Sequence record: JX560968
Strand: one strand, 5' to 3'
DNA from: Escherichia phage EC6
Length of the DNA stretch: 64,000 bases
Position 1 is the stretch's first letter, and the number at the start of each line of letters is the position of its first letter. The notes below the pieces were generated by a model, which did no database searches, was not told where the DNA came from, and worked only from the letters and a program-made list of their open reading frames with translations. Below are positions 1-64,000 of this stretch, in pieces. A program made the position numbers and the translations under genes.

Positions 1-676
1 CTACGCAACCTTCACAGGTTTTGTAGCTGAATCTCGTAATCTCTCTGAAGAAGCTGTAAAGAATACTGAGGCGAATGTTTATTCTGCTCAGGAAGCTCTT
101 GAACTTGGTTTAATTAACTCAATCATGTCTCAAGATGATTTCTTAAATTACTTACAAGGTTCTGAAGAGGCTCCTGTAAGTTTAAACGTTAACAATTCAG
201 GTGAAGAAATGACTGAACAAGAAAAGCAAGAACTAGAAGCTTTGCGTCTTCAGGTTGCTCAAATGAAAGCTAAAGAACAGGAAGCTGCTTTGTCAGATTT
301 GACTAATAAGATTTCTGCTTCTGCTGAAGCTTTTGGATTTGATGCAAAAGAAGCTGCAACGACTATTTTAGGTGCTGGTCTTGATAACCCTCTGAGTGTT
401 CTGTTTATGAATGCTATGGAAGGTGCTAACCAGAAACTTAATGAAACTATCGCATCCCATGCTTCTGCAATGGAAGAAAAAGAATCAGAAATTACCAAGC
501 TGAAAGAAACTGCTGGTGCTGTTCTTGAACATTCCAATGCTATGGAAGAAGTGGGTAATGACGGCGAAGCTGATTTGGTTGAAGAAGAAAAAGAACCAGC
601 TAAGAATGCTTCCGAAGACACCGCTGAACAACGCAAACTGGCTCTCCAGAACGCTCTAAAATCTCTTATCAAATAA
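1..676 (+). CDS. prohead protease C-terminal part fused in frame to an acidic scaffold-like domain (5' end outside window)
   Basis: Frame of ORF 125..676 stays open back to position 2; upstream part reads ...EANVYSAQEALELGLIN (S49/ClpP-type peptidase C-terminal signature); downstream part is Ala/Glu-rich and coiled-coil-like; lies directly upstream of decoration and capsid genes. Confidence 0.5.
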   Translation, partial: YATFTGFVAESRNLSEEAVKNTEANVYSAQEALELGLINSIMSQDDFLNYLQGSEEAPVSLNVNNSGEEMTEQEKQELEALRLQVAQMKAKEQEAALSDLTNKISASAEAFGFDAKEAATTILGAGLDNPLSVLFMNAMEGANQKLNETIASHASAMEEKESEITKLKETAGAVLEHSNAMEEVGNDGEADLVEEEKEPAKNASEDTAEQRKLALQNALKSLIK

Positions 677-687
677 GGAACACAATA

Positions 688-1065
688 ATGGCATATCAAG
701 GTTTTACTAAGTTAGGTAAAAGAGAACCTCTGAATGATATCATTCTTTGGGAACAGATTACCCCAACAGGCCACTCTCGTAAAGAGTACACACCGGTTGC
801 TTCAACAGAATACCGTGTAGGTGAAGTTCTGAAAGCAGATGGTACTAAGGTTACAGCAGGGCAAGAAGCTCAGGCTGACTCTGTATGTATCGTTAACTTT
901 TATGCAGACTCACAACTGTCTTATCACGGTCAGTTGAAAGTTGTAGGTATCTACCGCGATGCAGAACTGAAAGACATGCTGACTCTTGAGTCTGGTGTTG
1001 ATGCTGCCGCAGTCAAGACAGCTCTGGCTGCTAAAGGTATTGATTTCGTACCAACTGGCCTGTAA
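688..1065 (+). CDS. head decoration-like protein (putative)
   Basis: 125-aa ORF with strong RBS between scaffold and major capsid genes; position and size typical of decoration proteins. Confidence 0.35.
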   Translation: MAYQGFTKLGKREPLNDIILWEQITPTGHSRKEYTPVASTEYRVGEVLKADGTKVTAGQEAQADSVCIVNFYADSQLSYHGQLKVVGIYRDAELKDMLTLESGVDAAAVKTALAAKGIDFVPTGL

Positions 1066-1098
1066 TAACAATAATAAGACATTCTGGAGAATTTTACA

Positions 1099-2202
1099 AT
1101 GTTGACTAATTCTGAAAAAAGCAGATTTTTCCTTGCTGACCTGACTGGTGAAGTCCAGTCTATCCCAAATACTTATGGGTATATTTCCAACTTAGGTCTG
1201 TTCCGTTCAGCACCAATCACCCAAACTACTTTCCTTATGGACTTGACTGATTGGGATGTTAGCTTGCTTGATGCGGTAGACCGTGATAGCCGTAAAGCAG
1301 AGACTAGCGCACCTGAGCGTGTTCGTCAAATCAGCTTCCCAATGATGTACTTCAAAGAAGTTGAAAGCATCACTCCTGATGAAATTCAGGGTGTACGTCA
1401 GCCAGGCACTGCAAACGAGCTTACTACTGAAGCTGTAGTACGTGCTAAGAAGCTGATGAAGATTCGTACCAAGTTCGATATTACTCGTGAGTTCCTGTTT
1501 ATGCAAGCTCTGAAGGGTAAAGTTGTTGATGCTCGTGGTACTCTGTACGCTGACCTGTACAAGCAGTTCGATGTTGAGAAGAAGACTGTTTACTTCGACC
1601 TTGACAACCCTAATGCTGATATCGACGCTTCTATTGAAGAACTGCGTATGCACATGGAAGATGAAGCTAAGACTGGCACTGTAATCAACGGTGAAGAAAT
1701 TCACGTAGTTGTTGACCGTGTGTTCTTCAGCAAGCTGACTAAACATCCTAAGATTCGTGACGCTTATCTTGCACAGCAGACTCCGCTGGCTTGGCAACAG
1801 ATTACTGGTTCTCTGAGAACTGGTGGTACTGACGGCGTTCAGGCTCACATGAACACTTTCTACTACGGTGGTGTTAAGTTTGTCCAGTACAACGGTAAGT
1901 TCAAGGACAAGCGTGGTAAGGTTCACACTCTGGTGAGTATTGATAGTGTAGCAGCAACTGTTGGTGTAGGTCACGCTTTCCCTAACGTTTCTATGCTGGG
2001 TGAAGCAAACAACATCTTCGAAGTGGCTTATGGTCCATGTCCTAAGATGGGTTATGCAAATACACTTGGTCAGGAACTGTATGTATTCGAATACGAAAAA
2101 GACCGTGACGAAGGTATTGACTTTGAAGCTCACTCTTACATGCTGCCATACTGTACTCGTCCTCAGTTGCTGGTAGATGTTCGTGCTGACGCTAAAGGCT
2201 AA
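1099..2202 (+). CDS. major capsid protein (lambda gpE-like family, putative)
   Basis: 367-aa ORF after protease/scaffold/decoration genes; size and order typical of E-like major capsid proteins. Confidence 0.6.
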   Translation: MLTNSEKSRFFLADLTGEVQSIPNTYGYISNLGLFRSAPITQTTFLMDLTDWDVSLLDAVDRDSRKAETSAPERVRQISFPMMYFKEVESITPDEIQGVRQPGTANELTTEAVVRAKKLMKIRTKFDITREFLFMQALKGKVVDARGTLYADLYKQFDVEKKTVYFDLDNPNADIDASIEELRMHMEDEAKTGTVINGEEIHVVVDRVFFSKLTKHPKIRDAYLAQQTPLAWQQITGSLRTGGTDGVQAHMNTFYYGGVKFVQYNGKFKDKRGKVHTLVSIDSVAATVGVGHAFPNVSMLGEANNIFEVAYGPCPKMGYANTLGQELYVFEYEKDRDEGIDFEAHSYMLPYCTRPQLLVDVRADAKG

Positions 2203-2223
2203 TATTCTTAAGGAGGGTTATGA

Positions 2224-2673
2224 ATGTGTTATACAGGCGACCCAGCCAATAACCCTCTTGATAGAGTAAGAATCCTCTGCACAGACACCAATAATGATGA
2301 AATTCTTATTGAACAGTCTGTGCTAGAGTGGTTCTATCTAGAATCTGGAAAGGATGAAAAGAAAGCAGCCATCAAAGCTCTTAAATATTTACTCTTTCAA
2401 GTAGCCAAGATGGGAGATGAGAAAGTTGGTGGTGTTTATTTACGTAACTCTTCCAGATTCAAATCTCTGAAAGCTGTTTATGACGACCTTGTTAAAAGCT
2501 CTGTTTCAGGACTACCCTATGCAGGTGGTATTAATCAGTGTGATATTGACATGCGTCGTCATAATCCTTGCTCTGTCAAGAAATACACAGAATATGGTGA
2601 TGCTGCCAGATACGAAGGCAGAGATTACTGCAACCGTGTTAATGGCGTATTTATTATCGAGCGAGATGAATAA
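2224..2673 (+). CDS. hypothetical head-tail joining/neck protein
   Basis: ORF with AAGGAGGG RBS 8 nt upstream; between capsid and sheath genes. Confidence 0.3.
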   Translation: MCYTGDPANNPLDRVRILCTDTNNDEILIEQSVLEWFYLESGKDEKKAAIKALKYLLFQVAKMGDEKVGGVYLRNSSRFKSLKAVYDDLVKSSVSGLPYAGGINQCDIDMRRHNPCSVKKYTEYGDAARYEGRDYCNRVNGVFIIERDE

Positions 2674-3155
2674 TGGTTAAAAGGGTTATTCACCCCGCTA
2701 GAGCAAAATTAGTCGGGGCTATGAAGAACTTGCAAACGGCTAATGCTCAAGTTGGGTATTTTCAAGAACAAGGTCAACATAGCTCTGGTTTTTCTTATCC
2801 TGCTTTAATGTATTTACAAGAAGTTATTGGGGTTCCTTCAGCTTCTGGTAAAGTATATCGTAGGTTGTTTGAAATCACTATGATGCTAAACAAACAGACC
2901 TTGTTAGAGCAGACTAAGAAGAATCTATATAAGCAACTTAGCAGTCTCAACACAGACCCTTCAAATACCTTAGAAGCATTTGCAAAGAATACTCAAAAGG
3001 CAATTAAAAGGGGTTTTGGTAATTCTGCTATCCTCCCTCCTAACGCACCTTCCACAGTCAAGAAAAAAGGCTTTAACGCACCTCTTGTTGAGACAGGTGA
3101 CTTAAGAGATAACCTTGCTTATAAAATTTCTACTAAGAAGGGTATTAAGAAATGA
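2673..3155 (+). CDS. hypothetical head-tail joining/neck protein
   Basis: Start overlaps stop of upstream ORF (translational coupling); morphogenesis module. Confidence 0.3.
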   Translation: MVKRVIHPARAKLVGAMKNLQTANAQVGYFQEQGQHSSGFSYPALMYLQEVIGVPSASGKVYRRLFEITMMLNKQTLLEQTKKNLYKQLSSLNTDPSNTLEAFAKNTQKAIKRGFGNSAILPPNAPSTVKKKGFNAPLVETGDLRDNLAYKISTKKGIKK

Positions 3156-3553
3156 GACTCTTAAACAGACACAGCTTTGTAGTAAAGCGTAAAGTCTCTG
3201 AAGACGGTTATTATAATGATGATGGTGATTGGGTAGCTTCACAAGATATTGTAGAGGTTAACTGTAAAGGTAATATCCAGCCGTATATCAAAGGTTCTGT
3301 AAAGAATGGTACACAGATTGCTTTACCGGAAGGTATTAGACTTACTGATACAAGAATCCTGTATACCACATATAAACTTAGAACTTCAGATGATGTAGAG
3401 TGGAATGAGTCTGATATTGTTATGATTGATGGTCATGAGTATGAAGTATTTATGACTATGGATTGGTCACAGCAATTAGCCCATACATCCCATTATGAGT
3501 ATATCATTATTAGAAGGGATAAAATGAATGCAGTTAGAAACAGCAGAACTTGA
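3152..3553 (+). CDS. hypothetical virion assembly protein
   Basis: Overlapping start/stop with neighbours in structural module. Confidence 0.3.
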   Translation: MRLLNRHSFVVKRKVSEDGYYNDDGDWVASQDIVEVNCKGNIQPYIKGSVKNGTQIALPEGIRLTDTRILYTTYKLRTSDDVEWNESDIVMIDGHEYEVFMTMDWSQQLAHTSHYEYIIIRRDKMNAVRNSRT

Positions 3554-4127
3554 AAAAGGTCTAGTTAGAACCTTAGTGGATGTTATTGGTCACAGACTAG
3601 CTCGTGATAAAAATAATAGACCAAATGTAATTAGAGCTTACCCTTCTGATAACTCAAATGACAAAGGTTTAAAACCTGACCAGCCATTTATTACCGTATA
3701 TTGTCAAGACGCTGCAACACCTTATGGTTGGGTTCTTGATAAGTTTGTTGAGGATGATGTAGTTTGCTACAGAATTGCTTTTCAGATTCCAGTATTAATT
3801 ACGGTAAATGGTAAAGGTGCTCACAGTATTATGCTTGAGCTTAAACAACGATTAGAGATGAGTTCAGTCAGAGATTTAATTCTTGAAGAGACAGGAGCTA
3901 CAGTTTTAGACACTGGAGCTATCCCAAATGACTACACTTATCTTAATACAGATTTCGAAAATTCTGCACCTCTTGTTGTAACTCTTGTAAAAAATTCAGT
4001 CCTGAAAGATGAACGTGGAAGTATTATTGAGCGTGTCATTGTTGATGGTGAATTAGTTTACGAAGAAGGACAAGAGCCACCAGAATATACTATCCATCTA
4101 GATGTAGACTCCAAAGGGGTAAAATAA
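3528..4127 (+). CDS. hypothetical tail completion/terminator-like protein
   Basis: 199-aa ORF immediately upstream of sheath gene. Confidence 0.3.
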   Translation: MQLETAELEKGLVRTLVDVIGHRLARDKNNRPNVIRAYPSDNSNDKGLKPDQPFITVYCQDAATPYGWVLDKFVEDDVVCYRIAFQIPVLITVNGKGAHSIMLELKQRLEMSSVRDLILEETGATVLDTGAIPNDYTYLNTDFENSAPLVVTLVKNSVLKDERGSIIERVIVDGELVYEEGQEPPEYTIHLDVDSKGVK

Positions 4128-5480
4128 ATGTGGAATCCAATTGTTAATGTAGATATTACATTGAACACCGCAGGAACTACAAGAGAAGGTTTTGGGCTGC
4201 CACTATTTTTAGCTTCAACAGATAACTTTGAAGAAAGAGTCCGTGGTTACACTTCCTTAACTGAAGTTGCTGAAGATTTCGATGAAAATTCTGCTGCATA
4301 TAAGGCTGCTAAACAACTTTGGAGTCAGACTCCTAAAGTAACTCAGCTTTATATTGGTAGACGTGCTATGCAGTACACTGTATCAATTCCTGATGAGGTT
4401 ACTGAGAGCACCGACTATTCTTTAACTGTAGCTGTGAGCGGTGGAGTTTCTCAGCCATTCCAGTACACTTCACAGTCAGAAGATACTGCTGAGAAGGTGC
4501 TACAGCAGCTTAAAACTCAGATTGAAGCAGAACCTTCTGTAAAAGACCTTGTTACTGTCAATGTAACTGGTGCTGGCGGTTCAGCAACAATGGTAATCAC
4601 CAAAGCTGGTGTCAACGACTTCGTGAAGGTTACTACTACAGCACAAACAGTGTCAATTGCAAGCACAACTGCTGACACAGCATCGACTGCTCTGGCAGCT
4701 ATTGAAGCGTATTCAACTGACTGGTATTTCATTGCAGCAGAAGACAGAACTCAACAGTTTGTCTTAGCAATGGCTTCTGAGATTCAAGCTCGTAAGAAGA
4801 TTTTCTTTACAGCTAACTCCGATGTAGCAGCACTGCAAGGTACAGAATTAGCGAGTGCAAATGATGTTCCAGCACAGCTTGCTAAGAATCAGTACACTCG
4901 TACAGTTTGCTTGTGGCATCACACAGCAGCAGAAGACTATCCAGAAATGGCTTATATTGCTTATGGTGCTCCGTATGATGCAGGTTCAATTGCTTGGGGT
5001 AACGCACAGCTAACTGGCGTAGCTGCTTCTCTACAGCCATCTAATCAGAGACCTCTGACAAGTATTCAGAAGTCAGCTTTAGATGCACGTCACTGTAACT
5101 TTATTGACCTTGATGGTGGTGTTCCAGTGGTTCGTAGAGGGATTACTTCTGGTGGGGAATGGATTGATATCATCCGTGGTGTTGACTGGTTAGAATCAGA
5201 CCTGAAAACTTCTCTGAGAGACTTGCTAATTAACCAGAAGGGTGGTAAGATTACTTATGATGATACTGGTATTACCCGTATTCGTCAAGTCATTGAAACC
5301 TCTCTGCAAAGAGCAGTCAACAGAAACTTCCTGTCATCTTACACAGTTAATGTTCCTAAAGCCTCTCAAGTTGCTTTGGCAGACAAGAAAGCTCGTATCC
5401 TGAAAGATGTTACCTTCGCAGGTATCTTGGCAGGGGCTATCTTGGATGTTGACTTGAAAGGTACAGTGGCTTACGAATAA
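4128..5480 (+). CDS. tail sheath protein (putative)
   Basis: 450-aa ORF followed by a 148-aa tube-sized ORF, chaperone pair and tape measure: canonical contractile-tail order. Confidence 0.5.
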   Translation: MWNPIVNVDITLNTAGTTREGFGLPLFLASTDNFEERVRGYTSLTEVAEDFDENSAAYKAAKQLWSQTPKVTQLYIGRRAMQYTVSIPDEVTESTDYSLTVAVSGGVSQPFQYTSQSEDTAEKVLQQLKTQIEAEPSVKDLVTVNVTGAGGSATMVITKAGVNDFVKVTTTAQTVSIASTTADTASTALAAIEAYSTDWYFIAAEDRTQQFVLAMASEIQARKKIFFTANSDVAALQGTELASANDVPAQLAKNQYTRTVCLWHHTAAEDYPEMAYIAYGAPYDAGSIAWGNAQLTGVAASLQPSNQRPLTSIQKSALDARHCNFIDLDGGVPVVRRGITSGGEWIDIIRGVDWLESDLKTSLRDLLINQKGGKITYDDTGITRIRQVIETSLQRAVNRNFLSSYTVNVPKASQVALADKKARILKDVTFAGILAGAILDVDLKGTVAYE

Positions 5481-5495
5481 TAGAGGTAAATTGGA

Positions 5496-5942
5496 ATGGC
5501 TATGTATCAGCAATATTCCCCTAAAGACGTTGTGTGTAGCTGGAATGGTATTGCCATTGAAGGCTTTGCCCCAGACTCATTCTTACGTCTACAGAGAACA
5601 TCACCACTTGTGACACCAGTTGTAGGTGCAGGTGGTCAGGTTGCTCTGACAAGAAGTGCAGACAAGACAGGTACTATTGAGATTGAGCTAATGCAGACTT
5701 CTCTCTCTAATCAGATGCTTTCTGCAATTCAAGCTAAACAAGACAATATGGAACTTGAAGAAGATATCTCTTCTAACTTCGTAATCTACGACCCATCAGG
5801 CTCTGTTCTGGCAACTGGTATTAATGCTTGGTTGCAGGAATTACCACAGATTGAACTTGGTCGTGACCAGAACTCTAAAACTTGGATTTTTGGTTGTGAG
5901 AAGCTAGACTACACTTCTACAATTCCAGCGTCAAGTGTTTAA
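5496..5942 (+). CDS. tail tube protein (putative)
   Basis: 148-aa ORF between sheath and chaperone genes. Confidence 0.45.
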   Translation: MAMYQQYSPKDVVCSWNGIAIEGFAPDSFLRLQRTSPLVTPVVGAGGQVALTRSADKTGTIEIELMQTSLSNQMLSAIQAKQDNMELEEDISSNFVIYDPSGSVLATGINAWLQELPQIELGRDQNSKTWIFGCEKLDYTSTIPASSV

Positions 5943-5954
5943 TAAATCCTATAA

Positions 5955-5994
5955 GGGGGAGACTTTAAAAGGTCTTCCCCTTTTTGTTTCTTTT
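5955..5994 (+). terminator. rho-independent terminator
   Basis: GGGGGAGAC...GTCTTCCCC stem (9 bp with one G-U) followed by TTTTTGTTTCTTTT. Confidence 0.6.
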
Positions 5995-6014
5995 AAAAGT
6001 ATTAAGGAATCACA

Positions 6015-6413
6015 ATGAAAACAGAATCTAGAGTAATTAACGGTAAGAAAGTAAATATCGTTCTGCTTGGGGCAAGAGATGGTATTAAGATGTCTATGAA
6101 GTTGGGTAAAATTGTTGTTCCAACATTTGCACAGATGCTGTCAAGCCTGACTGATAAAGATAAGAAAGAAGCTCCAATGGTTCCATTTAAAGAACTTGTT
6201 GAAGCTTGTTTTGACAGAATTGAAGAAATTAACCTTGAAGAAATGGCTACCCTGTTATTTCAAGGTGCAACTGTTGATGACTTCCCACTTAATATTGATA
6301 CATACTTCCAAGCAAACTACGGTGAATTTATTGATTACTTAGCATTTGCGCTGGAGGCAAACTTCGGAAGTTTTTTCGAAGCAAGCATTTTCAAAAGCCT
6401 AACTTCTCAGTAA
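6015..6413 (+). CDS. tail assembly chaperone (gpG/E-like)
   Basis: 132-aa acidic ORF immediately upstream of tape measure gene; followed by -1 frame ORF. Confidence 0.5.
   Translation: MKTESRVINGKKVNIVLLGARDGIKMSMKLGKIVVPTFAQMLSSLTDKDKKEAPMVPFKELVEACFDRIEEINLEEMATLLFQGATVDDFPLNIDTYFQANYGEFIDYLAFALEANFGSFFEASIFKSLTSQ
6371..6377 (+). other. putative -1 programmed ribosomal frameshift slippery heptamer T TTT TTC
   Basis: Heptamer X XXY YYZ in frame of ORF 6015..6413, 12 codons before its stop; -1 frame is open from here through ORF 6416..6655. Confidence 0.45.
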
Positions 6414-6415
6414 AC

Positions 6416-6654
6416 ATGGGTAACACTCTACAGACACCACTGACTGATGCTGCTGTAGAGGCAACCTATGAAGAAGCAGACGAGATGAAATTTGTGCTTG
6501 CTATTTATGGTATGGAAGGGTGTAAAGAAACACTTGACCAACTCTTTGCTATGACATTCTCTGATTTATTATCATTGAGACAATTTCTTGAGATTCAGAG
6601 GTCGTATAAAGAGGAAATTGCTTACAACGAACTTAGAAGAGCAGGAAAAATGTA

Positions 6655-6655
<1 letters not shown>
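6416..6655 (+). CDS. tail assembly chaperone frameshift extension (gpGT/E'-like)
   Basis: 79-aa ORF in -1 frame relative to 6015..6413, ends at tape measure start. Confidence 0.45.
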
Positions 6656-12054
<5,399 letters not shown>

Positions 12055-12055
<1 letters not shown>

Positions 12056-13524
12056 TGGCAGGACTAACTACAACAGGATTACAAACTCTAAGATATCAGG
12101 AGATTTTTGATAATATCAAATCAAGACTTCTTAGAGATATTTCACCAAACCTTGACGTTTCTGAAGATAGTCAATTAGGACTCTTCCTAGCTTCAATTGC
12201 AAGGTCTTTAGCAGATACCCATGAGATTCTATCAGAAGTCTATGACGGTGGAACAATTGACAAGGCCGAAGGCTTTAACCTTGATGATATTACAGCTTTA
12301 AATGCTGTATATAGATATGTTGCTCAGGCAACAAGAGGTCAGGTAGAGTTTACTGGAACGACTGGTGCTACCATTCCTTCAACAACAAGACTAAGAAGTA
12401 CTGCCGGAAATATCTTTTATCCAGTTAACAACATTACCCTAACCCCATCATATTGTGTTGAAGCTGTCCTTGAAGTTAACTCTTTACGAACTGATGCAGA
12501 TTATGTTATTATTATTGATAACGTCATTTTCTCATATAAACCAACCTCATCAGACACAATCACCACACTTCTAACAAAATTAGCAGAAGCTATTAATGGT
12601 GGTATTGTAGCAAAGGCAGAAGTCATTAATGATGGAGCATCATTAAGAGTCTATAAAGATGAGGGTGATATCATTGCCAGAACAAACCCTATGGTTGTCA
12701 CTGCGACAACGTTTCTGACCTTTACAAAAATTACAACTATTTCAGATGTAGTAGCTGAAGAGGTGGGTGCTACTCCTGCTTTGGCTGGTACACTTATTGA
12801 GATTGAGACAACTGTTGATGGTCTTGACAGTATTTATAACAGGTATGACTTAACAACTGGTAGAAACGAAGAAACTGACACAGAACTTAGACAGAGATAT
12901 TTAGAATCCTTAGCAGTTACTGGTGTAGGGACTTTAGATGCAATTGTAGCTGCTGTTAAAAGAGTTCAAGGTGTCTCAGATGCTTCAGGTGTTGAAAATG
13001 ATACTGAAGAGACAAACTCAGAAGGTCTTCCACCAAAATCTTTTAAGATTGTCGTAGTTGGTGGTCAAAATGATAATGTAGCTCAGGCAATCTGGGATAC
13101 AAAACCTGCTGGTATTAGGGCTTATGGCTCAATTTTTGGTACAGCCTATGATTTAGGTGGTTTGGCACATAATATCTATTTTAGCAGACCAACACCAAAA
13201 TACGCATTTGTTAAGGTGTCTTACTCACTATATGATGAAGAAAGCTTGACAATCCCTGAAGAGGATATCAGAGACAGTATTGTACAAGGTATTAATGCCT
13301 ACGGAAGAACTCTTAAGGTTGGTAATGACGTTATCCCTAACAGAATCTATGGATATATCTATGACGTAATTAAAGGTATTGAGATTAATGAAGTTAAAGT
13401 AGCATTATCAAACAGTCAATCAGTTCCACCTAGTGACGGACAATATACTACAGCAAGAATTACTGTTGACGGTGACCAATATACTGTTTGGGAAAGCAGC
13501 CAGTATACCATCACTAAGGAGTAA
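12055..13524 (+). CDS. baseplate J-like protein (putative)
   Basis: 489-aa ORF following W-like ORF. Confidence 0.35.
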
Positions 13525-13526
13525 TA

Positions 13527-14381
13527 ATGTTTGAAAAGATTGATAGTGTTTATTACAAAACACTTGATGAACGAACTGTAACACAGTTTAAAGATAAGTT
13601 TATCTACACAAGCATCTTGAAAGCAATCACTGATGAGTTACAAACACTAGAGGATGTTTGCTGGCAGATGCACACAGAGAGAAATATCAGGACATCAGTA
13701 GGTCAACAACTTGATAATATTGGCTCACTGATTAAAGTTCCTAGACCTTTAGGTGCTGATGATGAAACATATAGAGCTATGCTTTATATCCAAATCTTCC
13801 TAAGACGCTCTGACACTACTCCAACATTCTTGCAAAAAGCAATTATGACACTGTATGGTGCAACTTTCTCTCAGATTTTTGAGCATATTACCCCTAAGAC
13901 TGGGGGTATCGTTATCCGTATCAACACTAGGAAAAGTGTTCTAGATGCTGCATATACACTGTCAAAGATTTCTGCAACAACTACTGGCTCCGCTGTTATC
14001 TTAAGAGATGTTACTTTAAAAGGAACTGCTTGGACTCCTGTAGAGGTTGCTGATTCATCACTTGCTATTGTTGATGATAAAGAGAACTGGTTTGTAACTG
14101 ACGCTAACAGAGGTCTTGTCACAAATAACACTGGTGGCTCTCTGGAGTCCAACATAGTAGGGAGCCTTGCAGATGCTGGTGTTATTGATGGTTACTTTAA
14201 GGTTGACAGAACAGCAAACTCACAGAGTGATGATTATATGACTGTAGATAGGTCTAATAACAGTGGATATTTCATCGTTGGTAAAGAAGCTATCGCAGGT
14301 GGTGCATACGGAATCATGGCTGAGGTTGCACAAATTGTCAAAGGCAGAAAAGATAAATCACAACAAGAAGGAAATTCTTAA
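13527..14381 (+). CDS. baseplate/tail fiber attachment protein (putative)
   Basis: 284-aa ORF between J-like and fiber genes. Confidence 0.3.
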
Positions 14382-14683
14382 TGGCAGTTTTAAATTGGTC
14401 TACAAATGAAGTAGATACTGATGGTAATCAGTTAAAAGTTTTACCACCACCGGAAATTCAAGAGACAGGTCTTTTAAAGGGTGAGCCTATGGGTAGACAG
14501 TGGTTCAACTATATTATCAACTACCTGCTGAATAAAGTAAACGGCACTGTCGGTGAAGTTCGCTCATATGCAACTGAGCAACCAGATTTAGTGGCTAATG
14601 GCTGGAATCTGATTAAGTCTGAGACAGGGACTGCATCAACAAGTACAAGAAACCTTTACACATATGAATATGTAGGAGCTTAA
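14381..14683 (+). CDS. hypothetical tail protein
   Basis: 100-aa ORF with overlapping start. Confidence 0.25.
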
Positions 14684-14685
14684 TA

Positions 14686-15861
14686 ATGGCAGTAGGTGAA
14701 ATTCAAATTAGTGCCTTGCCACAAGCGGCCTTACCAGTTGATTTAAGTGATATCTTCCACCTTAAGCAAGGTGTTGAAGATAAAAGATGTACGCTTGAAC
14801 AGTTGTTAGCACCTCACGCATCTCTGAGGAATAACCCTCATGGTGTAACTAAATCACAAGTTGGTCTTGATAATGTTATTAACTCTCTTCAATTAGTTGC
14901 AGCTAATAACTTATCAGACATTGTGAATGTTGCTGAGGCAAGAGCAAATCTACAAATTATGTCGTCAGAGGAAGTGAATAACTTAATTCAGCAACATATT
15001 GACGACAAAAGTAACCCACACAATACAACGAAAGCACAGGTTGGTTTAAGTAATGTTCAGAACTGGACAACATCTAATCTGTACAATGAAGATGCTGATA
15101 AGTATGCTACCGCGAGAGCAGTGAATAATTTATACAAAGCTATCCAAACATCATATCCAGTAGGGACTATTCATCTATCTGTTAACTCTGCTAACCCGTC
15201 CACTTACTTGCTTTGTGGAGGTACTTGGGAGTTAGTTTCTAAAGGTAGGGCGCTTGTTGGTTATGATACAGAAGCTAGACCTGTTGGTTCAACGTTCGGT
15301 TCTCAGACTGTAGCATTAACAAATAATAATTTACCAGCACACACCCACTCTATCTATTTAACAGGTGGTGGTCATACACACTCTGCAAGTGTATCTATCT
15401 CTAGTTTTGATTATGGTTCAAAGAGTACATCAACTTTTGACTACGGTACGAAGGCAACTAACAGTGCTGGTGCTCACACCCACACATTTAGTGGAACGAC
15501 AAGTAATGAGGGTAACCACAACCATAGAGTACCTCTGAGGGGTAATGATAGAAGTGGGTTAAATGCTATTACCGCATCTGCTGATGCTGGGGTTGGTAAT
15601 GCTTCGTATACTGATTTAGCTGGTGCTCACACCCATAGCTTCTCAGGTACAACTGCATCATCTGGTGCTCATAGTCATACTGTTGCAATTGGTGCTCACA
15701 GCCACACTGTTAATATTGGTTCACACAGTCATACGGGCACTGTTACTGTTTCTAGCTCTGAGCATACACACTCAGGGACATCTGGTTCTGTTGGTGGTGG
15801 TCAAGCTTTCAGTGTTGAGCAGCCATCTTTTGTAGTATATGTGTGGCAGAGAACAGCTTAA
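14686..15861 (+). CDS. tail fiber protein with His-x-His-rich C-terminal tip
   Basis: Repeated NPH(G/N)xTK(S/A)QVGL motifs; C-terminal AHTHSFSGTT, AHSHTVAIGAHSHTVNIGSHSHTG repeats (HxH boxes as in metal-binding fiber tips); ends ...AFSVEQPSFVVYVWQRTA. Confidence 0.5.
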   Translation: MAVGEIQISALPQAALPVDLSDIFHLKQGVEDKRCTLEQLLAPHASLRNNPHGVTKSQVGLDNVINSLQLVAANNLSDIVNVAEARANLQIMSSEEVNNLIQQHIDDKSNPHNTTKAQVGLSNVQNWTTSNLYNEDADKYATARAVNNLYKAIQTSYPVGTIHLSVNSANPSTYLLCGGTWELVSKGRALVGYDTEARPVGSTFGSQTVALTNNNLPAHTHSIYLTGGGHTHSASVSISSFDYGSKSTSTFDYGTKATNSAGAHTHTFSGTTSNEGNHNHRVPLRGNDRSGLNAITASADAGVGNASYTDLAGAHTHSFSGTTASSGAHSHTVAIGAHSHTVNIGSHSHTGTVTVSSSEHTHSGTSGSVGGGQAFSVEQPSFVVYVWQRTA

Positions 15862-15870
15862 TTTCTTTAC

Positions 15871-15893
15871 AGGGGCTTTATAGCCCCTTTTAA
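15871..15893 (+). terminator. rho-independent terminator
   Basis: AGGGGCTTTATAGCCCCTTTT hairpin plus T-tract. Confidence 0.55.
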
Positions 15894-15907
15894 GAGGAAA
15901 ATTTATA

Positions 15908-17533
15908 ATGGCAGATTACAAATTGAGTCAATTAAACTCAATCGACACAATTCGTTCAGAAGACCTATTGCACATCAGAGTTAAGAAAAGACCTGAAATG
16001 TTGGGTGACGAAGACCGTAGAATGACCTATCAAGACTTCTTAGCTTCTTTCAAACTAGAAAGGTTTGTTCAGATTGCTGGGAGCACTATGACGGGGGATT
16101 TAGGTATTGTCAAGTTACTTTACGGTGGTAAGGTAGTATTTGACCCTACAGATTCTTCTGAGATTACTCTTGGGGATATTTTAAAGACTTTTAAAATCAA
16201 CTCAAATGGGCTTAAACTCACTATTGCAGATGCCACAAGGTCAGCAACTGTTTATCATACTTTGAATAAACCAAGTCCTAATGAACTTGGCATGAGAACT
16301 AATGAAGAGAATGATGCAAGATATTCAAGGCTTGCTGTTACAAATAACTTCAGTATTAGGCAAGCAATTGTAACTGATGGTGAGCAGTTAACTCTTAAGA
16401 AGGCAACCAATACAGGTGCTTCATATATTCAAGGTAGAGATGCTAATAACCAGCAAACTTGGTATGTTGGACAGGGAAATGCAAACAGTACTAATGTTTA
16501 TTTGTACAATCATGCTACTGGTGCAATGTTAACCCTTGATGCAACAGCAGCATTTAACAAGTCACTTAGAATCGTTGGTCAAGTTCAACCTTCGGATTTC
16601 TCTAACTTAGATGCTAGATACTTCACTCAGACAGTCGCTAATCAGAGATTTGCACAGTTAGCTGGCAATAATACTTTTACAGGTGCTAATACATTTAATA
16701 ACTATATCAGTGTGAACTCTAATGCTGCTGCTATCGTGCTAAAAAATAAGTCTGCTAATGAGTCTTTGTACATCCTAGCAAAAGATGTTGAAAACAATAA
16801 TCTGTGGTTTATTGGTAAAGGTAGTGCAAATGACAATATCACATTTTATGATTACAAGGGCAATACTTCTATTGTATTAAACTCGTCTGGTGCTGCATTC
16901 AGCAAGACTGTAAAAATCACTGGTCAAGTCCAACCTTCAGATTGGACTAACATTGACTCTAGATATATTCCGGCAGCTACTTTGAGCAATCTTGCTAAAA
17001 TTAATGTAGCTAACACATTTACCTCCCAGCAAATTATCCAAGCAAATGGTGAAGCTATTAGGCTAAAAAACTCTTCTGAGAACTCACCATTGTATATCAG
17101 AGCACAGGACAACACTGGTGCTTATAGGTGGTATGTAGGTAATGGCTCGGGGGGTGATGATGTCACCATCCGCAATCACAAGACAGATTGTGAGGTTATC
17201 CTATCTAGTGTCGTTGCTATTAATAAAACATTAAGCATCACTGGTCAAGTTAAACCCTCAGATTTCTCTAACTTAGATGCTAGATATTACACGCAATCTA
17301 CCGCAAACTCTAGGTATATGCTTGCTTACTCTTCTGGCAGTGGTACAGAGGTGGGTGAGAGTGATGGTATTGTTTGGAATGCTAAAACTGGTCTGTATAA
17401 TGTGTATGATAAATCTGGTGGCGCAACACAGCTAGTCTACCATATGTATCAGGGTGCAAGTTCTACACCATCTGCACAGTTTAAGTTTATCTACAGGAAT
17501 GGTGGTAGTTTTTTACAGGACAGCACGAGATAG
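15908..17533 (+). CDS. tail fiber protein with three internal ~110-aa repeats
   Basis: Each repeat ends ITGQV(Q/K)PSD(F/W)(S/T)N(L/I)D(A/S)RY; near-identical DNA copies at 16576-16620 and 17243-17287. Confidence 0.55.
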   Translation: MADYKLSQLNSIDTIRSEDLLHIRVKKRPEMLGDEDRRMTYQDFLASFKLERFVQIAGSTMTGDLGIVKLLYGGKVVFDPTDSSEITLGDILKTFKINSNGLKLTIADATRSATVYHTLNKPSPNELGMRTNEENDARYSRLAVTNNFSIRQAIVTDGEQLTLKKATNTGASYIQGRDANNQQTWYVGQGNANSTNVYLYNHATGAMLTLDATAAFNKSLRIVGQVQPSDFSNLDARYFTQTVANQRFAQLAGNNTFTGANTFNNYISVNSNAAAIVLKNKSANESLYILAKDVENNNLWFIGKGSANDNITFYDYKGNTSIVLNSSGAAFSKTVKITGQVQPSDWTNIDSRYIPAATLSNLAKINVANTFTSQQIIQANGEAIRLKNSSENSPLYIRAQDNTGAYRWYVGNGSGGDDVTIRNHKTDCEVILSSVVAINKTLSITGQVKPSDFSNLDARYYTQSTANSRYMLAYSSGSGTEVGESDGIVWNAKTGLYNVYDKSGGATQLVYHMYQGASSTPSAQFKFIYRNGGSFLQDSTR

Positions 17534-18278
17534 GTATGGTTTTGAGCAGGCATGGGCTAAAATCTATACAGACCAAGATAAACCAACCCCTTCAGAGATT
17601 GGTGCATACACTAAAGCTGAAACTGACCAGAAGATTGCAGAAGCAATCAGTGACTCTACAGACTTGAATAAAATCTATCCAGTAGGTATTGTAACGTGGT
17701 TTAACAGTAATGTTAACCCTAATACAGCACTTCCTGGTCTAACTTGGACGTACCTGAATAATGGTGTTGGTAGAACTATCAGAATTGCAGCAGCAAATGG
17801 TTCAGATGTTGCTACAACTGGTGGTTCAGACTCTGTAACGTTATCTGTTGGTAACTTACCTTCACATACGCATAGCTTCTCTGCTACCACTTCATCATTT
17901 GATTATGGTACTAAGACTTCTAGTACAACTGGTAACCATAACCATAACAGAGGTACTATGGAAATCTCAGGTGCATTTGGTTGGTTCAGAAGTGACAATA
18001 GTTCATTCTACACTGCGAGTGGAGCATTCGTGATGGGGAGCAGTCAGGCTTCGCATGGCTTCACAGGCTCTAACTTCACTTATGGTGCTCCTGTTGATTT
18101 CCACGCGTCAAGAACTTGGACAGGTGCAACCAACACAACAGGTAACCATAGCCATACTGTAGGTATTGGTGCTCACAGCCACACAGTTAGTGGTAACACA
18201 GGTGGTACTGGTTCTGGTTCAGCATTTAGTGTTACTAACCAGTTCTACAAGTTAATGGCTTGGGTAAGAACTGCTTAA
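17454..18278 (+). CDS. tail fiber C-terminal tip domain (separate ORF, or 3' part of 15908 gene after a +1 frame change at T6 run 17509-17514)
   Basis: HxH boxes (SHTHSFSATT, NHNHNRGT, NHSHTVGIGAHSHTVSG) and C-terminus ...AFSVTNQFYKLMAWVRTA paralogous to tip of 14686..15861; no convincing own RBS/start. Confidence 0.45.
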   Translation: MQVLHHLHSLSLSTGMVVVFYRTARDRYGFEQAWAKIYTDQDKPTPSEIGAYTKAETDQKIAEAISDSTDLNKIYPVGIVTWFNSNVNPNTALPGLTWTYLNNGVGRTIRIAAANGSDVATTGGSDSVTLSVGNLPSHTHSFSATTSSFDYGTKTSSTTGNHNHNRGTMEISGAFGWFRSDNSSFYTASGAFVMGSSQASHGFTGSNFTYGAPVDFHASRTWTGATNTTGNHSHTVGIGAHSHTVSGNTGGTGSGSAFSVTNQFYKLMAWVRTA

Positions 18279-18357
18279 TCCCTTGTTGACTGATTGTTAA
18301 GATGGTGTTAATATTCTTTATGGGTATTCTCACCATCTTGGCTGATGAGGTGATTAA

Positions 18358-18555
18358 ATGCCTACAATCCTAGCAATTCTTCTAAAAAATCTAGGTAGCT
18401 TCTTCTGGAAACTCATTTTATCCCTTCTAAGTGAATACATGATTGAGAAAGTGTTCTTTAGACTTGCAAGATACCTTGCGAGTAAAACAGACACACCTAT
18501 TGATGATGAGTTCGTAGATAACTTAGAAAAAGCTTTTAAGGGGGAGAATAAATGA
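18358..18555 (+). CDS. small hydrophobic protein (possible holin-class or fiber-associated)
   Basis: 65 aa, hydrophobic N-terminus, charged C-terminus. Confidence 0.25.
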   Translation: MPTILAILLKNLGSFFWKLILSLLSEYMIEKVFFRLARYLASKTDTPIDDEFVDNLEKAFKGENK

Positions 18556-18923
18556 AGTGGCTAGAGGAAGCTTTTAAAAATAATATTGGTGCAATTGTAG
18601 TTGGTATTTTTAGTGTTATTGGGATGTATACCACCATGCAAGTTTCGGATGGTAAACAAGAAGTGTCTATCACAACAAAGTTACAGCAGTTAGATAATTA
18701 TTCCAAAAGTAATTATTCAGCTATTCGTGATTTACAGTCTGATATGAGGCTGCTTCAGCTAGGGATGGAGAACCAGAAAGTCCAGTTAGAGAATGTTAAG
18801 GGTGAGAACGCAAAACTTACTAAGACTCTTGATAAATTCTCTGATAGTGTAAACAATCTGGCTCAATCAGTATCAGCCCTCCAAGCTATTACTGAAAAGA
18901 ACACAAAGAATACTGAAAAGTAA
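18552..18923 (+). CDS. membrane-anchored coiled-coil protein
   Basis: 123 aa, one N-terminal TM segment (IGAIVVGIFSVIGMY) then coiled coil. Confidence 0.25.
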   Translation: MKWLEEAFKNNIGAIVVGIFSVIGMYTTMQVSDGKQEVSITTKLQQLDNYSKSNYSAIRDLQSDMRLLQLGMENQKVQLENVKGENAKLTKTLDKFSDSVNNLAQSVSALQAITEKNTKNTEK

Positions 18924-18928
18924 AGTTT

Positions 18929-18960
18929 AAGGCTCCTTTTTACGGGAGCCTTTTTGTTTT
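18929..18960. terminator. terminator hairpin at convergence of plus and minus transcription units
   Basis: GGCTCC-TTTTTAC-GGGAGCC hairpin followed by TTTTTGTTTT; next genes are on minus strand. Confidence 0.55.
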
Positions 18961-19858
18961 ATTTACCTACTGACAAAGGTGCTTCAATCTTTCCTGCATG
19001 TTGATAGTTGCTAATACCACCAATAAAGTCACTTGCAGTGAGATGTTTTAAGTCACTTAAAGTGTTAAGTGGGATACCAATCTCAAAAGTTGGTGCATGG
19101 AACTCTTCATTGTTCATCAGTTCATAAACCTGCTTCATGTGGTTCTGATAAATCTGAGTATCTCCAAAGACACCTATCAAATATCGTGGAGTGTATCCAG
19201 TCATCTTACAAAGAACTTCCAGAATAAAACCATAAGATGCAATATTAAACGGAAGTCCTAAAAAGGTGTCTACAGAACGCTGATACCATTGTAAGTCAAC
19301 TTCACCCTCGTTAGTGATATAAATCTGAAACAGAACATGACAAGGTGCTAGAGCCATTGAGTTTGCTGCAATATCTGCTGCATTCCAAGCATTAACAAGC
19401 ATGTAACGGTCTGTGATATCACCCTTCATCTTCGTTACTAAGGTCTCTAACTGGTCTACAACACAACCATTATGACCTTCAAAGTTTCTCCACTGAACTC
19501 CATAGATTCTTCCACCTGCATCTTCTAACCAATCTTGTTCAGAAGAATAATTAGAGCTTAACCAACGTTTAAAATCATCTGACCAGATAGTCCAGCGTTC
19601 CCCATCATTTTCACTCCAAGTACGATAACGGAGTTCACCCAGTTTATTCTCACCGTTCAGGAACCATAAAGCTTCCCCAATAACTTGCCGTGTAAACACC
19701 TGCTTAGATGTTAAGAGCGGGAAACCAGTTCGCATATCAAAACGAAACTGAGGTGGAGCAAATGCAGAGATAACATCTCCAGTTCGTGTAGTACGTAGTT
19801 CACCAACTGATAAAACATGGTTCAGGATATTTTTGTAACTTGAATCTGCTTGTGACAT
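18959..19858 (-). CDS. thyA: thymidylate synthase
   Basis: 299 aa; ThyA signatures incl. ...LAPCHVLFQIY... (active-site Cys), FPLLT, IWSDD. Confidence 0.85.
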   Translation of the reverse strand: MSQADSSYKNILNHVLSVGELRTTRTGDVISAFAPPQFRFDMRTGFPLLTSKQVFTRQVIGEALWFLNGENKLGELRYRTWSENDGERWTIWSDDFKRWLSSNYSSEQDWLEDAGGRIYGVQWRNFEGHNGCVVDQLETLVTKMKGDITDRYMLVNAWNAADIAANSMALAPCHVLFQIYITNEGEVDLQWYQRSVDTFLGLPFNIASYGFILEVLCKMTGYTPRYLIGVFGDTQIYQNHMKQVYELMNNEEFHAPTFEIGIPLNTLSDLKHLTASDFIGGISNYQHAGKIEAPLSVGK

Positions 19859-19859
19859 A

Positions 19860-20405
19860 TCAAAAGTGTCCTTTTACTTGTGGAACATAAATTTCAAAGG
19901 TTGCTTTACCATCCTCTGATGGTTTTGACTGTACCTTTGTAAATACACGACCATCATACAACTTCTCGAAGAAGTTTTCAAAAGGTAAATGCACAGTGAC
20001 CTCTTCAGTAACTTTATGAAAGACTGTATGGAACACTACATCAGCATACGGTAAAGCATTGACAAGGACACCTGCACCACCAATTACAAAGACATCTTCA
20101 TCAATAGAGCTATCAAGATACTTCAAAAATGCTCCAAATGACTCTTTACTGGCTTTAGCATACATTACACCATCTTTGCCAAAGTCTATGCCTAAGTATG
20201 GTACAGAGTTTGTTAAGATGAGGTTTGCACGTTCTGGTAAAGGTTTACTACCCAGAGTCTTAAAAGTCTCATTACCCATTACCACTAAGTTGTTTTTAGT
20301 GAGTCTCTTAAACTCTTGCATGTCCTGTTTATGTCGAGGCCACGGCATACCAGTTGGAGTACCAAACTCACCATTTTCACCACTTGCAAAGATTAATTTA
20401 ATCAT
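19860..20405 (-). CDS. frd: dihydrofolate reductase
   Basis: 181 aa; MIKLIFASGENGEFG...MPWP, VVMGNETF, LPERANLILT motifs; adjacent to thyA. Confidence 0.8.
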   Translation of the reverse strand: MIKLIFASGENGEFGTPTGMPWPRHKQDMQEFKRLTKNNLVVMGNETFKTLGSKPLPERANLILTNSVPYLGIDFGKDGVMYAKASKESFGAFLKYLDSSIDEDVFVIGGAGVLVNALPYADVVFHTVFHKVTEEVTVHLPFENFFEKLYDGRVFTKVQSKPSEDGKATFEIYVPQVKGHF

Positions 20406-20662
20406 TTTGTAAACCCTCTCTTAATGAACCAGTTGATAACAGTCTTCACAGCTTTATTACTATGGTAGATTAAGTGTGGTGTAGGTTGGTATGAACCATA
20501 AGCCCAGAAAGCAATGATTTCACTACACCCTGTACACCTTGTACTCTCTTCAGCAATATGACCGTTGACTATCTCACTCACCTCACCTTGCAAGTCTGTA
20601 CACCCACAATGTGGACAACGTATAGGTGTTCCATCAGACTCATAGCAGTGTTCAATTTTCAT
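20402..20662 (-). CDS. small zinc-ribbon protein
   Basis: CPHCGC...CTGC cysteine pairs. Confidence 0.3.
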   Translation of the reverse strand: MKIEHCYESDGTPIRCPHCGCTDLQGEVSEIVNGHIAEESTRCTGCSEIIAFWAYGSYQPTPHLIYHSNKAVKTVINWFIKRGFTK

Positions 20663-21178
20663 TTATTTAACCTCAAAAACTGGCTCAAGAGCCAATATAA
20701 AGTCTACACAGTCATCTTCTTCATCCAGAATACCATCAAAGTTTTTAGGAACGAAGTCGAAGAGGCTCATAACAAAACAGTCAGAAGTAACCCTAATAGT
20801 TCCTCCCATATTCTCTACAGTCAACACTGTACGACTTTCTTTTACCTCTCGCAGAAGATTGCTCACAAAGTCATCTAAGAAGTACTTCATCAGTGACTTA
20901 AAACCTTTAGGGTAATCTGTACCAGAGTATGTTTCAATCTGAGGTACAAGCTTAACATTTATACTAGTCTTTGTTAAGAACGTGCTAGAGAACATGCTAT
21001 CAGGTAATTTACAAACAATCTTTCCAGTGCCTTCATGCTCAATCTCAACAAAACCAGCTTCATCGCCACACGTAACTATTTTAAAAGATGCTTCATTCTC
21101 ATACTGTGAAGCCATAAACTTTTTAAGCATTTCTTTAAGGAAATCTGCATGAGCATCTTGTAAGTAGATATCAATCAT
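20663..21178 (-). CDS. hypothetical protein
   Basis: 171-aa ORF co-oriented in minus-strand block. Confidence 0.3.
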   Translation of the reverse strand: MIDIYLQDAHADFLKEMLKKFMASQYENEASFKIVTCGDEAGFVEIEHEGTGKIVCKLPDSMFSSTFLTKTSINVKLVPQIETYSGTDYPKGFKSLMKYFLDDFVSNLLREVKESRTVLTVENMGGTIRVTSDCFVMSLFDFVPKNFDGILDEEDDCVDFILALEPVFEVK

Positions 21179-21191
21179 AATTCATCACCTA

Positions 21192-21551
21192 TTATGGGAA
21201 CAGACACTTAATGTCATCGTTTTTGAAAACGAAGCTTGTGTAGTTGTGACCGTCAACATCCAGCCAAACAGCCTGAACATCTACACCATCAAGATTGTGG
21301 TAAAGCTCTTTGATGAAGAGGTCTTTCACAATCTGGCTGCTAGTTGTTTCCAGCTTAATGTTTGAGATTGCTGAACCTACAGCCATATAACCCATTACAC
21401 GTTTCTTCTCAGTATTCTTAATCTTACCATCTTTGTAAGTCATAATGAGATTGGAAAGAATCTTCACACCATAATACTTCTCAAGGTGAGTAGGTGCACC
21501 ATAAAAGCCTAATGCGAAGTTTTCAGAGTGGATAATGTTTTCACGTTTCAT
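21192..21551 (-). CDS. hypothetical protein
   Basis: 119-aa ORF. Confidence 0.3.
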   Translation of the reverse strand: MKRENIIHSENFALGFYGAPTHLEKYYGVKILSNLIMTYKDGKIKNTEKKRVMGYMAVGSAISNIKLETTSSQIVKDLFIKELYHNLDGVDVQAVWLDVDGHNYTSFVFKNDDIKCLFP

Positions 21552-21552
21552 A

Positions 21553-21882
21553 TTAATCTGCCAACCTTAAGTTAAAATTAACACCAAATTTTTCGCATAC
21601 TTCCAACATAAACTCAAGAGAGACATTACCAGTGAGATTGATTATGTTGGATACACGAGCCTGAGAGATACCACAAATTTTAGCAACTTGCTCTTGAGAA
21701 AGACCTCTGGATTTAATCTCTCTCTTAAAACGATGTGCAACGAAATCTCTCATTTCGTCTACATCCATTGGACAAATATAACTCTCCATTTCAGCTTCTC
21801 TGTCAGCCTCCCAATCATCTTGTGGAGCATAAGGGTCAAAAACCTCATTCATCTTTCTTCTTCCGTTTGCGTGAAGTGTCAA
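21553..21882 (-). CDS. helix-turn-helix DNA-binding protein (putative regulator)
   Basis: LSQEQVAKICGISQARVSNII resembles XRE-type HTH. Confidence 0.4.
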   Translation of the reverse strand: MTLHANGRRKMNEVFDPYAPQDDWEADREAEMESYICPMDVDEMRDFVAHRFKREIKSRGLSQEQVAKICGISQARVSNIINLTGNVSLEFMLEVCEKFGVNFNLRLAD

Positions 21883-22057
21883 TCAATGAATCTATGCTTG
21901 TAGCCCTAACCTTTTCACGTTCATCGTTAAGATAATCATCAAGAGCCTTTTCAATCTGTGAATCATCTTGGCAGATAACTGTAAAGACTGTAAAGCCGTC
22001 TGTATCATCAATTATCTTACCATAACCGCTTCTGGGATGTAACTTTTTAAGAGCCAT
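21845..22057 (-). CDS. hypothetical protein
   Basis: 70-aa ORF, overlapping neighbours. Confidence 0.25.
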   Translation of the reverse strand: MALKKLHPRSGYGKIIDDTDGFTVFTVICQDDSQIEKALDDYLNDEREKVRATSIDSLIDTSRKRKKKDE

Positions 22058-22058
22058 A

Positions 22059-22442
22059 TCAAATACCTGTGCAGCTTCTGTTTTCTAAGAAATACTCAAC
22101 GCCATACATAGCTTTTTGCATCAAATCTTCTTTAAACTGGATGCGATGATTGAGCATAGCCTGTACATCAATATCATCATGGTGCTTCTCTTTAATATTT
22201 GCAGATTGCAGGAAATACTCTGCAAGAACACGATACTGATAGTCAGTCACCTTATCAGTCATCTCTGTCAAAGACTCTTCAGAGATTGGTTTAAGTAACT
22301 CACCATTAGCTAAAGCAACACCTTTAACAATCTGGCAAGTGTCTTCTGGAACACCTGATAAGTCCACATTTGGGAGTTCTGTTGCATTGACTGGTAAATT
22401 CATTGCCATAACCATTGCAGCAGCTAATAAAATCTTTTTCAT
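22059..22442 (-). CDS. secreted/periplasmic protein with signal peptide
   Basis: N-terminus MKKILLAAAMVMAMNLPVNA-TE; GAGGT RBS. Confidence 0.4.
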   Translation of the reverse strand: MKKILLAAAMVMAMNLPVNATELPNVDLSGVPEDTCQIVKGVALANGELLKPISEESLTEMTDKVTDYQYRVLAEYFLQSANIKEKHHDDIDVQAMLNHRIQFKEDLMQKAMYGVEYFLENRSCTGI

Positions 22443-22487
22443 AATGACCTCAAAGCTATATTAAATTTTGTATTACGTTGAGTATAA

Positions 22488-22534
22488 AAATAAGCTATAA
22501 CACCTGACTTGTCAACAGATTTTATAGCTTATTT
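22488..22534. repeat. 13-bp perfect inverted repeat (AAATAAGCTATAA / TTATAGCTTATTT) flanking a minus-strand TTGACA element
   Basis: Arms at 22488-22500 and 22522-22534; loop contains TGTCAA (TTGACA on minus strand). Confidence 0.5.
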
Positions 22535-22680
22535 GGCAGATTTTTTATAAGGCTACTGCCATCCTTCCATACCTTACACTACAAGACCCAACAGCACCGA
22601 GCCACACACTACCTCACTTAAAAACCCTCTTAGAAGACTCTTAAGTGATGCTGGTGAGTACCCGTTGGTTTATGCTGCTC

Positions 22681-22708
22681 AGTATACTCACCAAATTATC
22701 TATGTCAA
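22681..22708 (-). promoter_or_regulatory. sigma70-like promoter (TTGACA-N16-TATACT) on minus strand
   Basis: Minus-strand TTGACA at 22708-22703 and TATACT at 22686-22681, just downstream of ligase stop. Confidence 0.35.
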
Positions 22709-22715
22709 CAACTTT

Positions 22716-23855
22716 TTATTCATAATCCCTAATAACTAGCCCAACAGGGAACTGTAAAGAACCCTTACGAGTCATCTTCTGGAACTGAACCGTTAGAGGT
22801 TTCCCGATAAACTCTTCAGGATGCTCAGCAAGATACTGTTTCTTCTCATGAGTAGTCTTCCATGAGACATCTACAAAGACGTTAGGAAGAGTCTCTACAA
22901 CGAACTTGCCATGACCACGCTTATCAGTCTTTACACCAGTCACTTTAAACTCTTCAGTGTGCATCTTCTTGTGCTTAATCAAGAAGTATGAACGGTGACA
23001 ACACTCATAGAAGGAGTCTTCAGAGATTGAACGGTACATTGCACCTTCAAACTTAGCTTCAACCCACTTATCATGAGCTTCATCAAACTCTTCCCAAGAA
23101 TTTACACGACGAGACTTAACAGGAACAACTTTACAGCCGTCTCTGAAGTCATTCAATGGTGAAGTCTCAATGATATCTCTACGCTCAGGCCACGTCTTAG
23201 TACTATCACAGATATCGTACCAGTAAAACTTGAGTAGGTGTCGGTCAGGATTGTCTTCATTTTTAATCATAGAGACAATATCTTCTAAGTCCCACCCATG
23301 AGCATAAATCTCACCATCAAACTCATCAACATCTTTGTGGAGCCTTAACATTGCCATAATGTCAGGTATTAGTTCAGTAGGGATTTTGTAAACAGTATTC
23401 TCACGAGAGTATGCTGTAAATACACTGCCAATGCTCAAGTTCCTTGAAATCCTACAACGTACACCATCAAGTTTCGGTTGAGCATCAGCAGGGAACTTCA
23501 GATACTTTGTATGGCTAACCTTTGCAGCATCATGAGCAAGCTGTACACCTACCTTCTCAGTATTCTGTGCAGACTCTTTTGTGTAAGCATAACCTTTGCG
23601 GTCAACCTGCTTTTTATACTTTGCAGCAACTTCAAAGAGAGCTTGCTGTTCAGCGTTACGCTCATTCTTTTTACCAATGTTTTTAGGTTCTGCTGTATAC
23701 TCTTCAAACATCATCTTGCCATTTTCTTTACCGTAGGTTGTAATAACTTTGTCACCTACAGCAACGCATGACCAGACGTTGAAAGAGCCATCTTTATTTT
23801 GTTTGTACAGTATTGTCATTTTATTCCTCTGAGTGATACCAAGTATTGCAAGCAT
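22716..23855 (-). CDS. ATP-dependent DNA ligase (nucleotidyltransferase family)
   Basis: KLDGVRC (motif I KxDGxR), DGEIYAHG (motif III-like), EGAMYRS, LIKHKK (motif V-like); true start may be the downstream Met. Confidence 0.6.
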   Translation of the reverse strand: MLAILGITQRNKMTILYKQNKDGSFNVWSCVAVGDKVITTYGKENGKMMFEEYTAEPKNIGKKNERNAEQQALFEVAAKYKKQVDRKGYAYTKESAQNTEKVGVQLAHDAAKVSHTKYLKFPADAQPKLDGVRCRISRNLSIGSVFTAYSRENTVYKIPTELIPDIMAMLRLHKDVDEFDGEIYAHGWDLEDIVSMIKNEDNPDRHLLKFYWYDICDSTKTWPERRDIIETSPLNDFRDGCKVVPVKSRRVNSWEEFDEAHDKWVEAKFEGAMYRSISEDSFYECCHRSYFLIKHKKMHTEEFKVTGVKTDKRGHGKFVVETLPNVFVDVSWKTTHEKKQYLAEHPEEFIGKPLTVQFQKMTRKGSLQFPVGLVIRDYE

Positions 23856-24012
23856 TACATGCGTAAAGCTCTAAGTCATTTTTATCTGGTTTATGGAAAC
23901 AGTTTGCTCCGCAGTGGCAACGAAACGGCTTTCCACCAACTGTCAGGATGAAGGATTGAACCTTTCCATCAGGAGTTCGTACAGCATTTTTATGCTTATC
24001 TTCTTTGTTCAT
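23821..24012 (-). CDS. small zinc-ribbon protein, paralog A
   Basis: FRCHCGANCFHKPD...YACNACN; paralogous to 24337..24540. Confidence 0.35.
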   Translation of the reverse strand: MNKEDKHKNAVRTPDGKVQSFILTVGGKPFRCHCGANCFHKPDKNDLELYACNACNTWYHSEE

Positions 24013-24091
24013 TTATCTCTTGCCTCACAAGCTATGCAGCCTTTTGAGTAGAAGGAGTGCCAAGCGTGTACACCAAAGTCTTCTTTGATAA

Positions 24092-24340
24092 TTAAATTGA
24101 ATTTATAGCTTCCATGTGTTTTTCGTAGAAATCTAAACATTTTTCATCTTGCTCCTTTATGTAACTATCATAAAATTCAGGTGATTCTGGTCTTTCGCCA
24201 AAAGAAATAACCTTCAGGTAGTACTTCCCATATGTGGAGTTATCTAACCAAGAGTCAAATAGTAATTTCTTAGTATTAGTCTTTGGAGGGATTACCAAGC
24301 TTTTCTCATACAATTCCTTCATCTCTTGAGTTATCTTCAT
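24092..24340 (-). CDS. hypothetical protein
   Basis: 82-aa ORF between the two paralogs. Confidence 0.3.
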   Translation of the reverse strand: MKITQEMKELYEKSLVIPPKTNTKKLLFDSWLDNSTYGKYYLKVISFGERPESPEFYDSYIKEQDEKCLDFYEKHMEAINSI

Positions 24341-24540
24341 TGCATATCCTTAATCTTACCTAAGAACCTTACACCACAACTATTACACTCGTATATGTCT
24401 AAATTTGTGTTATCAGGTTTATGGAAACAGTTTGACCCACAACGACACCGGAATAGTTTACCATCAACACGGAGAATGAATGTTTCAAGCTCACCATCTT
24501 CTGTAAGAACTGCATTCTTAAATTTATCTTCTACAGTCAT
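24337..24540 (-). CDS. small zinc-ribbon protein, paralog B
   Basis: FRCRCGSNCFHKPD...YECNSCG; shares (E)DK.KNAV...FIL.V.GK.FRC.CG.NCFHKPD with 23821..24012. Confidence 0.35.
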   Translation of the reverse strand: MTVEDKFKNAVLTEDGELETFILRVDGKLFRCRCGSNCFHKPDNTNLDIYECNSCGVRFLGKIKDMQ

Positions 24541-24743
24541 TTTCTCTTACCACCAATCTCTACGTCGATAACTTGAACATCACCAGCAACATCAAACTTA
24601 TGAATGATGCTTCCCACAGTGTAAGTCCAACCCTCTATGCGAACCAACTCACCTTCTCGTGGGACGATTGGATTACGTTGAGCTACGGTTGTAGTGGAGT
24701 GAACAACATCATAACAATAGATATAGTTTACTAGGACTTCCAT
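24537..24743 (-). CDS. hypothetical protein
   Basis: 68-aa ORF. Confidence 0.3.
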   Translation of the reverse strand: MEVLVNYIYCYDVVHSTTTVAQRNPIVPREGELVRIEGWTYTVGSIIHKFDVAGDVQVIDVEIGGKRK

Positions 24744-24752
24744 ATCTTCACC

Positions 24753-25007
24753 TTAAAAGAATAAGTCAGATGCTTTTGGGTTGATTAAACTCATGCAGTT
24801 TTGAAGCATGGCTTCATTGTATCCATCTTGGCAAACTGCGTAGAGTTTATCGAAAGTTTCTTTTGATACGGGGGAGACTGATAACTCTTGGCATACACTA
24901 AGATACCATTCGTAATCTAAGCCTCTGCTCCAAGCGTCAGCGATTATGGCTGTAGCTTTGTCTTTGCTTCTGATAACTTCATCAGACTTTCCAATTTTAC
25001 TGTTCAC
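24753..25007 (-). CDS. hypothetical protein
   Basis: 84-aa ORF. Confidence 0.3.
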   Translation of the reverse strand: MNSKIGKSDEVIRSKDKATAIIADAWSRGLDYEWYLSVCQELSVSPVSKETFDKLYAVCQDGYNEAMLQNCMSLINPKASDLFF

Positions 25008-25169
25008 GATGTTCTACCTCTCTGTACGTTCGTCGATAGTTTATAATAAGCTGTGCTAACTCGTTACTTTTAACATCTGAACGTAGCAGTTGCCAATCAA
25101 AACCTTTACCGACTCTCCCATATAAACTAAATAATTTTACTTTGCGTTTCATTTTGATGTTTCCAATAC

Positions 25170-25382
25170 TCAGAGGTCAATACTAATACGTTCACCCTTA
25201 AGAACACCTGTGCGGTCTCTTGCAATCTTTCCGTCAATGATAATGATATGCGCAGACATTAAGGAATCACGATTAAAACCTTTTACGAACTTACTAGGCA
25301 TCACCACAATAAGCATCTCTTGAATCAACTCTGGAGTGTAGCAGTTGTTGTGAAGTTGCTGAATAACGTCTGAAAGTGTCAT
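25170..25382 (-). CDS. hypothetical protein
   Basis: 70-aa ORF. Confidence 0.3.
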   Translation of the reverse strand: MTLSDVIQQLHNNCYTPELIQEMLIVVMPSKFVKGFNRDSLMSAHIIIIDGKIARDRTGVLKGERISIDL

Positions 25383-25443
25383 ATAACCTCCTATATAAGA
25401 TATTGTATAAGGTACTCTTCCATGAGCACCTTGTCAATACTAA

Positions 25444-26000
25444 TTAGTGTACTTCAAGCCAGCTTTTACCAACCTTACCAGTACCTGTAACAAGCGTTTC
25501 TTTCTTAAGACCTAAGTTTTTAGAAGCTTGCCCATAATACCAGTCAGTAACTGCTTTCACTTCTGCCGTCATACTTTCTGGACATTCCCAACTCGTCTCG
25601 TCGTGATAGGAGCACAATAAACGAGCACCTATAGCTGGTTTGCGACCGTTCAACTTCATCAAACCTTCGTCAATCATACGACGGCAAGCAAGGTTAATTG
25701 CTTCATTCTGAACCTGCGCCTCACTACCCATTAGGGTATAGTTTAATAGTTTATGCGGTGATTTACACCATAACCACGCCCCAGCGACCTGAATGTACCC
25801 ACCCTTAGCGATTGCAGCACTCTTGCCGAAAACCTCTTCTAATGCCTTCTTAGTGGCCTTAAAATCGGCTTCTAAGTTATCAAGTAGTTTCTTAATCTTT
25901 GGTAGACGCATATAGTAGGTCTGCTTAGTTAATGCACCTTCCTCTGTAGAAGCTGCCTTAATGGTCTTGGCAAACTTCTCATCACCTGCACCGAACAATA
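25444..26000 (-). CDS. family A DNA polymerase, exon 2 (C-terminal part incl. motif C)
   Basis: Begins ..LFGAGDEKFAKTIKA (second half of Pol A motif B, cf. T7 ...YGAGDEK) and contains LLCSYHDETSWECP (motif C HDE); track ORF starts at TTG. Confidence 0.7.
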
Positions 26001-26805
26001 CATCTGGTCAATACACTCGCAAGGTGTACCAGTTCTCTTATGAACTTCTCCGCATTTCTACGGAGTGTCGGACTATATCACGCAGTAGTAATACTACCGT
26101 TGCACTTGGGAATGGTCATTAGCTTACCACCCTACTCTACTCAGTTCATACATTAAGTATGCTTTTCGATAGTCTCTGAACGTTTCTCTGTTAGGAACTC
26201 TAAAATACTATTATTTACTAAGGTATGCAATTGCTCTCTTCATGTTCTCTATACTATCTGAGAACAGCCCAAGACCTCTGTTACAGTTGTGACACAGCAT
26301 ACCTCTTACCTGTCCTGTTTTGTGGTCATGGTCAACAACCAGCTTGGCTTTATGTCTTGAACCATCCATGATAAAACCTTCACCACCGCAGATTTGACAC
26401 TTGTGACCACACTTACTTAGTAACTCTTCGACCTCTTCTCTTTCTAAGCCGTAAGTCCTTAAGTAATAGTTCTTTACCCTTCCCTTTTCTCCACAAGCAG
26501 AACTGCAATACGTCTGTCTTGCTGTTCTAGGTGTAAACTGGTTATTGCAGCTTGGACATATTTTCTCTATGACACGACTTGCTGCTCTTCTGTCTACTTC
26601 AAGAACGCAGTTTCTACAACGTTTTTGATTGTACTGATATGGCTTAAACTCTTCGCCACATCTGGAACAAACTCTTTCTTTATAACCTGCCATTGTCTCT
26701 CTCCCATTTCTACTATAGGAGTCCTAACAGAGACTTCGCTGCTGATTACCATATCTTTACAGACTTAGGCTTCCAGCAATTCACAACGTTTTACATGCGC
26801 CACTG
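26001..26805 (-). mobile_element. group I intron (about 805 nt) in DNA polymerase gene, carrying an HNH homing endonuclease ORF
   Basis: Exon 1 ends ...AUCUAUGCGU; intron starts CAGUG-GCGCAU (P1: exon AUGCGU pairs with GCGCAU, U-G at splice site); intron ends ...GACCAGAUG; 3' part has GACUAUCG, GUAGGGU, GAUAUAGUCC elements like T4 td-type introns; joined exons restore ...KAKNGIYA-LLFGAGDEK. Confidence 0.6.
26211..26693 (-). CDS. HNH homing endonuclease (endonuclease VII-like) inside the intron
   Basis: Cys-rich zinc-binding N-terminus and HNH core LVVDHDHKTGQVRGMLCHNCNRGLG. Confidence 0.7.
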   Translation of the reverse strand: MAGYKERVCSRCGEEFKPYQYNQKRCRNCVLEVDRRAASRVIEKICPSCNNQFTPRTARQTYCSSACGEKGRVKNYYLRTYGLEREEVEELLSKCGHKCQICGGEGFIMDGSRHKAKLVVDHDHKTGQVRGMLCHNCNRGLGLFSDSIENMKRAIAYLSK

Positions 26806-28948
26806 ACGCATAGATACCATTCTTAGCCTTCTTACGGCCTTTAGTTATCTCGTGAAGAAGTTCTTCATCCTGAGTTTCTCTACAACGAATAATGTCATCC
26901 TCTTTGTTCAATGCAAAGTAGATGCTGTTAAGCGTATGTGCATCAGTACCTGTATACACCTCATATAAGTCATTATCCATATCGTAACGACAATACTTGT
27001 CAGTCTCTGGATTGAGGTACTTGTCAAGATGTTTGCAGTAGTACCGTCCATCATCCTGTTTAGTGAACTCGACAAACTCTTTACCTTCAGTTACTGCTTT
27101 AGTGAACTCTTTATCACCCATAAAGTTACACAGTAAAACAAGCTGTGCAGAGTTCTGGTCAACTGAAACGATGTTAGTCCCTTCCTCACAAATCCACACC
27201 TCCCTCATAGGTGCTCCATAGACAGCAGCACCAGATGGTACGTTTACAATACCATACTGCGTCATACGTCCAGTTGAAGTACCAAACACCATTGCACCAG
27301 CACTAAGGCGACCATCTGGACGAATCTGGTTCAACCAACCTTTTTCATCATCCTTTGAGTTCTCAATAGTTCTGCGTCGGTGCATCAAAGTATAGTACTT
27401 AGCAATCTTCTGTCCAAGTTCACCTTCAATCGTATCATAAGATGATTCAGTAAGTTTTGGTGAAGTACGGATTAAGCAAGGCTCAAGCAAATCTGTGTAC
27501 TTCTTCACAGACCAGTTATGCTCAATGTACTGTACACCTTCATGTTCAACATAACTCAAACCACACCGCTCAACCATTTCCTGCCACTTAGGATGCTTTG
27601 TAATCATCTTTTTATTGTCTTTGAAACGACAAACTTTGACAGGGTGACCATCTGAGTCTTTCTTGTAGTTCCAGTCATCTGGAATCCAACCAACTGATTT
27701 CAAGTAGTCTTTAACAACTGCTACCTGAGTCATACGAGAAACTTCAAACTCAATTGGTGTATATGGTGCATCAATCAAACCTGTGTAGCGACTTGACTCA
27801 AGTTCAAAGTGGTTAACAACGTGGCTGTTATAGTACTTCACAGTTTTGACTGTTTTTACTGGCTTCCAGTCTTTGCATTTCTTACCAATCTTTGCATTCA
27901 ACTCATTGCAAATTGCACGAGCATCCTTCATTGCTACAAAGCCTTCCTTGTACTCTTCACCAGTTACAGAGTTGGTTGGTGTATAGCAATTTCTCTTTTC
28001 AATGTTAAAAATCTTTGTAGTTGGCTTACCAAATGGCTTGATTTCGTATGTCTGCATCTCACCGTTACGTACCTGCTGACGATACTTTGTCTTAGGATAC
28101 TTGGTAATCCTCTTCAGTCCATCTGCATGACCAAATGTTTCAACATACTCATTCCAAGCTTTTGCAAACTCTTCTCCAGTGACTTTACCTTTGGTCTTAA
28201 TAGTTGGAGGAAGATGTGGTTCAACCTCTGAAGCAAGCTCATTAGTCAACTTGTCAAGTTCCTTTACATGGAACTCCATAAGCTCTTTATCAGCTTTCCA
28301 ACCATTGATAGCTTGTTGACTCATCCAGAAAGATGTTTCTTTAGCTCGCATGTAAGTTTCATAAGTGTCTATACCACACTTCTTAAGCTTGAGATACTCG
28401 TTATCAAGTGCCCGTTTAGTTTTGGCGTTAATACGGATATCTTCTACAACACGAGTGAAGATTTCTGCATTCCACACACCCCAATGTTCAATCTCTGGTT
28501 TACGAACACCAACACGAGCACCCCATGCAGCCAAACCATGAGCACCTTTATAACCCTTTGGAGTTGGTCTATCCATCCACTGAACACGAGACTGGATAAG
28601 AGAATCCTGAAAGAAATTACTCCACGGTTTACACTTTGGATTATCAAAGTTCCATAAATCAGGTGCAATGTGATTGAAAACCCACCAGTCATAACCGAGA
28701 CCGTTGTGGATGCAAAGACGTTTTGCCTTTAACGCAAACTCAATACCTTCACGTAAGCCACCCTTGATGTACTTGGTATACTTGTGACCGAGGATAGGCT
28801 CATCTGTAAAGACCCATACAGGTGGCTCTTCATCATCAGATTTATAGTCTGCGAAAGCCATTACGTGCACTTTAGTGAACTCAAGGAGTAAACCATCAGT
28901 TTCTGTATCACCAACTAAATGTAAGTTTTTAAAATCTACGTTTTCCAT
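26806..28948 (-). CDS. family A DNA polymerase, exon 1 (3'-5' exonuclease and N-terminal polymerase domains)
   Basis: Exo motif LVGDTETDGL (cf. Pol I DTETDSL); ends ...GRKKAKNGIYA (first half of motif B); likely start is ATG at 28948 (GAGGGAG RBS) rather than track start 28978. Confidence 0.75.
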
Positions 28949-28978
28949 TTTTACTCCCTCTAAAATCATTAACCTCAT

Positions 28979-29205
28979 ACATTACTGCAAAAAATTATAA
29001 AAAGCAAGTTGACAATGCACTTGACAAGGTGTTAATCTTTGCGAAGTGGGTTTTTACTTAAAAGGTTACTTAACAGTTTAACTATACAGATACTTTAAAA
29101 CTCTTAAAAGATTATTTAATAGCTTTTAAAAAGCTTTAAAGTATAACGTATAGAATACGTTAAGATAAAAGATTAAAACTTAATAGTTACTTAAAAGAGG
29201 CTTAC
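28979..29205. promoter_or_regulatory. AT-rich divergent control region between minus-strand DNA polymerase and plus-strand gene block
   Basis: Tandem TTGACA elements at 29028-29033 and 29040-29045; palindromes AGCTTTTAAAAAGCT (29121-29135) and TAACGTA-N5-TACGTTA (29144-29162). Confidence 0.35.
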
Positions 29206-29628
29206 ATGCAGAAAATGTTTGCTCACCCAGACATAGCTGACTTTGTTAGAGCTTTGCAGAAGTTGGAAGAACTTGACATTGCTGCTCAACGGGAATATGC
29301 TCACCATCACAGGAGAATGGTTGATATACAACATGAAATAGAGTTGTCTGAAAACTATGAAGATGACTTAAAATGCTCTGTATTTGAGCATATGAAAGAT
29401 GTTGCTACAGCGAGACGCAAAGCTAAAGACACAGTTGCTTTACTAGATTCTCTTAAAAAGAGGTTGCAAAGTGGTACAGACCTGTGTAATCTAGCGTCAC
29501 TGATTAACGATGTTGAAACTTCTTGGGATAGGCACTATTATCCACGTTCTGAAAAGACACTTGACTTTTCTTCATCCGAAAACTTAAAATGTTCTAGAAA
29601 GAAACTTAACCAACTGAGAGAGAAATAA
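29206..29628 (+). CDS. hypothetical protein
   Basis: 140-aa ORF, first gene of plus-strand block. Confidence 0.35.
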   Translation: MQKMFAHPDIADFVRALQKLEELDIAAQREYAHHHRRMVDIQHEIELSENYEDDLKCSVFEHMKDVATARRKAKDTVALLDSLKKRLQSGTDLCNLASLINDVETSWDRHYYPRSEKTLDFSSSENLKCSRKKLNQLREK

Positions 29629-29629
29629 T

Positions 29630-29893
29630 ATGAATATCGATGTAGAAAAGATGCTTGAAGAGAAAGGTGTTGATGAAGCATTCTTAATCAATGCCGTAGA
29701 AAGCATGGCTATGATTCTTCGTGGTAATAACTACACAGAACAGTTTATGCCTGCAAGCTATAACTTGCCTGAAGACAAGTCTGATAACGGTGCTTTTGCA
29801 GAACAGGTTAATATGATGTTGACAGACACTACACTTGCTCTGGCATCTATTGCGGTTGGTGTTGATGCACTTGCTGAGTTCAGTTTTTTATGA
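29630..29893 (+). CDS. hypothetical protein
   Basis: 87-aa ORF. Confidence 0.3.
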   Translation: MNIDVEKMLEEKGVDEAFLINAVESMAMILRGNNYTEQFMPASYNLPEDKSDNGAFAEQVNMMLTDTTLALASIAVGVDALAEFSFL

Positions 29894-29894
29894 A

Positions 29895-30440
29895 ATGCAA
29901 AAGAATGACTATATCAGGATGTCAGACGAAGATAAGGAACTGTTGCTGACTAAGGACACTGATTTCATTATTGATACACTTATCTCATCAACAAGTGCTG
30001 TTATGGCTGTTCTTGAGAAGCGTATGGAAGAGAAACTTTCACGATATGAAAAACTTGATTGGGGCGTAGAAGAATTAAACCCACGAATCAAAGAGATTAT
30101 CCAGCAAACTAAAGAGTCTTTGGAAGAAGCTGTTGAAAATGACTCTGTAGCTGACATTGAACCACTTCAGGTGAAAGTTGCACTGATGATTCCAGCTATC
30201 TCTACGATGATGAATATCGTTGCACTAATCCAACTGTCACAGATGATGGGTGTGAGTATTGAGTTCATTGAGGAAATGACTGGTGGCGTTAGTATGCAAG
30301 CAATCAATGATGTTTTGGTGAACATTGGTGCTTCAATCATTGAAGAGAAACTACGCATTAACTTCGGTGATGATTTTGTGAAGCAAATCTCAGCTATGGC
30401 TGAAAAGAGTCTGCTGAGCAACTGCACTAAGTCTTTATAA
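29895..30440 (+). CDS. hypothetical protein
   Basis: ATG at 29895 overlaps upstream stop (ATGA-type coupling); track ORF 29835 starts further upstream. Confidence 0.3.
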   Translation: MQKNDYIRMSDEDKELLLTKDTDFIIDTLISSTSAVMAVLEKRMEEKLSRYEKLDWGVEELNPRIKEIIQQTKESLEEAVENDSVADIEPLQVKVALMIPAISTMMNIVALIQLSQMMGVSIEFIEEMTGGVSMQAINDVLVNIGASIIEEKLRINFGDDFVKQISAMAEKSLLSNCTKSL

Positions 30441-30447
30441 ATCTTAC

Positions 30448-30473
30448 AAGCCTCCTTAGTTGGGGGCTTTTTA
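30448..30473 (+). terminator. rho-independent terminator
   Basis: AAGCCTCC-TTAGTT-GGGGGCTT hairpin then TTTTT. Confidence 0.5.
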
Positions 30474-30491
30474 GTAATTAAGGGAGATAAA

Positions 30492-31235
30492 ATGAGTAAT
30501 ATTATCGCATTTACTGGAAAGGCACGTTCTGGAAAAGACACCTCATGTTCTATTGTGAAGAACATCTTAGAGGATGAGTATGGCTACAATGTTGCTGTAA
30601 TGGCCTTTGCAGACAACCTTAAACTATCTGCATCAAAGATATTTGACTTGACTTGGAATGACCTGTACGGTGAAACTAAAGAGACTCCACAGGTATTTGA
30701 CTTATCATATTATGAACTGATGTTTAAAGTTACGGAAGCTATGGAGTTCACCTTCAGAGATGAACGTTATCATATGGACTTCAAGCTTATGTCAGAGTTA
30801 ACCGGACGATTAATCATGGAGCTTAAGAAGGTTGCTAAACCTACCATACTAACACGTCTGGGATTTAGTAAAAAGTATAAATTCTCATCAAGACAAATTC
30901 AACAAATTTGGGGTACTGAAGTTGTCCGTAAGGTAATGGGCGACAAGTTCTGGTCTAAAGACCTTGAAAAAAGAATGGTTAGATTCCATGAAATGTGCTC
31001 ACTTAGAAATCAGTATGGTTTTGTCTTAATCAGTGATTTAAGATTTGACTCTGAAGCTGAATGGCTGAGTAGATTTGCACACCAAACTATTGAAGTAAAA
31101 AGAGACAATGTGGACAAAGTTTCATCACATGTTTCAGAAAATGGGATTTCTACAAAATATGAGCGTGACATTATTCATAATAATGGTACTCTTGCAGACC
31201 TTGAGAACAAGCTAAGAGCCATCATTAAAGTTTAA
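30492..31235 (+). CDS. deoxynucleoside monophosphate kinase (T4 gp1-like)
   Basis: N-terminal Walker A IIAFTGKARSGKDT closely resembling T4 gp1; 247 aa. Confidence 0.6.
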   Translation: MSNIIAFTGKARSGKDTSCSIVKNILEDEYGYNVAVMAFADNLKLSASKIFDLTWNDLYGETKETPQVFDLSYYELMFKVTEAMEFTFRDERYHMDFKLMSELTGRLIMELKKVAKPTILTRLGFSKKYKFSSRQIQQIWGTEVVRKVMGDKFWSKDLEKRMVRFHEMCSLRNQYGFVLISDLRFDSEAEWLSRFAHQTIEVKRDNVDKVSSHVSENGISTKYERDIIHNNGTLADLENKLRAIIKV

Positions 31236-31243
31236 AAGAGAGA

Positions 31244-31444
31244 ATGAAGATGAGAGTAAAAGACAATTTTAAAGTTATTGACCACCGTTTAGTGGAACTC
31301 TCATCTCTTTCCAATGAGGTAATGATTGAACGTCTTAAGAGAGTTGAATCACGAAGGAAAGAGATTGCAGATGAAATTCATGAACTGGACAAGATTGAAA
31401 ATGGATTGAAGGCAGAACTACAACGAAGAGGTGCTAATGTCTAA
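31244..31444 (+). CDS. hypothetical coiled-coil protein
   Basis: 66-aa ORF. Confidence 0.3.
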   Translation: MKMRVKDNFKVIDHRLVELSSLSNEVMIERLKRVESRRKEIADEIHELDKIENGLKAELQRRGANV

Positions 31445-33422
31445 AGGTCGTAAATTGAAAGAGGCTGGTCAGTTTGTTGGTCATTGCGCATGTCCACGTT
31501 GTGGTTCATCAGATGCTGGTTCAATCTACCATCATGACGATGATTCTTATTCAATGACTTGCTTTAGCTGTAACAAAGGTTTCCCAGAGTGGGATTTTGA
31601 TAAAGGACAAATCGTGAGCACTTATTCTACTGGTTCAGATAATAAAAACCGTACTTTTCGTGGAATGGATTTAGACGATGTAAAAGAAAACCTAGAAGCG
31701 ATGGACTTGAAAGACAGGAAGATTCCTGCAAAAGTTCTTGAGCGTTTGGGTATTAAGGTTGACATTGACAGTGATGGTGAAATTGACGCGCATTTCTACC
31801 CAACTTACAAACGCAATGAAGATGGCAAGCTAGAGCATGTTGGCTACCGTGTTCGTCACCGTTACCCAGAAGACCATCCAAAAGAGCACCTACGAGGTAA
31901 GTTAAAAGACTTTTCTGGTGGTGTTGGAGACATTAAAGGTGAACTGGCAATGTTCGGTTCATGGATTGCTCCAGAAGGTGGTAACCGTCTATTCATCTGG
32001 GAAGGTGAGATGGAATGTGCGACAGCAATCTATATGACTTCTCTTGCGATTAAGGACAAATCTCGTCGTAAGAATTACTGTCATGTATCTGTTCCGTCAG
32101 GTGCAAACATCAAGTCTATCAAAGATAACTATCAGTACATCACATCATTTGATGAAATTTACTTGTGCTTTGATAACGATGAAGCAGGTGCTAAAGCTAC
32201 CAAAGAGGCTGCTGGTATCTTACCTATTGAGAAAGTTCGTTTATTCCAGTATCCAGAGGGTGTAAAAGACCTTAACGAATGGTGGACAAAGTTCTATAAA
32301 GAGAAAGACACAGTTCTGGAAGGATTTAAGCAGCGTATCTACAACGCACCTCGTTATTGCCCTGCTGGTATCAAGAACTTTGCAGATGGTTTTGAGGCAA
32401 TGAAGAACCGTGGTCAGATTCCATTGATTCCTTTCCCAGAATCTTTCGGGGATTTGAACAGACTGACTTATGGTGGTTACGGTTTAGGCGAGATTACGAC
32501 TATCGCAGCACCATCTTCAGTAGGTAAGTCAGCTTACACTCGTGAGATGATTTATTCAGCTTGGAAAGAAACTGATTATAATATCGGTGTAATTCCTGTA
32601 GAAGATACCTATGAAGAGTTGATGGAGATGCTCTGTGCAATCCACCTAAGCAAGCAGATTTCTGAGATTCCTTATGACGAACGTGATTGGGATGAATTGA
32701 AGGAAGCACACGCAGAGCTATCTAAAGGTCGTCGTATCCATATCGTTGACCATCAAGGGGCAATTGACCAAGATAACCTGCTGGAGTTTGTTGACTATCT
32801 TGTTAATAGCTTAGACTGTAAGATTATTATTCTTGACCCTATTACGTTGGCTCTGTCACGTTCTGATACGGATGAAGAGGAAGTTTTGTCTGAGCTATTG
32901 CGTCGTTGCAAACGCTACCAGTATGCGCAGGTAAACGTATGTCACGTTCGTAAGAGTGCAGGTGGTCAGAAAGCCAACTCTGAAGGTGGAGATATCTCTG
33001 AAGAGGATATTAAGGGTTCTGGTGCATACTTCCAGATTTCTATGAACAACATTCTGTTAATGCGTAACAAGGTTGACCCAGACCCTGTTAAGAAAAACTT
33101 GACAAAAATCAAGTTAACTAAGTGTCGTCGTCATGGTAAGTCAACAGGTATTGCTGGCCATACTTGGTACAATCCAGATACAGGACGTCTCATCAAAGCT
33201 TCTGGATGTGGTGTTGACATTGATGGTGCAGCAGAAAATATTCGGCAACAGTTTGGTATTGGTGAAGCTGAAGACCATTACGATGACTCTTTACCTCATT
33301 ATGAGGATGAAGTGTTTGACCGTGAGACTGGTGAAGTCTATACTGAAGAACAGCGTCAAAGCTCAACGATTCCACCTGTATTAATTGAGGATGCAGATGA
33401 CTGCCCGTTTGAAACTGAGTGA
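31437..33422 (+). CDS. DNA primase-helicase (T7 gp4-like)
   Basis: Zinc-ribbon CPRCGSSD...CFSCN; TOPRIM FIWEGEMECA and LCFDNDEAG; helicase Walker A APSSVGKSAYT; start taken at ATG 31437. Confidence 0.7.
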   Translation: MSKGRKLKEAGQFVGHCACPRCGSSDAGSIYHHDDDSYSMTCFSCNKGFPEWDFDKGQIVSTYSTGSDNKNRTFRGMDLDDVKENLEAMDLKDRKIPAKVLERLGIKVDIDSDGEIDAHFYPTYKRNEDGKLEHVGYRVRHRYPEDHPKEHLRGKLKDFSGGVGDIKGELAMFGSWIAPEGGNRLFIWEGEMECATAIYMTSLAIKDKSRRKNYCHVSVPSGANIKSIKDNYQYITSFDEIYLCFDNDEAGAKATKEAAGILPIEKVRLFQYPEGVKDLNEWWTKFYKEKDTVLEGFKQRIYNAPRYCPAGIKNFADGFEAMKNRGQIPLIPFPESFGDLNRLTYGGYGLGEITTIAAPSSVGKSAYTREMIYSAWKETDYNIGVIPVEDTYEELMEMLCAIHLSKQISEIPYDERDWDELKEAHAELSKGRRIHIVDHQGAIDQDNLLEFVDYLVNSLDCKIIILDPITLALSRSDTDEEEVLSELLRRCKRYQYAQVNVCHVRKSAGGQKANSEGGDISEEDIKGSGAYFQISMNNILLMRNKVDPDPVKKNLTKIKLTKCRRHGKSTGIAGHTWYNPDTGRLIKASGCGVDIDGAAENIRQQFGIGEAEDHYDDSLPHYEDEVFDRETGEVYTEEQRQSSTIPPVLIEDADDCPFETE

Positions 33423-33491
33423 TAGTTATAAAAGAGAGGGGTTCATACCCTTCTTTGAAGAAAAAGTTTAAATGAATTTCAGGAAGAGTGT

Positions 33492-33520
33492 TTGACAAAG
33501 GTTGATAGGTTCTATAGAAT
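33492..33520 (+). promoter_or_regulatory. sigma70-like promoter TTGACA-N17-TAGAAT
   Basis: TTGACA 33492-33497, TAGAAT 33515-33520. Confidence 0.5.
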
Positions 33521-33673
33521 GCTCTACATGAAATGTGATGGAGGCGTTGAGGTAGAAGAAAAGTTCCATCACAGTATAATAACAGTCACTATTACTATAC
33601 CTCGACATAATATTGGTTGGCTGTTTATAATTAAAGAAAATGTGTTTGAATATCAAGTATATCGGAGAATATC

Positions 33674-33823
33674 ATGAAACACTCTAAAGCATTTGAAAAA
33701 GTTTTTGGGGATTCCTTAAAAGCCACTGCTGGTAAACCAGCAAAATACTATGAAGAGAAGCGTGTAAGAACTGGAAAAACTGCACGTAAAGCAGCTTCTA
33801 AAGATAAGCACAACTTCCAGTAA
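33674..33823 (+). CDS. small basic protein (49 aa), not in ORF track
   Basis: ATG with GGAG RBS 9 nt upstream; MKHSKAFEKVFGDSLKATAGKPAKYYEEKRVRTGKTARKAASKDKHNFQ. Confidence 0.3.
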   Translation: MKHSKAFEKVFGDSLKATAGKPAKYYEEKRVRTGKTARKAASKDKHNFQ

Positions 33824-33830
33824 TTAATGT

Positions 33831-33859
33831 TTGACAATAGAGTATCAACAAATTAGAAT
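33831..33859 (+). promoter_or_regulatory. sigma70-like promoter TTGACA-N17-TAGAAT
   Basis: TTGACA 33831-33836, TAGAAT 33854-33859, upstream of 33896 gene. Confidence 0.55.
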
Positions 33860-33895
33860 TGGTACTCTTCATAAATTGAGATAGAGGTTTAAATA

Positions 33896-34753
33896 ATGTC
33901 TAAAGTTGTTAAAATGAAAGCTCCGGTAGAGAAGTACAATGGTACTGAGCGTCAAACTCTGCGTTACCTGTTGAAAGATGTTTGGTTTTATTACCTGAAC
34001 ACTTCACCACGTCCGGCAAAAGGTAAATCCATTGATAAGAAATTCCCAGGAAAAGATTGTAACTACAGTGTTTCAATTCTGGCAGAAGATGGTAACAAAC
34101 TATTTAAAGAGTTTACTAAGTCTAAGAAAAACCCAGAAGGTTGGGATAAAGTTACTACTGAAGCAGTTGATGCAGATGACTTCGAAGAGAAGTTTGGTTG
34201 CAAACCACCATTTGAAGCAGACACTTACCACATCTTGAAAGTAAGTCGTGCAGCAGCTTATAAAGATGGTGCTGTGTGGACAGCTAAACAGTCATTCCCT
34301 GTGATGCTGATTGAAGAAGTAAATGGTAAGCGTGTAGCTGTTAAACAGCCGATGAAGAAAATCAAAGCTCAAGCATCTGACAAACATGAAGATGACAAGA
34401 ACTATGATGTAATTCATCCAGATATTGCAGTTGGTAACGGTTCTTTTGGTAGTGTGATTCTTTCTACTCACTTCTACACTTTTGAGAACAATGTTCTGAC
34501 AAAACCTATTCAGGAACAGTTTATCATTGATACTCTTGTACCTTACACTGGTGGTAACGGTGCTAATGGCGAACCTGAACTGGATGAAGACGAACTGGCT
34601 ATGCTTGGTCTTGATGGTGTTGAAGATAACGGTGAAATCACTGAAGAAGACGCAAAAGACCACAAACCTTCGAATGATTCTGATGATGGTGACGATGAAG
34701 ACTTGCCAGACCCAGATGACGAAGAAGATGAAGACTTCGATACAGAAGACTAA
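33896..34753 (+). CDS. single-stranded DNA-binding protein (putative; acidic C-terminal tail)
   Basis: 285 aa; C-terminus DDGDDEDLPDPDDEEDEDFDTED typical of phage SSBs; strong promoter and RBS; among replication genes. Confidence 0.4.
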   Translation: MSKVVKMKAPVEKYNGTERQTLRYLLKDVWFYYLNTSPRPAKGKSIDKKFPGKDCNYSVSILAEDGNKLFKEFTKSKKNPEGWDKVTTEAVDADDFEEKFGCKPPFEADTYHILKVSRAAAYKDGAVWTAKQSFPVMLIEEVNGKRVAVKQPMKKIKAQASDKHEDDKNYDVIHPDIAVGNGSFGSVILSTHFYTFENNVLTKPIQEQFIIDTLVPYTGGNGANGEPELDEDELAMLGLDGVEDNGEITEEDAKDHKPSNDSDDGDDEDLPDPDDEEDEDFDTED

Positions 34754-34770
34754 TCTCTAAAAGTTACTTT

Positions 34771-34800
34771 AAAGCCCTGTACTTAGTATGGGGCTTTTTC
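34771..34800 (+). terminator. rho-independent terminator
   Basis: AAAGCCC...GGGGCTTT hairpin then TTTTC. Confidence 0.5.
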
Positions 34801-34815
34801 ATATGGAGAGTCACA

Positions 34816-35863
34816 ATGGAGAAGTACACATTAAAAAAACCTTCCCGATTCAGTTACACATGTTTTTATCGACTCTGACAGTATTGCCTATAAAGGGGCT
34901 TGTGTAGTTGAGAAAGCAAAATATAAATACGTCAATAAACTCACAGCAGAAGAGTCTGAACCATTTGATAATGCAAAAGATGCTGCAAGATGGTTAGCAG
35001 ACCAGAGAATCCTTGTGGAAGAGCTTGGCCTAGCATTTGATGAAGATGAATGGGAAAGACAGACTTGGAAAGAAGCTAAGAGTGAAAAAGAAGCTATCAT
35101 GGCTACTCAACAGGTGCTTCAGGAATGGCTTAAGGTTGTTGGTAAAGAAAGAACTTGGGTAGGTTATTTAACAGAGAAAGGTGTGCATAAACATAAAGAC
35201 ATTAAAGGTCTTGAGCACCAATATCAAGGTAACCGCAAAGATGCTGTCACACCAACACACTTAGTTGCTTGTCGTGAATATCTTCTGTCAAGACCAGAGT
35301 TCAAACTAATTCTTGATGGATTTGAAGCTGACTCTATCGTGATTGCTAAAGCTGAAAAGATGGGTAAAAAGGCTGCCTTAATGAGTATTGATAAAGACCT
35401 TCGACAAGCTGAAGGTACTTACTGTATTGATATGACTTATGAAAAGTCGCCTTTGATTTTCATTGCTGATAACAACGTTGGTGAAATTTGGGATTGTCCA
35501 ATAAAATCGACACCAAAAGCTAAGAAGACAGTTGGGGTAGGTTTTAAATTTCTTTGCTATCAAGCCGTGGCTGGTGATAATGCGGATAATTATTTCGGTT
35601 TAAAGGGTGTTGGTAAGGTTACTATAATGAAAGCCCTTGAAGGTAAAACCACTTACAAAGAGTGTCTTGATGCAATTTATGAGCTTTATGCTAAGAAAGA
35701 GTCATACACTTATGTCTCGTGGGATGGTCAAACAATTACCAGAACACCTTTAGAGTTAATGCAGCAACACTTTTTCTTAGCTTATCAGGAAAGAAACAAG
35801 AAAGATGATTTCACTTTTGATAAGTATGGGTGGACACCAAATGTTAACTCAACAAACTCTTAA
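34816..35863 (+). CDS. 5'-3' exonuclease / flap endonuclease (RNase H-like), reading frame interrupted at A7 run 34833-34839
   Basis: ATG 34816 gives MEKYTLKK then stop; +1 frame continues ...VFIDSDSIAYKGAC (FEN N-terminal motif) into track ORF 35015..35863 with H3TH motif AGDNADNYFGLKGVGKVT. Confidence 0.6.
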
Positions 35864-36332
35864 AGAATACCTACACTATGACCCCGAAACAGGGGTCTTT
35901 ACTTGGATTAAGAAGTCTGCTAAGCACACAAAAATTGGTTCTGTTGCAGGTACAAACTTAAAAGGTTACATCCGAATTTACTTGTTTGGTAAAGGGTACT
36001 ATGCGCATTCATTAGCTGTCCTATATATGGATGGTTATCTTCCTGAGTGTGTTGACCACAAGAACCATGTAACTCTAGACAATCGTTGGTTAAATCTGAG
36101 GGCATGTACACTATCAGAGAACCAATGCAATAGGTTGCTTAACAAAAACAATAAATCCGGTGTCAAAGGTGTGTACTACAACAAGAGGTATGGTAAGTGG
36201 TCTACACAGATAACTTTTCAGAAGAGAGTTTACTTCTTCGGCAACTATGACACGATTGAGGAAGCAGCAGAAGTTGTGAATAGAGAACGTCAACGTTTAC
36301 ACAAAGAGTTTGCTAATAAAGGTGATGAATGA
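35841..36332 (+). CDS. free-standing HNH homing endonuclease with AP2 DNA-binding domain
   Basis: HNH core VDHKNHVTLDNRWLNLRACTLSENQCN; AP2-like SGVKGVYYNKRYGKWSTQITFQKRVYFFGNYDTIEEAA. Confidence 0.6.
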   Translation: MLTQQTLKEYLHYDPETGVFTWIKKSAKHTKIGSVAGTNLKGYIRIYLFGKGYYAHSLAVLYMDGYLPECVDHKNHVTLDNRWLNLRACTLSENQCNRLLNKNNKSGVKGVYYNKRYGKWSTQITFQKRVYFFGNYDTIEEAAEVVNRERQRLHKEFANKGDE

Positions 36333-36830
36333 GAAAAATTAAAGGTTTTGGTAATTGCCCTGAGTATGGACATTGGATTTCACTTTGTGGGGAAATTGAC
36401 CCAGCAAAGCATTTTGGTTTTGTCTACCTAGTGTACTGCAAAAAGACTGGGCAGTACTATTTGGGTAAGAAACAGTTTAACAGTGTGACCAAAAGAAAAG
36501 TTGCTGGGAAGACTCGGAAGAAGGTAGTCACTAAGGAGAGTGATTGGATGACTTATGAGACTTCTTCTGAGTATATTAAAAAACGATATTGAGAGCTTTG
36601 GAAAAGAATTTTTTGACTTTTACATTATTCAAACCTACTACACAAAAGGTGGCCTAGTCTATGGTGAAGCAAACCTTCAACATAAATTCGATGTAATGAC
36701 AAAAAGGATTGACTCTAAGCTCAGACTCTTCTACAATGCCAACATTGCAGCAATTAAGTTTATCACTAAAGAAACTTATGAAGATGCTGAAAAAAGAATC
36801 CATAAGGTAATGAAAGCAAATTGTGCTTGA
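36329..36830 (+). CDS. GIY-YIG-like endonuclease, two overlapping ORFs (36329..36592 and 36555..36830) separated by a frame change at A6 run 36578-36583
   Basis: N-terminal GFVYLVYCKKTGQYYLGKK resembles GIY-(10)-YIG motif; second ORF continues in +1 frame. Confidence 0.35.
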
Positions 36831-36851
36831 TAACTATTGAGAGAGAATAAA

Positions 36852-37100
36852 ATGTTTAACAAAAGTAAAGCTGTGAGTCATGTAGCAAAGGTTGACAGCA
36901 AGATTGAAGAACTTGAGCGCATCCTTGCAAATGCCAGAGAGTCAATAATTAAAGAAGTTGAAGCTGTTGAATCTCAAATGCAGCACCTAATGCTTAAACG
37001 CCAAGAGCTACGTGAGCATCTAGAATATATTGAAACACGAGAGCTAAAAGTTAACAGATATTTTAAGGAGTCCGAATGTTTAACTCAAGAGAATCAGTAA
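36852..37100 (+). CDS. hypothetical coiled-coil protein
   Basis: 82 aa from ATG 36852. Confidence 0.3.
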   Translation: MFNKSKAVSHVAKVDSKIEELERILANARESIIKEVEAVESQMQHLMLKRQELREHLEYIETRELKVNRYFKESECLTQENQ

Positions 37101-37831
37101 AAAACTGGAACCTTCGTTGTGGAAACACTCAAAAGCAACCTTACAGTAATGAGTATTGGGAATCTTTAAAATCTCAATCTCTGTGTATGCTTGAAGAAGC
37201 AAAAGAGCTTGTAAAAGCAATTGAAGAGAAAGACCCCATTGAGACACTGGATGCTCAGGCAGATTTGCAATATGTTCTTGACGGTCTGATTTATCTGTCA
37301 CAGCATGACCATAATGGTGCTATGAAAGCTGTTTGCCATAATAATGACCTGAAGTACACAGATGACTATGAAGAAGCTTTAAAACGTCTTGCAGATATTG
37401 AGAAGCGTACTGGTCAAGAGTGTATTATCAGAATGTCAGTGGTTGATGGTAAAGAGTGGTATGCGATTGTCCGTGCAGCCGATGGGAAGATTATGAAGCA
37501 ATCAAATCTCCCTAAAGTACAGCTTGGTGAATACATTGTAGAGCTTGAAAGCCAAGAACTTTTTGTGGTAGTATCTGATACATGCGTTATCTGCAAAGGT
37601 ATTGTAGGTAGCTTAAAGGATTTGGGTGTAGATGGTTTTGTAGAAGTTAATCCAATTACCTCTAAAGCAGATAAAGATTTCTGTAAAGAGAATGGACTAT
37701 GGATTGCAGATATTGTCTACTACGATGGTGAGCAGTTCCATGTAACCTCATACCCGAAACTGAATTATGATGCTAATAACCTGAAGTGCTGGTTAAAAGG
37801 GGTTGGTTATAATGGATTCACAGAACATTAA
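37076..37831 (+). CDS. MazG-like nucleotide pyrophosphohydrolase (putative)
   Basis: EEAKELVKAIEE...LDAQADLQYVLDGL matches the all-alpha NTP-PPase EExxE...D pattern. Confidence 0.35.
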   Translation: MFNSRESVKNWNLRCGNTQKQPYSNEYWESLKSQSLCMLEEAKELVKAIEEKDPIETLDAQADLQYVLDGLIYLSQHDHNGAMKAVCHNNDLKYTDDYEEALKRLADIEKRTGQECIIRMSVVDGKEWYAIVRAADGKIMKQSNLPKVQLGEYIVELESQELFVVVSDTCVICKGIVGSLKDLGVDGFVEVNPITSKADKDFCKENGLWIADIVYYDGEQFHVTSYPKLNYDANNLKCWLKGVGYNGFTEH

Positions 37832-38135
37832 TAAAGAAGGTGTGGCTCAGAAGAGCCACTTCTCAAACTATAATATTTCTATGACGGTGTTTATGTATGA
37901 CCCGTTACTTGAGAAGTATGGTGAGACTCCAGATACACTTCTGGATAATGAACAAGTTTTAAAAGCAGTCCTGTACAAATATGGGATTGATATTGAGAAA
38001 GAGTATTCCTTTGAAATCTGCCAACACAGAAATACTTTTGGTAAGGTTGTGATGGCTCCACTCTTTATGGGTGTAGAAAGGACTGACTACGGTTGGTTAT
38101 ATCTAAAAAGAAACTTGGAGAAATACCGTGTCTAA
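37803..38135 (+). CDS. hypothetical protein
   Basis: 110-aa ORF. Confidence 0.3.
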   Translation: MVIMDSQNINKEGVAQKSHFSNYNISMTVFMYDPLLEKYGETPDTLLDNEQVLKAVLYKYGIDIEKEYSFEICQHRNTFGKVVMAPLFMGVERTDYGWLYLKRNLEKYRV

Positions 38136-38463
38136 AGTAAAAAAGCTATCTTATGATGACATTATCTCAGGTGCTAAGTTAGGTGTTGATAGTATAGGAC
38201 AAGATATCAAGCACGGAGACACAGTTATGTACTGTGATGACCGAAGAGGAAGAAGTGCAATCTTGTTTGGAAGAATTGTTTGCAAGATACGAGGCAATTA
38301 CGTTGTTGCAGACATGTGTGAGAACACTACACAAGAGCTTGAAGCAATTATGAATGGCAACACATCATCGTGGTTCCTGGATTGTATGCACACTTCTTCA
38401 GTCACAAAAGTAAGTGATAAGTTTTACGATATGTGGCAGAATGAGCAAATTTTCAAGATTTAA
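38128..38463 (+). CDS. hypothetical protein
   Basis: 111-aa ORF. Confidence 0.3.
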   Translation: MSKVKKLSYDDIISGAKLGVDSIGQDIKHGDTVMYCDDRRGRSAILFGRIVCKIRGNYVVADMCENTTQELEAIMNGNTSSWFLDCMHTSSVTKVSDKFYDMWQNEQIFKI

Positions 38464-38469
38464 ACTAGG

Positions 38470-38492
38470 GAGCCTCTTCGGAGGCTCTTTTC
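38470..38492 (+). terminator. rho-independent terminator with UUCG tetraloop
   Basis: GAGCCTC-TTCG-GAGGCTC then TTTT. Confidence 0.6.
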
Positions 38493-38509
38493 ACCTGTAG
38501 GATTTAAAA

Positions 38510-40744
38510 ATGATTAAGACAATTAAAAAATCAAACGGTACAGTAGTAAGCTTTGACCCAGAAAGACTGAATAAGTGGGCATCATGGGCAGATAAGCGTG
38601 GTATTATTTGGTCAGAAGTCACTATGGAAGCCATGAAACGTGTCTATGAAGGTTGCACTACAAAAGAGATGCACCAAGCTATGATTGATGTTTGTGTTGA
38701 TAAACAAACTCAAGAGTACTCAGACATGGCTGGACGGCTACTTCTAGGGATTATCTACAAAGAAGCCTTTGGAGGCTTTACTAAGGTTCCTACGCTGGTT
38801 ACCTTCGTTAAAAATATGGAGAGAGCAGGACTTTGGGAGAAGATGGACTATTCTCAGGAAGAGCTTGAATACCTGCAAGGATACATTGTGCACTCAAAAG
38901 ATATCTCTTATGGTTATGCAGTCCTGAAACAGTTCAGAGATAAATATGGAATCCGTGATATTAAAACGGGAAGACTTTTTGAGTCACCACAATTTATGTT
39001 TATGGGTATGGCTATGAAAGCCTTTGAGAAGCAACCAAAGCACCGTAGACTACAAGATGTTATTAAGCTGTACACTTACCTATCTGACCTGAAGATTAAT
39101 GCTCCTACGCCTTATCTGAATGGTTTAAGAGCTACTAAATCAGGTTATGCGTCATGCTGTTTGATTAAAGCGAATGATACTGCTGAATCTCTAGGTATTG
39201 CCGCAAAGGTTGCCTATGACATGACCACAAAGCAAGCTGGTATTGGTATGCTGATGGAGACTCGCACTATTGGTGATGGTATCCGTCAAAATACTATTGA
39301 GCATATGGGTAAACTGCCTTATTACAAGCTTGTACGTTCATCTGTAGAGGCAAACAAACAGAAGAGCCGTGGTGGTTCAGCTAACAACTTCTACACTGCT
39401 CTAGACCCGCAGATTGAAGATTTACTGCGTTTGAAGCACCCTACAACGGTTCCTTCTAAACGTATTAATGAGATGGACTACTCATTCGGTACAAATGATT
39501 ATTTCTGGCAGTGTGTTCAATATGATACAGACTGGTTGCTATTCTCTTACAAGGATGCACCAAAGCTCTATGACATGTTCTACACAGCATCTGCTGATGA
39601 GTTTGCTATGGCAGTTGGTCACGCAGTACATTCAGGTGTTAAGCACAGACGGGTGAAGGCTCGTGAAATTGCTAAACTGTTTATCCAGCAGCGTTATGCA
39701 ACAGGCCGTGTGTACCCATTCTTTACGAATAATGCAAACACACATACACCATTTAAAGAACCTTTGAAGATGTCAAATCTTTGTATGGAAATTGTGTTGC
39801 CAGTGTACGGCTTTGAGAAAGAGACAGACCTTTACAGAGACGCTGCTGTGAAAGAGGATGGTGAGGTAGCTCTTTGCTTCCTAGCTAGTTTGGTTGCAGG
39901 GAGAATTTCAGAAGATGAATACGCTGACGTTGCTTATTATGCTCTTGCAATGGTTGACTCCGTTATTGACCTTATGGATTATCCGTATCCGTCGATGCGC
40001 AACCATGTTCAGAAGCGTCGTTCTGTTGGTATTGGCCTTACAAATGTGGCTCATTACCTTGCAAAAAACTACGTGAACTACTCTTCAAGAGCAGGTAAGA
40101 CGAAGCTTCATGAGCTTGCTGAAATGCACTCTTACTACTTACACGAAGCTTCTTTAAGGCTTGCTAAAGAACGTGGTGTGCCTGAGTATATGCAGTTCAC
40201 TAAGTATCCTGAAGGTTGGGTTCCTCCGAAGACAGCTAACAGGAAGATTGATGAGAAGCATGATGCAAAACTAAGATATGATTGGGATGACTTAGCACAA
40301 CGTATTAAAGAAAATGGTGGAATCCGCAACTCTGTATTAGAAGCTTACATGCCTAATGAGAGTTCTTCACTGGCAACTAATACGACAAACGGCTTGTACC
40401 CAATTCGTGACTTTATTTTAACTAAAAAGTCTGCAACTGGTAACGTGCTGTTTATTGTTCCAGATTATGAAGAGTTGAAGTATGTCTATGAAATTGCTTG
40501 GGGTATTGACACCTTTGACCTGATTGATTGTTATGCAATTGTTCAAAAGTTCACTGGTCAAGCTATCTCTTCAGATTTCTATGTTGACTACGCAAAAGCT
40601 AAGAAGGTATCATTGGCTCAAGCTTTGAAGTACATGATTTATGCCAACTCAGTAGGTATGAAAACCATGTACTACCTTAACAGTCGCATCGGTGTAGGTA
40701 AATCTGCACTGCAAGATGCTTATTGCGAGGGTTGTGGTGTTTAG
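38510..40744 (+). CDS. nrdA: ribonucleotide reductase class Ia large subunit
   Basis: 744 aa; N-terminal ATP-cone; active-site SNLCMEI; C-terminal Cys pair. Confidence 0.85.
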   Translation: MIKTIKKSNGTVVSFDPERLNKWASWADKRGIIWSEVTMEAMKRVYEGCTTKEMHQAMIDVCVDKQTQEYSDMAGRLLLGIIYKEAFGGFTKVPTLVTFVKNMERAGLWEKMDYSQEELEYLQGYIVHSKDISYGYAVLKQFRDKYGIRDIKTGRLFESPQFMFMGMAMKAFEKQPKHRRLQDVIKLYTYLSDLKINAPTPYLNGLRATKSGYASCCLIKANDTAESLGIAAKVAYDMTTKQAGIGMLMETRTIGDGIRQNTIEHMGKLPYYKLVRSSVEANKQKSRGGSANNFYTALDPQIEDLLRLKHPTTVPSKRINEMDYSFGTNDYFWQCVQYDTDWLLFSYKDAPKLYDMFYTASADEFAMAVGHAVHSGVKHRRVKAREIAKLFIQQRYATGRVYPFFTNNANTHTPFKEPLKMSNLCMEIVLPVYGFEKETDLYRDAAVKEDGEVALCFLASLVAGRISEDEYADVAYYALAMVDSVIDLMDYPYPSMRNHVQKRRSVGIGLTNVAHYLAKNYVNYSSRAGKTKLHELAEMHSYYLHEASLRLAKERGVPEYMQFTKYPEGWVPPKTANRKIDEKHDAKLRYDWDDLAQRIKENGGIRNSVLEAYMPNESSSLATNTTNGLYPIRDFILTKKSATGNVLFIVPDYEELKYVYEIAWGIDTFDLIDCYAIVQKFTGQAISSDFYVDYAKAKKVSLAQALKYMIYANSVGMKTMYYLNSRIGVGKSALQDAYCEGCGV

Positions 40745-40799
40745 TTTTAACAACTATGAGGGTCGTAAAAGACCCTCTAAAAATAACTTTGGAGAGACC

Positions 40800-41057
40800 A
40801 TGAAAGATTTAATAGAAAAACATGAGCGACCTATATACTTGCTCCATAAGCCTCGGAAAACGATGTACTATGTGAGTAGCACAGACATGATGATAAAACA
40901 AAATGATGACTCATGGGTTGCTGGTATCTCTTACATCTCTACAGCAGATGGTAAAATCTACGCAAGACCTTATGAGATGTTTAACAAAGAAAACTGGGAA
41001 GTTTTAGACAGAAAACAAGCCTTAGAAATGATAAAGAAAGGAGAAATCACGCTATGA
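40800..41057 (+). CDS. hypothetical protein
   Basis: ATG 40800 with GGAGAGACC RBS; preceded by GAGGGTC-GTAAAA-GACCCTC hairpin. Confidence 0.3.
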   Translation: MKDLIEKHERPIYLLHKPRKTMYYVSSTDMMIKQNDDSWVAGISYISTADGKIYARPYEMFNKENWEVLDRKQALEMIKKGEITL

Positions 41058-42127
41058 TTAACCAGCACCCAATCTTTTTAGGTGGTGAGAGAAAAACTTT
41101 TGACTCACTTAATAAACACTACCCAAAAATCTTTGAGCTTTATAAGCAACAAAAAGCACAAGACTGGTCAGAAGATGAGTTCCCTTTTGAACAATCACGT
41201 CTTGATTTTGAGAGTGTCCCAGCATCAATGTCAGGTGTAATGCTTGAGATTCTTAAGTGGCAATGGGAAGCAGATACCCAAGTTGCTAAGAGCTTGGCAT
41301 TCGCCTTTGCACCATTCATCTCTGATGACATCTATGCAACTGCAATTATGAAGCAGTCTGAGATTGAAAACCTACATGCTCTTACTTACTCAGAGATTGT
41401 AAGGCAATGTATTAAAAATCCTGAAACAATCTTAGATGAGATTAACCAGAATGTTGCTGTGCAAGACCGATTAAAAACTGTGAATCGTGTTCTTGAAGAA
41501 TTACTGGATGAAGGTATAAACTATCGTCTGAGTTATGTGCGTGATTCACTTCTGGACAAAGACCCTTTACACTTCCATAAAGTGATTCTGAAAGGGCTGT
41601 TTGCAGTGACTGCGCTTGAAGGTATATCTTTTATGGCATCCTTTGCATGTACTTTTGCACTTGATGCTCAAGATAAATTTCAGGGTATTGCTCAAGCTGT
41701 CCAGAAAATTATGCTTGACGAAATCCTTCACACTAAAATTGATATTGAAGTTTTAAAAGAAACTTTAAGAGATGATGAGTGGCAGAAAGCTTTTCAACAA
41801 ATTCTTCCAGAGATTAAAGTAATCTTAGATGAAGTAGTTGAAAGTGAAGAGAAATGGTCGTATTATATCTTCTCCGAAGGACGTGCTGTAGTTGGTTTAA
41901 ATACAAAGCTTCTTCATGAGTGGGTTTACTATAATGCTGCCCCACTGTATGATATGTTTGGCATTCAAAGAGACTTTGTAGCTCCTAAAGAACCACCTTT
42001 GAAGTACATGATTAAGAAGATGGAAATTGATAAAGAGCAGAATGCTAATCAGGAGCAACAGAACGGTGCGTACCTATTGAATACTGTTGTAGATGACTTA
42101 AATAGTGGATTTTTAGAGGTTCCTTAA
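41054..42127 (+). CDS. nrdB: ribonucleotide reductase class Ia small subunit
   Basis: 357 aa; ferritin-like motifs incl. VTALEGISFMASFA; directly after nrdA. Confidence 0.75.
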   Translation: MINQHPIFLGGERKTFDSLNKHYPKIFELYKQQKAQDWSEDEFPFEQSRLDFESVPASMSGVMLEILKWQWEADTQVAKSLAFAFAPFISDDIYATAIMKQSEIENLHALTYSEIVRQCIKNPETILDEINQNVAVQDRLKTVNRVLEELLDEGINYRLSYVRDSLLDKDPLHFHKVILKGLFAVTALEGISFMASFACTFALDAQDKFQGIAQAVQKIMLDEILHTKIDIEVLKETLRDDEWQKAFQQILPEIKVILDEVVESEEKWSYYIFSEGRAVVGLNTKLLHEWVYYNAAPLYDMFGIQRDFVAPKEPPLKYMIKKMEIDKEQNANQEQQNGAYLLNTVVDDLNSGFLEVP

Positions 42128-42369
42128 TGACTTATGTAATTTACTCCAAAACTGGATGCCCTCAGTGTGAGACTGCAAAGAATTTTGCAAAAGCTCGTGG
42201 TATTGACCATGTTGTGAGAATGTTAGGGCAGGACTATGAACTATCAGACCTGATTGATATTGCACAGATGCCAGTTCGTCAGATGCCATTCATCATGAAA
42301 ACTGATGGTCAAAATCTAAAACCTGTTGGGACGCTACAGAATTTTATGGCAGAGGTGAATAATGCTTAA
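42127..42369 (+). CDS. glutaredoxin/thioredoxin-like redoxin (NrdC/NrdH-like)
   Basis: 80 aa, N-terminal CPQC active-site motif; adjacent to nrdAB. Confidence 0.55.
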   Translation: MTYVIYSKTGCPQCETAKNFAKARGIDHVVRMLGQDYELSDLIDIAQMPVRQMPFIMKTDGQNLKPVGTLQNFMAEVNNA

Positions 42370-42568
42370 ACGCCTTTGGGAAGGTTTGGTTATTGATGCA
42401 CCAGTTATTGTAATTGGTATGCTTATTGCTAACCTATTTACTGACTTTAAACAAGGTTTGTTGTTTGGAGTCATGTTACTATGGGTTATATTTGAAATTC
42501 TAGAGATACATCTGGGCATCACTGAAAAACTAAGAGAACTCTTTTCTAAGTTTTCTAAAAAGATTTAA
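42362..42568 (+). CDS. small membrane protein
   Basis: 68 aa, two hydrophobic segments. Confidence 0.3.
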   Translation: MLKRLWEGLVIDAPVIVIGMLIANLFTDFKQGLLFGVMLLWVIFEILEIHLGITEKLRELFSKFSKKI

Positions 42569-42575
42569 AATGAAA

Positions 42576-42597
42576 GGGTCTCTTCGGAGACCTTTTT
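42576..42597 (+). terminator. rho-independent terminator with UUCG tetraloop
   Basis: GGGTCTC-TTCG-GAGACC then TTTTT. Confidence 0.6.
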
Positions 42598-42616
42598 AGC
42601 ATGTAAAGGGGCAATA

Positions 42617-43813
42617 ATGAACAAAGTACAAATTATTAAAAAGAATGGCTCACTTGAAGAACCGGATATCAAAAAAGTTTTAGCAGCAGTCACAAAGTCG
42701 GCTAATAGGGTTGGTTATAAAGAGCTTCCACCAGATGTTACTCAAGCTCTTGAGTCAGCATTTATGAGGATTCTGGTAAAATCTACTAAACAGAATAATT
42801 TGCTAATCTCGGTAAATGATATCCACAGTATTGTTGAGGGTGCTTTGGCAGAAGTCAATCATGAGATTTATGAGTCTTACTCAACATATAGAAATTACCG
42901 TAAAGAGGTTGCTCAAAATTGGGATGAGCTTTACCAAAAGACTAAAGACACACTCTTCTTAGGTGACCGTGAAAACGCTAACTTTGACAGTAGTTTAATT
43001 TCTACAAAAGGTTCAATTATTCGTGGTTACCTGACTAAAGAAATCTTTAAACAGTACCATTTAACACCAGAGGAACTTGAAGCCATTGAAAAAGGGTTTA
43101 TCTATATTCATGATTTAAGAGACCTGATTTTTGGTGGTATCAACTGTTGCCTGTTTGACATTGGTAAAGTGCTGAAAGGTGGCTTTGAAATGTCTGGCAT
43201 TGAATACTGTGAACCAAAGTCTGTACTGTCAGCTTTACAGGTTATTGGTGATGTAGTTCTTTCAGCAACTGCACAGCAATTTGGTGGCTTTACTTTAGCA
43301 GAGATTGATAAGGTACTTGTACCGTATGCTAAGAAGTCTCTACGTTACCATGCTGAAAAAGCAACAGCTTATGGTATTCCTAAAGAACATTACCACAACT
43401 ATGTCATGGAGCAGCTACAGATTGAATTAACTCAAGGTTTTCAGTCTCTTGAAATGAAGCTCAATACCGTACCTTGTAGCCGTGGTGATTTTGCATTCAC
43501 AACTTTAACATTTGGTTTACTTGACCCAGACATGTCTAATGAAGACAACCGATTACAATACATGATTGCAAGTACCCTCCTAGATGTTCGTATGAATGGA
43601 CAAGGTAAGAGCAAGAAGCCTGTTGTATTTCCTAAACTGGTTTATATTTATGACCAGAAGAGACACGATGAGAATATCTGTCAAGGACACCTGTACAGTA
43701 AAGCCATTGAGTGTTGCTCTAAAGCAATGTATCCAGATTTCTTAAGTGTATCTGGTCATGGTGCTGTAGCAGAGGCTTTTGAGCGTTCTGGTAAGGTTAT
43801 TTCACCGATGGGT
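42617..43813 (+). CDS. nrdD: anaerobic ribonucleoside-triphosphate reductase, exon 1
   Basis: N-terminal ATP-cone (IIKKNGSLEEPDIKKV); ORF ends ...ISPMG where intron begins with UAA. Confidence 0.75.
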
Positions 43814-44129
43814 TAACAAGCTCTATAGCTCATCTAAAACGTGCCTAAACAGGGAAACTCTACAGATGTAGACAATCCTGTGCTAAATGATGTATGATGT
43901 AAGAAACTATACAACATAGGAGTCTTACATGCCAAATAACTTCGAATATGAGTTTGAATACATCTAAATGCCGAACGACTAACCGTGATGAATGTAGCGG
44001 TGTAGGGTCAAGCGACTCGAAATGGTACGCTACTTAGAAATAAGTAGAAGATATAGTCTGGACTTACTGGCGACAGTAAGCAGCTTGAATAAAGCGGGGT
44101 AAGCTTAGCGAACTTACCTGAACAACAAG
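43814..44129 (+). mobile_element. ORF-less group I intron (about 316 nt) in nrdD
   Basis: Starts UAACAAGCUC right after exon AUGGGU (P1 with intron GCUCAU at 43828-43833); core resembles T4 td-type introns (CUAAACAGGGAAACUCUACAGAUGUAGACAAUCCUGUGCUAAAU; GUAGGGUCAAGCGACUCGAAA; GAUAUAGUCUGG); ends ...CUGAACAACAAG; exon 2 resumes in frame. Confidence 0.7.
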
Positions 44130-45077
44130 TGTAGAGCATTTTTATCACCATACCATAACGAATATGGCGAAGAGTTTTATGTAGGTCGTGCTAACATCGG
44201 TGCTGTTTCTTTGAACTTACCAATGATTTACCAGTATTCTAAAGAGAATGGTTTAGATTTCTGGAAGGAGCTTGATAAGTACCTAGAGATGATTCGCAGC
44301 TTCCACAAGAAACGCTACGAAATGATTGCTAACATGCCAGCAAGTTCTAACCCTCTGGCATTCACACAAGGTGGTCTGTACAAAGGGACTAAGAAACCTA
44401 CTGACAAGGTTGGTTGGGATATCGTGAAGTCCTTCACAGCTTCTTTTGGGGTTACTGCGCTTGATGAACTATCTGTTCTTGCTGAAGGTAAACGACTTCA
44501 TGAAGTTGGAAGTTCTAGTTTTGCATACGATGTTCTGGCATACATTAACATGAAAACTGAAGAGTTTAAGAATGAAGATGGCTTCCTGTATGCAGTATAT
44601 GGCACTCCAGCAGAGTCATTGTGTGGAACTCAGCTAAAACAGTTCAGAGATATGTTTGGCGTTATCAAAGGCGTTTCTGATAAGGAATATTTTACAAACA
44701 GTTTCCATATGAATGTTGCAGCAGATATCTCACCATTTGAGAAGCAGGACTTAGAAGAGCCATTCTTCCATATCTGTAGAGGCGGCAGAATCCAGTATGT
44801 GAGGGTAGCTAACCCAGAAAACTTACCAGCACTTAAAAGTTGTATTACAAGAGGGATGTTGAAAGGCTTTTATCAGGGACTTAACTTTGACTTAGCAATC
44901 TGCGAACATTGTGGCAACAGGCCAAAGGCTGATGTTGAAGAATGTGAGGTTTGCCATTCACATGACATCTCTGTGATTAACAGAGTGTGTGGATATCTTG
45001 GGTGGACTAAGATTAAAGGTGAATCCCGAATGAATGATGCAAAAATTGCTGAGATTCGTGATAGGGTTTCTATGTAA
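44130..45077 (+). CDS. nrdD: anaerobic ribonucleoside-triphosphate reductase, exon 2
   Basis: Begins CRAFLSPYHNEYGEEFYVGRANIGAVSLNLP; C-terminal zinc ribbon CEHCG...CEVCH and glycyl-radical motif RVCGYLG; spliced product about 714 aa. Confidence 0.75.
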   Translation, partial: CRAFLSPYHNEYGEEFYVGRANIGAVSLNLPMIYQYSKENGLDFWKELDKYLEMIRSFHKKRYEMIANMPASSNPLAFTQGGLYKGTKKPTDKVGWDIVKSFTASFGVTALDELSVLAEGKRLHEVGSSSFAYDVLAYINMKTEEFKNEDGFLYAVYGTPAESLCGTQLKQFRDMFGVIKGVSDKEYFTNSFHMNVAADISPFEKQDLEEPFFHICRGGRIQYVRVANPENLPALKSCITRGMLKGFYQGLNFDLAICEHCGNRPKADVEECEVCHSHDISVINRVCGYLGWTKIKGESRMNDAKIAEIRDRVSM

Positions 45078-45087
45078 AACTTGACAA

Positions 45088-45126
45088 GGTGGTGTGAGTC
45101 TTGATAGGCTTACATCACCTTTTTAT
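45088..45126 (+). terminator. rho-independent terminator
   Basis: GGTGGTGTGAG...CTTACATCACC stem (11 bp incl. two G-U) then TTTTTATT. Confidence 0.5.
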
Positions 45127-45230
45127 TGGATGTTAGATATGGCAGAGAGCATCATTGGCCTGTTCATAGGTTCTGTCTTACTGGGGTTCTTTTTAGGACT
45201 CTCTTATTGTGAGTTGAGAGATAAGTTAAA

Positions 45231-45431
45231 ATGTTTAAAATATCAAAAACGTTGATATACATACTTCACATTCTAATCTTCTTCTTTGGAGTTAGCGTTA
45301 TGGTATGGGGTTTTTCAGACCCACAATGGAGTTTCACATATCATGGTCAGATGGATTTATGGTCATGCTTCAAACCATTTTTAGGGTTAGCTATAGCATT
45401 CAGTGCATTGCCAGCTAAGGTGAAATTATGA
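45231..45431 (+). CDS. small membrane protein
   Basis: 66 aa, two hydrophobic segments. Confidence 0.3.
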   Translation: MFKISKTLIYILHILIFFFGVSVMVWGFSDPQWSFTYHGQMDLWSCFKPFLGLAIAFSALPAKVKL

Positions 45432-45537
45432 TTAAGTTGAACAAAAACAGTTAGAGTGGATTAAAGATTACGCCTCAGAGTGTGGCTCTTGCGAAAAGAA
45501 TCACGTAAGATACTCAACATTTCATACGGTCTTCACA

Positions 45538-45822
45538 TTGTACATAGGTGACAACGTTCTAAGTGATTCCGTAGAAGATGGTGTAGCGTTGCCTAAGGAA
45601 TTGCTTGACAAATTAGCTATAGTCACTGGAACTTGGTCTGAAGAAGACGGTCATGAATTATTTGACAATGTTGTCTTCTACAACATTGAAAATATTATGA
45701 ATCCAGAGTACATTATGCTAATGACTTGTGCACAAGACTGTGTGCCATTACAAAACTTCATTAAAGAACACTGTGAAGAATTTATTACTAAACAAGTTCC
45801 TTGTCATGTGGTGTTTGAATGA
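45538..45822 (+). CDS. hypothetical Cys-containing protein (possibly starts at ATG 45428 with a frame change at A5 run 45443-45447)
   Basis: Frame is open upstream to 45433; ATG 45428 overlaps previous stop but is in another frame. Confidence 0.25.
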   Translation: MYIGDNVLSDSVEDGVALPKELLDKLAIVTGTWSEEDGHELFDNVVFYNIENIMNPEYIMLMTCAQDCVPLQNFIKEHCEEFITKQVPCHVVFE

Positions 45823-45857
45823 GTAAAAGGCTTAAATAATATTGGTGAGGTAACTAG

Positions 45858-46342
45858 ATGAATTACATGGAGATTAGACCATTTGACACAGCTAATGGTG
45901 AAGGGGTTCGTGTAAGCCTCTTCGTAGCTGGCTGCAAACATCACTGTGAAGGCTGCTTTAACAGGGAGTCTTGGAAATTTAATGCTGGTAAAGAGTTTAC
46001 TTATGCAAACCTCTATGGCATCATCAAGTTAATGGATGATAATGCTATCAGTGGGCTGTCAATACTTGGTGGGGAGCCTCTGGATGATAGAAACATTCAA
46101 GACGTTACCAATATATGTAAACGTATTAAAACTGTTTACCCAGAAAAATCTATATGGCTTTGGACAGGTTTTCAGTTACACGAAAAATCCACCTCGATGT
46201 GATGAAATATGTTGACGTGGTGATTGATGGTAAGTATGATTCTTCTAAACCAACAGTTAAACCTTATCGTGGTTCTGATAACCAAAACCTCTGGAGAAAA
46301 GAGTATGGATGGCAAGGTGATTGTCAATGGCGAGCAGAATGA
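45858..46342 (+). CDS. nrdG: anaerobic ribonucleotide reductase activating protein (radical SAM), frame interrupted at A5 run 46184-46188
   Basis: N-terminal half has CKHHCEGC (CxxxCxxC) and IWLWTGFQLHE; -1 frame continues KIHLDVMKYVDVVIDGKYD...RGSDNQNLW, matching NrdG C-terminus. Confidence 0.65.
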
Positions 46343-46580
46343 TTATTCTGGTAAGTGGACTTACGACATTAACAAGTTAGATGCTTGGATGATTTATACG
46401 AGAGAAAAATTTGGTGAACGTTCATTATGTGCTCTTGCAACGATGGTGAAGAACGTTACCTTTGTCATAAACGAGTCAGATAAGTTTGGAGACTTCTACA
46501 GGATTCAAAACATCAGAGAAGGTATAACTCCAATCGGTATCACTGAAGAAGAACTTCATAAGTTCTGTATTAAACTTTAA
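46305..46580 (+). CDS. hypothetical protein
   Basis: ATG 46305 with GGAG RBS; 91 aa. Confidence 0.3.
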   Translation: MDGKVIVNGEQNDYSGKWTYDINKLDAWMIYTREKFGERSLCALATMVKNVTFVINESDKFGDFYRIQNIREGITPIGITEEELHKFCIKL

Positions 46581-46595
46581 TGAGAGAGACTAAAA

Positions 46596-46862
46596 ATGGG
46601 AATTTTAGGTAATATGAAAGCTGGCTTTTTGAAGGCACTGGCAAAAGCAGCAGCAATCATTGCTATGACTGGGAAGCAGGTTGGTGTAGATGCTTCAGCA
46701 ATTGCACAAGTTCTTGCAAGCCAAATTGAACAGCAGCCTTACATCCACGTTGGACGTGGTAAAGGTGGTAAAAAACAAGCACATCGACCAACTGGTGCAG
46801 CAGCAATTAAACGTGCAGCTAAAAAAGCTAGTAACCATAAACGTAACAAGAAGGCTAAATAA
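46596..46862 (+). CDS. hypothetical basic protein
   Basis: 88 aa, Lys/Ala-rich C-terminus. Confidence 0.3.
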   Translation: MGILGNMKAGFLKALAKAAAIIAMTGKQVGVDASAIAQVLASQIEQQPYIHVGRGKGGKKQAHRPTGAAAIKRAAKKASNHKRNKKAK

Positions 46863-46864
46863 TC

Positions 46865-47185
46865 ATGAGCAAAGTTTATAACACTCGTAAATTACAGATT
46901 TTCGTACTGTGCCAGTTTATGGCTAAAGAGTATAACTACTACTATTGTGGTACAGGATTCATTAGTGATAATGACGGCTCATATCTACCATTCAAAGAGG
47001 CTGTAAAACTCTTCAATGAAGAGAAAAGCTCTAAGAAAGATATTGAAAAGGTTAAGCTAACCTACAGTAAGAAAGATAAGAAGATTATCTGCCTAGATAA
47101 CTTTGTGAAAGTTACTGGAGAAGCAAAAGAGTTTATGGATGAGAGTGAAATCTCATTCACAAGCATCTTGAAAGTAGCTCAGTAA
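46865..47185 (+). CDS. hypothetical protein
   Basis: 106-aa ORF. Confidence 0.3.
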   Translation: MSKVYNTRKLQIFVLCQFMAKEYNYYYCGTGFISDNDGSYLPFKEAVKLFNEEKSSKKDIEKVKLTYSKKDKKIICLDNFVKVTGEAKEFMDESEISFTSILKVAQ

Positions 47186-47197
47186 ACAGATACTATA

Positions 47198-47230
47198 AGG
47201 GGACTGTAAAGGTTCCCTTTTTATTTTTAT
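47198..47230 (+). terminator. rho-independent terminator
   Basis: AAGGGGAC...GTTCCCTT hairpin then TTTTTATTTTTAT. Confidence 0.5.
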
Positions 47231-47239
47231 GGAGATACT

Positions 47240-47755
47240 ATGTACCTGTCAAACCTGAAACGTTCGGCTGCAATGTCAGTTCTAAGACTCAGCTTTGAGG
47301 AACGTCAAGAGTTCATTGACTCCCACCAATATGACCCTTCCAACTCCAATCACATGATTCTCTGGAATCGTGAGAGTACTCGTGAAAGAGCATTATTCCG
47401 ATATTACCCATACTACACCATAGACAACCTGTATGAATGTTTTGTTGTGAAGAACACCATTACAGTACTCAATAAACTTTGCAGATACACAGGTAGTCAA
47501 TCCTTCACATTAGGCCACCACAAACCTGTTACAAAGGGTGGTGAGCATCACTGTGCAAACTGGTTTATCCAGACTAAACTTGATAATCAGAAGCAAGGAG
47601 ATAGTCTTTTAAGCACCTCTAAGATGACCTATGAAGAGCAAGAGAAATATATCAAAAATAATATGCCAGATGTGCTTGACAACAACTATACAGATTTGGC
47701 AATATCTCTCCTGTTGAAGTTCGAGACAGTTTATAGGGCAACTTATAATGGCTAA
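47240..47755 (+). CDS. HNH-motif nuclease-like protein (putative)
   Basis: LGHHKPVTKGGEHHCANWFIQTKLDNQKQGD resembles an HNH core. Confidence 0.35.
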   Translation: MYLSNLKRSAAMSVLRLSFEERQEFIDSHQYDPSNSNHMILWNRESTRERALFRYYPYYTIDNLYECFVVKNTITVLNKLCRYTGSQSFTLGHHKPVTKGGEHHCANWFIQTKLDNQKQGDSLLSTSKMTYEEQEKYIKNNMPDVLDNNYTDLAISLLLKFETVYRATYNG

Positions 47756-48026
47756 AGAAAAGTGGGAGATTTTACCATTAGTCAGTGAAGGAGGTAATGG
47801 TTGTGAAATGTACATGATACGTGGTCATGTTCCAGAGCCAATTGCACTTGAGATGGTAAACAACTTTACAGATGGTTCTTACAAAGACTTAGGCGAACCA
47901 ACTGTCAAGCAACAATGGGTTAAACCTGTACCAGACAGCACAGGTAACTGTAGTGTACTTTATCACGTTGTAGACCCTGCAAAATGCAAATCTGCAATGG
48001 CAGTAACAAACGTAACTTTTGATTGA
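47748..48026 (+). CDS. hypothetical protein
   Basis: 92-aa ORF. Confidence 0.3.
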   Translation: MAKEKWEILPLVSEGGNGCEMYMIRGHVPEPIALEMVNNFTDGSYKDLGEPTVKQQWVKPVPDSTGNCSVLYHVVDPAKCKSAMAVTNVTFD

Positions 48027-48037
48027 GAGAGAAAACT

Positions 48038-48919
48038 ATGAAAACATCTATCCGTGTTACAGTTCATTCACCAACTAAAGGGACTCATGAAGAAGAGTTT
48101 AACATCGTCCAATTCCCTTCTGGTGAGATTGGTGGACACTTTTCGCCAGAGTTTGTTGATTTTACTGCTTATGCAGCATCATCCATCAACAATGTGATTA
48201 TGATTGTAAAAGGTTATGACAAGGACACATTGTTTGCTGTGGCACTTGCTAAAGAAGCAATTGATGATTTAATTCCTCATGATTATGCTTTAAAGACTGT
48301 CATCTTTTACTACTTACCAAATGCACGATATGACCGTCACATGTTTAAAGGTGACGCAGCAGCTTTAAAGGTTTTTGCTAAACAGATTAATGCAATGGGA
48401 TTTGGCGCAGTCTGTGCAGTTGACCCTCACAGCTATGTACCAGATAACCTGTTTAACTGCTTCCAGAGTATTCCTCAAAAGGAGATTGCAGTTCACTATG
48501 CAAATGACCCACTGGTTGATTACTTAGTAGCCCCAGATGCAGGTGCTGCTAAGAAGGTTGCAGAGACCGCTAAAGAGGTGGATAAACCATATATCACAAT
48601 GTCTAAGGTGCGTAACCTTAAGACTGGTGAAATTACTGGTATGCGAATCCTTGATGATGTTGATTTGACAGATAAAACCGTCATGATTCTGGATGATATC
48701 TGTGATGGTGGTCGAACCTTCATAGAAGCAGCTAAGCATCTCCGTGAAGCAGGTGCAAAACGTGTGGAACTCTATGTAACACATGGTATCTTCTCTAAAG
48801 ATGTTGAAAACCTTCTTGACAATGGCATTGACCACATCTACACTACAAACTCTTTAGGGGAAGCTAAAGACCGTGGCTTAACACATTATAGCCAAGTTAC
48901 TGTAGCAAACCTTGATTAA
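48038..48919 (+). CDS. ribose-phosphate pyrophosphokinase-like protein (Prs-like; candidate ADPR-pyrophosphate synthetase)
   Basis: PRPP-synthetase-type nucleotide-binding loop VMILDDICDGGRT; about 293 aa; directly upstream of NAMPT-like gene. Confidence 0.6.
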   Translation: MKTSIRVTVHSPTKGTHEEEFNIVQFPSGEIGGHFSPEFVDFTAYAASSINNVIMIVKGYDKDTLFAVALAKEAIDDLIPHDYALKTVIFYYLPNARYDRHMFKGDAAALKVFAKQINAMGFGAVCAVDPHSYVPDNLFNCFQSIPQKEIAVHYANDPLVDYLVAPDAGAAKKVAETAKEVDKPYITMSKVRNLKTGEITGMRILDDVDLTDKTVMILDDICDGGRTFIEAAKHLREAGAKRVELYVTHGIFSKDVENLLDNGIDHIYTTNSLGEAKDRGLTHYSQVTVANLD

Positions 48920-48928
48920 AACTTTATA

Positions 48929-48950
48929 GGGGGCTTCAAAGCCCCATTTT
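48929..48950 (+). terminator. hairpin with short U-tract (weak terminator/attenuator) between Prs-like and NAMPT-like genes
   Basis: GGGGC-TTCAAA-GCCCC then ATTTTG. Confidence 0.4.
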
Positions 48951-48965
48951 GAGAGAGATTAAAAG

Positions 48966-50747
48966 ATGACTAAATCACTTTATGCAGTACCAGCAGGTCT
49001 TAATGCAGATGCTTACAAGGCATCACATATATATCAGTATCCAGATGTCACACAGTACCTTATGCTGAACCTGACACCACGTAGTGATAAATGGTTTAAC
49101 AGCCCTTTAGCAATTGATGGTGTAGTAGCTTTTGGTATTCAACGTTTTATTAAAGATTACTTGATAGACCACTGGAATGCCACCTTCTTTGGACGTGACA
49201 AAAAAGAAGTAATTGACGAAATCTTAGAAGTCATGAACGGTGTTCTGGGTAAAGATGCTATTGGTCGAGAACATTGGGAAGCACTTCACGACTTAGGTTA
49301 TCTACCAGTTGAAGTATACGCTGTAGAAGAAGGTACAGTTGTCCCTATGCGTGTACCAATGATTGTCTTCCAGAACACTGTTTCAGGTTTCCATTGGGTA
49401 GCAGGGTATCTAGAAGATGCTTTCTCTGCTGAGATTTGGAAGGCTTGTACCATTGCAACTATTGCATTGCACTACAAACGTATCTGTAAGAAGTGGTCTG
49501 ACCTTACTTGTGATAACGACTTACATTTGCCTTATCAGTGCCATGACTTTGCTATGCGTGGTATGTCCGGCTTTACTGATGACGCATTTAACGCTGTAGG
49601 CCACTTAACCAGCTTTAAAGGTACTGACAGTTTCCCTACTGTGTATACGGCTAAACGAATCTATGGACAGTCCTACCCAATCTCTGATATTGGCAGCTCT
49701 GTACCAGCCACTGAACACTCTGTAATGTGTGCAAACATTGCTTGGGAAGGTGGTAATGAGTTGATTGAAGAAGAAAGACGCTTTAAAGGTGAGTTACAAA
49801 CCTTCCGTCGTTTCTTAACAGAAACTTACCCAACTGGTATTGCAAGTGTTGTTTCAGACACTTATAATTTCTGGAGAACTGTATCAGAAATCTTACCAGC
49901 GCTTCGTAAAGAGATTATGGAACGTGATGGCAAACTGGTCATCCGTCCTGACTCTGGTGACCCTGTACATATTGTCACAGGTTATAAAGCAATCCACTTA
50001 GAGTGTGCTAAAAAGGCTTATTATGAACATCTTAGCAAGCTGGAAGCTAGTGATACAATGCTGAATGCTGTTCTGAACATGAAGCTTGAAAACATCAGCT
50101 ATGGTATTGCTGGATGGCTACTGTCAGAAGGCTACGAAATGGTTGTTGACCGAGAAGACTTTGAAGTTGCTGATACAGTGATGTTGAAAAATGCTTATAT
50201 GGTTGGCTCTGCAAACGTTGTAACACGTCCTGTAGCAGAGATTGATGGAGCTATTAAGACCCTGTACAACATCTTCGGAGGGACTATCAACTCTAAAGGT
50301 TTTAAGGTACTGGATGAGCACATTGGACTTATCTATGGTGACTCTATCACGTTGGAACGTGCAAACGAAATCCTGAAGCGTCTGTATGAAATGGGTTTTG
50401 CAAGCTCTAACGTAGTTTTTGGTGTAGGTTCTTACACTTATCAGTATATGACTCGTGACACCTTTGCATTTGCTGTTAAAGCAACTCTTGCAAGCATCGG
50501 TGGTAAAGAGATTATGCTTGCAAAAGACCCTAAAACAGATAGTGGTGTTAAGAAATCTGCCTTTGGTGGTGTAGCACCTATGTGGGATGGTGATAAGCTG
50601 AAAGCTGTAGATGGCTACGGATTCCAGAGTTTTGCAGATGTACTTGACCACCCAGCTTGTGCTTTACGTTTAGTCTTTAGTGACTCTGAGCAGTTTGGTT
50701 ACACAACTCTTGGTGATATTCGAAATAATATTGACAAGCAGCTTTAA
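48966..50747 (+). CDS. nicotinamide phosphoribosyltransferase-family protein (NAMPT/NadV-like; candidate nicotinamide ADPR transferase)
   Basis: NAMPT signatures IRPDSGDPV, GLIYGDS, NVVFGVGSYTYQ; 593 aa. Confidence 0.65.
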   Translation: MTKSLYAVPAGLNADAYKASHIYQYPDVTQYLMLNLTPRSDKWFNSPLAIDGVVAFGIQRFIKDYLIDHWNATFFGRDKKEVIDEILEVMNGVLGKDAIGREHWEALHDLGYLPVEVYAVEEGTVVPMRVPMIVFQNTVSGFHWVAGYLEDAFSAEIWKACTIATIALHYKRICKKWSDLTCDNDLHLPYQCHDFAMRGMSGFTDDAFNAVGHLTSFKGTDSFPTVYTAKRIYGQSYPISDIGSSVPATEHSVMCANIAWEGGNELIEEERRFKGELQTFRRFLTETYPTGIASVVSDTYNFWRTVSEILPALRKEIMERDGKLVIRPDSGDPVHIVTGYKAIHLECAKKAYYEHLSKLEASDTMLNAVLNMKLENISYGIAGWLLSEGYEMVVDREDFEVADTVMLKNAYMVGSANVVTRPVAEIDGAIKTLYNIFGGTINSKGFKVLDEHIGLIYGDSITLERANEILKRLYEMGFASSNVVFGVGSYTYQYMTRDTFAFAVKATLASIGGKEIMLAKDPKTDSGVKKSAFGGVAPMWDGDKLKAVDGYGFQSFADVLDHPACALRLVFSDSEQFGYTTLGDIRNNIDKQL

Positions 50748-50761
50748 AAGTATATGATAAG

Positions 50762-50784
50762 AGGCTCCTACGGGAGCCTTTTTA
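50762..50784 (+). terminator. rho-independent terminator
   Basis: AGGCTCC-TAC-GGGAGCCT then TTTTAATTT. Confidence 0.6.
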
Positions 50785-50800
50785 ATTTCTGGAGAAGACT

Positions 50801-51136
50801 ATGAAAATCAAAGAGATGAACATTAACATTGTCCTAGAAGAACGCTGGGATAACATCAAGAAGCCTGAAAATGGTCATAAGTTCCTCAACAAAATCTTAG
50901 TAGCAGCTAAAGAAGAACTGACTGGCAAGGTTGCAGCGGCAATCACAATAAAGGTCTGTGTAAAAGGTCTTCCAGATAATCACCAATTTGCACTTGACGA
51001 GTTTAAAGAAAGCTTCTACAATCCAAACAAACAGATGCTTGAAAGTAACTTTGCAGTATCTACAAGTATCGTCCATGACAGAAGCTTTATCCTTTACAAA
51101 AATATGAGAGGTGAGTCATGCAAGCATATTGGATAG
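50801..51136 (+). CDS. hypothetical protein
   Basis: 111-aa ORF. Confidence 0.3.
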   Translation: MKIKEMNINIVLEERWDNIKKPENGHKFLNKILVAAKEELTGKVAAAITIKVCVKGLPDNHQFALDEFKESFYNPNKQMLESNFAVSTSIVHDRSFILYKNMRGESCKHIG

Positions 51137-51294
51137 AAATTTTACTGTCACTTGGTAGTGTAGCAGTATTTGTTTACCTTCTTTGCAAGTACTATGCAGA
51201 GTACAAAAAATGTGACTACTGTAATGGGGAAGGTTATACAAGAGCAGGTTGTTGCCCTATGTGTGGTGGTTCTGGTAAAATGTTTAACAAGTAA
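51118..51294 (+). CDS. small membrane protein with DnaJ-type zinc finger (58 aa), not in ORF track
   Basis: MQAYWIEILLSLGSVAVFVYLLC (TM) followed by CDYCNGEG...CPMCGGSG (CxxCxGxG repeats). Confidence 0.3.
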   Translation: MQAYWIEILLSLGSVAVFVYLLCKYYAEYKKCDYCNGEGYTRAGCCPMCGGSGKMFNK

Positions 51295-51322
51295 TTTAAC
51301 AGTAAACTAAGAGGAAAGTATT

Positions 51323-53690
51323 ATGCGCATGGTAAACGACCACGCAGAAGTGATTAAGAGTTCAACTTCTTTAGAGACGTCTCAGGCACAGATTACAATG
51401 ACACCTGAAATGTTCAGCCTTTTGAGTTCTGGTGTATATACCTTTAAAGAAAGGGCAGTCATTCGTGAACTGTCATGTAACGCAGTAGATGCTCAGAAAG
51501 AAGCTGGAAAAGAGAACATCCCTTTCCATGTGCATTTACCTACTCGTTTTGAGCCTTACTTTGAAGTTCGTGATTTTGGAACTGGATTGACTCATGATAA
51601 AGTTATGAGTTTGTATCTAAACTACGGGGCTTCTACGAAGAATGACTCTAATGACTACATTGGTGCAATGGGTATCGGCTCAAAATCTCCATTTGCAATT
51701 GCTCAGTCATTCACAGTATCTAGCTATGTTGATGGTGTTGTTAATAAGTACTCTGTTTATCTTGAGAATGGTATCCCTCAAGTAACTAAGCTGACTACTA
51801 ACCCAATAAAAGAACCTAATGGTTTAGCTGTACGTGTAGCAGTTGCTGACCATCGTATCTCAAAGTTCTTTGAAGAGGCTGGTCACGTATACTCATACTT
51901 TGCTGTAAAACCAGAAAGTAATATCGAGTATGACGATATATTAGCAGATATGAACGTCATTGCCCGTGAAGAAGGTGTTTATGATGCCATGATTCATAAG
52001 CAAAGCTGGCGTTCTAGTGGTAACAGGACAGAGTTTAATGTGGTGATGGGTAATATTGCCTATCCAGTGAACATGGAAGCATTACTTGGTGATGATTTCT
52101 TCAAAGTATTGCCAGAATTTTTCCGTAGGAGCGTAGACCTTGTAAACATCTACATGCCTATTGGTTCAGTTGCTATTGCAGCTTCTCGTGAAGCATTGCA
52201 GATGAATGACACGACAAAAAACTGTTATCATTGAGGCTACTAAAAAGATAACTGAAGCAATTACAAAGGATGTTATCAAGAAAGTTAACAGTCAACCTAC
52301 ACTTATGGATGCTGCACAGGCTTATGCTGAGTTACGTTTGAACTCACGAGAGATGTTTAATGCTGTGTGTCCAAAGCTAGAGTGGGGTGGTGTTAAGCTT
52401 GATTCTCTGGAAGAAGAATTACTAAACATTCGTCGTGGAATTATCTACGCAGAAGACGGCTCAGTTATCTATGAACGTGATGGTAAAGGTAATATTAAGG
52501 TTGATAGGAACGGAAACAATATCCCTAAAGTAGATTATCTTTATAATCCAGTTGCTTATGTTAAGTTCAACTCTTTAGAAAGTAAGATTCGTGCAACAGC
52601 ACTTTCCTACACTCAAGAGGCAAGTATGTTCAATATCTTTGGCGCAATGCGTAAAAGTCAAATTGAACAGTTTTTGTTTGTTATAAACGACCGTCGCAAT
52701 AAAAATGGTACTGAGAAGACTGTAGGACGCAATCAGATTCTGCGTGGTGCATGTCGAGACTATGCCAGTGAGTCTAGTCTGTTTCACAGATACAACGGTA
52801 TCGTCTTTGTATTCTCGACTGAAAAAGAGTTAGACAACCTAATCAATCTGCACAAACTTGATAAAAGCTTGTTAAAGATTGTGAAGATGTCTGATAAGGA
52901 ACATCATTATCAGCGTAAAGAAGCTGTAAGAGGTGTTGTAAAACTTTGGAAAGCTGTTCCAGCAGAAGGTGTAGCTTCATACAAAGAGGTGTCAGAGGAC
53001 TTAGATACGATTGAAGAACCTCAGCTTTACATTAAGGCAATTGGTGACACAGTTGATGGTGAATGTTTTTGCTCATCTCCAGAAGATGTAGCTAAGTCAG
53101 TTGCTAATGTTACAGGTAAGACAGTCTATGTTTTCCGAAAAGCAAATTGGAAAAAGATACCAGAAGATTGGATTGAAGTAGATGAGAAACTCTTGAACGA
53201 CAGCTTAACTGATGTTCACTGGATTAACCATAACAGATATATGACGCGTATCTATATGAATGGTGTCCTTGACCTTACAAGCAGTTGGATTATTGCCAGA
53301 AACTTTACATTCAATAACAGGAAGATTTCTCGTGGTTATTGCTATTCACGGGATACAAACAAAACTATCTTCCTAGAAGGAAATGAAGAGGCTGTAGAGG
53401 CAATGTTCGGTAAAATCCAATACGTTGCTGCACCGTTTGCATACACTTATACTATTAGTAGATTGCAAACTTTGAAAGAATGTCTTGACAACGATACAAA
53501 GCTGTACAAGAAAATCAAGAAAGCTGGTGACCGTATGGTCATTAAGGTGACAAACTACCTTTCAAAAAGAAAACAAGAAAACTTCTTGCTTTCTCATTTA
53601 GATTGGAATAAAGTGTCACCCATCGAAGTGAGTAAGTTCTTGGGCTTTGATGTGAAGTGTGTTCCAGAAGGGACTACAATTTACGATTAA
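51323..53690 (+). CDS. rIIA: rIIA-like protein with GHKL ATPase N-terminal domain; two overlapping ORFs (51323..52234, 52206..53690) joined by a frame change at A6 run 52216-52221
   Basis: Bergerat-fold motifs ELSCNAVDA, RDFGTGL, GAMGIGSKS; combined about 797 aa; followed by rIIB-like gene as in T4. Confidence 0.5.
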
Positions 53691-53769
53691 AGTATTTGAC
53701 AAGGGGCTTTGAAGCCCCTTAAAATAGCATCACAAAATGATTTATTAACTAACAAGAGAGAGTAATAAG

Positions 53770-54879
53770 ATGACTACTAAAACTAAAGCACAGATTGACG
53801 CAGAAATTTACAAACTGGTTAAAGAAGGTAAGCTGACTAAAACAGCTATTGCACAGAAATTTAATACTTCAACCCGTTCAGTCGGTCGTGCTGTAGAGCG
53901 TCATGAAGCAACCTTAAAAGGGAATAAGAAGGCAACTTCTACACCAGCTACGAAGACTTTGAAACAAGTTGCTAAGACCTTTAAGAAGAAAGCTGGAAAA
54001 CCAGTTGAAAAGGTAGTTAAAGACGCTGTACAGAAAGCTCCAGTAAATAAACTGCACGAAGCTATGCAGAAAGATGACAAGATTGAGTACATGATTACTG
54101 GTGACTCTGTAATTATGACTTACGGTTCAGAATCTGAAATTGTTGAGTCTACTCATCCGAACTATCAAGAGATTGTAGTTCATGTTGTGAAAGGTGAGTT
54201 CAAGAAAGCTTTCGAACTGATGAACATTCGTAAATCTATCGAAAACTTCACTCAGGGTGCTATCACAATCAAAGGTGACAAGTTATTCTACGGTGCTGTT
54301 GAGATGCGTTCTACTCTGGTTGACCGTATTCTTCACATGATGAAGACTGGTGATAAAGGTTTTGAACGACTTGTAATGTTCTTCGAAAAACTGATGGAAA
54401 ACCCATCTAAAGACTCTGTAGAACAACTTTGGGGATTTGTATCTCACCTTGATGTTGAAATTGATGAAGAAGGCTACATCATTGGTTGGAAGAAAGTCTC
54501 TACTCGTGAAGGCAAGCTGGTTGACTCTCACACCTACAAAGTACCTAATGATTTGGGTAACATTGTAGAAATGCCACGTTGGATGGTTGATAACAACCGT
54601 AACGTGACTTGCTCTCAGGGTCTTCATGTTGGTGCTTGGGATTATGTCCGTTGCTTCTCAGGTGATACAATTCTGAAGGTTCGTGTCCATCCACGAGATG
54701 TTGTATCTGTTCCGACTGATTACAACGATATGAAGATGCGTTCATCCCGTTATGAAGTTGCAGCAATCGTTGATAATCAACGTAAAGTGTTGAAAGCATG
54801 GGACGGTAAGACTGACGCTTTGCATGTCATCGTTGGCACTGCTGGTGAACTCATCTCTCAACGTAAACGTGAAATCTAA
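53770..54879 (+). CDS. rIIB: rIIB-like protein
   Basis: 369 aa directly after rIIA-like gene; C-terminal region incl. VHPRDVVSVPTDYNDMKMR recalled as rIIB-like (from memory, unverified). Confidence 0.45.
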   Translation: MTTKTKAQIDAEIYKLVKEGKLTKTAIAQKFNTSTRSVGRAVERHEATLKGNKKATSTPATKTLKQVAKTFKKKAGKPVEKVVKDAVQKAPVNKLHEAMQKDDKIEYMITGDSVIMTYGSESEIVESTHPNYQEIVVHVVKGEFKKAFELMNIRKSIENFTQGAITIKGDKLFYGAVEMRSTLVDRILHMMKTGDKGFERLVMFFEKLMENPSKDSVEQLWGFVSHLDVEIDEEGYIIGWKKVSTREGKLVDSHTYKVPNDLGNIVEMPRWMVDNNRNVTCSQGLHVGAWDYVRCFSGDTILKVRVHPRDVVSVPTDYNDMKMRSSRYEVAAIVDNQRKVLKAWDGKTDALHVIVGTAGELISQRKREI

Positions 54880-54896
54880 TAAGTAATTTCTTAAAA

Positions 54897-54918
54897 GGCT
54901 GCTTCGGCGGCCTTTTTT
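54897..54918 (+). terminator. rho-independent terminator with UUCG tetraloop
   Basis: GGCTGC-TTCG-GCGGCC then TTTTTTATTT. Confidence 0.55.
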
Positions 54919-54979
54919 ATTTGTATTTTGTGCAGAGTGCTGTATAATTGTTGTCACGATAAACTAAACAGGAGAACCA

Positions 54980-55528
54980 ATGAAGAAGTTGATTCTAGGT
55001 TTGTGCTTAATGTTTACAGCACACTTATCTTATGCAGTTGACTGCCCAGAGCTATCAATTAGTCAAAAAGTAAACATGTTAAAAGCTTACCAGTATGGTG
55101 AGAATAATATGGGTAAAGGTTGGGGTATCACTCTAGCTGCTATAGCCTTACAAGAGTCAGAGTTAGGTCTGAAGGTAGAGAATAAAAAGACCCATGACTA
55201 TGGTATCTTCCAGAATCACTTGAAGACTGTTGTAAAGCGTAACAAAATCAGTCCTAATGTGGCTAAAAAGAAACTCTTAAAAGATTTTGACTATGCTGCA
55301 AAGGAAACACACAAAGAGCTTGAGTTTTGGACGAAGGTACATGGTCAACCAAAGTCAAAGAAGACTTTACAAAAAGTTTTAGCATCATATAATGCTGGGT
55401 ATTCGTACAAAATTCCTAAAGCTAAGAAATACTCTCAGGATGTCTATAACAATATGAAAGTTATCGCTCAATGTGAATTTGCAACAAACATTTCTAAGGT
55501 AAATCATGAAAAAATTAAGAAAGTCTGA
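54980..55528 (+). CDS. secreted lytic transglycosylase-like protein (SLT domain; candidate endolysin)
   Basis: Signal peptide MKKLILGLCLMFTAHLSYA; SLT-like AIALQESELG...DYGIFQ. Confidence 0.45.
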   Translation: MKKLILGLCLMFTAHLSYAVDCPELSISQKVNMLKAYQYGENNMGKGWGITLAAIALQESELGLKVENKKTHDYGIFQNHLKTVVKRNKISPNVAKKKLLKDFDYAAKETHKELEFWTKVHGQPKSKKTLQKVLASYNAGYSYKIPKAKKYSQDVYNNMKVIAQCEFATNISKVNHEKIKKV

Positions 55529-56201
55529 TGAAGTACTGTGTCATGCTTATGACTTGCATCCTCATGAGTTAGGTCTTGATTCCTGTGTATGGACTCCAGA
55601 ACAGTGCAGAGATTTTGAAGATACTGCAAGAGAAGTTGTATGTTCACTTGAAGAGTTCCACACGCCAGAAACAATTGTGAACGTTGTGGACAAAGAGACT
55701 GGACAATCTATAGGTGTAAGACGTGACAGTTTAGTTATAGTCAATAAAGACCTTGTAGAAAAAGGTAACCTCATCTTAGCAGATATTGATGGTGTTCTTA
55801 CAAATTTTAATCACGAAGACTGCTCAACGGAACTGATTGATGGGTCATTTTCACAGTACACTAATTTGCTTGACTCTGTAAGTGCAAAACCAACGTATGT
55901 TTTCAATATTATTGATGCAATTGCTAACCATGCTGCCATTGGACTCTTGACAGCGAGGGGTGAATCTCAGAGAATACCTACTGAGATGTTTTTAAGGCAT
56001 TACATAGAGCATGATTACATGCTTTTCATGCGTGGTTTTGGAACTAACTCTATAAGTGCAGAAAGTTTAAAAGTTAGGATGATTCAGTCTTGCATTCTTC
56101 CTTACTTTAATATAGTATGCTTTATAGAAGATACAGAGAAGAATGTTCAGAAGGTAAACAGAATCCTTCCACACATTAAAACCATGTTAGTTAAACATTG
56201 A
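55506..56201 (+). CDS. HAD-superfamily hydrolase-like protein (putative)
   Basis: LILADIDGVLTNF resembles HAD motif I DxDG. Confidence 0.3.
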   Translation: MKKLRKSDEVLCHAYDLHPHELGLDSCVWTPEQCRDFEDTAREVVCSLEEFHTPETIVNVVDKETGQSIGVRRDSLVIVNKDLVEKGNLILADIDGVLTNFNHEDCSTELIDGSFSQYTNLLDSVSAKPTYVFNIIDAIANHAAIGLLTARGESQRIPTEMFLRHYIEHDYMLFMRGFGTNSISAESLKVRMIQSCILPYFNIVCFIEDTEKNVQKVNRILPHIKTMLVKH

Positions 56202-56212
56202 GAGAAAAACTT

Positions 56213-56677
56213 ATGAACAATATCATTACGGTAGCACTGGACGATACGACAAACAAATCTGTAGTAGTTCGTAAATTGATTCAAGGTAACTTTGAAGGTA
56301 AAATTTTTCGTGCTGTCAATGTAAAAGCTGATGGCAGCATTCGTGAATATCGTGCATTGTTGAATGTTAAAAAGCACGTAAAAGGTGCTGGTTCAACGAC
56401 TGCACACAAAGAAAACCTGATGACTATTTATGATATGGGTAAGGCTTCAGAGTTAGGTGCTGAAGGTATCGTTAAAGAAGGTGCTCCGTATCGCTCTTTC
56501 AATCTGGAAACTACTCTTATGCTTTCCTTTACAAGTGGTTCTAAAACAATCACTTACCTCTTTACTGATGCTGCAACGGTATCTGCTATTAAGGATGGCA
56601 CTGTCAAAGCTGGCGTAGTTGCTGCTGCAAAAGCTTCTTCGATGGCTGCGAATATCCTTGCTAAAGTCCTCAGTTAA
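56213..56677 (+). CDS. hypothetical protein
   Basis: ATG 56213; 154 aa. Confidence 0.3.
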   Translation: MNNIITVALDDTTNKSVVVRKLIQGNFEGKIFRAVNVKADGSIREYRALLNVKKHVKGAGSTTAHKENLMTIYDMGKASELGAEGIVKEGAPYRSFNLETTLMLSFTSGSKTITYLFTDAATVSAIKDGTVKAGVVAAAKASSMAANILAKVLS

Positions 56678-56688
56678 GGTTAAGATAC

Positions 56689-56710
56689 AGGCTCCTTCGG
56701 GAGCCTTTTT
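56689..56710 (+). terminator. rho-independent terminator with UUCG tetraloop
   Basis: AGGCTCC-TTCG-GGAGCCT then TTTTTC. Confidence 0.6.
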
Positions 56711-56729
56711 CATTTCAGGAGATTGTTAA

Positions 56730-57077
56730 ATGACATTTAAAGAGTTCTGCCAAGATACTTTCATAATTGTTTTCTTAGTTGGAGCAGGTGTCTGGGGAGG
56801 ATACTCTTACAGAGACTACCAAGTTGCTGAAGCTGAGCTAAATAATGAGAAACTAATAAGTGTTGCTAAAGATGCTTATCAGGAAGGTTTAGCCACACTC
56901 AGCACCAATTACAAAAATGATTTGAAAGACGTGCTTGCTAAGAATAAGCACACAAAAGAGGTACTAACATATGAAAAGACTAAGCCAGAGTTTTATAATG
57001 TTTGTGTTACTGATAATTATGTCAGGGTGTTCAACGAACAAAGTGAACAGTACATTCAAAAACTCCCAAGTAAGTGA
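56730..57077 (+). CDS. i-spanin-like protein (Rz-like)
   Basis: N-terminal TM FIIVFLVGAGVWGGY then coiled-coil periplasmic domain; overlapped by a lipoprotein ORF in another frame. Confidence 0.4.
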   Translation: MTFKEFCQDTFIIVFLVGAGVWGGYSYRDYQVAEAELNNEKLISVAKDAYQEGLATLSTNYKNDLKDVLAKNKHTKEVLTYEKTKPEFYNVCVTDNYVRVFNEQSEQYIQKLPSK

Positions 57078-57240
57078 GAGTGACAAGTACACTCAAGAAG
57101 AGTCAAGATTCACTGTCAAAGGTAATACTGGTAGTGATGTGGCAGCAGCCCTTGAGTTTTATCGTGATGGTTTTTACCAGTGCACAATCAAAGCTAATAA
57201 CCTTATTGACATGATTTTATTAGGGAACAAACAGCAATGA
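56971..57240 (+). CDS. o-spanin-like lipoprotein (Rz1-like), overlapping 3' end of i-spanin gene
   Basis: Signal peptide with lipobox-like IMSGC (MKRLSQSFIMFVLLIIMSGCS); AGAGG RBS; starts inside 56730..57077. Confidence 0.4.
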   Translation: MKRLSQSFIMFVLLIIMSGCSTNKVNSTFKNSQVSESDKYTQEESRFTVKGNTGSDVAAALEFYRDGFYQCTIKANNLIDMILLGNKQQ

Positions 57241-57506
57241 CAGAGAATGAAGACACTTTCTATGTAGAAGGGTACTTACTGCTACCACGACCAAAAGAAA
57301 CTTATATGCGGGTTGATTTCTCACCAACCATTATGGATAATGTGATGTGTCATATCTTTATGCAAGGTGTCACAGCACAGCTTAATCATGTTGGTAAAGA
57401 GTGCAAAATAAAGGTTGACACTCATCCAGAAATCAAAGAGAATCACTACACATGGTTCTTACCAGACTCTAAAGAAATCTTAGCAATTCTTAAAACGAGG
57501 AAATGA
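57237..57506 (+). CDS. hypothetical protein
   Basis: 89-aa ORF. Confidence 0.3.
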   Translation: MTENEDTFYVEGYLLLPRPKETYMRVDFSPTIMDNVMCHIFMQGVTAQLNHVGKECKIKVDTHPEIKENHYTWFLPDSKEILAILKTRK

Positions 57507-57817
57507 TTATGCAATTCCAGCCAACAAATCGTGGATTTTCTTATGCAGAATTTAAAGATGCTAAAGGAGAGATTTGTACTTTACAAGAAAGTTCATCATA
57601 TGAACCATGTATCTGGTTAGGTGCTAAAGAGGTCTCTGTTCAGTACCTAGATGGTGGCTGGAAAACACTTGATATCCCAGCATTAGTAGGCAAAGATTTT
57701 GTAGGTAACCAAAGAATGAAACTCAACCAAGAACAGGTGAAAGAGTTGTTACCGTACCTTCAATACTTTGCTGAAAATGGTGAATTACCAACAGAGGAAC
57801 TTACAAATGCAGATTAA
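57503..57817 (+). CDS. hypothetical protein
   Basis: 104-aa ORF. Confidence 0.3.
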   Translation: MIMQFQPTNRGFSYAEFKDAKGEICTLQESSSYEPCIWLGAKEVSVQYLDGGWKTLDIPALVGKDFVGNQRMKLNQEQVKELLPYLQYFAENGELPTEELTNAD

Positions 57818-58130
57818 TGGAAGAGACTTTGTAGCCGTTTACTACGAGAAAGATAAAGAAGTTGGCGTAGCACAAGTATCTTATGGTAATGGTAAGTGGT
57901 TGTATGGGACAATCGCAGTAGTCGGGGCAAGAAGTGATACAAAAACTTTTAAAGATTGTGTTGACCTTCTTGAAGAATCCATCCACAATCATTGGTGTCT
58001 GATATGGATGACTGACAACGAAGTGGTAGAACGCTTCAAAAAGATTGGTATCAACATTGATAGCATTGAGCATGTTGATTTATATGAACTAACCGAAAAG
58101 GTAAGCTATGAAAGCTCTAGAGGTAATTGA
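57807..58130 (+). CDS. hypothetical protein
   Basis: ATG 57807 overlapping upstream stop. Confidence 0.3.
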   Translation: MQINGRDFVAVYYEKDKEVGVAQVSYGNGKWLYGTIAVVGARSDTKTFKDCVDLLEESIHNHWCLIWMTDNEVVERFKKIGINIDSIEHVDLYELTEKVSYESSRGN

Positions 58131-58335
58131 TAAAGACACTGGAGAAGTCACATCAGCATGTGTTTTCGTTAGTAACGACACAGTGATACCATTTTACAAT
58201 CTCGATAGTTTTAGCTTTACAGGGATAACTCCAGAAGAATACTTTGAAGACCTTACCTTTGCCAGAATTTCTATAGATACATTCTATAAATGCTTCTATG
58301 ATGAAGGTAAAGAATTACGAGAAACTGAACTATAA
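58108..58335 (+). CDS. hypothetical protein
   Basis: 75-aa ORF. Confidence 0.3.
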   Translation: MKALEVIDKDTGEVTSACVFVSNDTVIPFYNLDSFSFTGITPEEYFEDLTFARISIDTFYKCFYDEGKELRETEL

Positions 58336-58347
58336 GGTGTATATTAT

Positions 58348-58548
58348 ATGGCTGACTTCTGCAAAGACTGTTCTATCGAAATGTTCGGACGTGATACAGG
58401 TGACTTAAAAGGTCTTATCACTGAAGATGACTTTAAAGCTGGCTATGCAATGCCAGTAATCTGTGAAGGTTGTGGATGTATCTGGGTAGACCACGAAGGA
58501 CAACGTGTAAAACCTTCAGAAGACAAAGAATCTTGGGAGAGATGTTAA
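58348..58548 (+). CDS. small zinc-ribbon protein
   Basis: CKDC...CEGCGC cysteine pairs. Confidence 0.3.
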   Translation: MADFCKDCSIEMFGRDTGDLKGLITEDDFKAGYAMPVICEGCGCIWVDHEGQRVKPSEDKESWERC

Positions 58549-59334
58549 ATGGGTATTGTAAAAATAATCAATGGTGATATCTTTTCCGCCTTTGATAAAG
58601 GTAAGTTTGACATCATTGGTCACGGCTGCAACTGTATGAACTTAATGGGTGCAGGTATCGCTGACAAGATTTCTAAACTTTACCCAAAAGCATATGAGAC
58701 CGATACAGAAGTTTATTTGTATGCAGGTGGCATAGGCCACAAACCCTGTGAAAATTTACTAGGTAATTTCTCTGTAGCACGTTTAGAACAAGGCCGTATA
58801 GCTAACCTTTACACTCAGCTTAAGACTGGTAAAGATGCCCGATATAGTGCTTTAGAGTCATCTTTGAAACAGCTTAACAGATACTGTGAAGTCAATCAGT
58901 TGAAGAAAGTTGGGTTACCTATGATTGGTGCAGGTATCGGTGGGCTAGACCCTCAAGCAGTCACCGTTATCATTAATCAGGTGATGAAGAGTGTAGATGT
59001 GTATCTGTATGTCTACGAAGGAGAGATGTACCACAAGTTACGCTCAGGTTGGAAGAACTACTGTGAACCAGAATACTTTGCAGGTGTAGTAGTATTCACG
59101 GATGATGCAGTTACCCTCTTCAGACGAAGAAAAGGTAAGATACATCAAAGTAACCCTCCGGTTGAAAAGATGTCTCTAAGTAACGCTCTAGTTACCCACC
59201 TGTCGAAGAGCAATCACAGGATTGCAGTAACATTTGGCAGTGATGCAGATACATATATCTATGCAAGAACTGATGAGGATGTTGAGGAAATTTTCTCTTC
59301 ACAGGAAGTTACCTTCTTAGACGCAAAGAACTAA
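58549..59334 (+). CDS. macro-domain-like protein (ADP-ribose binding/processing, putative)
   Basis: N-terminus INGDIF...FDIIGHGCNCMNLMGAGIADKI aligns by eye with macro motif GDIT...DAIVNAANxxLLGGGGVDGAI. Confidence 0.45.
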   Translation: MGIVKIINGDIFSAFDKGKFDIIGHGCNCMNLMGAGIADKISKLYPKAYETDTEVYLYAGGIGHKPCENLLGNFSVARLEQGRIANLYTQLKTGKDARYSALESSLKQLNRYCEVNQLKKVGLPMIGAGIGGLDPQAVTVIINQVMKSVDVYLYVYEGEMYHKLRSGWKNYCEPEYFAGVVVFTDDAVTLFRRRKGKIHQSNPPVEKMSLSNALVTHLSKSNHRIAVTFGSDADTYIYARTDEDVEEIFSSQEVTFLDAKN

Positions 59335-59365
59335 GATACTCTGTAGAATATTCACAATAGACTAA

Positions 59366-59411
59366 GCCTTTCTTATCTGGGAAATCTTTCAGGTAAGGAG
59401 GGCTTTTTCAT
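59366..59411 (+). terminator. imperfect long hairpin with U-tract (terminator-like)
   Basis: AGCCTTTCTTATCTGG...CAGGTAAGGAGGGCT then TTTTTCATTTC. Confidence 0.35.
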
Positions 59412-59592
59412 TTCAGGATTGTGCAGGTAGAGTTCTGTAGAGAAATCTGTAGAGAAAATTTTGAACTCCAAAGAGAAAATTCATTTTCAAACTGTGCAGG
59501 TAATCTCCAAAGAGCTTTTTCATTTTCAAAACGTGCAGATAAAAATCAGGTCGGGCAAGAAAAATCATTTTAGAATTGTGCAGGTAGGTGGG
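59404..59592 (+). repeat. array of four ~26-nt direct repeats (consensus TCATTTTCAAAAnTGTGCAGGTA)
   Basis: Copies at 59404-59430, 59477-59503, 59516-59543, 59560-59590 with 40-70 nt spacing; extra AGAGAAA sub-repeats. Confidence 0.6.
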
Positions 59593-59763
59593 TGTAGGTG
59601 GGGATGTCGCCATTTCTCACAAGGCTACCACATCTGGAAATAAAAGTCAACAGAAAAATTTGTAGCGGATTGAAAAATAATTCTTGATTGTAGTTCTGTT
59701 TTGTGGTAGTCGCGTGCGCCCGTTTCATTACAGTTTTTTGCAAAAATATTTTTAAAATTTTTC

Positions 59764-59859
59764 TTGACTCCTCGAACGGGTTTTTATAGTATTTGCATCA
59801 GACGGGGAGGGAGTGACCTTCCCCACTAAATAACTAACCTTAAACTAGGAGATTCAAAA
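59764..59859 (+). promoter_or_regulatory. promoter + 5' stem-loop + SD cassette (type I variant)
   Basis: TTGACT-N17-TAGTAT, then GGGGAGGGAGTGACCTTCCCC hairpin, then AACTAGGAGATTCAAAAATG. Confidence 0.55.
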
Positions 59860-60240
59860 ATGGCTTATCGTGCACCTAAATTCATCAATAAAGACAACTT
59901 CCGCAACGCACTGGAAAAATCACTTGATGAGAACTTTACAGGTCAGATTATTATTGTTCACGCATATAATTTTAAGTATGATATTAACGGGAATAAAATC
60001 AATCATTACACGGCAACAATGGTAGATGGTACACTATCAAGTGAAAAAGCCGTACTGAATGCACTTGCAGGACGTGGCAAAAACCTGATAAAATGCAATA
60101 AGAGACGTTATCAAGGCGGCGCATATGGTTATGATGATGCTGTTTACCATCTTGAAAATATGGGCTATCAGGTGGAAAAAGCCGGAATATCTCAAATAAT
60201 TGGCAGTGATGGATATGTGACAATTTTCAAAATTAAATAA
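59860..60240 (+). CDS. early hypothetical protein
   Basis: 126 aa; own promoter/stem-loop cassette and AGGAGA RBS. Confidence 0.45.
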   Translation: MAYRAPKFINKDNFRNALEKSLDENFTGQIIIVHAYNFKYDINGNKINHYTATMVDGTLSSEKAVLNALAGRGKNLIKCNKRRYQGGAYGYDDAVYHLENMGYQVEKAGISQIIGSDGYVTIFKIK

Positions 60241-60247
60241 AAAGTAC

Positions 60248-60329
60248 TTTACAAGGGGCTTATAGTTCGATAAAGTAAGCCCCAGATAAAGAGCTTTACC
60301 ACTAAATCCTTAAACTAGGAGATTCAAAA
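60248..60329 (+). promoter_or_regulatory. promoter-hairpin-SD cassette (type II)
   Basis: TTTACA-N17-TAAAGT with GGGGCTTA...TAAGCCCC hairpin spanning spacer and -10; then CCTTAAACTAGGAGATTCAAAAATG. Confidence 0.5.
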
Positions 60330-60842
60330 ATGAAAACTGTAGACGCTACCTTTGAAGTTGTAAAAGAAAAATTTTCCATCATTTACGAAGCGGTTAACTG
60401 CTACGAAGCAAGTCATAGCCTTGATAATTGGGAATTTACAGATAATCATCAAGGTGGTGTTACTGTTAAAAATCCTAACTATCAGCGTAATGAGTTTAAA
60501 TATGCAATCCCTTTACATTACAGCCTGAAACAGCTTTCGAGTGACTATGCAAAACAAGGACGGGCAAATCCATCAAAAGAGGCTTATATCAGCTTACAGG
60601 AAGAACTAGAAAGGGATTTGGAGGCTTCAGAGTATAATATCTCTGCAAAAGTTGTGGATGTAAACGGGAAAACGGTTTTAGACAGCTTTTACATTGGTTA
60701 CGCTTTCGATTGGTGCTACAGTGACGGCGATGATTTAGATGAAAGACTAAAAGAGGAAGTGAACAACGCAGACGCAGAATCTGAAGTATTAGAACGCTTG
60801 GAAGCCTTAAAAGATTCAGTGATGAATATCTTTAAAAATTAA
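60330..60842 (+). CDS. early acidic hypothetical protein
   Basis: 170 aa, acidic C-terminal half (DGDDLDERLKEEVNNADAESE). Confidence 0.45.
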   Translation: MKTVDATFEVVKEKFSIIYEAVNCYEASHSLDNWEFTDNHQGGVTVKNPNYQRNEFKYAIPLHYSLKQLSSDYAKQGRANPSKEAYISLQEELERDLEASEYNISAKVVDVNGKTVLDSFYIGYAFDWCYSDGDDLDERLKEEVNNADAESEVLERLEALKDSVMNIFKN

Positions 60843-60858
60843 ATTAAGAGGGAACACC

Positions 60859-61191
60859 ATGTTAATGATGGGTATCACTGCAATCATCGCCATTATAGCA
60901 CTTTATAAGGCTTACAGCGCCTATAATCTGGCAAGTAAGGCAATCACGCAACAGGTTAACAATAATCTCGTGATGAGCTTTCTCGAGCGTTTAAGCGATG
61001 AGCAATTGAAACGGTTAGAAATGAGCTTCAGATTTCAATCAAAAACTTATCAAATCAGCGACATTTTCAAAGAGGATTTTCAGCTTGTCGATGATTATAA
61101 CGCACTGATAAATGCTTTAAATATCAGTGACTTAAAAGACTACTATGCTGTAATTGTTCAAGAAATGAGCAAACGAAAAAATTCCTCTTGA
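60859..61191 (+). CDS. early membrane-anchored hypothetical protein
   Basis: 110 aa, N-terminal TM MLMMGITAIIAIIALY. Confidence 0.4.
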   Translation: MLMMGITAIIAIIALYKAYSAYNLASKAITQQVNNNLVMSFLERLSDEQLKRLEMSFRFQSKTYQISDIFKEDFQLVDDYNALINALNISDLKDYYAVIVQEMSKRKNSS

Positions 61192-61281
61192 TTTTGGTTT
61201 TTAAAGCAAGTAAATTACTAATCAACGGGGAGGGGATGACCTTCCCCACTAAGTAAAACCCTTAAACTAGGAGATTCTAAA
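61188..61281 (+). promoter_or_regulatory. promoter + 5' stem-loop + SD cassette (type I)
   Basis: TTGATT-N17-TAAATT, ACTAATCAACGGGGAGGGGATGACCTTCCCCACTAAGTAAAACCCTTAAACTAGGAGATTCTAAAATG. Confidence 0.55.
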
Positions 61282-61554
61282 ATGTATACTACTAACAACG
61301 GTCGCACCTTAAACGTAACCCTTCGCCACTATGTGAACGGTGTAATGCACTTCGAAGATTTACAAGCTGAACAACATATTCTGAATTGGCAACTTGCAGG
61401 ATTCCAAAAAACTGCTACCGGATACGGGAAAAAGATTCCAACTAGTTGGAAAGTATACTACGAAGGACGTTTGCGCAGAATTTATCAGGATGTTTACAGC
61501 AATAGCGCAACAAGTTACATCATGGTAAAAGGTAAAAAATTGCACTTAGTGTAA
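61282..61554 (+). CDS. early hypothetical protein
   Basis: 90 aa. Confidence 0.4.
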   Translation: MYTTNNGRTLNVTLRHYVNGVMHFEDLQAEQHILNWQLAGFQKTATGYGKKIPTSWKVYYEGRLRRIYQDVYSNSATSYIMVKGKKLHLV

Positions 61555-61559
61555 AGTAC

Positions 61560-61641
61560 TTTACAAGGGGCTTATAGTTCGATAAAGTAAGCCCCAGATA
61601 AAGAGCTTTACCGCATTAACCTTAAACTAGGAGATTCAAAA
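61560..61641 (+). promoter_or_regulatory. promoter-hairpin-SD cassette (type II)
   Basis: Near-identical copy of 60248..60329. Confidence 0.5.
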
Positions 61642-62046
61642 ATGGCTATCAATAAACGCGAATTATCAATTTTAAAAGCACGTTTGACCGTTAACCGGAT
61701 TAATGTTATTACGTCATCAGCACCAGACGAGACACTGCAAAACATTATTGGGAAGATTCAAAGTGTTATCTTAGACGTTGAAAGCGTAAAAAACTCACTG
61801 ACTGACGTTGCAGCAGGTATCACCTTAAACGGTGCACAATATGAAATGGCTGACATGTTAGGCAAATCTAAGGTAATGAATAAAGAGCTTGATTTGAAAA
61901 TGTTCAGATTCGCCGTAAAAGTATGGTTATCCGTCGATTATGACGCAAATTTTGCAATCGCTGACTTTTTCGCAACATGGTTACAACGTAATTTGACAAA
62001 TCACGATTTTCGTGATATCTGCGATGCAATTTATGCAGAACTTTAA
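61642..62046 (+). CDS. early hypothetical protein
   Basis: 134 aa. Confidence 0.4.
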   Translation: MAINKRELSILKARLTVNRINVITSSAPDETLQNIIGKIQSVILDVESVKNSLTDVAAGITLNGAQYEMADMLGKSKVMNKELDLKMFRFAVKVWLSVDYDANFAIADFFATWLQRNLTNHDFRDICDAIYAEL

Positions 62047-62061
62047 AAAAAAAAACTTTTG

Positions 62062-62156
62062 TTGACACTGGTTTTTAAATAGATTAAATTGTCAATCAAC
62101 GGGGAGGGAATGACCTCCCCCACTAAGTAAAACCCTTAAACTAGGAGATTCAAAAA
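62062..62156 (+). promoter_or_regulatory. promoter + 5' stem-loop + SD cassette (type I)
   Basis: TTGACA-N17-TAAATT; hairpin GGGGAGGGAATGACCTCCCCC (compensatory T-to-C change gives a perfect stem). Confidence 0.55.
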
Positions 62157-62357
62157 ATGGCTATTATTAACGGTTTAAATATTGAGACTACTCACATCAA
62201 AGACATTAAAGTTGGCGATATAGTCCTTTTTCACGGCGTAGAAAAAACCGTCACCGCAAAGGATATCAAAGAGGATTCATTCATGGGCCGGTCTCTCTTC
62301 GGTGATTCGTATTGCTTAGGTTACCGTGCAGTTTTAAAAGTTGTCAAAAATAACTAA
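62157..62357 (+). CDS. early hypothetical protein
   Basis: 66 aa. Confidence 0.35.
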   Translation: MAIINGLNIETTHIKDIKVGDIVLFHGVEKTVTAKDIKEDSFMGRSLFGDSYCLGYRAVLKVVKNN

Positions 62358-62365
62358 TAAAGTAC

Positions 62366-62447
62366 TTTACAAGGGGCTTATAGTTCGATAAAGTAAGCCC
62401 CAGATAAAGAGCTTTACCACTAAATCCTTAAACTAGGAGATTCAAAA
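62366..62447 (+). promoter_or_regulatory. promoter-hairpin-SD cassette (type II)
   Basis: Third near-identical copy (TTTACAAGGGGCTTATAGTTCGATAAAGTAAGCCCC...). Confidence 0.5.
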
Positions 62448-62990
62448 ATGAAATGCTTTCACGGTACTACTCAAGAAAACTTCACCAACCTGATTAATAA
62501 CGGCGATAAGCCATCAGGTGCATGGAATTGTTCGGATATGGACGGCAATTTTTACGTGTATCCAGAAAATAAAATCTATGGCGACGATGCGGAAGAGATA
62601 GCATCCGAAGGTATCCAGCAAGCTCTGGGCAATGCCACTATCACCGCAGCTTTCCAGATGAAAACTCAAAACATTGTTATCTTGGAACTTGATATTCCAG
62701 AAGACGAGTTAAATGATGATTATTCTTGCGATAATATGTCTGGCGTGGCAAGTTTTACGGAATATTTCGATTTAAACTGGATTAAAAAGGTTTACACCAC
62801 TGAATTTAATGCCATGTTTTCACCATTTTGTCTGCCTTCACTGGATAACCCGAATTTAAACTATATTGATGAGTCTCTGGAACTCCTCGCTAAAAGCGTT
62901 CAACAGTCCGACAGTATTCAGGTTTTTTGTGACATCATGGACACACTGACGGAAAACATCATAGAAAGAGATTTGAAGGGCTTTTTCTGA
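62448..62990 (+). CDS. early acidic hypothetical protein
   Basis: 180 aa, Asp/Glu-rich. Confidence 0.4.
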   Translation: MKCFHGTTQENFTNLINNGDKPSGAWNCSDMDGNFYVYPENKIYGDDAEEIASEGIQQALGNATITAAFQMKTQNIVILELDIPEDELNDDYSCDNMSGVASFTEYFDLNWIKKVYTTEFNAMFSPFCLPSLDNPNLNYIDESLELLAKSVQQSDSIQVFCDIMDTLTENIIERDLKGFF

Positions 62991-63022
62991 AAACCTATAC
63001 AATCACCTTATAAACACTATTC

Positions 63023-63043
63023 AGCCCCTTGCAGGGGCTTTTA
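63023..63043 (+). terminator. rho-independent terminator
   Basis: AGCCCCT-TGC-AGGGGCT then TTTT. Confidence 0.45.
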
Positions 63044-63056
63044 AAGGGCTTTAATC

Positions 63057-63290
63057 ATGCTTACAACCGTTTACCTTATCCTTTCCATCTGTAATGGACA
63101 TTCATGTGATTTTAAAGGTCTCGAGGAGTTTACAGGGAGTAAAGAAAATGCTATTCAGGTTTGCCAGATAGCAAGACAAGACTACCCCGCCAGTGATGAT
63201 ATTCAATGTTACTTTAAGACAGAAGACAGCGACGGCGTTTATTTTGACAGCGTTGATGGTCAATATGAAATTATCATTGATAAAGACTAG
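63057..63290 (+). CDS. early hypothetical protein with hydrophobic N-terminus
   Basis: 77 aa; MLTTVYLILSICNG. Confidence 0.35.
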   Translation: MLTTVYLILSICNGHSCDFKGLEEFTGSKENAIQVCQIARQDYPASDDIQCYFKTEDSDGVYFDSVDGQYEIIIDKD

Positions 63291-63380
63291 ACAAGCCGGA
63301 TAAAAGTCTGTAAATTACTAATCAACGGGGAGGGGATGAACTTCCCCACTAAGTAAAACCCTTAAACTAGGAGATTCAAA
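63288..63380 (+). promoter_or_regulatory. promoter + 5' stem-loop + SD cassette (type I)
   Basis: TAGACA-N17-TAAATT overlapping upstream stop; GGGGAGGGGATGAACTTCCCC hairpin. Confidence 0.5.
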
Positions 63381-63722
63381 ATGGCTTATGTAACTGTAAT
63401 TACTGATAAAGCTGATTCATCTTGGCCAACTCAAGTAAGCGATAAGATGACACCTATGCAGTGCCTAAAATACTTTGAGCAATGGAATAAAGGAGAAGGT
63501 GTCAGCCCCTTTCAAGTGATGCAGGTTATCCATGTAAGCGATAAAGGGATTAAAACAGTTTTAAACAGTGAACACTATACAACACGATTTGAAACGAGAT
63601 GTAAAACGATGAAACTGTTACGCGAATCCGGTTATTCTCATATTGCCGCGCTAATCTGGGATGACTTGCTAAAAAATCAGCGTATCAGCTACGTAAAACC
63701 TGAAAAAATATTCATCAGTTAA
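63381..63722 (+). CDS. early hypothetical protein
   Basis: 113 aa. Confidence 0.4.
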   Translation: MAYVTVITDKADSSWPTQVSDKMTPMQCLKYFEQWNKGEGVSPFQVMQVIHVSDKGIKTVLNSEHYTTRFETRCKTMKLLRESGYSHIAALIWDDLLKNQRISYVKPEKIFIS

Positions 63723-63754
63723 TCAATAACTTACAAAAAACTTCTAAAAAAGTG

Positions 63755-63783
63755 TTGACAATACCCCTTGACATTGGTAACTT
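63755..63783 (+). promoter_or_regulatory. sigma70-like promoter TTGACA-N17-TAACTT
   Basis: TTGACA 63755-63760; second overlapping TTGACA at 63768-63773. Confidence 0.35.
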
Positions 63784-63852
63784 TGTTCGAGGGGGTTTAT
63801 CTTAAAGGGATTCACTTAAAAGATTTCTTTAAAGATAAACTTAAAAAATTGC

Positions 63853-63946
63853 TTGCAATCAGATATCAAAACAAGTAAATTACTAATCAACGGGGAGGGA
63901 ATGACCTTCCCCACTAAGTAAAACCCTTAAACTAGGAGATTCTAAA
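63853..63946 (+). promoter_or_regulatory. promoter + 5' stem-loop + SD cassette (type I)
   Basis: TTGCAA-N17-TAAATT; GGGGAGGGAATGACCTTCCCC hairpin; AGGAGATTCTAAAATG. Confidence 0.5.
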
Positions 63947-64000
63947 ATGAACAAATTTCAAGCTATCAACTATATTCGTTCCGTCAATGTCATGTCTAAA
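63947..64000 (+). CDS. early hypothetical protein (3' end outside window)
   Basis: ATG after type I cassette; reads MNKFQAINYIRSVNVMSK to window end. Confidence 0.35.
   Translation, partial: MNKFQAINYIRSVNVMSK

Follow-up and report, generated by a model that had tools for sequence, protein, structure and literature searches.

The window analyzed here, a stretch of 64,000 nucleotides, is from a Felixounavirus (a Felix O1-like myovirus), and close to its end, at one end of the genome, lies what is probably an array of accessory early genes whose expression cassettes double as recombination sites, a behavior like that of promoter-early-stem-loop elements (PeSLs). This reading draws on the repeats themselves, their promoter signature, the covariation of one hairpin type, chimeric junctions, and the presence or absence of genes at cassettes, all of which were observed directly. 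Eight intergenic cassettes of ~90 nt each, all on the + strand, were found from 59764 to 63949. They share the 18-mer CCTTAAACTAGGAGATTC, which occurs in the window in eight exact copies, all on the + strand (at 59838, 60308, 61260, 61620, 62134, 62426, 63360, and 63925), against a chance expectation of 0.04 copies; eight copies were reached in 0 of 100 shuffles. The gap from its 3' end to the ATG is 4–6 nt in every copy. The eight cassettes with a nearly identical 3' block described in the first-pass annotation were thus confirmed, as were its three near-identical type II copies, which are identical between AAAGTACTTTACA and GAGCTTTACC. In all five type I copies, as had been claimed, GGGGAGGG-loop-CCTTCCCC recurs as a hairpin followed by a common downstream sequence, and four of the five also share TAAATT-nnnAATCAAC, but the first copy (59764) has the promoter TTGACT-N17-TAGTAT instead of one with TAAATT. 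The remaining 59.7 kb contained no cassettes, and the core motifs of both types, with both alleles of the 3' block, were absent from the rest of the window and from the genome of the closest relative outside its window-equivalent part.

An intrinsic terminator on the + strand (59364–59405), located 3' of a macro-domain gene and corresponding to Felix O1 t13 (Felix O1 Table 2), sets the cluster apart from the upstream operon. The nine small genes of the cluster span 59860–63722, all on the + strand. Cassette 1 (59764–59862) is a chimera of the cluster's first promoter (−35 TTGACT, 59764–59769; −10 TAGTAT, 59787–59792) and a type I element with the hairpin GGGGAGGGAGTGACCTTCCCC at 59804–59824; its translation-initiation block (59838–59862) ends with the ATG of gene A (59860–60240). 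Cassette 2 (type II, 60241–60332) contains an extended hairpin (60241–60297; dG −24.3, z −4.8) with the −35 TTTACA (60248–60253) in its lower stem and the −10 TAAAGT (60271–60276) in its apical loop, and its block (60308–60332) ends with the ATG of gene B (60330–60842). Gene C (60859–61191) starts 16 nt after B, without a cassette. In cassette 3 (type I, 61188–61284), the −35 TTGATT (61188–61193) overlaps the gene C stop codon and is followed by the −10 TAAATT (61211–61216), the hairpin (61227–61247), and a block (61260–61284) ending with the ATG of gene D (61282–61554). Cassette 4 (type II, 61553–61644) comprises a hairpin (61553–61609), −35 (61560–61565), −10 (61583–61588), and block (61620–61644), the last ending with the ATG of gene E (61642–62046).

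Cassette 5 (type I, 62062–62159) has an A11 tract just before its −35 TTGACA (62062–62067), a −10 TAAATT (62085–62090), a hairpin (62101–62121), and a block (62134–62159) ending with the ATG of gene D' (62157–62357); its promoter matches the consensus at 10 of 12 positions. Cassette 6 (type II, 62359–62450) has a hairpin (62359–62415; dG −25.1, z −5.3), −35 (62366–62371), and −10 (62389–62394), with a block (62426–62450) that ends with the ATG of gene F (62448–62990). Gene G (63057–63290) lacks a cassette and is preceded by a terminator-like hairpin, AGCCCCTTGCAGGGGCTTTT (63035–63052, + strand), the sole U-tailed hairpin within the cluster, which was found in 9 of the 10 genomes shown and is altered in REP9. 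The −35 TAGACA of cassette 7 (type I, 63288–63383) lies at 63288–63293 and contains the gene G stop codon; its −10 TAAATT (63311–63316) and hairpin (63327–63347) are followed by a block (63360–63383) ending with the ATG of gene H (63381–63722). Cassette 8 (type I, 63853–63949) carries the −35 TTGCAA (63853–63858), the −10 TAAATT (63876–63881), a hairpin (63892–63912), and a block (63925–63949) ending with the ATG of gene K, which runs off the end of the window.

We propose that nearly every gene of the array is preceded by a self-contained cassette of ~90 nt with three working parts: a host sigma70-type promoter preceded by AT-rich sequence, a GC-rich hairpin that would act in the sense-strand RNA, and a 25-nt translation-initiation block present in both types. 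The actual initiation sites, the effects of the hairpins on RNA, and the recombination machinery are parts of this proposal that we infer. The presence of sigma70-type promoters is strongly supported by sequence conservation. Type II elements collected from 14 genomes and 43 IMG/VR loci, covering three Ounavirinae genera, gave 76 distinct variants, of which 74 had TTTACA as the −35 and 73 had a spacer of 17 nt to the −10. In the −10, the first T and the second-position A were present in all 76 variants and the final T in 75, while positions 3–5 varied freely (15 combinations); this combination of fixed and free positions is a sigma70 signature. In type I, the repeated part begins at the −10 and the −35 regions are not repeats of each other, yet the hexamers TTGATT, TTGACA, TAGACA, and TTGCAA each lie exactly 17 nt upstream of TAAATT, and a TTGACA-like hexamer is kept even outside the repeat or inside the upstream gene. 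The TTGACA-like, N17, TAAATT promoter earlier assigned to type I describes four of the five copies, all with 17-nt spacing, but not the 59764 copy (TTGACT/TAGTAT). The 25 nt 5' of the −35 had an A+T content of 68–88% (mean 80%) vs. 61% for the window, and 6 of the 8 such stretches reached at least 80%, compared to 1.8% of random 25-mers. Six of the eight cassettes passed a sigma70 consensus scan and the remaining two scored 8/12. Consensus matches across the cassette promoters were modest (8–10/12).

All 54 type I copies examined folded into stems of 5–8 bp, with a mean dG of −13.8 vs. −4.5 in shuffles. Covariation across these 54 copies was not significant, and the G/C runs still pair when slid. 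A compensatory change reported earlier in one type I stem was not upheld, since the 62157 copy has a single T-to-C change, converting G.U to G-C with a register shift, and no double change. The type I hairpin would lie ~3–5 nt from the predicted 5' end of its own transcript, where it is expected to protect the mRNA against 5'-end-dependent decay. A different possibility is that the hairpins serve mainly as terminators or attenuators, each cassette stopping upstream transcription and restarting it so that every gene is a separate unit. PeSL stem-loops have been reported to terminate or attenuate transcription in reporter and sequencing assays (PMC2839356; PMC4122927), and the hairpins observed here are stable (−15 to −25 kcal/mol) and are placed precisely between the stop codon of one gene and the start of the following one. 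However, there is no U-tract 3' of either the type I hairpin (CCCCACTAAGTAAAAC) or the type II hairpin (CCCCAGATAAAGAGC), and a terminator role is thus not supported by sequence. A terminator scan called none of the cassette hairpins, and ordinary U-tailed terminators exist where needed, at 59364–59405 and 63035–63052. Furthermore, the type I hairpin lies downstream of its own promoter and as a terminator would abort its own transcript. We consider this reading unlikely.

The type II hairpin is interleaved with the promoter, as noted in the first pass, but it is longer than described there: it is an interrupted hairpin of ~20 bp (about two helical turns) in three segments, with helices of 5 + 5 + 9 bp separated by a 1 × 1 mismatch and a 3 × 3 internal loop, and it encloses the −35 as well. 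Across its 19 pairs, 98.3% of cells were paired and four pairs had changed on both sides; neither the observed pairing nor the observed covariation score was reached by any of 500 shuffles. Covariation across three genera supports both the lower and the upper helices, and the fold is kept in Mooglevirus and Kolesnikvirus with the stems GGTGTTTA/TAAGCACC. The type II hairpin is therefore maintained through compensatory changes. The sense strand folds better than the antisense strand by 0.7–5.4 kcal/mol. This hairpin is predicted to form only in read-through RNA from upstream, in which it may act as a 3'-end, processing, or attenuation element and insulate neighboring units.

In phage T7, interrupted RNase III hairpins of ~20 bp lie between the early genes of an array at the genome end that is transcribed by the host RNA polymerase, and the type II hairpin appears to resemble these R-sites in structure and in its placement between consecutive early genes at a genome end. 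It is conceivable, if on balance doubtful, that type II is likewise primarily an RNase III processing site, at which read-through RNA is cut into monocistronic mRNAs with protective 3' hairpins, the promoter being secondary. The three-segment, covarying structure, its position between consecutive early genes, and its formation only in read-through RNA would all fit, but an RNase III site does not account for a TTTACA that is invariant, a spacing fixed at 17 nt, or the TAnnnT pattern; the two roles are compatible. T7 RNase III sites lack a promoter, do not recur as near-identical copies, and are not known to be linked to the gain or loss of genes; the cassettes differ from them in each of these respects, the promoter being a predicted one.

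The third part, common to both types, is the 25-nt block CCTTAAAC-TAGGAG-ATTCAAAA-ATG. The block occurs as CCTTAAACTAGGAG or as CCTAAA(C/T)TGGAG, and one genome may carry both alleles side by side; the Erwinia phages have a different block, CCCTTATAAAGGAAT. Parts of the repeats were reported as uninterpreted 'direct repeats' in Felix O1 (2010), and the genome note on phage Mordin (2015) described an 'SAS-like' 26-mer, its authors independently comparing the block to the SASs of mycobacteriophages (PMC4611695). SASs and ESASs were described in Cluster K mycobacteriophages and proposed to act in translation initiation, possibly via a bound factor (Pope et al. 2011, PMC3203893). Like the block, SASs are short asymmetric AGGAG repeats a few nt 5' of the ATG, in a single orientation, confined to the non-structural arm, and preceding unrelated gene families; roughly half of the SAS copies have an inverted repeat in front of them (the ESAS). 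In contrast, SASs are 13 nt long, have no reported tie to promoters, and are not linked to indel boundaries, the ESAS inverted repeats have little RNA-pairing support compared to the covarying type II hairpin, and both the hosts and the phage lineages are unrelated.

These similarities bear on the idea that the block is a start-associated sequence for a trans-acting factor (such as a phage translational repressor or an endoribonuclease) that would turn all of these genes on or off at once, the block being repeated for co-regulation instead of recombination. T4 RegA and RegB provide an analogy for such a block-recognizing repressor or endoribonuclease. One block serves both cassette types, and its conservation exceeds the needs of a Shine–Dalgarno sequence, extending to CCTTAAAC upstream and ATTCAAAA downstream. 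No candidate regulator for the block was identified, however, and the mixture of alleles within one genome together with the different Erwinia block makes a strict recognition site not obvious. Co-regulation also leaves the chimeric junctions unexplained, and we regard this idea as rather improbable.

Gene content was mapped in 11 Felixounavirus genomes. The ~6-kb cluster contained at least 10 presence/absence polymorphisms (about 11 slots), involving the genes or units I, J, A, Q, R, B, M, D'FG, TU, S/O, and N. Most polymorphisms were flanked by a cassette on either side, and the cassettes at the crossover were chimeric. In these relatives, cassettes bound most events of gene gain and loss, as the earlier annotation implied. 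BLAST breakpoints fell inside cassettes 1, 2, 5, and 7, with HSP overlaps of 19–78 nt. Alignment showed cassette 1 of the window to be chimeric, with parts of two GEP101 cassettes meeting in the 3' block, and Felix O1 has a single cassette where the window has two, flanking D'-F-G. Type II private variants were common to non-orthologous copies in one genome in 5 cases vs. 0.37 expected, a count reached in 0 of 5000 permutations. A global test of within-genome homogenization of the cassettes was not significant (P = 0.26 and 0.12). Units R and I each had one side without a cassette, and the M indel occurred at a 7-nt microhomology, with no cassette on its right side.

Since the same 25–95 nt recur as direct repeats every 300–900 bp, the cassettes probably also serve as substrates for homologous recombination. 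Crossovers between cassettes would then delete, insert, or swap whole 'cassette + gene' modules while leaving genes and signals intact. The cassettes might instead be good expression signals only, with indels arising by short-homology or illegitimate recombination at gene boundaries, as elsewhere in the genome. The cassette-free 7 kb upstream (52–59 kb) does contain four indel sites at gene boundaries, with overlaps of ~17 nt, and the M microhomology and the non-significant homogenization test are consistent with this explanation. In addition, intergenic is nearly synonymous with cassette in this cluster, and breakpoints in cassettes are thus partly expected from selection for intact genes. 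Nevertheless, about 11 polymorphic slots in ~6 kb compare to 4 in the 7 kb upstream, the junction overlaps of 19–78 nt coincide with cassette cores, and private variants have passed from one paralogous type II copy to another, which makes the expression-only explanation improbable. Gene order was constant within Felixounavirus. This is more in keeping with loss and homologous replacement than with mobile modules re-inserting freely. The modular gene shuffling suggested by the first-pass annotation therefore stands as gain and loss at cassettes but not as true shuffling within the genus.

The nine cluster genes fell into nine different PHROGs, all of unknown function. No Pfam match above the cut-off was obtained for these genes, PADLOC returned only one marginal match, and a PDB search with genes B and F only yielded nothing informative. 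Several of the products are acidic, as had been noted, with computed pI values of 4.5 (B), 4.05 (F), 4.1 (G), and 5.35 (E). A role in host takeover or anti-defense is a guess. In Felix O1, RT-PCR assigned four cassette-driven genes (ORFs 16, 20, 21, and 22) to the 5-min class, which speaks for the proposed promoters. Three further cassette genes (ORFs 17, 19, and 23) had their peak at 25 min, which speaks against the proposal; these timing data are coarse. No mapped transcript ends were found in the searchable literature for any Felix O1-like phage.

Among known systems, morons of lambdoid phages (promoter + gene + terminator) resemble the array in placing an autonomous promoter and a small accessory gene between existing genes, as is the case for the cassette + M unit located between B and C. 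Morons have no conserved repeats at their flanks, and their insertion has been attributed to illegitimate recombination (PMC2839356), whereas the flanks here are repeated and used as crossover sites. PeSLs, known from the T4-type phages RB49/phi1, T4/PST, and KVP40/nt-1 (Arbiol et al. 2010, PMC2839356; Comeau et al. 2014, PMC4122927), combine a sigma70-type promoter, AT-rich sequence upstream of it, and a GGGG...CCCC stem-loop with an SD and an ATG, and occur in ORFan-rich plastic regions. The match to PeSLs made in the first-pass annotation was borne out by architecture and by the T4/PST promoter consensus, TTTACW-N17-TAYWAT (PMC2839356; PMC4122927), which matches the type II promoter. Both systems have intergenic regions of ~100 nt running from a stop codon through an AT-rich stretch, −35 and −10 boxes with N17, a GGGG...CCCC stem-loop, and an SD to the ATG; the stem-loop may overlap the promoter boxes or lie between them (as in type II), or it may follow closely on the −10 (as in type I). 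Both cluster in ORFan-rich plastic regions and bound presence/absence differences between close relatives, and in both the crossovers map to the stretch from the −10 to the ATG. The Ounavirinae cassettes were likened to PeSLs by this architecture and consensus, and they differ in forming one cluster per genome instead of several hyperplastic regions, in hairpins without a U-tract, for which terminator activity is doubtful, in a long, three-segment, covarying type II hairpin that takes in the −35 as well, and in a single 25-nt translation-initiation block common to all cassettes. The PeSL label was not found applied to these repeats in earlier papers. Taken at the level of sequence, the evidence supports a PeSL-type system in a second phage subfamily, the Ounavirinae; gene gain and loss at such cassettes had earlier been described only for T4-type phages.

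The eight cassettes of the EC6 window, intergenic units of ~90 nt made up of a promoter, a hairpin, and a Shine-Dalgarno (SD) sequence, share a near-identical 3′ block, as the first-pass annotation had reported. The 18-mer CCTTAAACTAGGAGATTC was found exactly eight times, always on the + strand (59838-63942), against an expected count of 0.04 in dinucleotide-preserving shuffles, and each copy is followed after 4–6 nt by the ATG of an ORF (8/8). The three type II cassettes (cassettes 2, 4, and 6; ATGs at 60330, 61642, and 62448) show no differences between AAAGTACTTTACA and GAGCTTTACC. The five type I cassettes (cassettes 1, 3, 5, 7, and 8; ATGs at 59860, 61282, 62157, 63381, and 63947) carry a common hairpin, GGGGAGGG-loop-CCTTCCCC, followed by ACTAAGTAAAAC and the block, and four of the five also share TAAATT-nnnAATCAAC. 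All eight finish in TAGGAGATTC(A/T)AAA(A)ATG, and both types end in CCTTAAAC-TAGGAG-ATTCAAAA-ATG, with a 5-nt SD core (AGGAG) and an 8-nt A/T-rich spacer. Neither the core motifs of the two types nor either allele of the block occurs in the window's other 59.7 kb or in the ~24 kb of the closest relative's genome that lie outside the window's coverage. A second block allele, CCTAAA(C/T)TGGAGATTC, is found alongside the first, both inside single genomes and between related ones, and in Erwinia phages the block reads CCCTTATAAAGGAAT. The upstream gene often ends inside the cassette, with its stop codon forming part of the promoter (TGAcac, TGAttt, TAGaca, TAAatt) or of the type II stem foot (e.g., TAAAGTAC), so that nearly all intergenic bases belong to a cassette. 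Beyond the cassette ATG, the second codon is often GCT or AAA. Specifically, four cassette genes (59860, 61642, 62157, and 63381) start with ATGGCT(T/A)(A/T)T, encoding Met-Ala-Tyr or Met-Ala-Ile, and two start with ATGAAA; these shared starts reflect either cassette homology running into the first codons or selection of favourable second codons.

The phage belongs to the genus Felixounavirus of the subfamily Ounavirinae. A megablast search with 59300-64000 returned 240 phage records, all but a few of them Escherichia, Salmonella, or Shigella Felix O1-like myoviruses, with the best matches to GEP101, REP9, and VpaE1 at ~90% identity. The cassette region is the counterpart of Felix O1 ORFs 14–23 and lies directly 3′ of a macro-domain "phosphatase" gene (58549-59334; Pfam Macro, 1.2e-7), with the terminator of that gene at 59364-59405 between the two. 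In the record of phage UAB_69, a 618-bp direct terminal repeat is annotated at 9895-10512, ~480 nt downstream of the last cluster gene; by this annotation, the cassette array is transcribed toward the direct terminal repeat and comes within ~0.5 kb of it. The equivalent position in EC6 falls past the window end. The annotated genome end is not directly next to the cassettes, nor is the repeat annotated in the 525-nt gap upstream of cassette 1, a placement that was considered and rejected. This non-coding gap, which runs from the macro-domain gene terminator to the first cassette promoter, contains four direct repeats of ~31–38 nt (59399-59587; …TTTTCATTTTCAAAnnGTGCAGGTA…) spaced by 73, 39, and 45 nt, which may be binding sites or tandem signals. 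Near-identical intrinsic terminators AGGCTCCTTCGGGAGCCTTTTT were also observed in the upstream early operon (50762-50795, 54896-54929, and 56689-56722) and match Felix O1 t2 and t5, and the tail-fibre region (15644-18189 and 16554-17295) carries internal direct repeats of 69–76 nt, as in Felix O1 gp76/gp77.

Each cassette was examined for the sigma70-like promoter proposed for it from the first reading, and the comparison among relatives agrees with that proposal. Six of the eight predicted promoters pass a consensus scan with 9–10 of 12 positions, and two cassettes score 8/12 (TTGATT and TTGCAA, both N17 before TAAATT). The type II elements of the window, of 13 GenBank genomes, and of 43 IMG/VR loci comprise 76 distinct variants, over which TTTACA-N17-TAnnnT is kept. 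The −35 hexamer is TTTACA in 74/76 variants, and the spacer is 17 nt in 73 and 18 nt in the other three. In the −10 hexamer, T1 and A2 are present in 76/76 and T6 in 75/76, positions 3–5 occur in 15 combinations (including TAAAGT, TATCTT, TAAGAT, TACAGT, and TAGTAT), and the loop positions around the box vary freely. TAnnnT conservation of this kind marks a functional −10 box, and we regard this comparative evidence as decisive for the predicted promoter. The type I repeat begins only at the −10 box; its −35 regions are unlike each other and at times lie inside the upstream gene, yet despite these unrelated surroundings a TTGACA-like hexamer is always found 17 nt before TAAATT. The 25 nt upstream of the −35 box are 68–88% A+T (mean 80%) vs. 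61% for the window, and ≥80% A+T is reached in 6/8 cassettes vs. 1.8% of random 25-mers. At the level of sequence, the cassettes therefore have the intergenic, sigma70-type early promoter with a ~17-nt spacer that characterizes the promoter-early stem-loop (PeSL) cassettes of T4-type phages. Thin experimental support comes from the RT-PCR in the Felix O1 genome paper, where ORFs 16, 20, 21, and 22, all cassette-driven, fall in the 5-min class, and ORFs 17, 19, and 23 in the 25-min class; that paper lists just five putative promoters, none in the cassette region. In the 224-nt spacer between gene H, the last complete gene of the window, and gene K, which is cut by the window end, a further element was noted at 63747-63800: TTGACA-N17-TAACTT, with arms ACCCCT and AGGGGGT flanking the spacer and the −10 box, followed by TTTATCTT. 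Its flanks are conserved in relatives, and it is either a third kind of promoter-in-hairpin or a large-loop terminator.

The cassettes fold with energies of −15 to −25 kcal/mol (z −1.4 to −5.3), which gives them the stable stem-loop of a PeSL. The type II fold is ~20 bp long, in three helical segments of 5 + 5 + 9 bp split by a 1×1 mismatch and a 3×3 internal loop (−20 to −25 kcal/mol; z −3.8 to −5.3), and it encloses the promoter, the −35 box falling within the lower stem plus internal loop and the −10 box within the apical loop. In an alignment of 44 type II copies (35 distinct), 98.3% of cells are paired, and four pairs are altered on both sides. Examples of such double changes are GGGGCTTA/TAAGCCCC to GGGGTTTA/TAAACCCC or GGTGCTTA/TAAGCACC, a lower-stem G-C to U-A, and the top pair U.G to A-U. 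No shuffle (0/500) reached the observed pairing or covariation score, and sliding the register lowered pairing to 31–60%. Two phages of other genera keep the structure: Mordin, a Mooglevirus of Citrobacter, and phiEa104, a Kolesnikvirus of Erwinia. Mordin and Felix O1 are ~47% identical in nucleotide sequence according to the Mordin announcement (PMC4611695); for AYO145A and phiEa21-4, a phage of the species that includes phiEa104, the AYO145A announcement reports 51.8%. The type II geometry, about two turns of interrupted double-stranded RNA, is compatible with a T7 early-type RNase III site.

The type I hairpin folds in 54/54 copies with 5–8 bp and a mean ΔG of −13.8 vs. −4.5 for shuffles. 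Covariation over these 54 copies was not significant; because the arms are runs of G and C, slid registers still pair in 66–81% of cells. The compensatory change that had been described as keeping the type I stem turned out to be one-sided. Sense-strand folds are 0.7–5.4 kcal/mol more stable than antisense folds owing to G.U pairs, which gives modest support to a function of the hairpins in the sense RNA. Intrinsic (Rho-independent) termination, which calls for a GC-rich hairpin with an immediate U-tract, does not describe them: a U-tract is absent after the hairpins of both types, the next bases being ACUAAG or AGAUAAAG, and a terminator scan called no cassette hairpin, the macro-domain gene terminator being the sole qualifier in the region. 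A search of Rfam 15 gave no match at gathering score, with just two chance-level hits (20–21 bits vs. gathering scores of 45–47). A mini-ORF in the type I leader (GGAGG-n2-ATG ACC TTC CCC ACT AAG TAA) was also considered and rejected, as its ATG is absent from many copies (GATAA, TAAA, and CAATAA loops).

To place the cassettes in relation to gene content, the orthologous region was taken from ten Felixounavirus genomes, its ORFs were called, the proteins were clustered, and the cassette types were mapped, giving 11 genomes with the window. The gene slots follow the order I J A Q R B M C D E D′ F G T U H K S/O N, in which A, B, C, D, E, D′, F, G, and H are the nine small window genes and the slots other than these and K are filled in relatives. 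The window contains A B C D E D′ F G H K, Felix O1 contains J B M C D E H K N, and SapYZU01 contains I J A Q B M C D E D′ F G H K S N; the other genomes show further differing contents. Across the 11 genomes, presence varies for at least ten slots, most of them with cassettes on both sides, and both junctions carry cassettes for A, Q, B, D′-F-G, T-U, S/O, and the I-J block. Cassettes thus bound gene gain and loss for most of the polymorphisms among these genomes, as had been anticipated, with exceptions at M and at one side each of R and I, where a cassette is lacking. The M module (cassette plus gene) joins C without a cassette, and the window's lack of M is explained by a 7-nt microhomology, TAAAGAG.

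The junctions themselves include chimeric cassettes. When the relatives are aligned to the window by BLAST, the breakpoints lie in cassettes 1, 2, 5, and 7, where neighbouring HSPs overlap by 19–78 nt, which is the expected footprint of homologous exchange. The left part of cassette 1 is the GEP101 cassette before gene I (first promoter and type I hairpin), its right part is the GEP101 type II cassette before gene A, and the switch lies inside the shared block. Between E and H, Felix O1 has one type I cassette whose left half matches window cassette 5 and whose right half matches cassette 7; in the window, the 1.2-kb D′-F-G segment lies between these two. In addition, type II copies of a single genome that are not orthologous to each other share five private variants (Felix O1 B/E, VpaE1 M/F, REP9 M/F, SP2 A/B/E, and GEP101 A/E) vs. 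0.37 expected when genome labels are shuffled within positions (0/5000 permutations), which shows that sequence has moved between cassettes. General homogenisation by concerted evolution was rejected: paralogues of the same genome and of different genomes differ at 7.10 vs. 7.50 positions for type II (P = 0.26), and type I gave P = 0.12; significance was confined to the narrower private-variant test, and there to type II.

Exchange at gene boundaries extends beyond the cassettes. The cassette-free 7 kb upstream have four indel sites of their own at gene boundaries, which indicates that such exchange is general in these phages and that cassettes raise its frequency about threefold and are not required for it. 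Two small genes in this cassette-free part (57503-57817 and 58108-58335) show indel or replacement polymorphisms vs. SP2, REP9, Alf5, and VpaE1/HY02, with a ~17-nt overlap around the ribosome-binding site and start at the junction of the first and short shared stretches around the starts only at the second. Of the modular gene shuffling first proposed, modular gain, loss, and replacement are supported, whereas free shuffling is not. Gene order is invariant within the genus; relocations, of M and of an I-like gene, are seen solely when Mordin and phiEa104 are brought into the comparison.

The nine window genes fall in nine different PHROGs, all of unknown function. No cassette gene had a hit over the Pfam cut-off (F gave a sub-threshold CTD12 match), PADLOC returned one marginal hit only for them (PDC-S46, for E), and PDB sequence searches with B and F returned no informative match. 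Three of the products, those of B, F, and G, are strongly acidic. An apparent identity of D and D′ as one gene was an artefact of the type I mini-ORF extending the ORFs, and their PHROGs differ (3436 and 3623). F (62448-62990) is a homologue of Bas63 gp107, which in a knockout screen was more important, conditionally so, on E. coli S17-1 and which was reported to resemble weakly the NAD-binding domain of RNA 2′-phosphotransferase (PMC11482910). As F lies 3 kb from the macro-domain gene, whose product would bind or hydrolyse ADP-ribose, the two together hint at NAD/ADP-ribose biology. A host-takeover or anti-defence role is plausible for candidate genes of this variable early array. Between F and G, a terminator-like hairpin, AGCCCCTTGCAGGGGCTTTT (63035-63052), is present in 9/10 genomes with G and altered in REP9. 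G (63057-63290) has no cassette and a weak SD and must therefore depend on read-through.

The PeSL-like reading of the first-pass annotation is essentially right: the architecture fits the published definition point for point, and most gene differences are cassette-bounded. PeSLs combine a sigma70-type promoter and an AT-rich upstream region (PMC2839356, PMC4122927) with a GGGG...CCCC stem-loop that lies over the boxes, between them, or immediately 3′ of the −10 box and with a 3′ SD plus ATG, all of which recur here. They occupy ORFan-rich hyperplastic regions and bound indels between close relatives, with crossovers mapped between −10 and ATG; the cassettes likewise sit in a plastic, ORFan-rich cluster where differences between close relatives are cassette-bounded. 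The T4/PST PeSL promoter consensus, TTTACW-N17-TAYWAT, matches the type II promoter. PeSL stem-loops are further described as terminating or attenuating transcription, and recombination between PeSLs as releasing mini-circles. Unlike PeSLs, the cassettes form a single cluster ~0.5 kb from an annotated terminal repeat, their hairpins are without a U-tract, one type has a long covarying hairpin enclosing the promoter, and one start block is common to all. PeSLs were defined in T4-type myoviruses, whereas the present host is one of the Ounavirinae, so that membership is by architecture and behaviour only, not by descent. The block also resembles the start-associated sequences (SASs; PMC3203893), being a short asymmetric repeat with an SD core, 3–7 nt before the starts of unrelated genes and in one orientation; the SAS family of Cluster K mycobacteriophages is unrelated in sequence, making this a resemblance and not membership by descent. 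The Mordin announcement had likened a 26-bp repeat before eight starts to these SASs and covers the 26-mer only (PMC4611695). The Felix O1 genome paper gives 57-bp and 39-bp "direct repeats" without interpretation, and the cassettes were not described in the other Felix O1-like genome papers checked. In a full-text literature search, "PeSL" returned only the two papers on T4-type phages, plus one unrelated mention. We conclude that the cassettes are a PeSL-type system in a second phage subfamily.

The two hairpin types would act differently. Transcription of type I is predicted to start ~7 nt after TAAATT, leaving ~3–5 unpaired nt ahead of the hairpin. Stem-loops at the 5′ terminus shield E. 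coli mRNAs from 5′-end-dependent decay. The predicted type II start lies inside the 3′ arm, so the cassette's own transcript would be without the hairpin, which could form in upstream read-through RNA only; there it could protect the 3′ end, act as an attenuator, or be a site of RNase III-type processing. It seems rather unlikely that the cassettes are more than passive homology, with the invariant GGGG...CCCC hairpins and the 25-nt block serving as recognition sites for a dedicated factor. Such a factor would be a RegA/RegB-like phage translational repressor or RNase, or host RNase III, timing the accessory-gene set, or else a structure-specific nuclease or recombinase, under which the array would be an integron-like platform at the genome end that captures genes without an integrase.

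The predicted promoters provide the first promoter map for a Felix O1-like region in which the 2010 genome paper had none. Felix O1-like phages are widely used in typing, biocontrol, and therapy of Salmonella and E. coli and include the BASEL phage Bas63, and for phage engineering the cassettes offer insulated expression units that are ready to use, together with safe sites of insertion. With its −35 box in the stem and its −10 box in the loop of a covarying hairpin, the type II promoter is a compact model for one sequence with DNA-level and RNA-level functions. The ~6-kb hotspot is a place to seek strain-specific accessory genes, possibly for host takeover or counter-defence. If confirmed, the system would mean that PeSL-type regulatory cassettes acting as recombination linkers are not a T4-like peculiarity and are convergent in a second, unrelated group of virulent myoviruses, and it would strengthen the idea that phage accessory genes are plug-in modules between repeated expression signals.

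Follow-up and report, generated by a model that had tools for sequence, protein, structure and literature searches.

Alternating repeat cassettes and CpG-normal cargo genes in a terminal gene array of Escherichia phage EC6

The locus and its features

Escherichia phage EC6 (JX560968) is a Felix O1-like Felixounavirus with a genome of the ~88 kb class (Ounavirinae). The window analysed here is a stretch of 64,000 nucleotides from this record. Its last part, 59.7-64.0 kb, probably holds the greater part of a hyperplastic array of early-gene cassettes, situated at the right-hand physical end of the genome; we give this explanation as a whole a probability of about 0.68. The features, with F numbers for the array genes, are as follows.

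58549..59334, +, macro-domain protein gene, final gene of the unit upstream of the array (Pfam Macro PF01661, E 1.2e-7; PHROG 335)
59364..59410, +, intrinsic terminator ending the upstream unit, from a terminator scan; 19-bp stem then UUUUUCAUUU
59399..59590, +, 31-38 nt direct repeats (..TTTTTCATTTTCAAnnTGTGCAGGTA), four copies, lying between terminator and cassette 1; repeat families D5/D7
59745..59859, +, type A cassette 1: AT-rich tract; -35 TTGACT (59764); -10 TAGTAT (59787); hairpin 59804-59824; box 59838-59855; ATG 59860
59860..60240, +, F01, 126 aa, basic ORFan, PHROG 4495; missing in Felix O1
60241..60329, +, type B cassette: -35 TTTACA (60248); -10 TAAAGT (60271); hairpin spans promoter; box 60308-60325
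60330..60842, +, F02, 170 aa, acidic (pI 4.54); Felix O1 ORF16; missing in REP9
60859..61191, +, F03, 110 aa, hydrophobic N-terminus; begins 16 nt past F02, without its own cassette
61192..61281, +, type A cassette: hairpin 61225-61249; box 61260-61277
61282..61554, +, F04, 90 aa, basic ORFan
61555..61641, +, type B cassette: TTTACA at 61560; box 61620-61637; fold -26.5 kcal/mol, z -4.2
61642..62046, +, F05, 134 aa, ORFan; Felix O1 ORF20; CpG o/e 1.59, the array maximum
62047..62156, +, type A cassette: -35 TTGACA at 62062; -10 TAAATT; hairpin 62099-62123; box 62134-62151
62157..62357, +, F06, 66 aa, ORFan; missing in Felix O1
62358..62447, +, type B cassette: TTTACA at 62366; box 62426-62443
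62448..62990, +, F07, 180 aa, pI 4.05; predicted ADP-ribosyltransferase fold
63023..63043, +, terminator-like hairpin GCCCCUUGCAGGGGCUUUU in the F07-F08 gap; fold of 62990-63059 weak (z -1.8)
63057..63290, +, F08, 77 aa, acidic (pI 4.09), hydrophobic N-terminus
63291..63380, +, type A cassette: hairpin 63325-63349; box 63360-63377
63381..63722, +, F09, 113 aa, ORFan; Felix O1 ORF21
63836..63947, +, type A cassette: hairpin 63890-63914; box 63925-63942
63948..64000, +, start of F11, cut by the window end; 176 aa in relatives; Felix O1 ORF22

The macro-domain gene, annotated in relatives as 'phosphatase' or O-acetyl-ADP-ribose deacetylase, precedes the array likewise in GEP101, Felix O1 (ORF13), the Erwinia phage and Michonne. 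The terminator behind it folds at -27 kcal/mol (z -6.3), and Erwinia phage vEam_S_24 carries four homologous direct repeats at the equivalent position (L010 20828-20975). Searches with F01, F02, F05 and F09 gave no homologue beyond the phage group. F07 and F08 are either both there or both missing in the relatives examined. The cargo consists mostly of lineage-restricted ORFans, plausibly host-takeover or counter-defence factors.

Repeat cassettes

Two repeat cassettes of ~90-115 nt alternate along the array, and one or the other stands in front of each gene or gene pair. In type A, an AT-rich tract is followed by a TTGACA-like -35, a TAAATT-like -10 and then a G/C hairpin, whereas in type B (TTTACA/TAAAGT) a long hairpin spans the promoter. 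Both terminate in an identical 18-nt box, CCTTAAACTAGGAGATTC; it contains the Shine-Dalgarno sequence and ends 4-5 nt upstream of the ATG (AGGAG to ATG ~10-11 nt). Eight exact copies of this box occur, all inside 59838-63942 (0.04 expected), and the five type A hairpins and three type B motifs are equally confined to the array. In the complete GEP101 genome, 9/9 boxes are on the + strand within 66803-71368.

Type A hairpins fold at -17 to -19 kcal/mol, and type B reaches -24 to -26 kcal/mol at z scores near -4; the cassette at 60241..60329, for example, gives -24.3 kcal/mol (z -3.95) and shows covariation. Compensatory double changes are found at 4/19 type B pairs, with pair 18-43 being GC 15 times and UA five times and never broken.

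We infer both the promoter activity of the cassettes and the function of the hairpins. In the mechanism we propose, a strong terminator would close the unit preceding the array, and host sigma70 RNA polymerase would initiate at every cassette early in infection. The type A hairpin would then lie at the transcript 5' end, and the hairpins may attenuate read-through and/or stabilise or process the mRNA.

Early expression and terminal position

By RT-PCR in Felix O1, ORFs 16, 20, 21 and 22 (F02, F05, F09 and F11) were found at 5 min; for ORFs 17, 19 and 23 the time was 25 min (PMC3185647). The direct terminal repeat (DTR) of UAB_Phi87, determined experimentally, is 608 bp (PMC4837284). In relatives the DTR starts ~0.5 kb past the array end (~480 bp from the UAB_69 annotation), and the Erwinia phage record stops just past its array.

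Terminal early 'host-takeover' clusters include the SPO1 terminal-redundancy module, the T5 pre-early genes and the T7 class I genes. These are small, mostly unknown genes adjoining the genome end, expressed early with strong host-type promoters and ribosome-binding sites. The EC6-type array resembles them in its small unknown genes near the physical end, each or most with a predicted promoter and ribosome site of their own, and in early expression, but it lies beside a 0.6-kb DTR, not within it, and is transcribed towards the end.

Composition and codon usage

By eye, the initial annotation had judged these genes compositionally distinct and richer in CpG-containing codons. GC content does not set them apart, as sliding windows over the flagged stretch give 0.372-0.383 vs 0.368-0.426 elsewhere and per-ORF medians are 0.377 in the island vs 0.384 in the rest (Mann-Whitney p=0.3). 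The distinction holds for CpG, with a median per-ORF o/e of 0.99 (n=9) vs 0.43 (n=89, p=2.2e-6) and 132 CpGs in 59860-63722 compared with 68.4 +/- 15.9 (max 102) in equal-length spans elsewhere. The best left change-point is 59710, just upstream of cassette 1, and the island continues rightward up to the window end.

The strand-symmetrised signature also differs between island and rest (CG 0.91 vs 0.47; TG/CA 1.02 vs 1.24; AG/CT 0.97 vs 1.18; AA/TT 1.21 vs 1.04). The island has a delta* of 0.173 from its own genome, where ordinary 4.3-kb windows give 0.041 +/- 0.014 (max 0.082), and is nearer to T4 (0.064) and to E. coli (0.096). GATC is absent from the island (0 vs 14.4 expected) and is completely avoided in the rest of the genome too; the array also conforms to the genome-wide CCWGG constraint.

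The five codons named by eye (GCG, CGC, ACG, TCG, GGC) make up 3.3% of island codons vs 1.6% elsewhere (p=0.0096). The gain comes from CGC (0.21 vs 0.05), ACG (0.14 vs 0.06) and GGC (0.31 vs 0.12), the last of which contains no CpG, whereas GCG (0.04 vs 0.03) and TCG (0.04 vs 0.02, n=3) are essentially unraised. The entire junction matrix differs (e.g. C|T 1.07 vs 1.68), and codon junctions NNC|GNN hold 85/124 of the island's coding-sequence CpGs at an o/e of 1.13 vs 0.43 elsewhere. The effect is therefore mainly at the dinucleotide level. At codon positions 2-3 the o/e is 0.56 vs 0.28, and at positions 1-2 it is 1.16 vs 0.93.

The phage carries about 20 tRNAs. If immediate-early genes must be translated before these tRNAs build up, they might use host-preferred C-ending and CGN codons, with the CpG excess as a by-product. 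Some array genes are indeed expressed early, and besides GGC and CGC other C-ending codons are commoner in the island (AGC 0.27 vs 0.11, ACC 0.21 vs 0.11). However, GC3 is merely slightly higher, neither GCG nor CCG (0.06 vs 0.07), both favoured by E. coli, is raised, and the junction o/e already corrects for C-ending and G-starting frequencies. Given also the shifted junction matrix and the strand symmetry of the bulk depletion, we regard codon adaptation as improbable. That depletion is general over NCGN contexts and strand-symmetric on the coding strand (CCGA 0.29 / TCGG 0.30; GCGA 0.26 / TCGC 0.30). The cargo ORFs lack this DNA-level suppression, while the regulatory spacers resident in the island are CpG-poor (0.53).

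Acidic products

The two products singled out as markedly acidic are both acidic, but only F07 (pI 4.05, net -22) is exceptional, being among the two lowest pI values of 99 ORFs; 13/99 are equally or more acidic than F02 (pI 4.54, net -15). F08, which had not been flagged, is acidic as well.

F07 is predicted to be a PARP/Tpt1-like (H-Y-[D/E]) ADP-ribosyltransferase-fold protein of a widespread phage family. H5 (HGT motif), W26, S29, Y36, D91 and S93 are invariant in the family and E80 within Ounavirinae. Its close known systems are the minimal H-Y-[E/D] ADP-ribosyltransferases (Tpt1/KptA, Arr, DarT, AcrIF11, PARP catalytic domain). F07 is presumably an active enzyme, for which the upstream macro-domain product could serve as eraser.

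A DNA-mimic or anti-restriction role, also suggested initially, found no match in Pfam, NCBIfam or PDB-sequence searches, and Ocr, ArdA, KlcA and Acr families gave no hit in Pfam or NCBIfam. Phage proteins of the Ocr/ArdA mimic type are likewise small, expressed early and acidic, their pI being around 4. T7 Ocr, however, carries at least double the charge per residue (-0.24 vs -0.12 in F07 and -0.09 in F02) and a D+E fraction of 0.29 vs 0.17-0.19. For F07 the predicted fold largely refutes a mimic role. The F02 structure prediction reached a pLDDT of 56, which leaves room for such a role; because this is no usable model, the role is unsupported. Bas63 is sensitive to RM systems (PMC8594841).

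Gene shuffling and age of the array

Among seven phages, F10, F16, F21, F02, F01 and F06-F08 vary by presence or absence as whole units. Against GEP101, the window aligns at 97% identity up to a type A hairpin, 484 bp are skipped, and the alignment resumes within the next box; one indel between relatives thus has its junction inside two repeat copies. The view of these genes as horizontally shuffled is borne out in substance by such repeat-flanked, unit-wise differences, not by the composition first offered for it. Cassette repeats may act as portable homology, recombination between them inserting, deleting or swapping whole gene units.

The array as a whole is old. Its synteny and compositional offset are common to three Ounavirinae genera: Kolesnikvirus shares synteny, homologous type B cassettes, the fourfold upstream repeats and the CpG offset, and the offset is present in Mooglevirus too. 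Divergence from Michonne at 4-fold sites is higher in the array (JC 0.93, near saturation) than in the flank (0.58), which speaks for shuffling of the cargo.

The initial annotation read the block as early genes acquired recently and horizontally, with a foreign origin behind the composition and acidic products serving as DNA mimics or anti-restriction proteins. The signature nearer to T4 and E. coli, the ORFan content, the two or three acidic products and the poorly modelled F02 would suit this. Recent import as the cause of the composition is nevertheless unsupported, since the array recurs with its cassettes and CpG offset at one and the same locus in three genera and shares the GATC avoidance, by which such import is largely refuted. 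With four array proteins lacking homologues beyond the phage group, unmatched mimic families, the low charge density, the F07 fold and an RM-sensitive Bas63, we consider this reading very unlikely.

A region-specific equilibrium is a possible, though doubtful, alternative. Here an anti-CpG pressure on the DNA of the bulk genome, either mutational bias or selection (e.g. avoiding CpG-containing host-nuclease targets), would be relaxed or offset in the terminal array, and CpG near 1 would be maintained, not an import relic. The general, strand-symmetric depletion, the offset kept despite near-saturated 4-fold sites, the GATC and CCWGG constraints and the CpG-poor spacers beside normal ORFs are consistent with it. 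However, no mechanism is known by which ~5 kb would be exempted when a single replisome copies the whole genome. Amplitude varies by genus (junction CpG 1.14 in the EC6 array vs 0.69 in Michonne), which fits decay as well as maintenance, and the singleton substitution spectrum, though underpowered, gave no clear array-flank difference in CpG loss or gain. We weakly favour faster cargo turnover together with allelic exchange with a wider, CpG-normal phage gene pool as the cause of the contrast.

Comparison with PeSL cassettes

PeSLs (promoter-early stem-loops), found in hyperplastic regions of T4-type phage genomes, are in the passages drawn on here ~100 bp elements with a sigma70 promoter and an SD plus ATG at the 3' end, lying upstream of ORFans and driving indels; their polyG/polyC stem-loop lies between the promoter boxes, overlaps them or follows them (PMC2839356). 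Recombination between them is described there as shown experimentally in T4-type phages (Arbiol et al. 2010, PMC2839356; Comeau et al. 2014, PMC4122927). On these descriptions, the EC6 cassettes are alike in layout: ~100-bp intergenic repeats with AT-rich tract, sigma70-like promoter, G/C-rich stem-loop, SD and ATG, upstream of small ORFans, clustered in a variable region and at indel ends between relatives. The stem-loop is placed in PeSL-like fashion, between or over the promoter boxes in type B and after the -10 in type A.

As to lineage, the array belongs to Ounavirinae, while the PeSL passages concern T4-type phages only (PMC2839356, PMC4122927), and CpG-decoupled cargo, a feature of the array, is not mentioned in them (PMC2839356, PMC4122927). 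Unlike PeSLs as described there, the array has just two cassette types in near-strict alternation and an invariant 18-nt translation-initiation box, and its cassettes are gathered in one array at the genome end, where PeSLs are spread over many regions.

Composition of the early-gene region

The initial annotation had described the genes at 59860-63722 as compositionally distinct and as using more CpG-containing codons. This observation is real and richer than described. The variable that sets the region apart is not GC, as sliding GC is 0.372-0.383 at 58-64 kb against 0.368-0.426 elsewhere, and the per-ORF GC medians are alike (0.377 in the island, 0.384 outside, p=0.3). The distinctness holds at the level of CpG, where the per-ORF observed/expected (o/e) medians are 0.99 and 0.43 (Mann-Whitney p=2.2e-6). 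In 1-kb windows the CpG o/e has a background of approximately 0.25-0.6 and reaches 0.88-1.17 across 59.5-63 kb. The flagged span carries 132 CpGs, compared with 68.4 +/- 15.9 (maximum 102) in spans of equal length elsewhere, and a two-rate likelihood scan placed the left boundary of the island at 59710.

Other dinucleotides move as well. Strand-symmetrised values for island and rest are 0.91 vs 0.47 for CG, 1.02 vs 1.24 for TG/CA, 0.97 vs 1.18 for AG/CT and 1.21 vs 1.04 for AA/TT. The delta* of the island to its own genome is 0.173, i.e. twice the maximum for ordinary 4.3-kb windows (0.041 +/- 0.014, maximum 0.082); 50-kb samples of T4 (0.064) and of E. coli K-12 (0.096) are both nearer to the island in signature than its own genome is.

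The codon claim stands in part. Usage of the five named codons is doubled (3.3% vs 1.6%, p=0.0096), but GCG and TCG barely shift; the rise is due to CGC, ACG and GGC, the last of which contains no CpG. Most coding CpGs (85 of 124) lie at codon junctions, with a junction o/e of 1.13 in the island and 0.43 in the rest. A literature search of an incomplete searchable library returned no report of a CpG island for these phages.

Repeated cassettes between the genes

The spacers between the genes, overlooked in the initial annotation, are regular (approximately 90-110 nt) and are themselves repeats. We distinguish two cassette types, each copy being 87-115 nt long: five copies of type A (79% mean column identity) and three of type B (96%), which alternate along the array. 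The features of the region are as follows.

Features of the array and its upstream flank
58549-59334: gene for a macro-domain protein, directly upstream of the array that encodes F07
59364-59410: strong intrinsic terminator (-27 kcal/mol, z -6.3), parting the array from the macro-domain gene
59399-59590: four direct repeats of approximately 31-38 nt, consensus ..TTTTTCATTTTCAAnnTGTGCA(G/T)A.., between the terminator of the macro-domain gene and the first cassette
59838-63942, + strand: eight mismatch-free copies of the 18-nt box CCTTAAACTAGGAGATTC, bearing a Shine-Dalgarno sequence, one in each of the eight cassettes (chance expectation 0.04)
Type A module, five copies: AT-rich tract, TTGACA-like -35, 17-nt spacer, TAAATT-like -10, and a hairpin approximately 10 nt further on
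Type B module, three copies, 96% identical: TTTACA-N17-TAAAGT within a long imperfect hairpin
Array genes in order: F01, F02+F03, F04, F05, F06, F07+F08, F09, F11 (incomplete at the window end)
60330-60842: F02, 170 aa
60859-61191: F03
62448-62990: F07, 180 aa
63023-63043: terminator-like hairpin in the F07/F08 gap, in place of a cassette
63057-63290: F08, 77 aa, acidic, with a hydrophobic N-terminus

The gap between box and ATG is 4-5 nt (AAAA, TAAA or AAAAA) in seven of the eight copies and 3 nt (AAA) at 63381, so that AGGAG lies approximately 10-11 nt ahead of the start codon. Both types carry putative sigma70-like promoters, TTGACA-N17-TAAATT in type A and TTTACA-N17-TAAAGT in type B, agreeing with the consensus at 9-10 of 12 positions and preceded by A/T-rich sequence. 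The type A hairpin ACGGGGAGGGnnTGAnCTnCCCCAC, downstream of the -10, folds at -17 to -19 kcal/mol, and the type B hairpin, which spans the promoter from -35 to -10, at -24 to -26 kcal/mol (z approximately -4).

Covariation was evaluated on 20 distinct type B cassettes pooled from Felixounavirus and one Erwinia phage. There are 19 conserved pairs, four of them with compensatory double changes; one pair occurs as GC in 15 and as UA in five cassettes, and none is broken. These compensatory changes argue for selection acting on the hairpin as such. A search of Rfam with 59200-64000 gave hits at chance level only.

In Escherichia phage GEP101 (PQ036202), whose complete genome served as reference for sequence past the window edge, all nine boxes fall at 66803-71368, precisely the stretch that is CpG-normal in that genome. 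As the boxes are confined to the CpG-normal interval, island and cassette array are one object.

Comparison with PeSL cassettes

In two papers confined to T4-type phages (PMC2839356, PMC4122927), PeSL are described as elements of approximately 100 bp with a strong sigma70-like promoter preceded by an AT-rich tract, a polyG/polyC stem-loop that lies between the promoter boxes, over them or after them, and a Shine-Dalgarno sequence and ATG at the 3' end. According to the same papers they lie preferentially upstream of ORFans, mediate indels and form mini-circles. The architecture of the array matches this description: type A and type B copies are repeated intergenic motifs of about 100 bp, they end in a Shine-Dalgarno sequence and start codon, and the candidate sigma70-like boxes are accompanied by an AT-rich tract and a G/C stem-loop. 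The array genes behave as ORFans in a variable region, the nine products matching only PHROGs of unknown function; Pfam and NCBIfam gave sub-threshold noise for all nine. By analogy the array may work like PeSL. The host lineage differs, and we do not claim common descent with the T4-type cassettes.

This kind of element is already known from T4-type phages, and the cassettes described here would extend PeSL-type mobile regulatory cassettes to the unrelated, therapeutically used Felix O1-like phages. The reading also accounts for the '57 bp' and '39 bp' direct repeats catalogued between genes 15/16, 19/20, 18/19 and 20/21 in the 2010 Felix O1 genome paper, which assigns them no function and describes temporal regulation as not understood (PMC3185647). 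Our search of the incomplete library found no interpretation of these repeats as regulatory cassettes. An RT-PCR table for Felix O1 places ORFs 16, 20, 21 and 22 (F02, F05, F09 and F11) at 5 min, whereas ORFs 17, 19 and 23 are given for 25 min (PMC3185647). This supports an early to middle class for the array genes, although the capsid gene, too, is among the early ones in that table (PMC3185647); for promoter activity of the cassettes the early signal is indirect support. For phage engineering, the cassettes could serve as natural sites at which to insert genes, with early expression signals ready to use.

Variation by whole gene units

Boxes, hairpins and ORF families were mapped in seven phages (the window, GEP101, SP2, REP9, ESCO50, UAB_69 and Felix O1), which differ by the presence or absence of whole units. 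The ORF family F10 is present in four of the seven and absent from the window, F16 occurs in three, F21 only in UAB_69; F02 is missing in REP9, and F01 together with F06-F08 in Felix O1.

Base-level inspection covered a single junction. Window and GEP101 match at 97% identity up to the type A hairpin, followed by a gap of 484 bp, a unit present in GEP101 and absent from the window, and the match restarts within the next copy of the box. The end of the indel lies within the cassette, as for PeSL, and a junction in the repeated box is the product expected of a crossover between two boxes. Such a crossover would remove or add a whole gene unit. The suggestion in the initial annotation that these are shuffled early genes is upheld by the whole-unit differences among relatives and by this junction.

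A search for donors of F01, F02, F05 and F09 found none outside the phage group except for one weak F01 match; all other homologues belong to Felixounavirus/Mooglevirus-type phages. The weak match is in a 146-kb Salmonella phage.

Location and age of the array

By megablast the window falls in Felixounavirus, a genus of Felix O1-like myoviruses (84-91 kb). Many E. coli and Salmonella phages match its structural region at 95-96% identity; in the flagged region identity is 88-92%, with 240 records matched. UAB_69 has an annotated 618-bp direct terminal repeat (DTR) approximately 480 bp downstream of its last array gene, and a 608-bp DTR was established for the related phage UAB_Phi87 using Bal31 digestion and run-off sequencing (PMC4837284). 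Together these place the array next to the right physical end of the genome, with transcription running towards the end. On sequence grounds, the terminus of the genome is occupied by an early-gene array of PeSL-like cassettes, which coincides with a conserved CpG-normal compartment.

Felixounavirus (240 records), Mooglevirus and Kolesnikvirus all carry the array at the syntenic position. In the Kolesnikvirus member, Erwinia phage vEam_S_24, the order is the same as in the window: a gene for a macro-domain protein (43% identical to that of the window), four repeats of approximately 37 nt homologous to those at 59399-59590, an array of 16 small genes, and the end of the record. Its type B cassettes are recognisably homologous. 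The CpG o/e is 1.06 in the array and 0.71 upstream, and the other dinucleotides move in the same directions as in the window. The 18-nt box is not retained in Citrobacter phage Michonne (Mooglevirus), whose array is CpG-richer than its flanks to a lesser degree, with a junction o/e of 0.69 vs 0.41, compared with 1.14 vs 0.35 in the window phage.

A recently acquired genomic island was considered as an alternative. Its expected atypical composition is present for the dinucleotide signature and CpG, but not for GC. The locus is not empty in related genomes, being occupied syntenically in three genera, and the island is not free of the resident oligonucleotide constraints. GATC is absent from the island (14.4 expected), from the rest (209) and from the window as a whole (approximately 225 expected); it is likewise absent from GEP101 (88 kb, 311 expected), from 28.7 kb of the Kolesnikvirus locus (107 expected) and from 18 kb of Michonne. 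Dcm sites (CCWGG) number 0 against 3.2 expected in the island, 4 against 52 in the rest and 4 against 56 in the window. From the three-genus synteny and the GATC absence and CCWGG depletion shared with the genome, we conclude that the array was not imported recently. The GATC absence goes unmentioned in the 2010 Felix O1 genome paper, and our search of the incomplete library found no account of it.

The array genes diverge faster than their upstream neighbours: nucleotide identity within Felixounavirus is 85-93% at 59860-63722 vs 91-97% upstream at 55506-59334, and divergence from Michonne at 4-fold sites is 53% (JC 0.93) for array orthologues vs 41% (JC 0.58) for flank genes.

Three observations on repeats and records belong here. 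The repeats at 59399-59590 match positions 20828-20975 of the vEam_S_24 locus, their number and position being kept between Felixounavirus and Kolesnikvirus; they are possible iterons or operator sites. Past the Erwinia array, at 27800-28650 of the same locus, dense short direct repeats (CTTCTAAG.., CTGTTAAG/CTGTTACA..) fill the final approximately 0.9 kb and may be part of a terminal repeat or packaging signals. GU169904, labelled Staphylococcus phage SA1 (147 kb), holds a Felix O1-type array at 89% identity and is probably a chimeric or contaminated assembly.

Acidic products of the array

Two products had been called markedly acidic, and some of the early genes had been proposed as possibly encoding DNA mimics or anti-restriction proteins. 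The acidity is clear for F07 (pI 4.05, net charge -22), which is among the two most acidic of 99 ORFs. F02 is acidic too (pI 4.54, net -15), but 13 of the 99 ORFs equal or exceed it. Net charge per residue is -0.122 for F07 and -0.088 for F02, with D+E fractions of 0.172 and 0.194, compared with -0.239 and 0.291 for T7 Ocr; the very high negative charge density of the Ocr/ArdA type is lacking in both. Searches of the nine array proteins against Pfam and NCBIfam (E<=1 in each) gave no match to an anti-restriction or anti-CRISPR family. For F07, an elongated DNA-like fold is further opposed by its model, which is predicted to adopt the split beta-sheet fold of ADP-ribosyltransferases (ART). The DNA-mimic proposal is not borne out, and by charge density neither F07 nor F02 fits such a protein. 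For F02, the AF2 model from a 24-sequence alignment (pLDDT 56, pTM 0.39) was too poor for a fold search; a PDB profile search was empty and no family matched.

Among 43 relatives of F07 (25-64% identity), H5 is invariant and G6 and T7 are conserved in at least 90%. H5 lies in a predicted strand at 2-8, in keeping with the NAD-binding H-G-[ST] motif on strand beta-1, and the motif aligns with LFHGT of the Tpt1 structure 7kw8, the only hit of the PDB profile search (E 0.19, not significant alone). Y36, family-invariant and within the strand at 35-39 (FYVYP), corresponds to the conserved tyrosine of the second core strand in the H-Y-E class. For the catalytic residue expected where strand beta-5 begins (Glu, Asp or Gln) there are two candidates: E80 is invariant in Ounavirinae and the majority residue across the family; D91 is family-invariant and lies in a loop with pLDDT below 50. 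Curated ART families in Pfam and NCBIfam gave no match to F07, and five of the 43 relatives matched PARP, all under threshold (best E 0.012).

The ART fold is itself a known fold. The F07 family comprises 324 clusters at 50% identity of widespread unannotated phage proteins, for which the modelled fold would be the first functional lead. Homologues of F07 and of F02 occur only on Ounavirinae contigs of approximately 84-91 kb and are all annotated as hypothetical. F07 and F08 are jointly present or absent in the relatives examined, and F08 might serve F07 as a partner or as its immunity factor.

The upstream macro-domain protein is a potential ADP-ribose eraser. By synteny with the GEP101 annotation, 48038-48919 and 48966-50747 encode a PRPP synthetase and a nicotinamide phosphoribosyltransferase (NAD salvage). 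Read from sequence, the macro domain, these NAD-salvage genes and the predicted ART fold suggest an NAD/ADP-ribose theme in the phage. The Felix O1 genome paper reports that this phage lacks host-modifying enzymes like Alt and Mod of T4 (PMC3185647).

Possible origins of the CpG contrast

CpG depletion affects the bulk of the genome generally: values of 0.15-0.32 hold for most NCGN contexts, and 0.6-0.7 is reached only by ACGN/NCGT contexts, a group that includes the preferred Arg codon CGT. Avoidance of restriction palindromes does not explain the loss, as CCGA, GCGA and CCGC are depleted as much as CCGG, GCGC and TCGA. On the coding strand, depletion is equal for a motif and its reverse complement. 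This symmetry points to a pressure at the DNA level; it disfavours a cause acting on RNA, such as a CpG-sensitive RNase, or on translation. An underpowered comparison of singleton substitutions in seven Felixounaviruses gave CpG to non-CpG transition ratios of 1.65x for the flank, from 9 events, and 1.03x for the array, from 19. Neither compartment shows large CpG hypermutability, and the result speaks solely against a strong, methylation-like effect.

Inside the island, CpG is scarce in the resident spacers (0.53) but not in the ORFs. We weakly favour, as the cause, faster turnover of cargo genes together with allelic exchange with a wider, CpG-normal phage gene pool, because of the unit indels, the faster synonymous divergence, the ORFan content and the different cargo in Kolesnikvirus. 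Against turnover, however, stand the lack of donors for F01, F02, F05 and F09 and the fact that at least one cargo gene is old. A CpG equilibrium specific to this region and maintained in the array is a live rival.

A further explanation, which we consider improbable, is that the CpG map records selection on DNA. Ounavirinae would have been purged of CpG, as of GATC and CCWGG, by a host nuclease or sensor acting on CpG DNA, and the array would be exempt through the timing or manner of its exposure: its order of entry, cover by its own early products, or constant recombinational replacement. The sharp island edges would then mark a functional boundary of genome entry or protection and not the trace of an old import.

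Whichever explanation holds, a sharp CpG boundary kept across genera within a single-replisome genome is a compositional compartmentation which, as far as could be found, is undescribed and unexplained. The approximately 240 sequenced relatives provide material for testing it.

Two other CpG-rich patches were seen. At 24500-26500, in the minus-strand replication block, the CpG o/e is 0.7-0.9, with a small ORF (24997-25152) at 1.74; as the GEP101 counterpart holds a homing endonuclease splitting the DNA polymerase gene, this bump may be a mobile insert. In GEP101, a 1-kb patch at 52-53 kb (positions 8000-9000 of the second GEP101 segment, L002) with a CpG o/e of 0.96, a GC of 0.46 and two 'modification methylase' genes looks like a genuine foreign insert.
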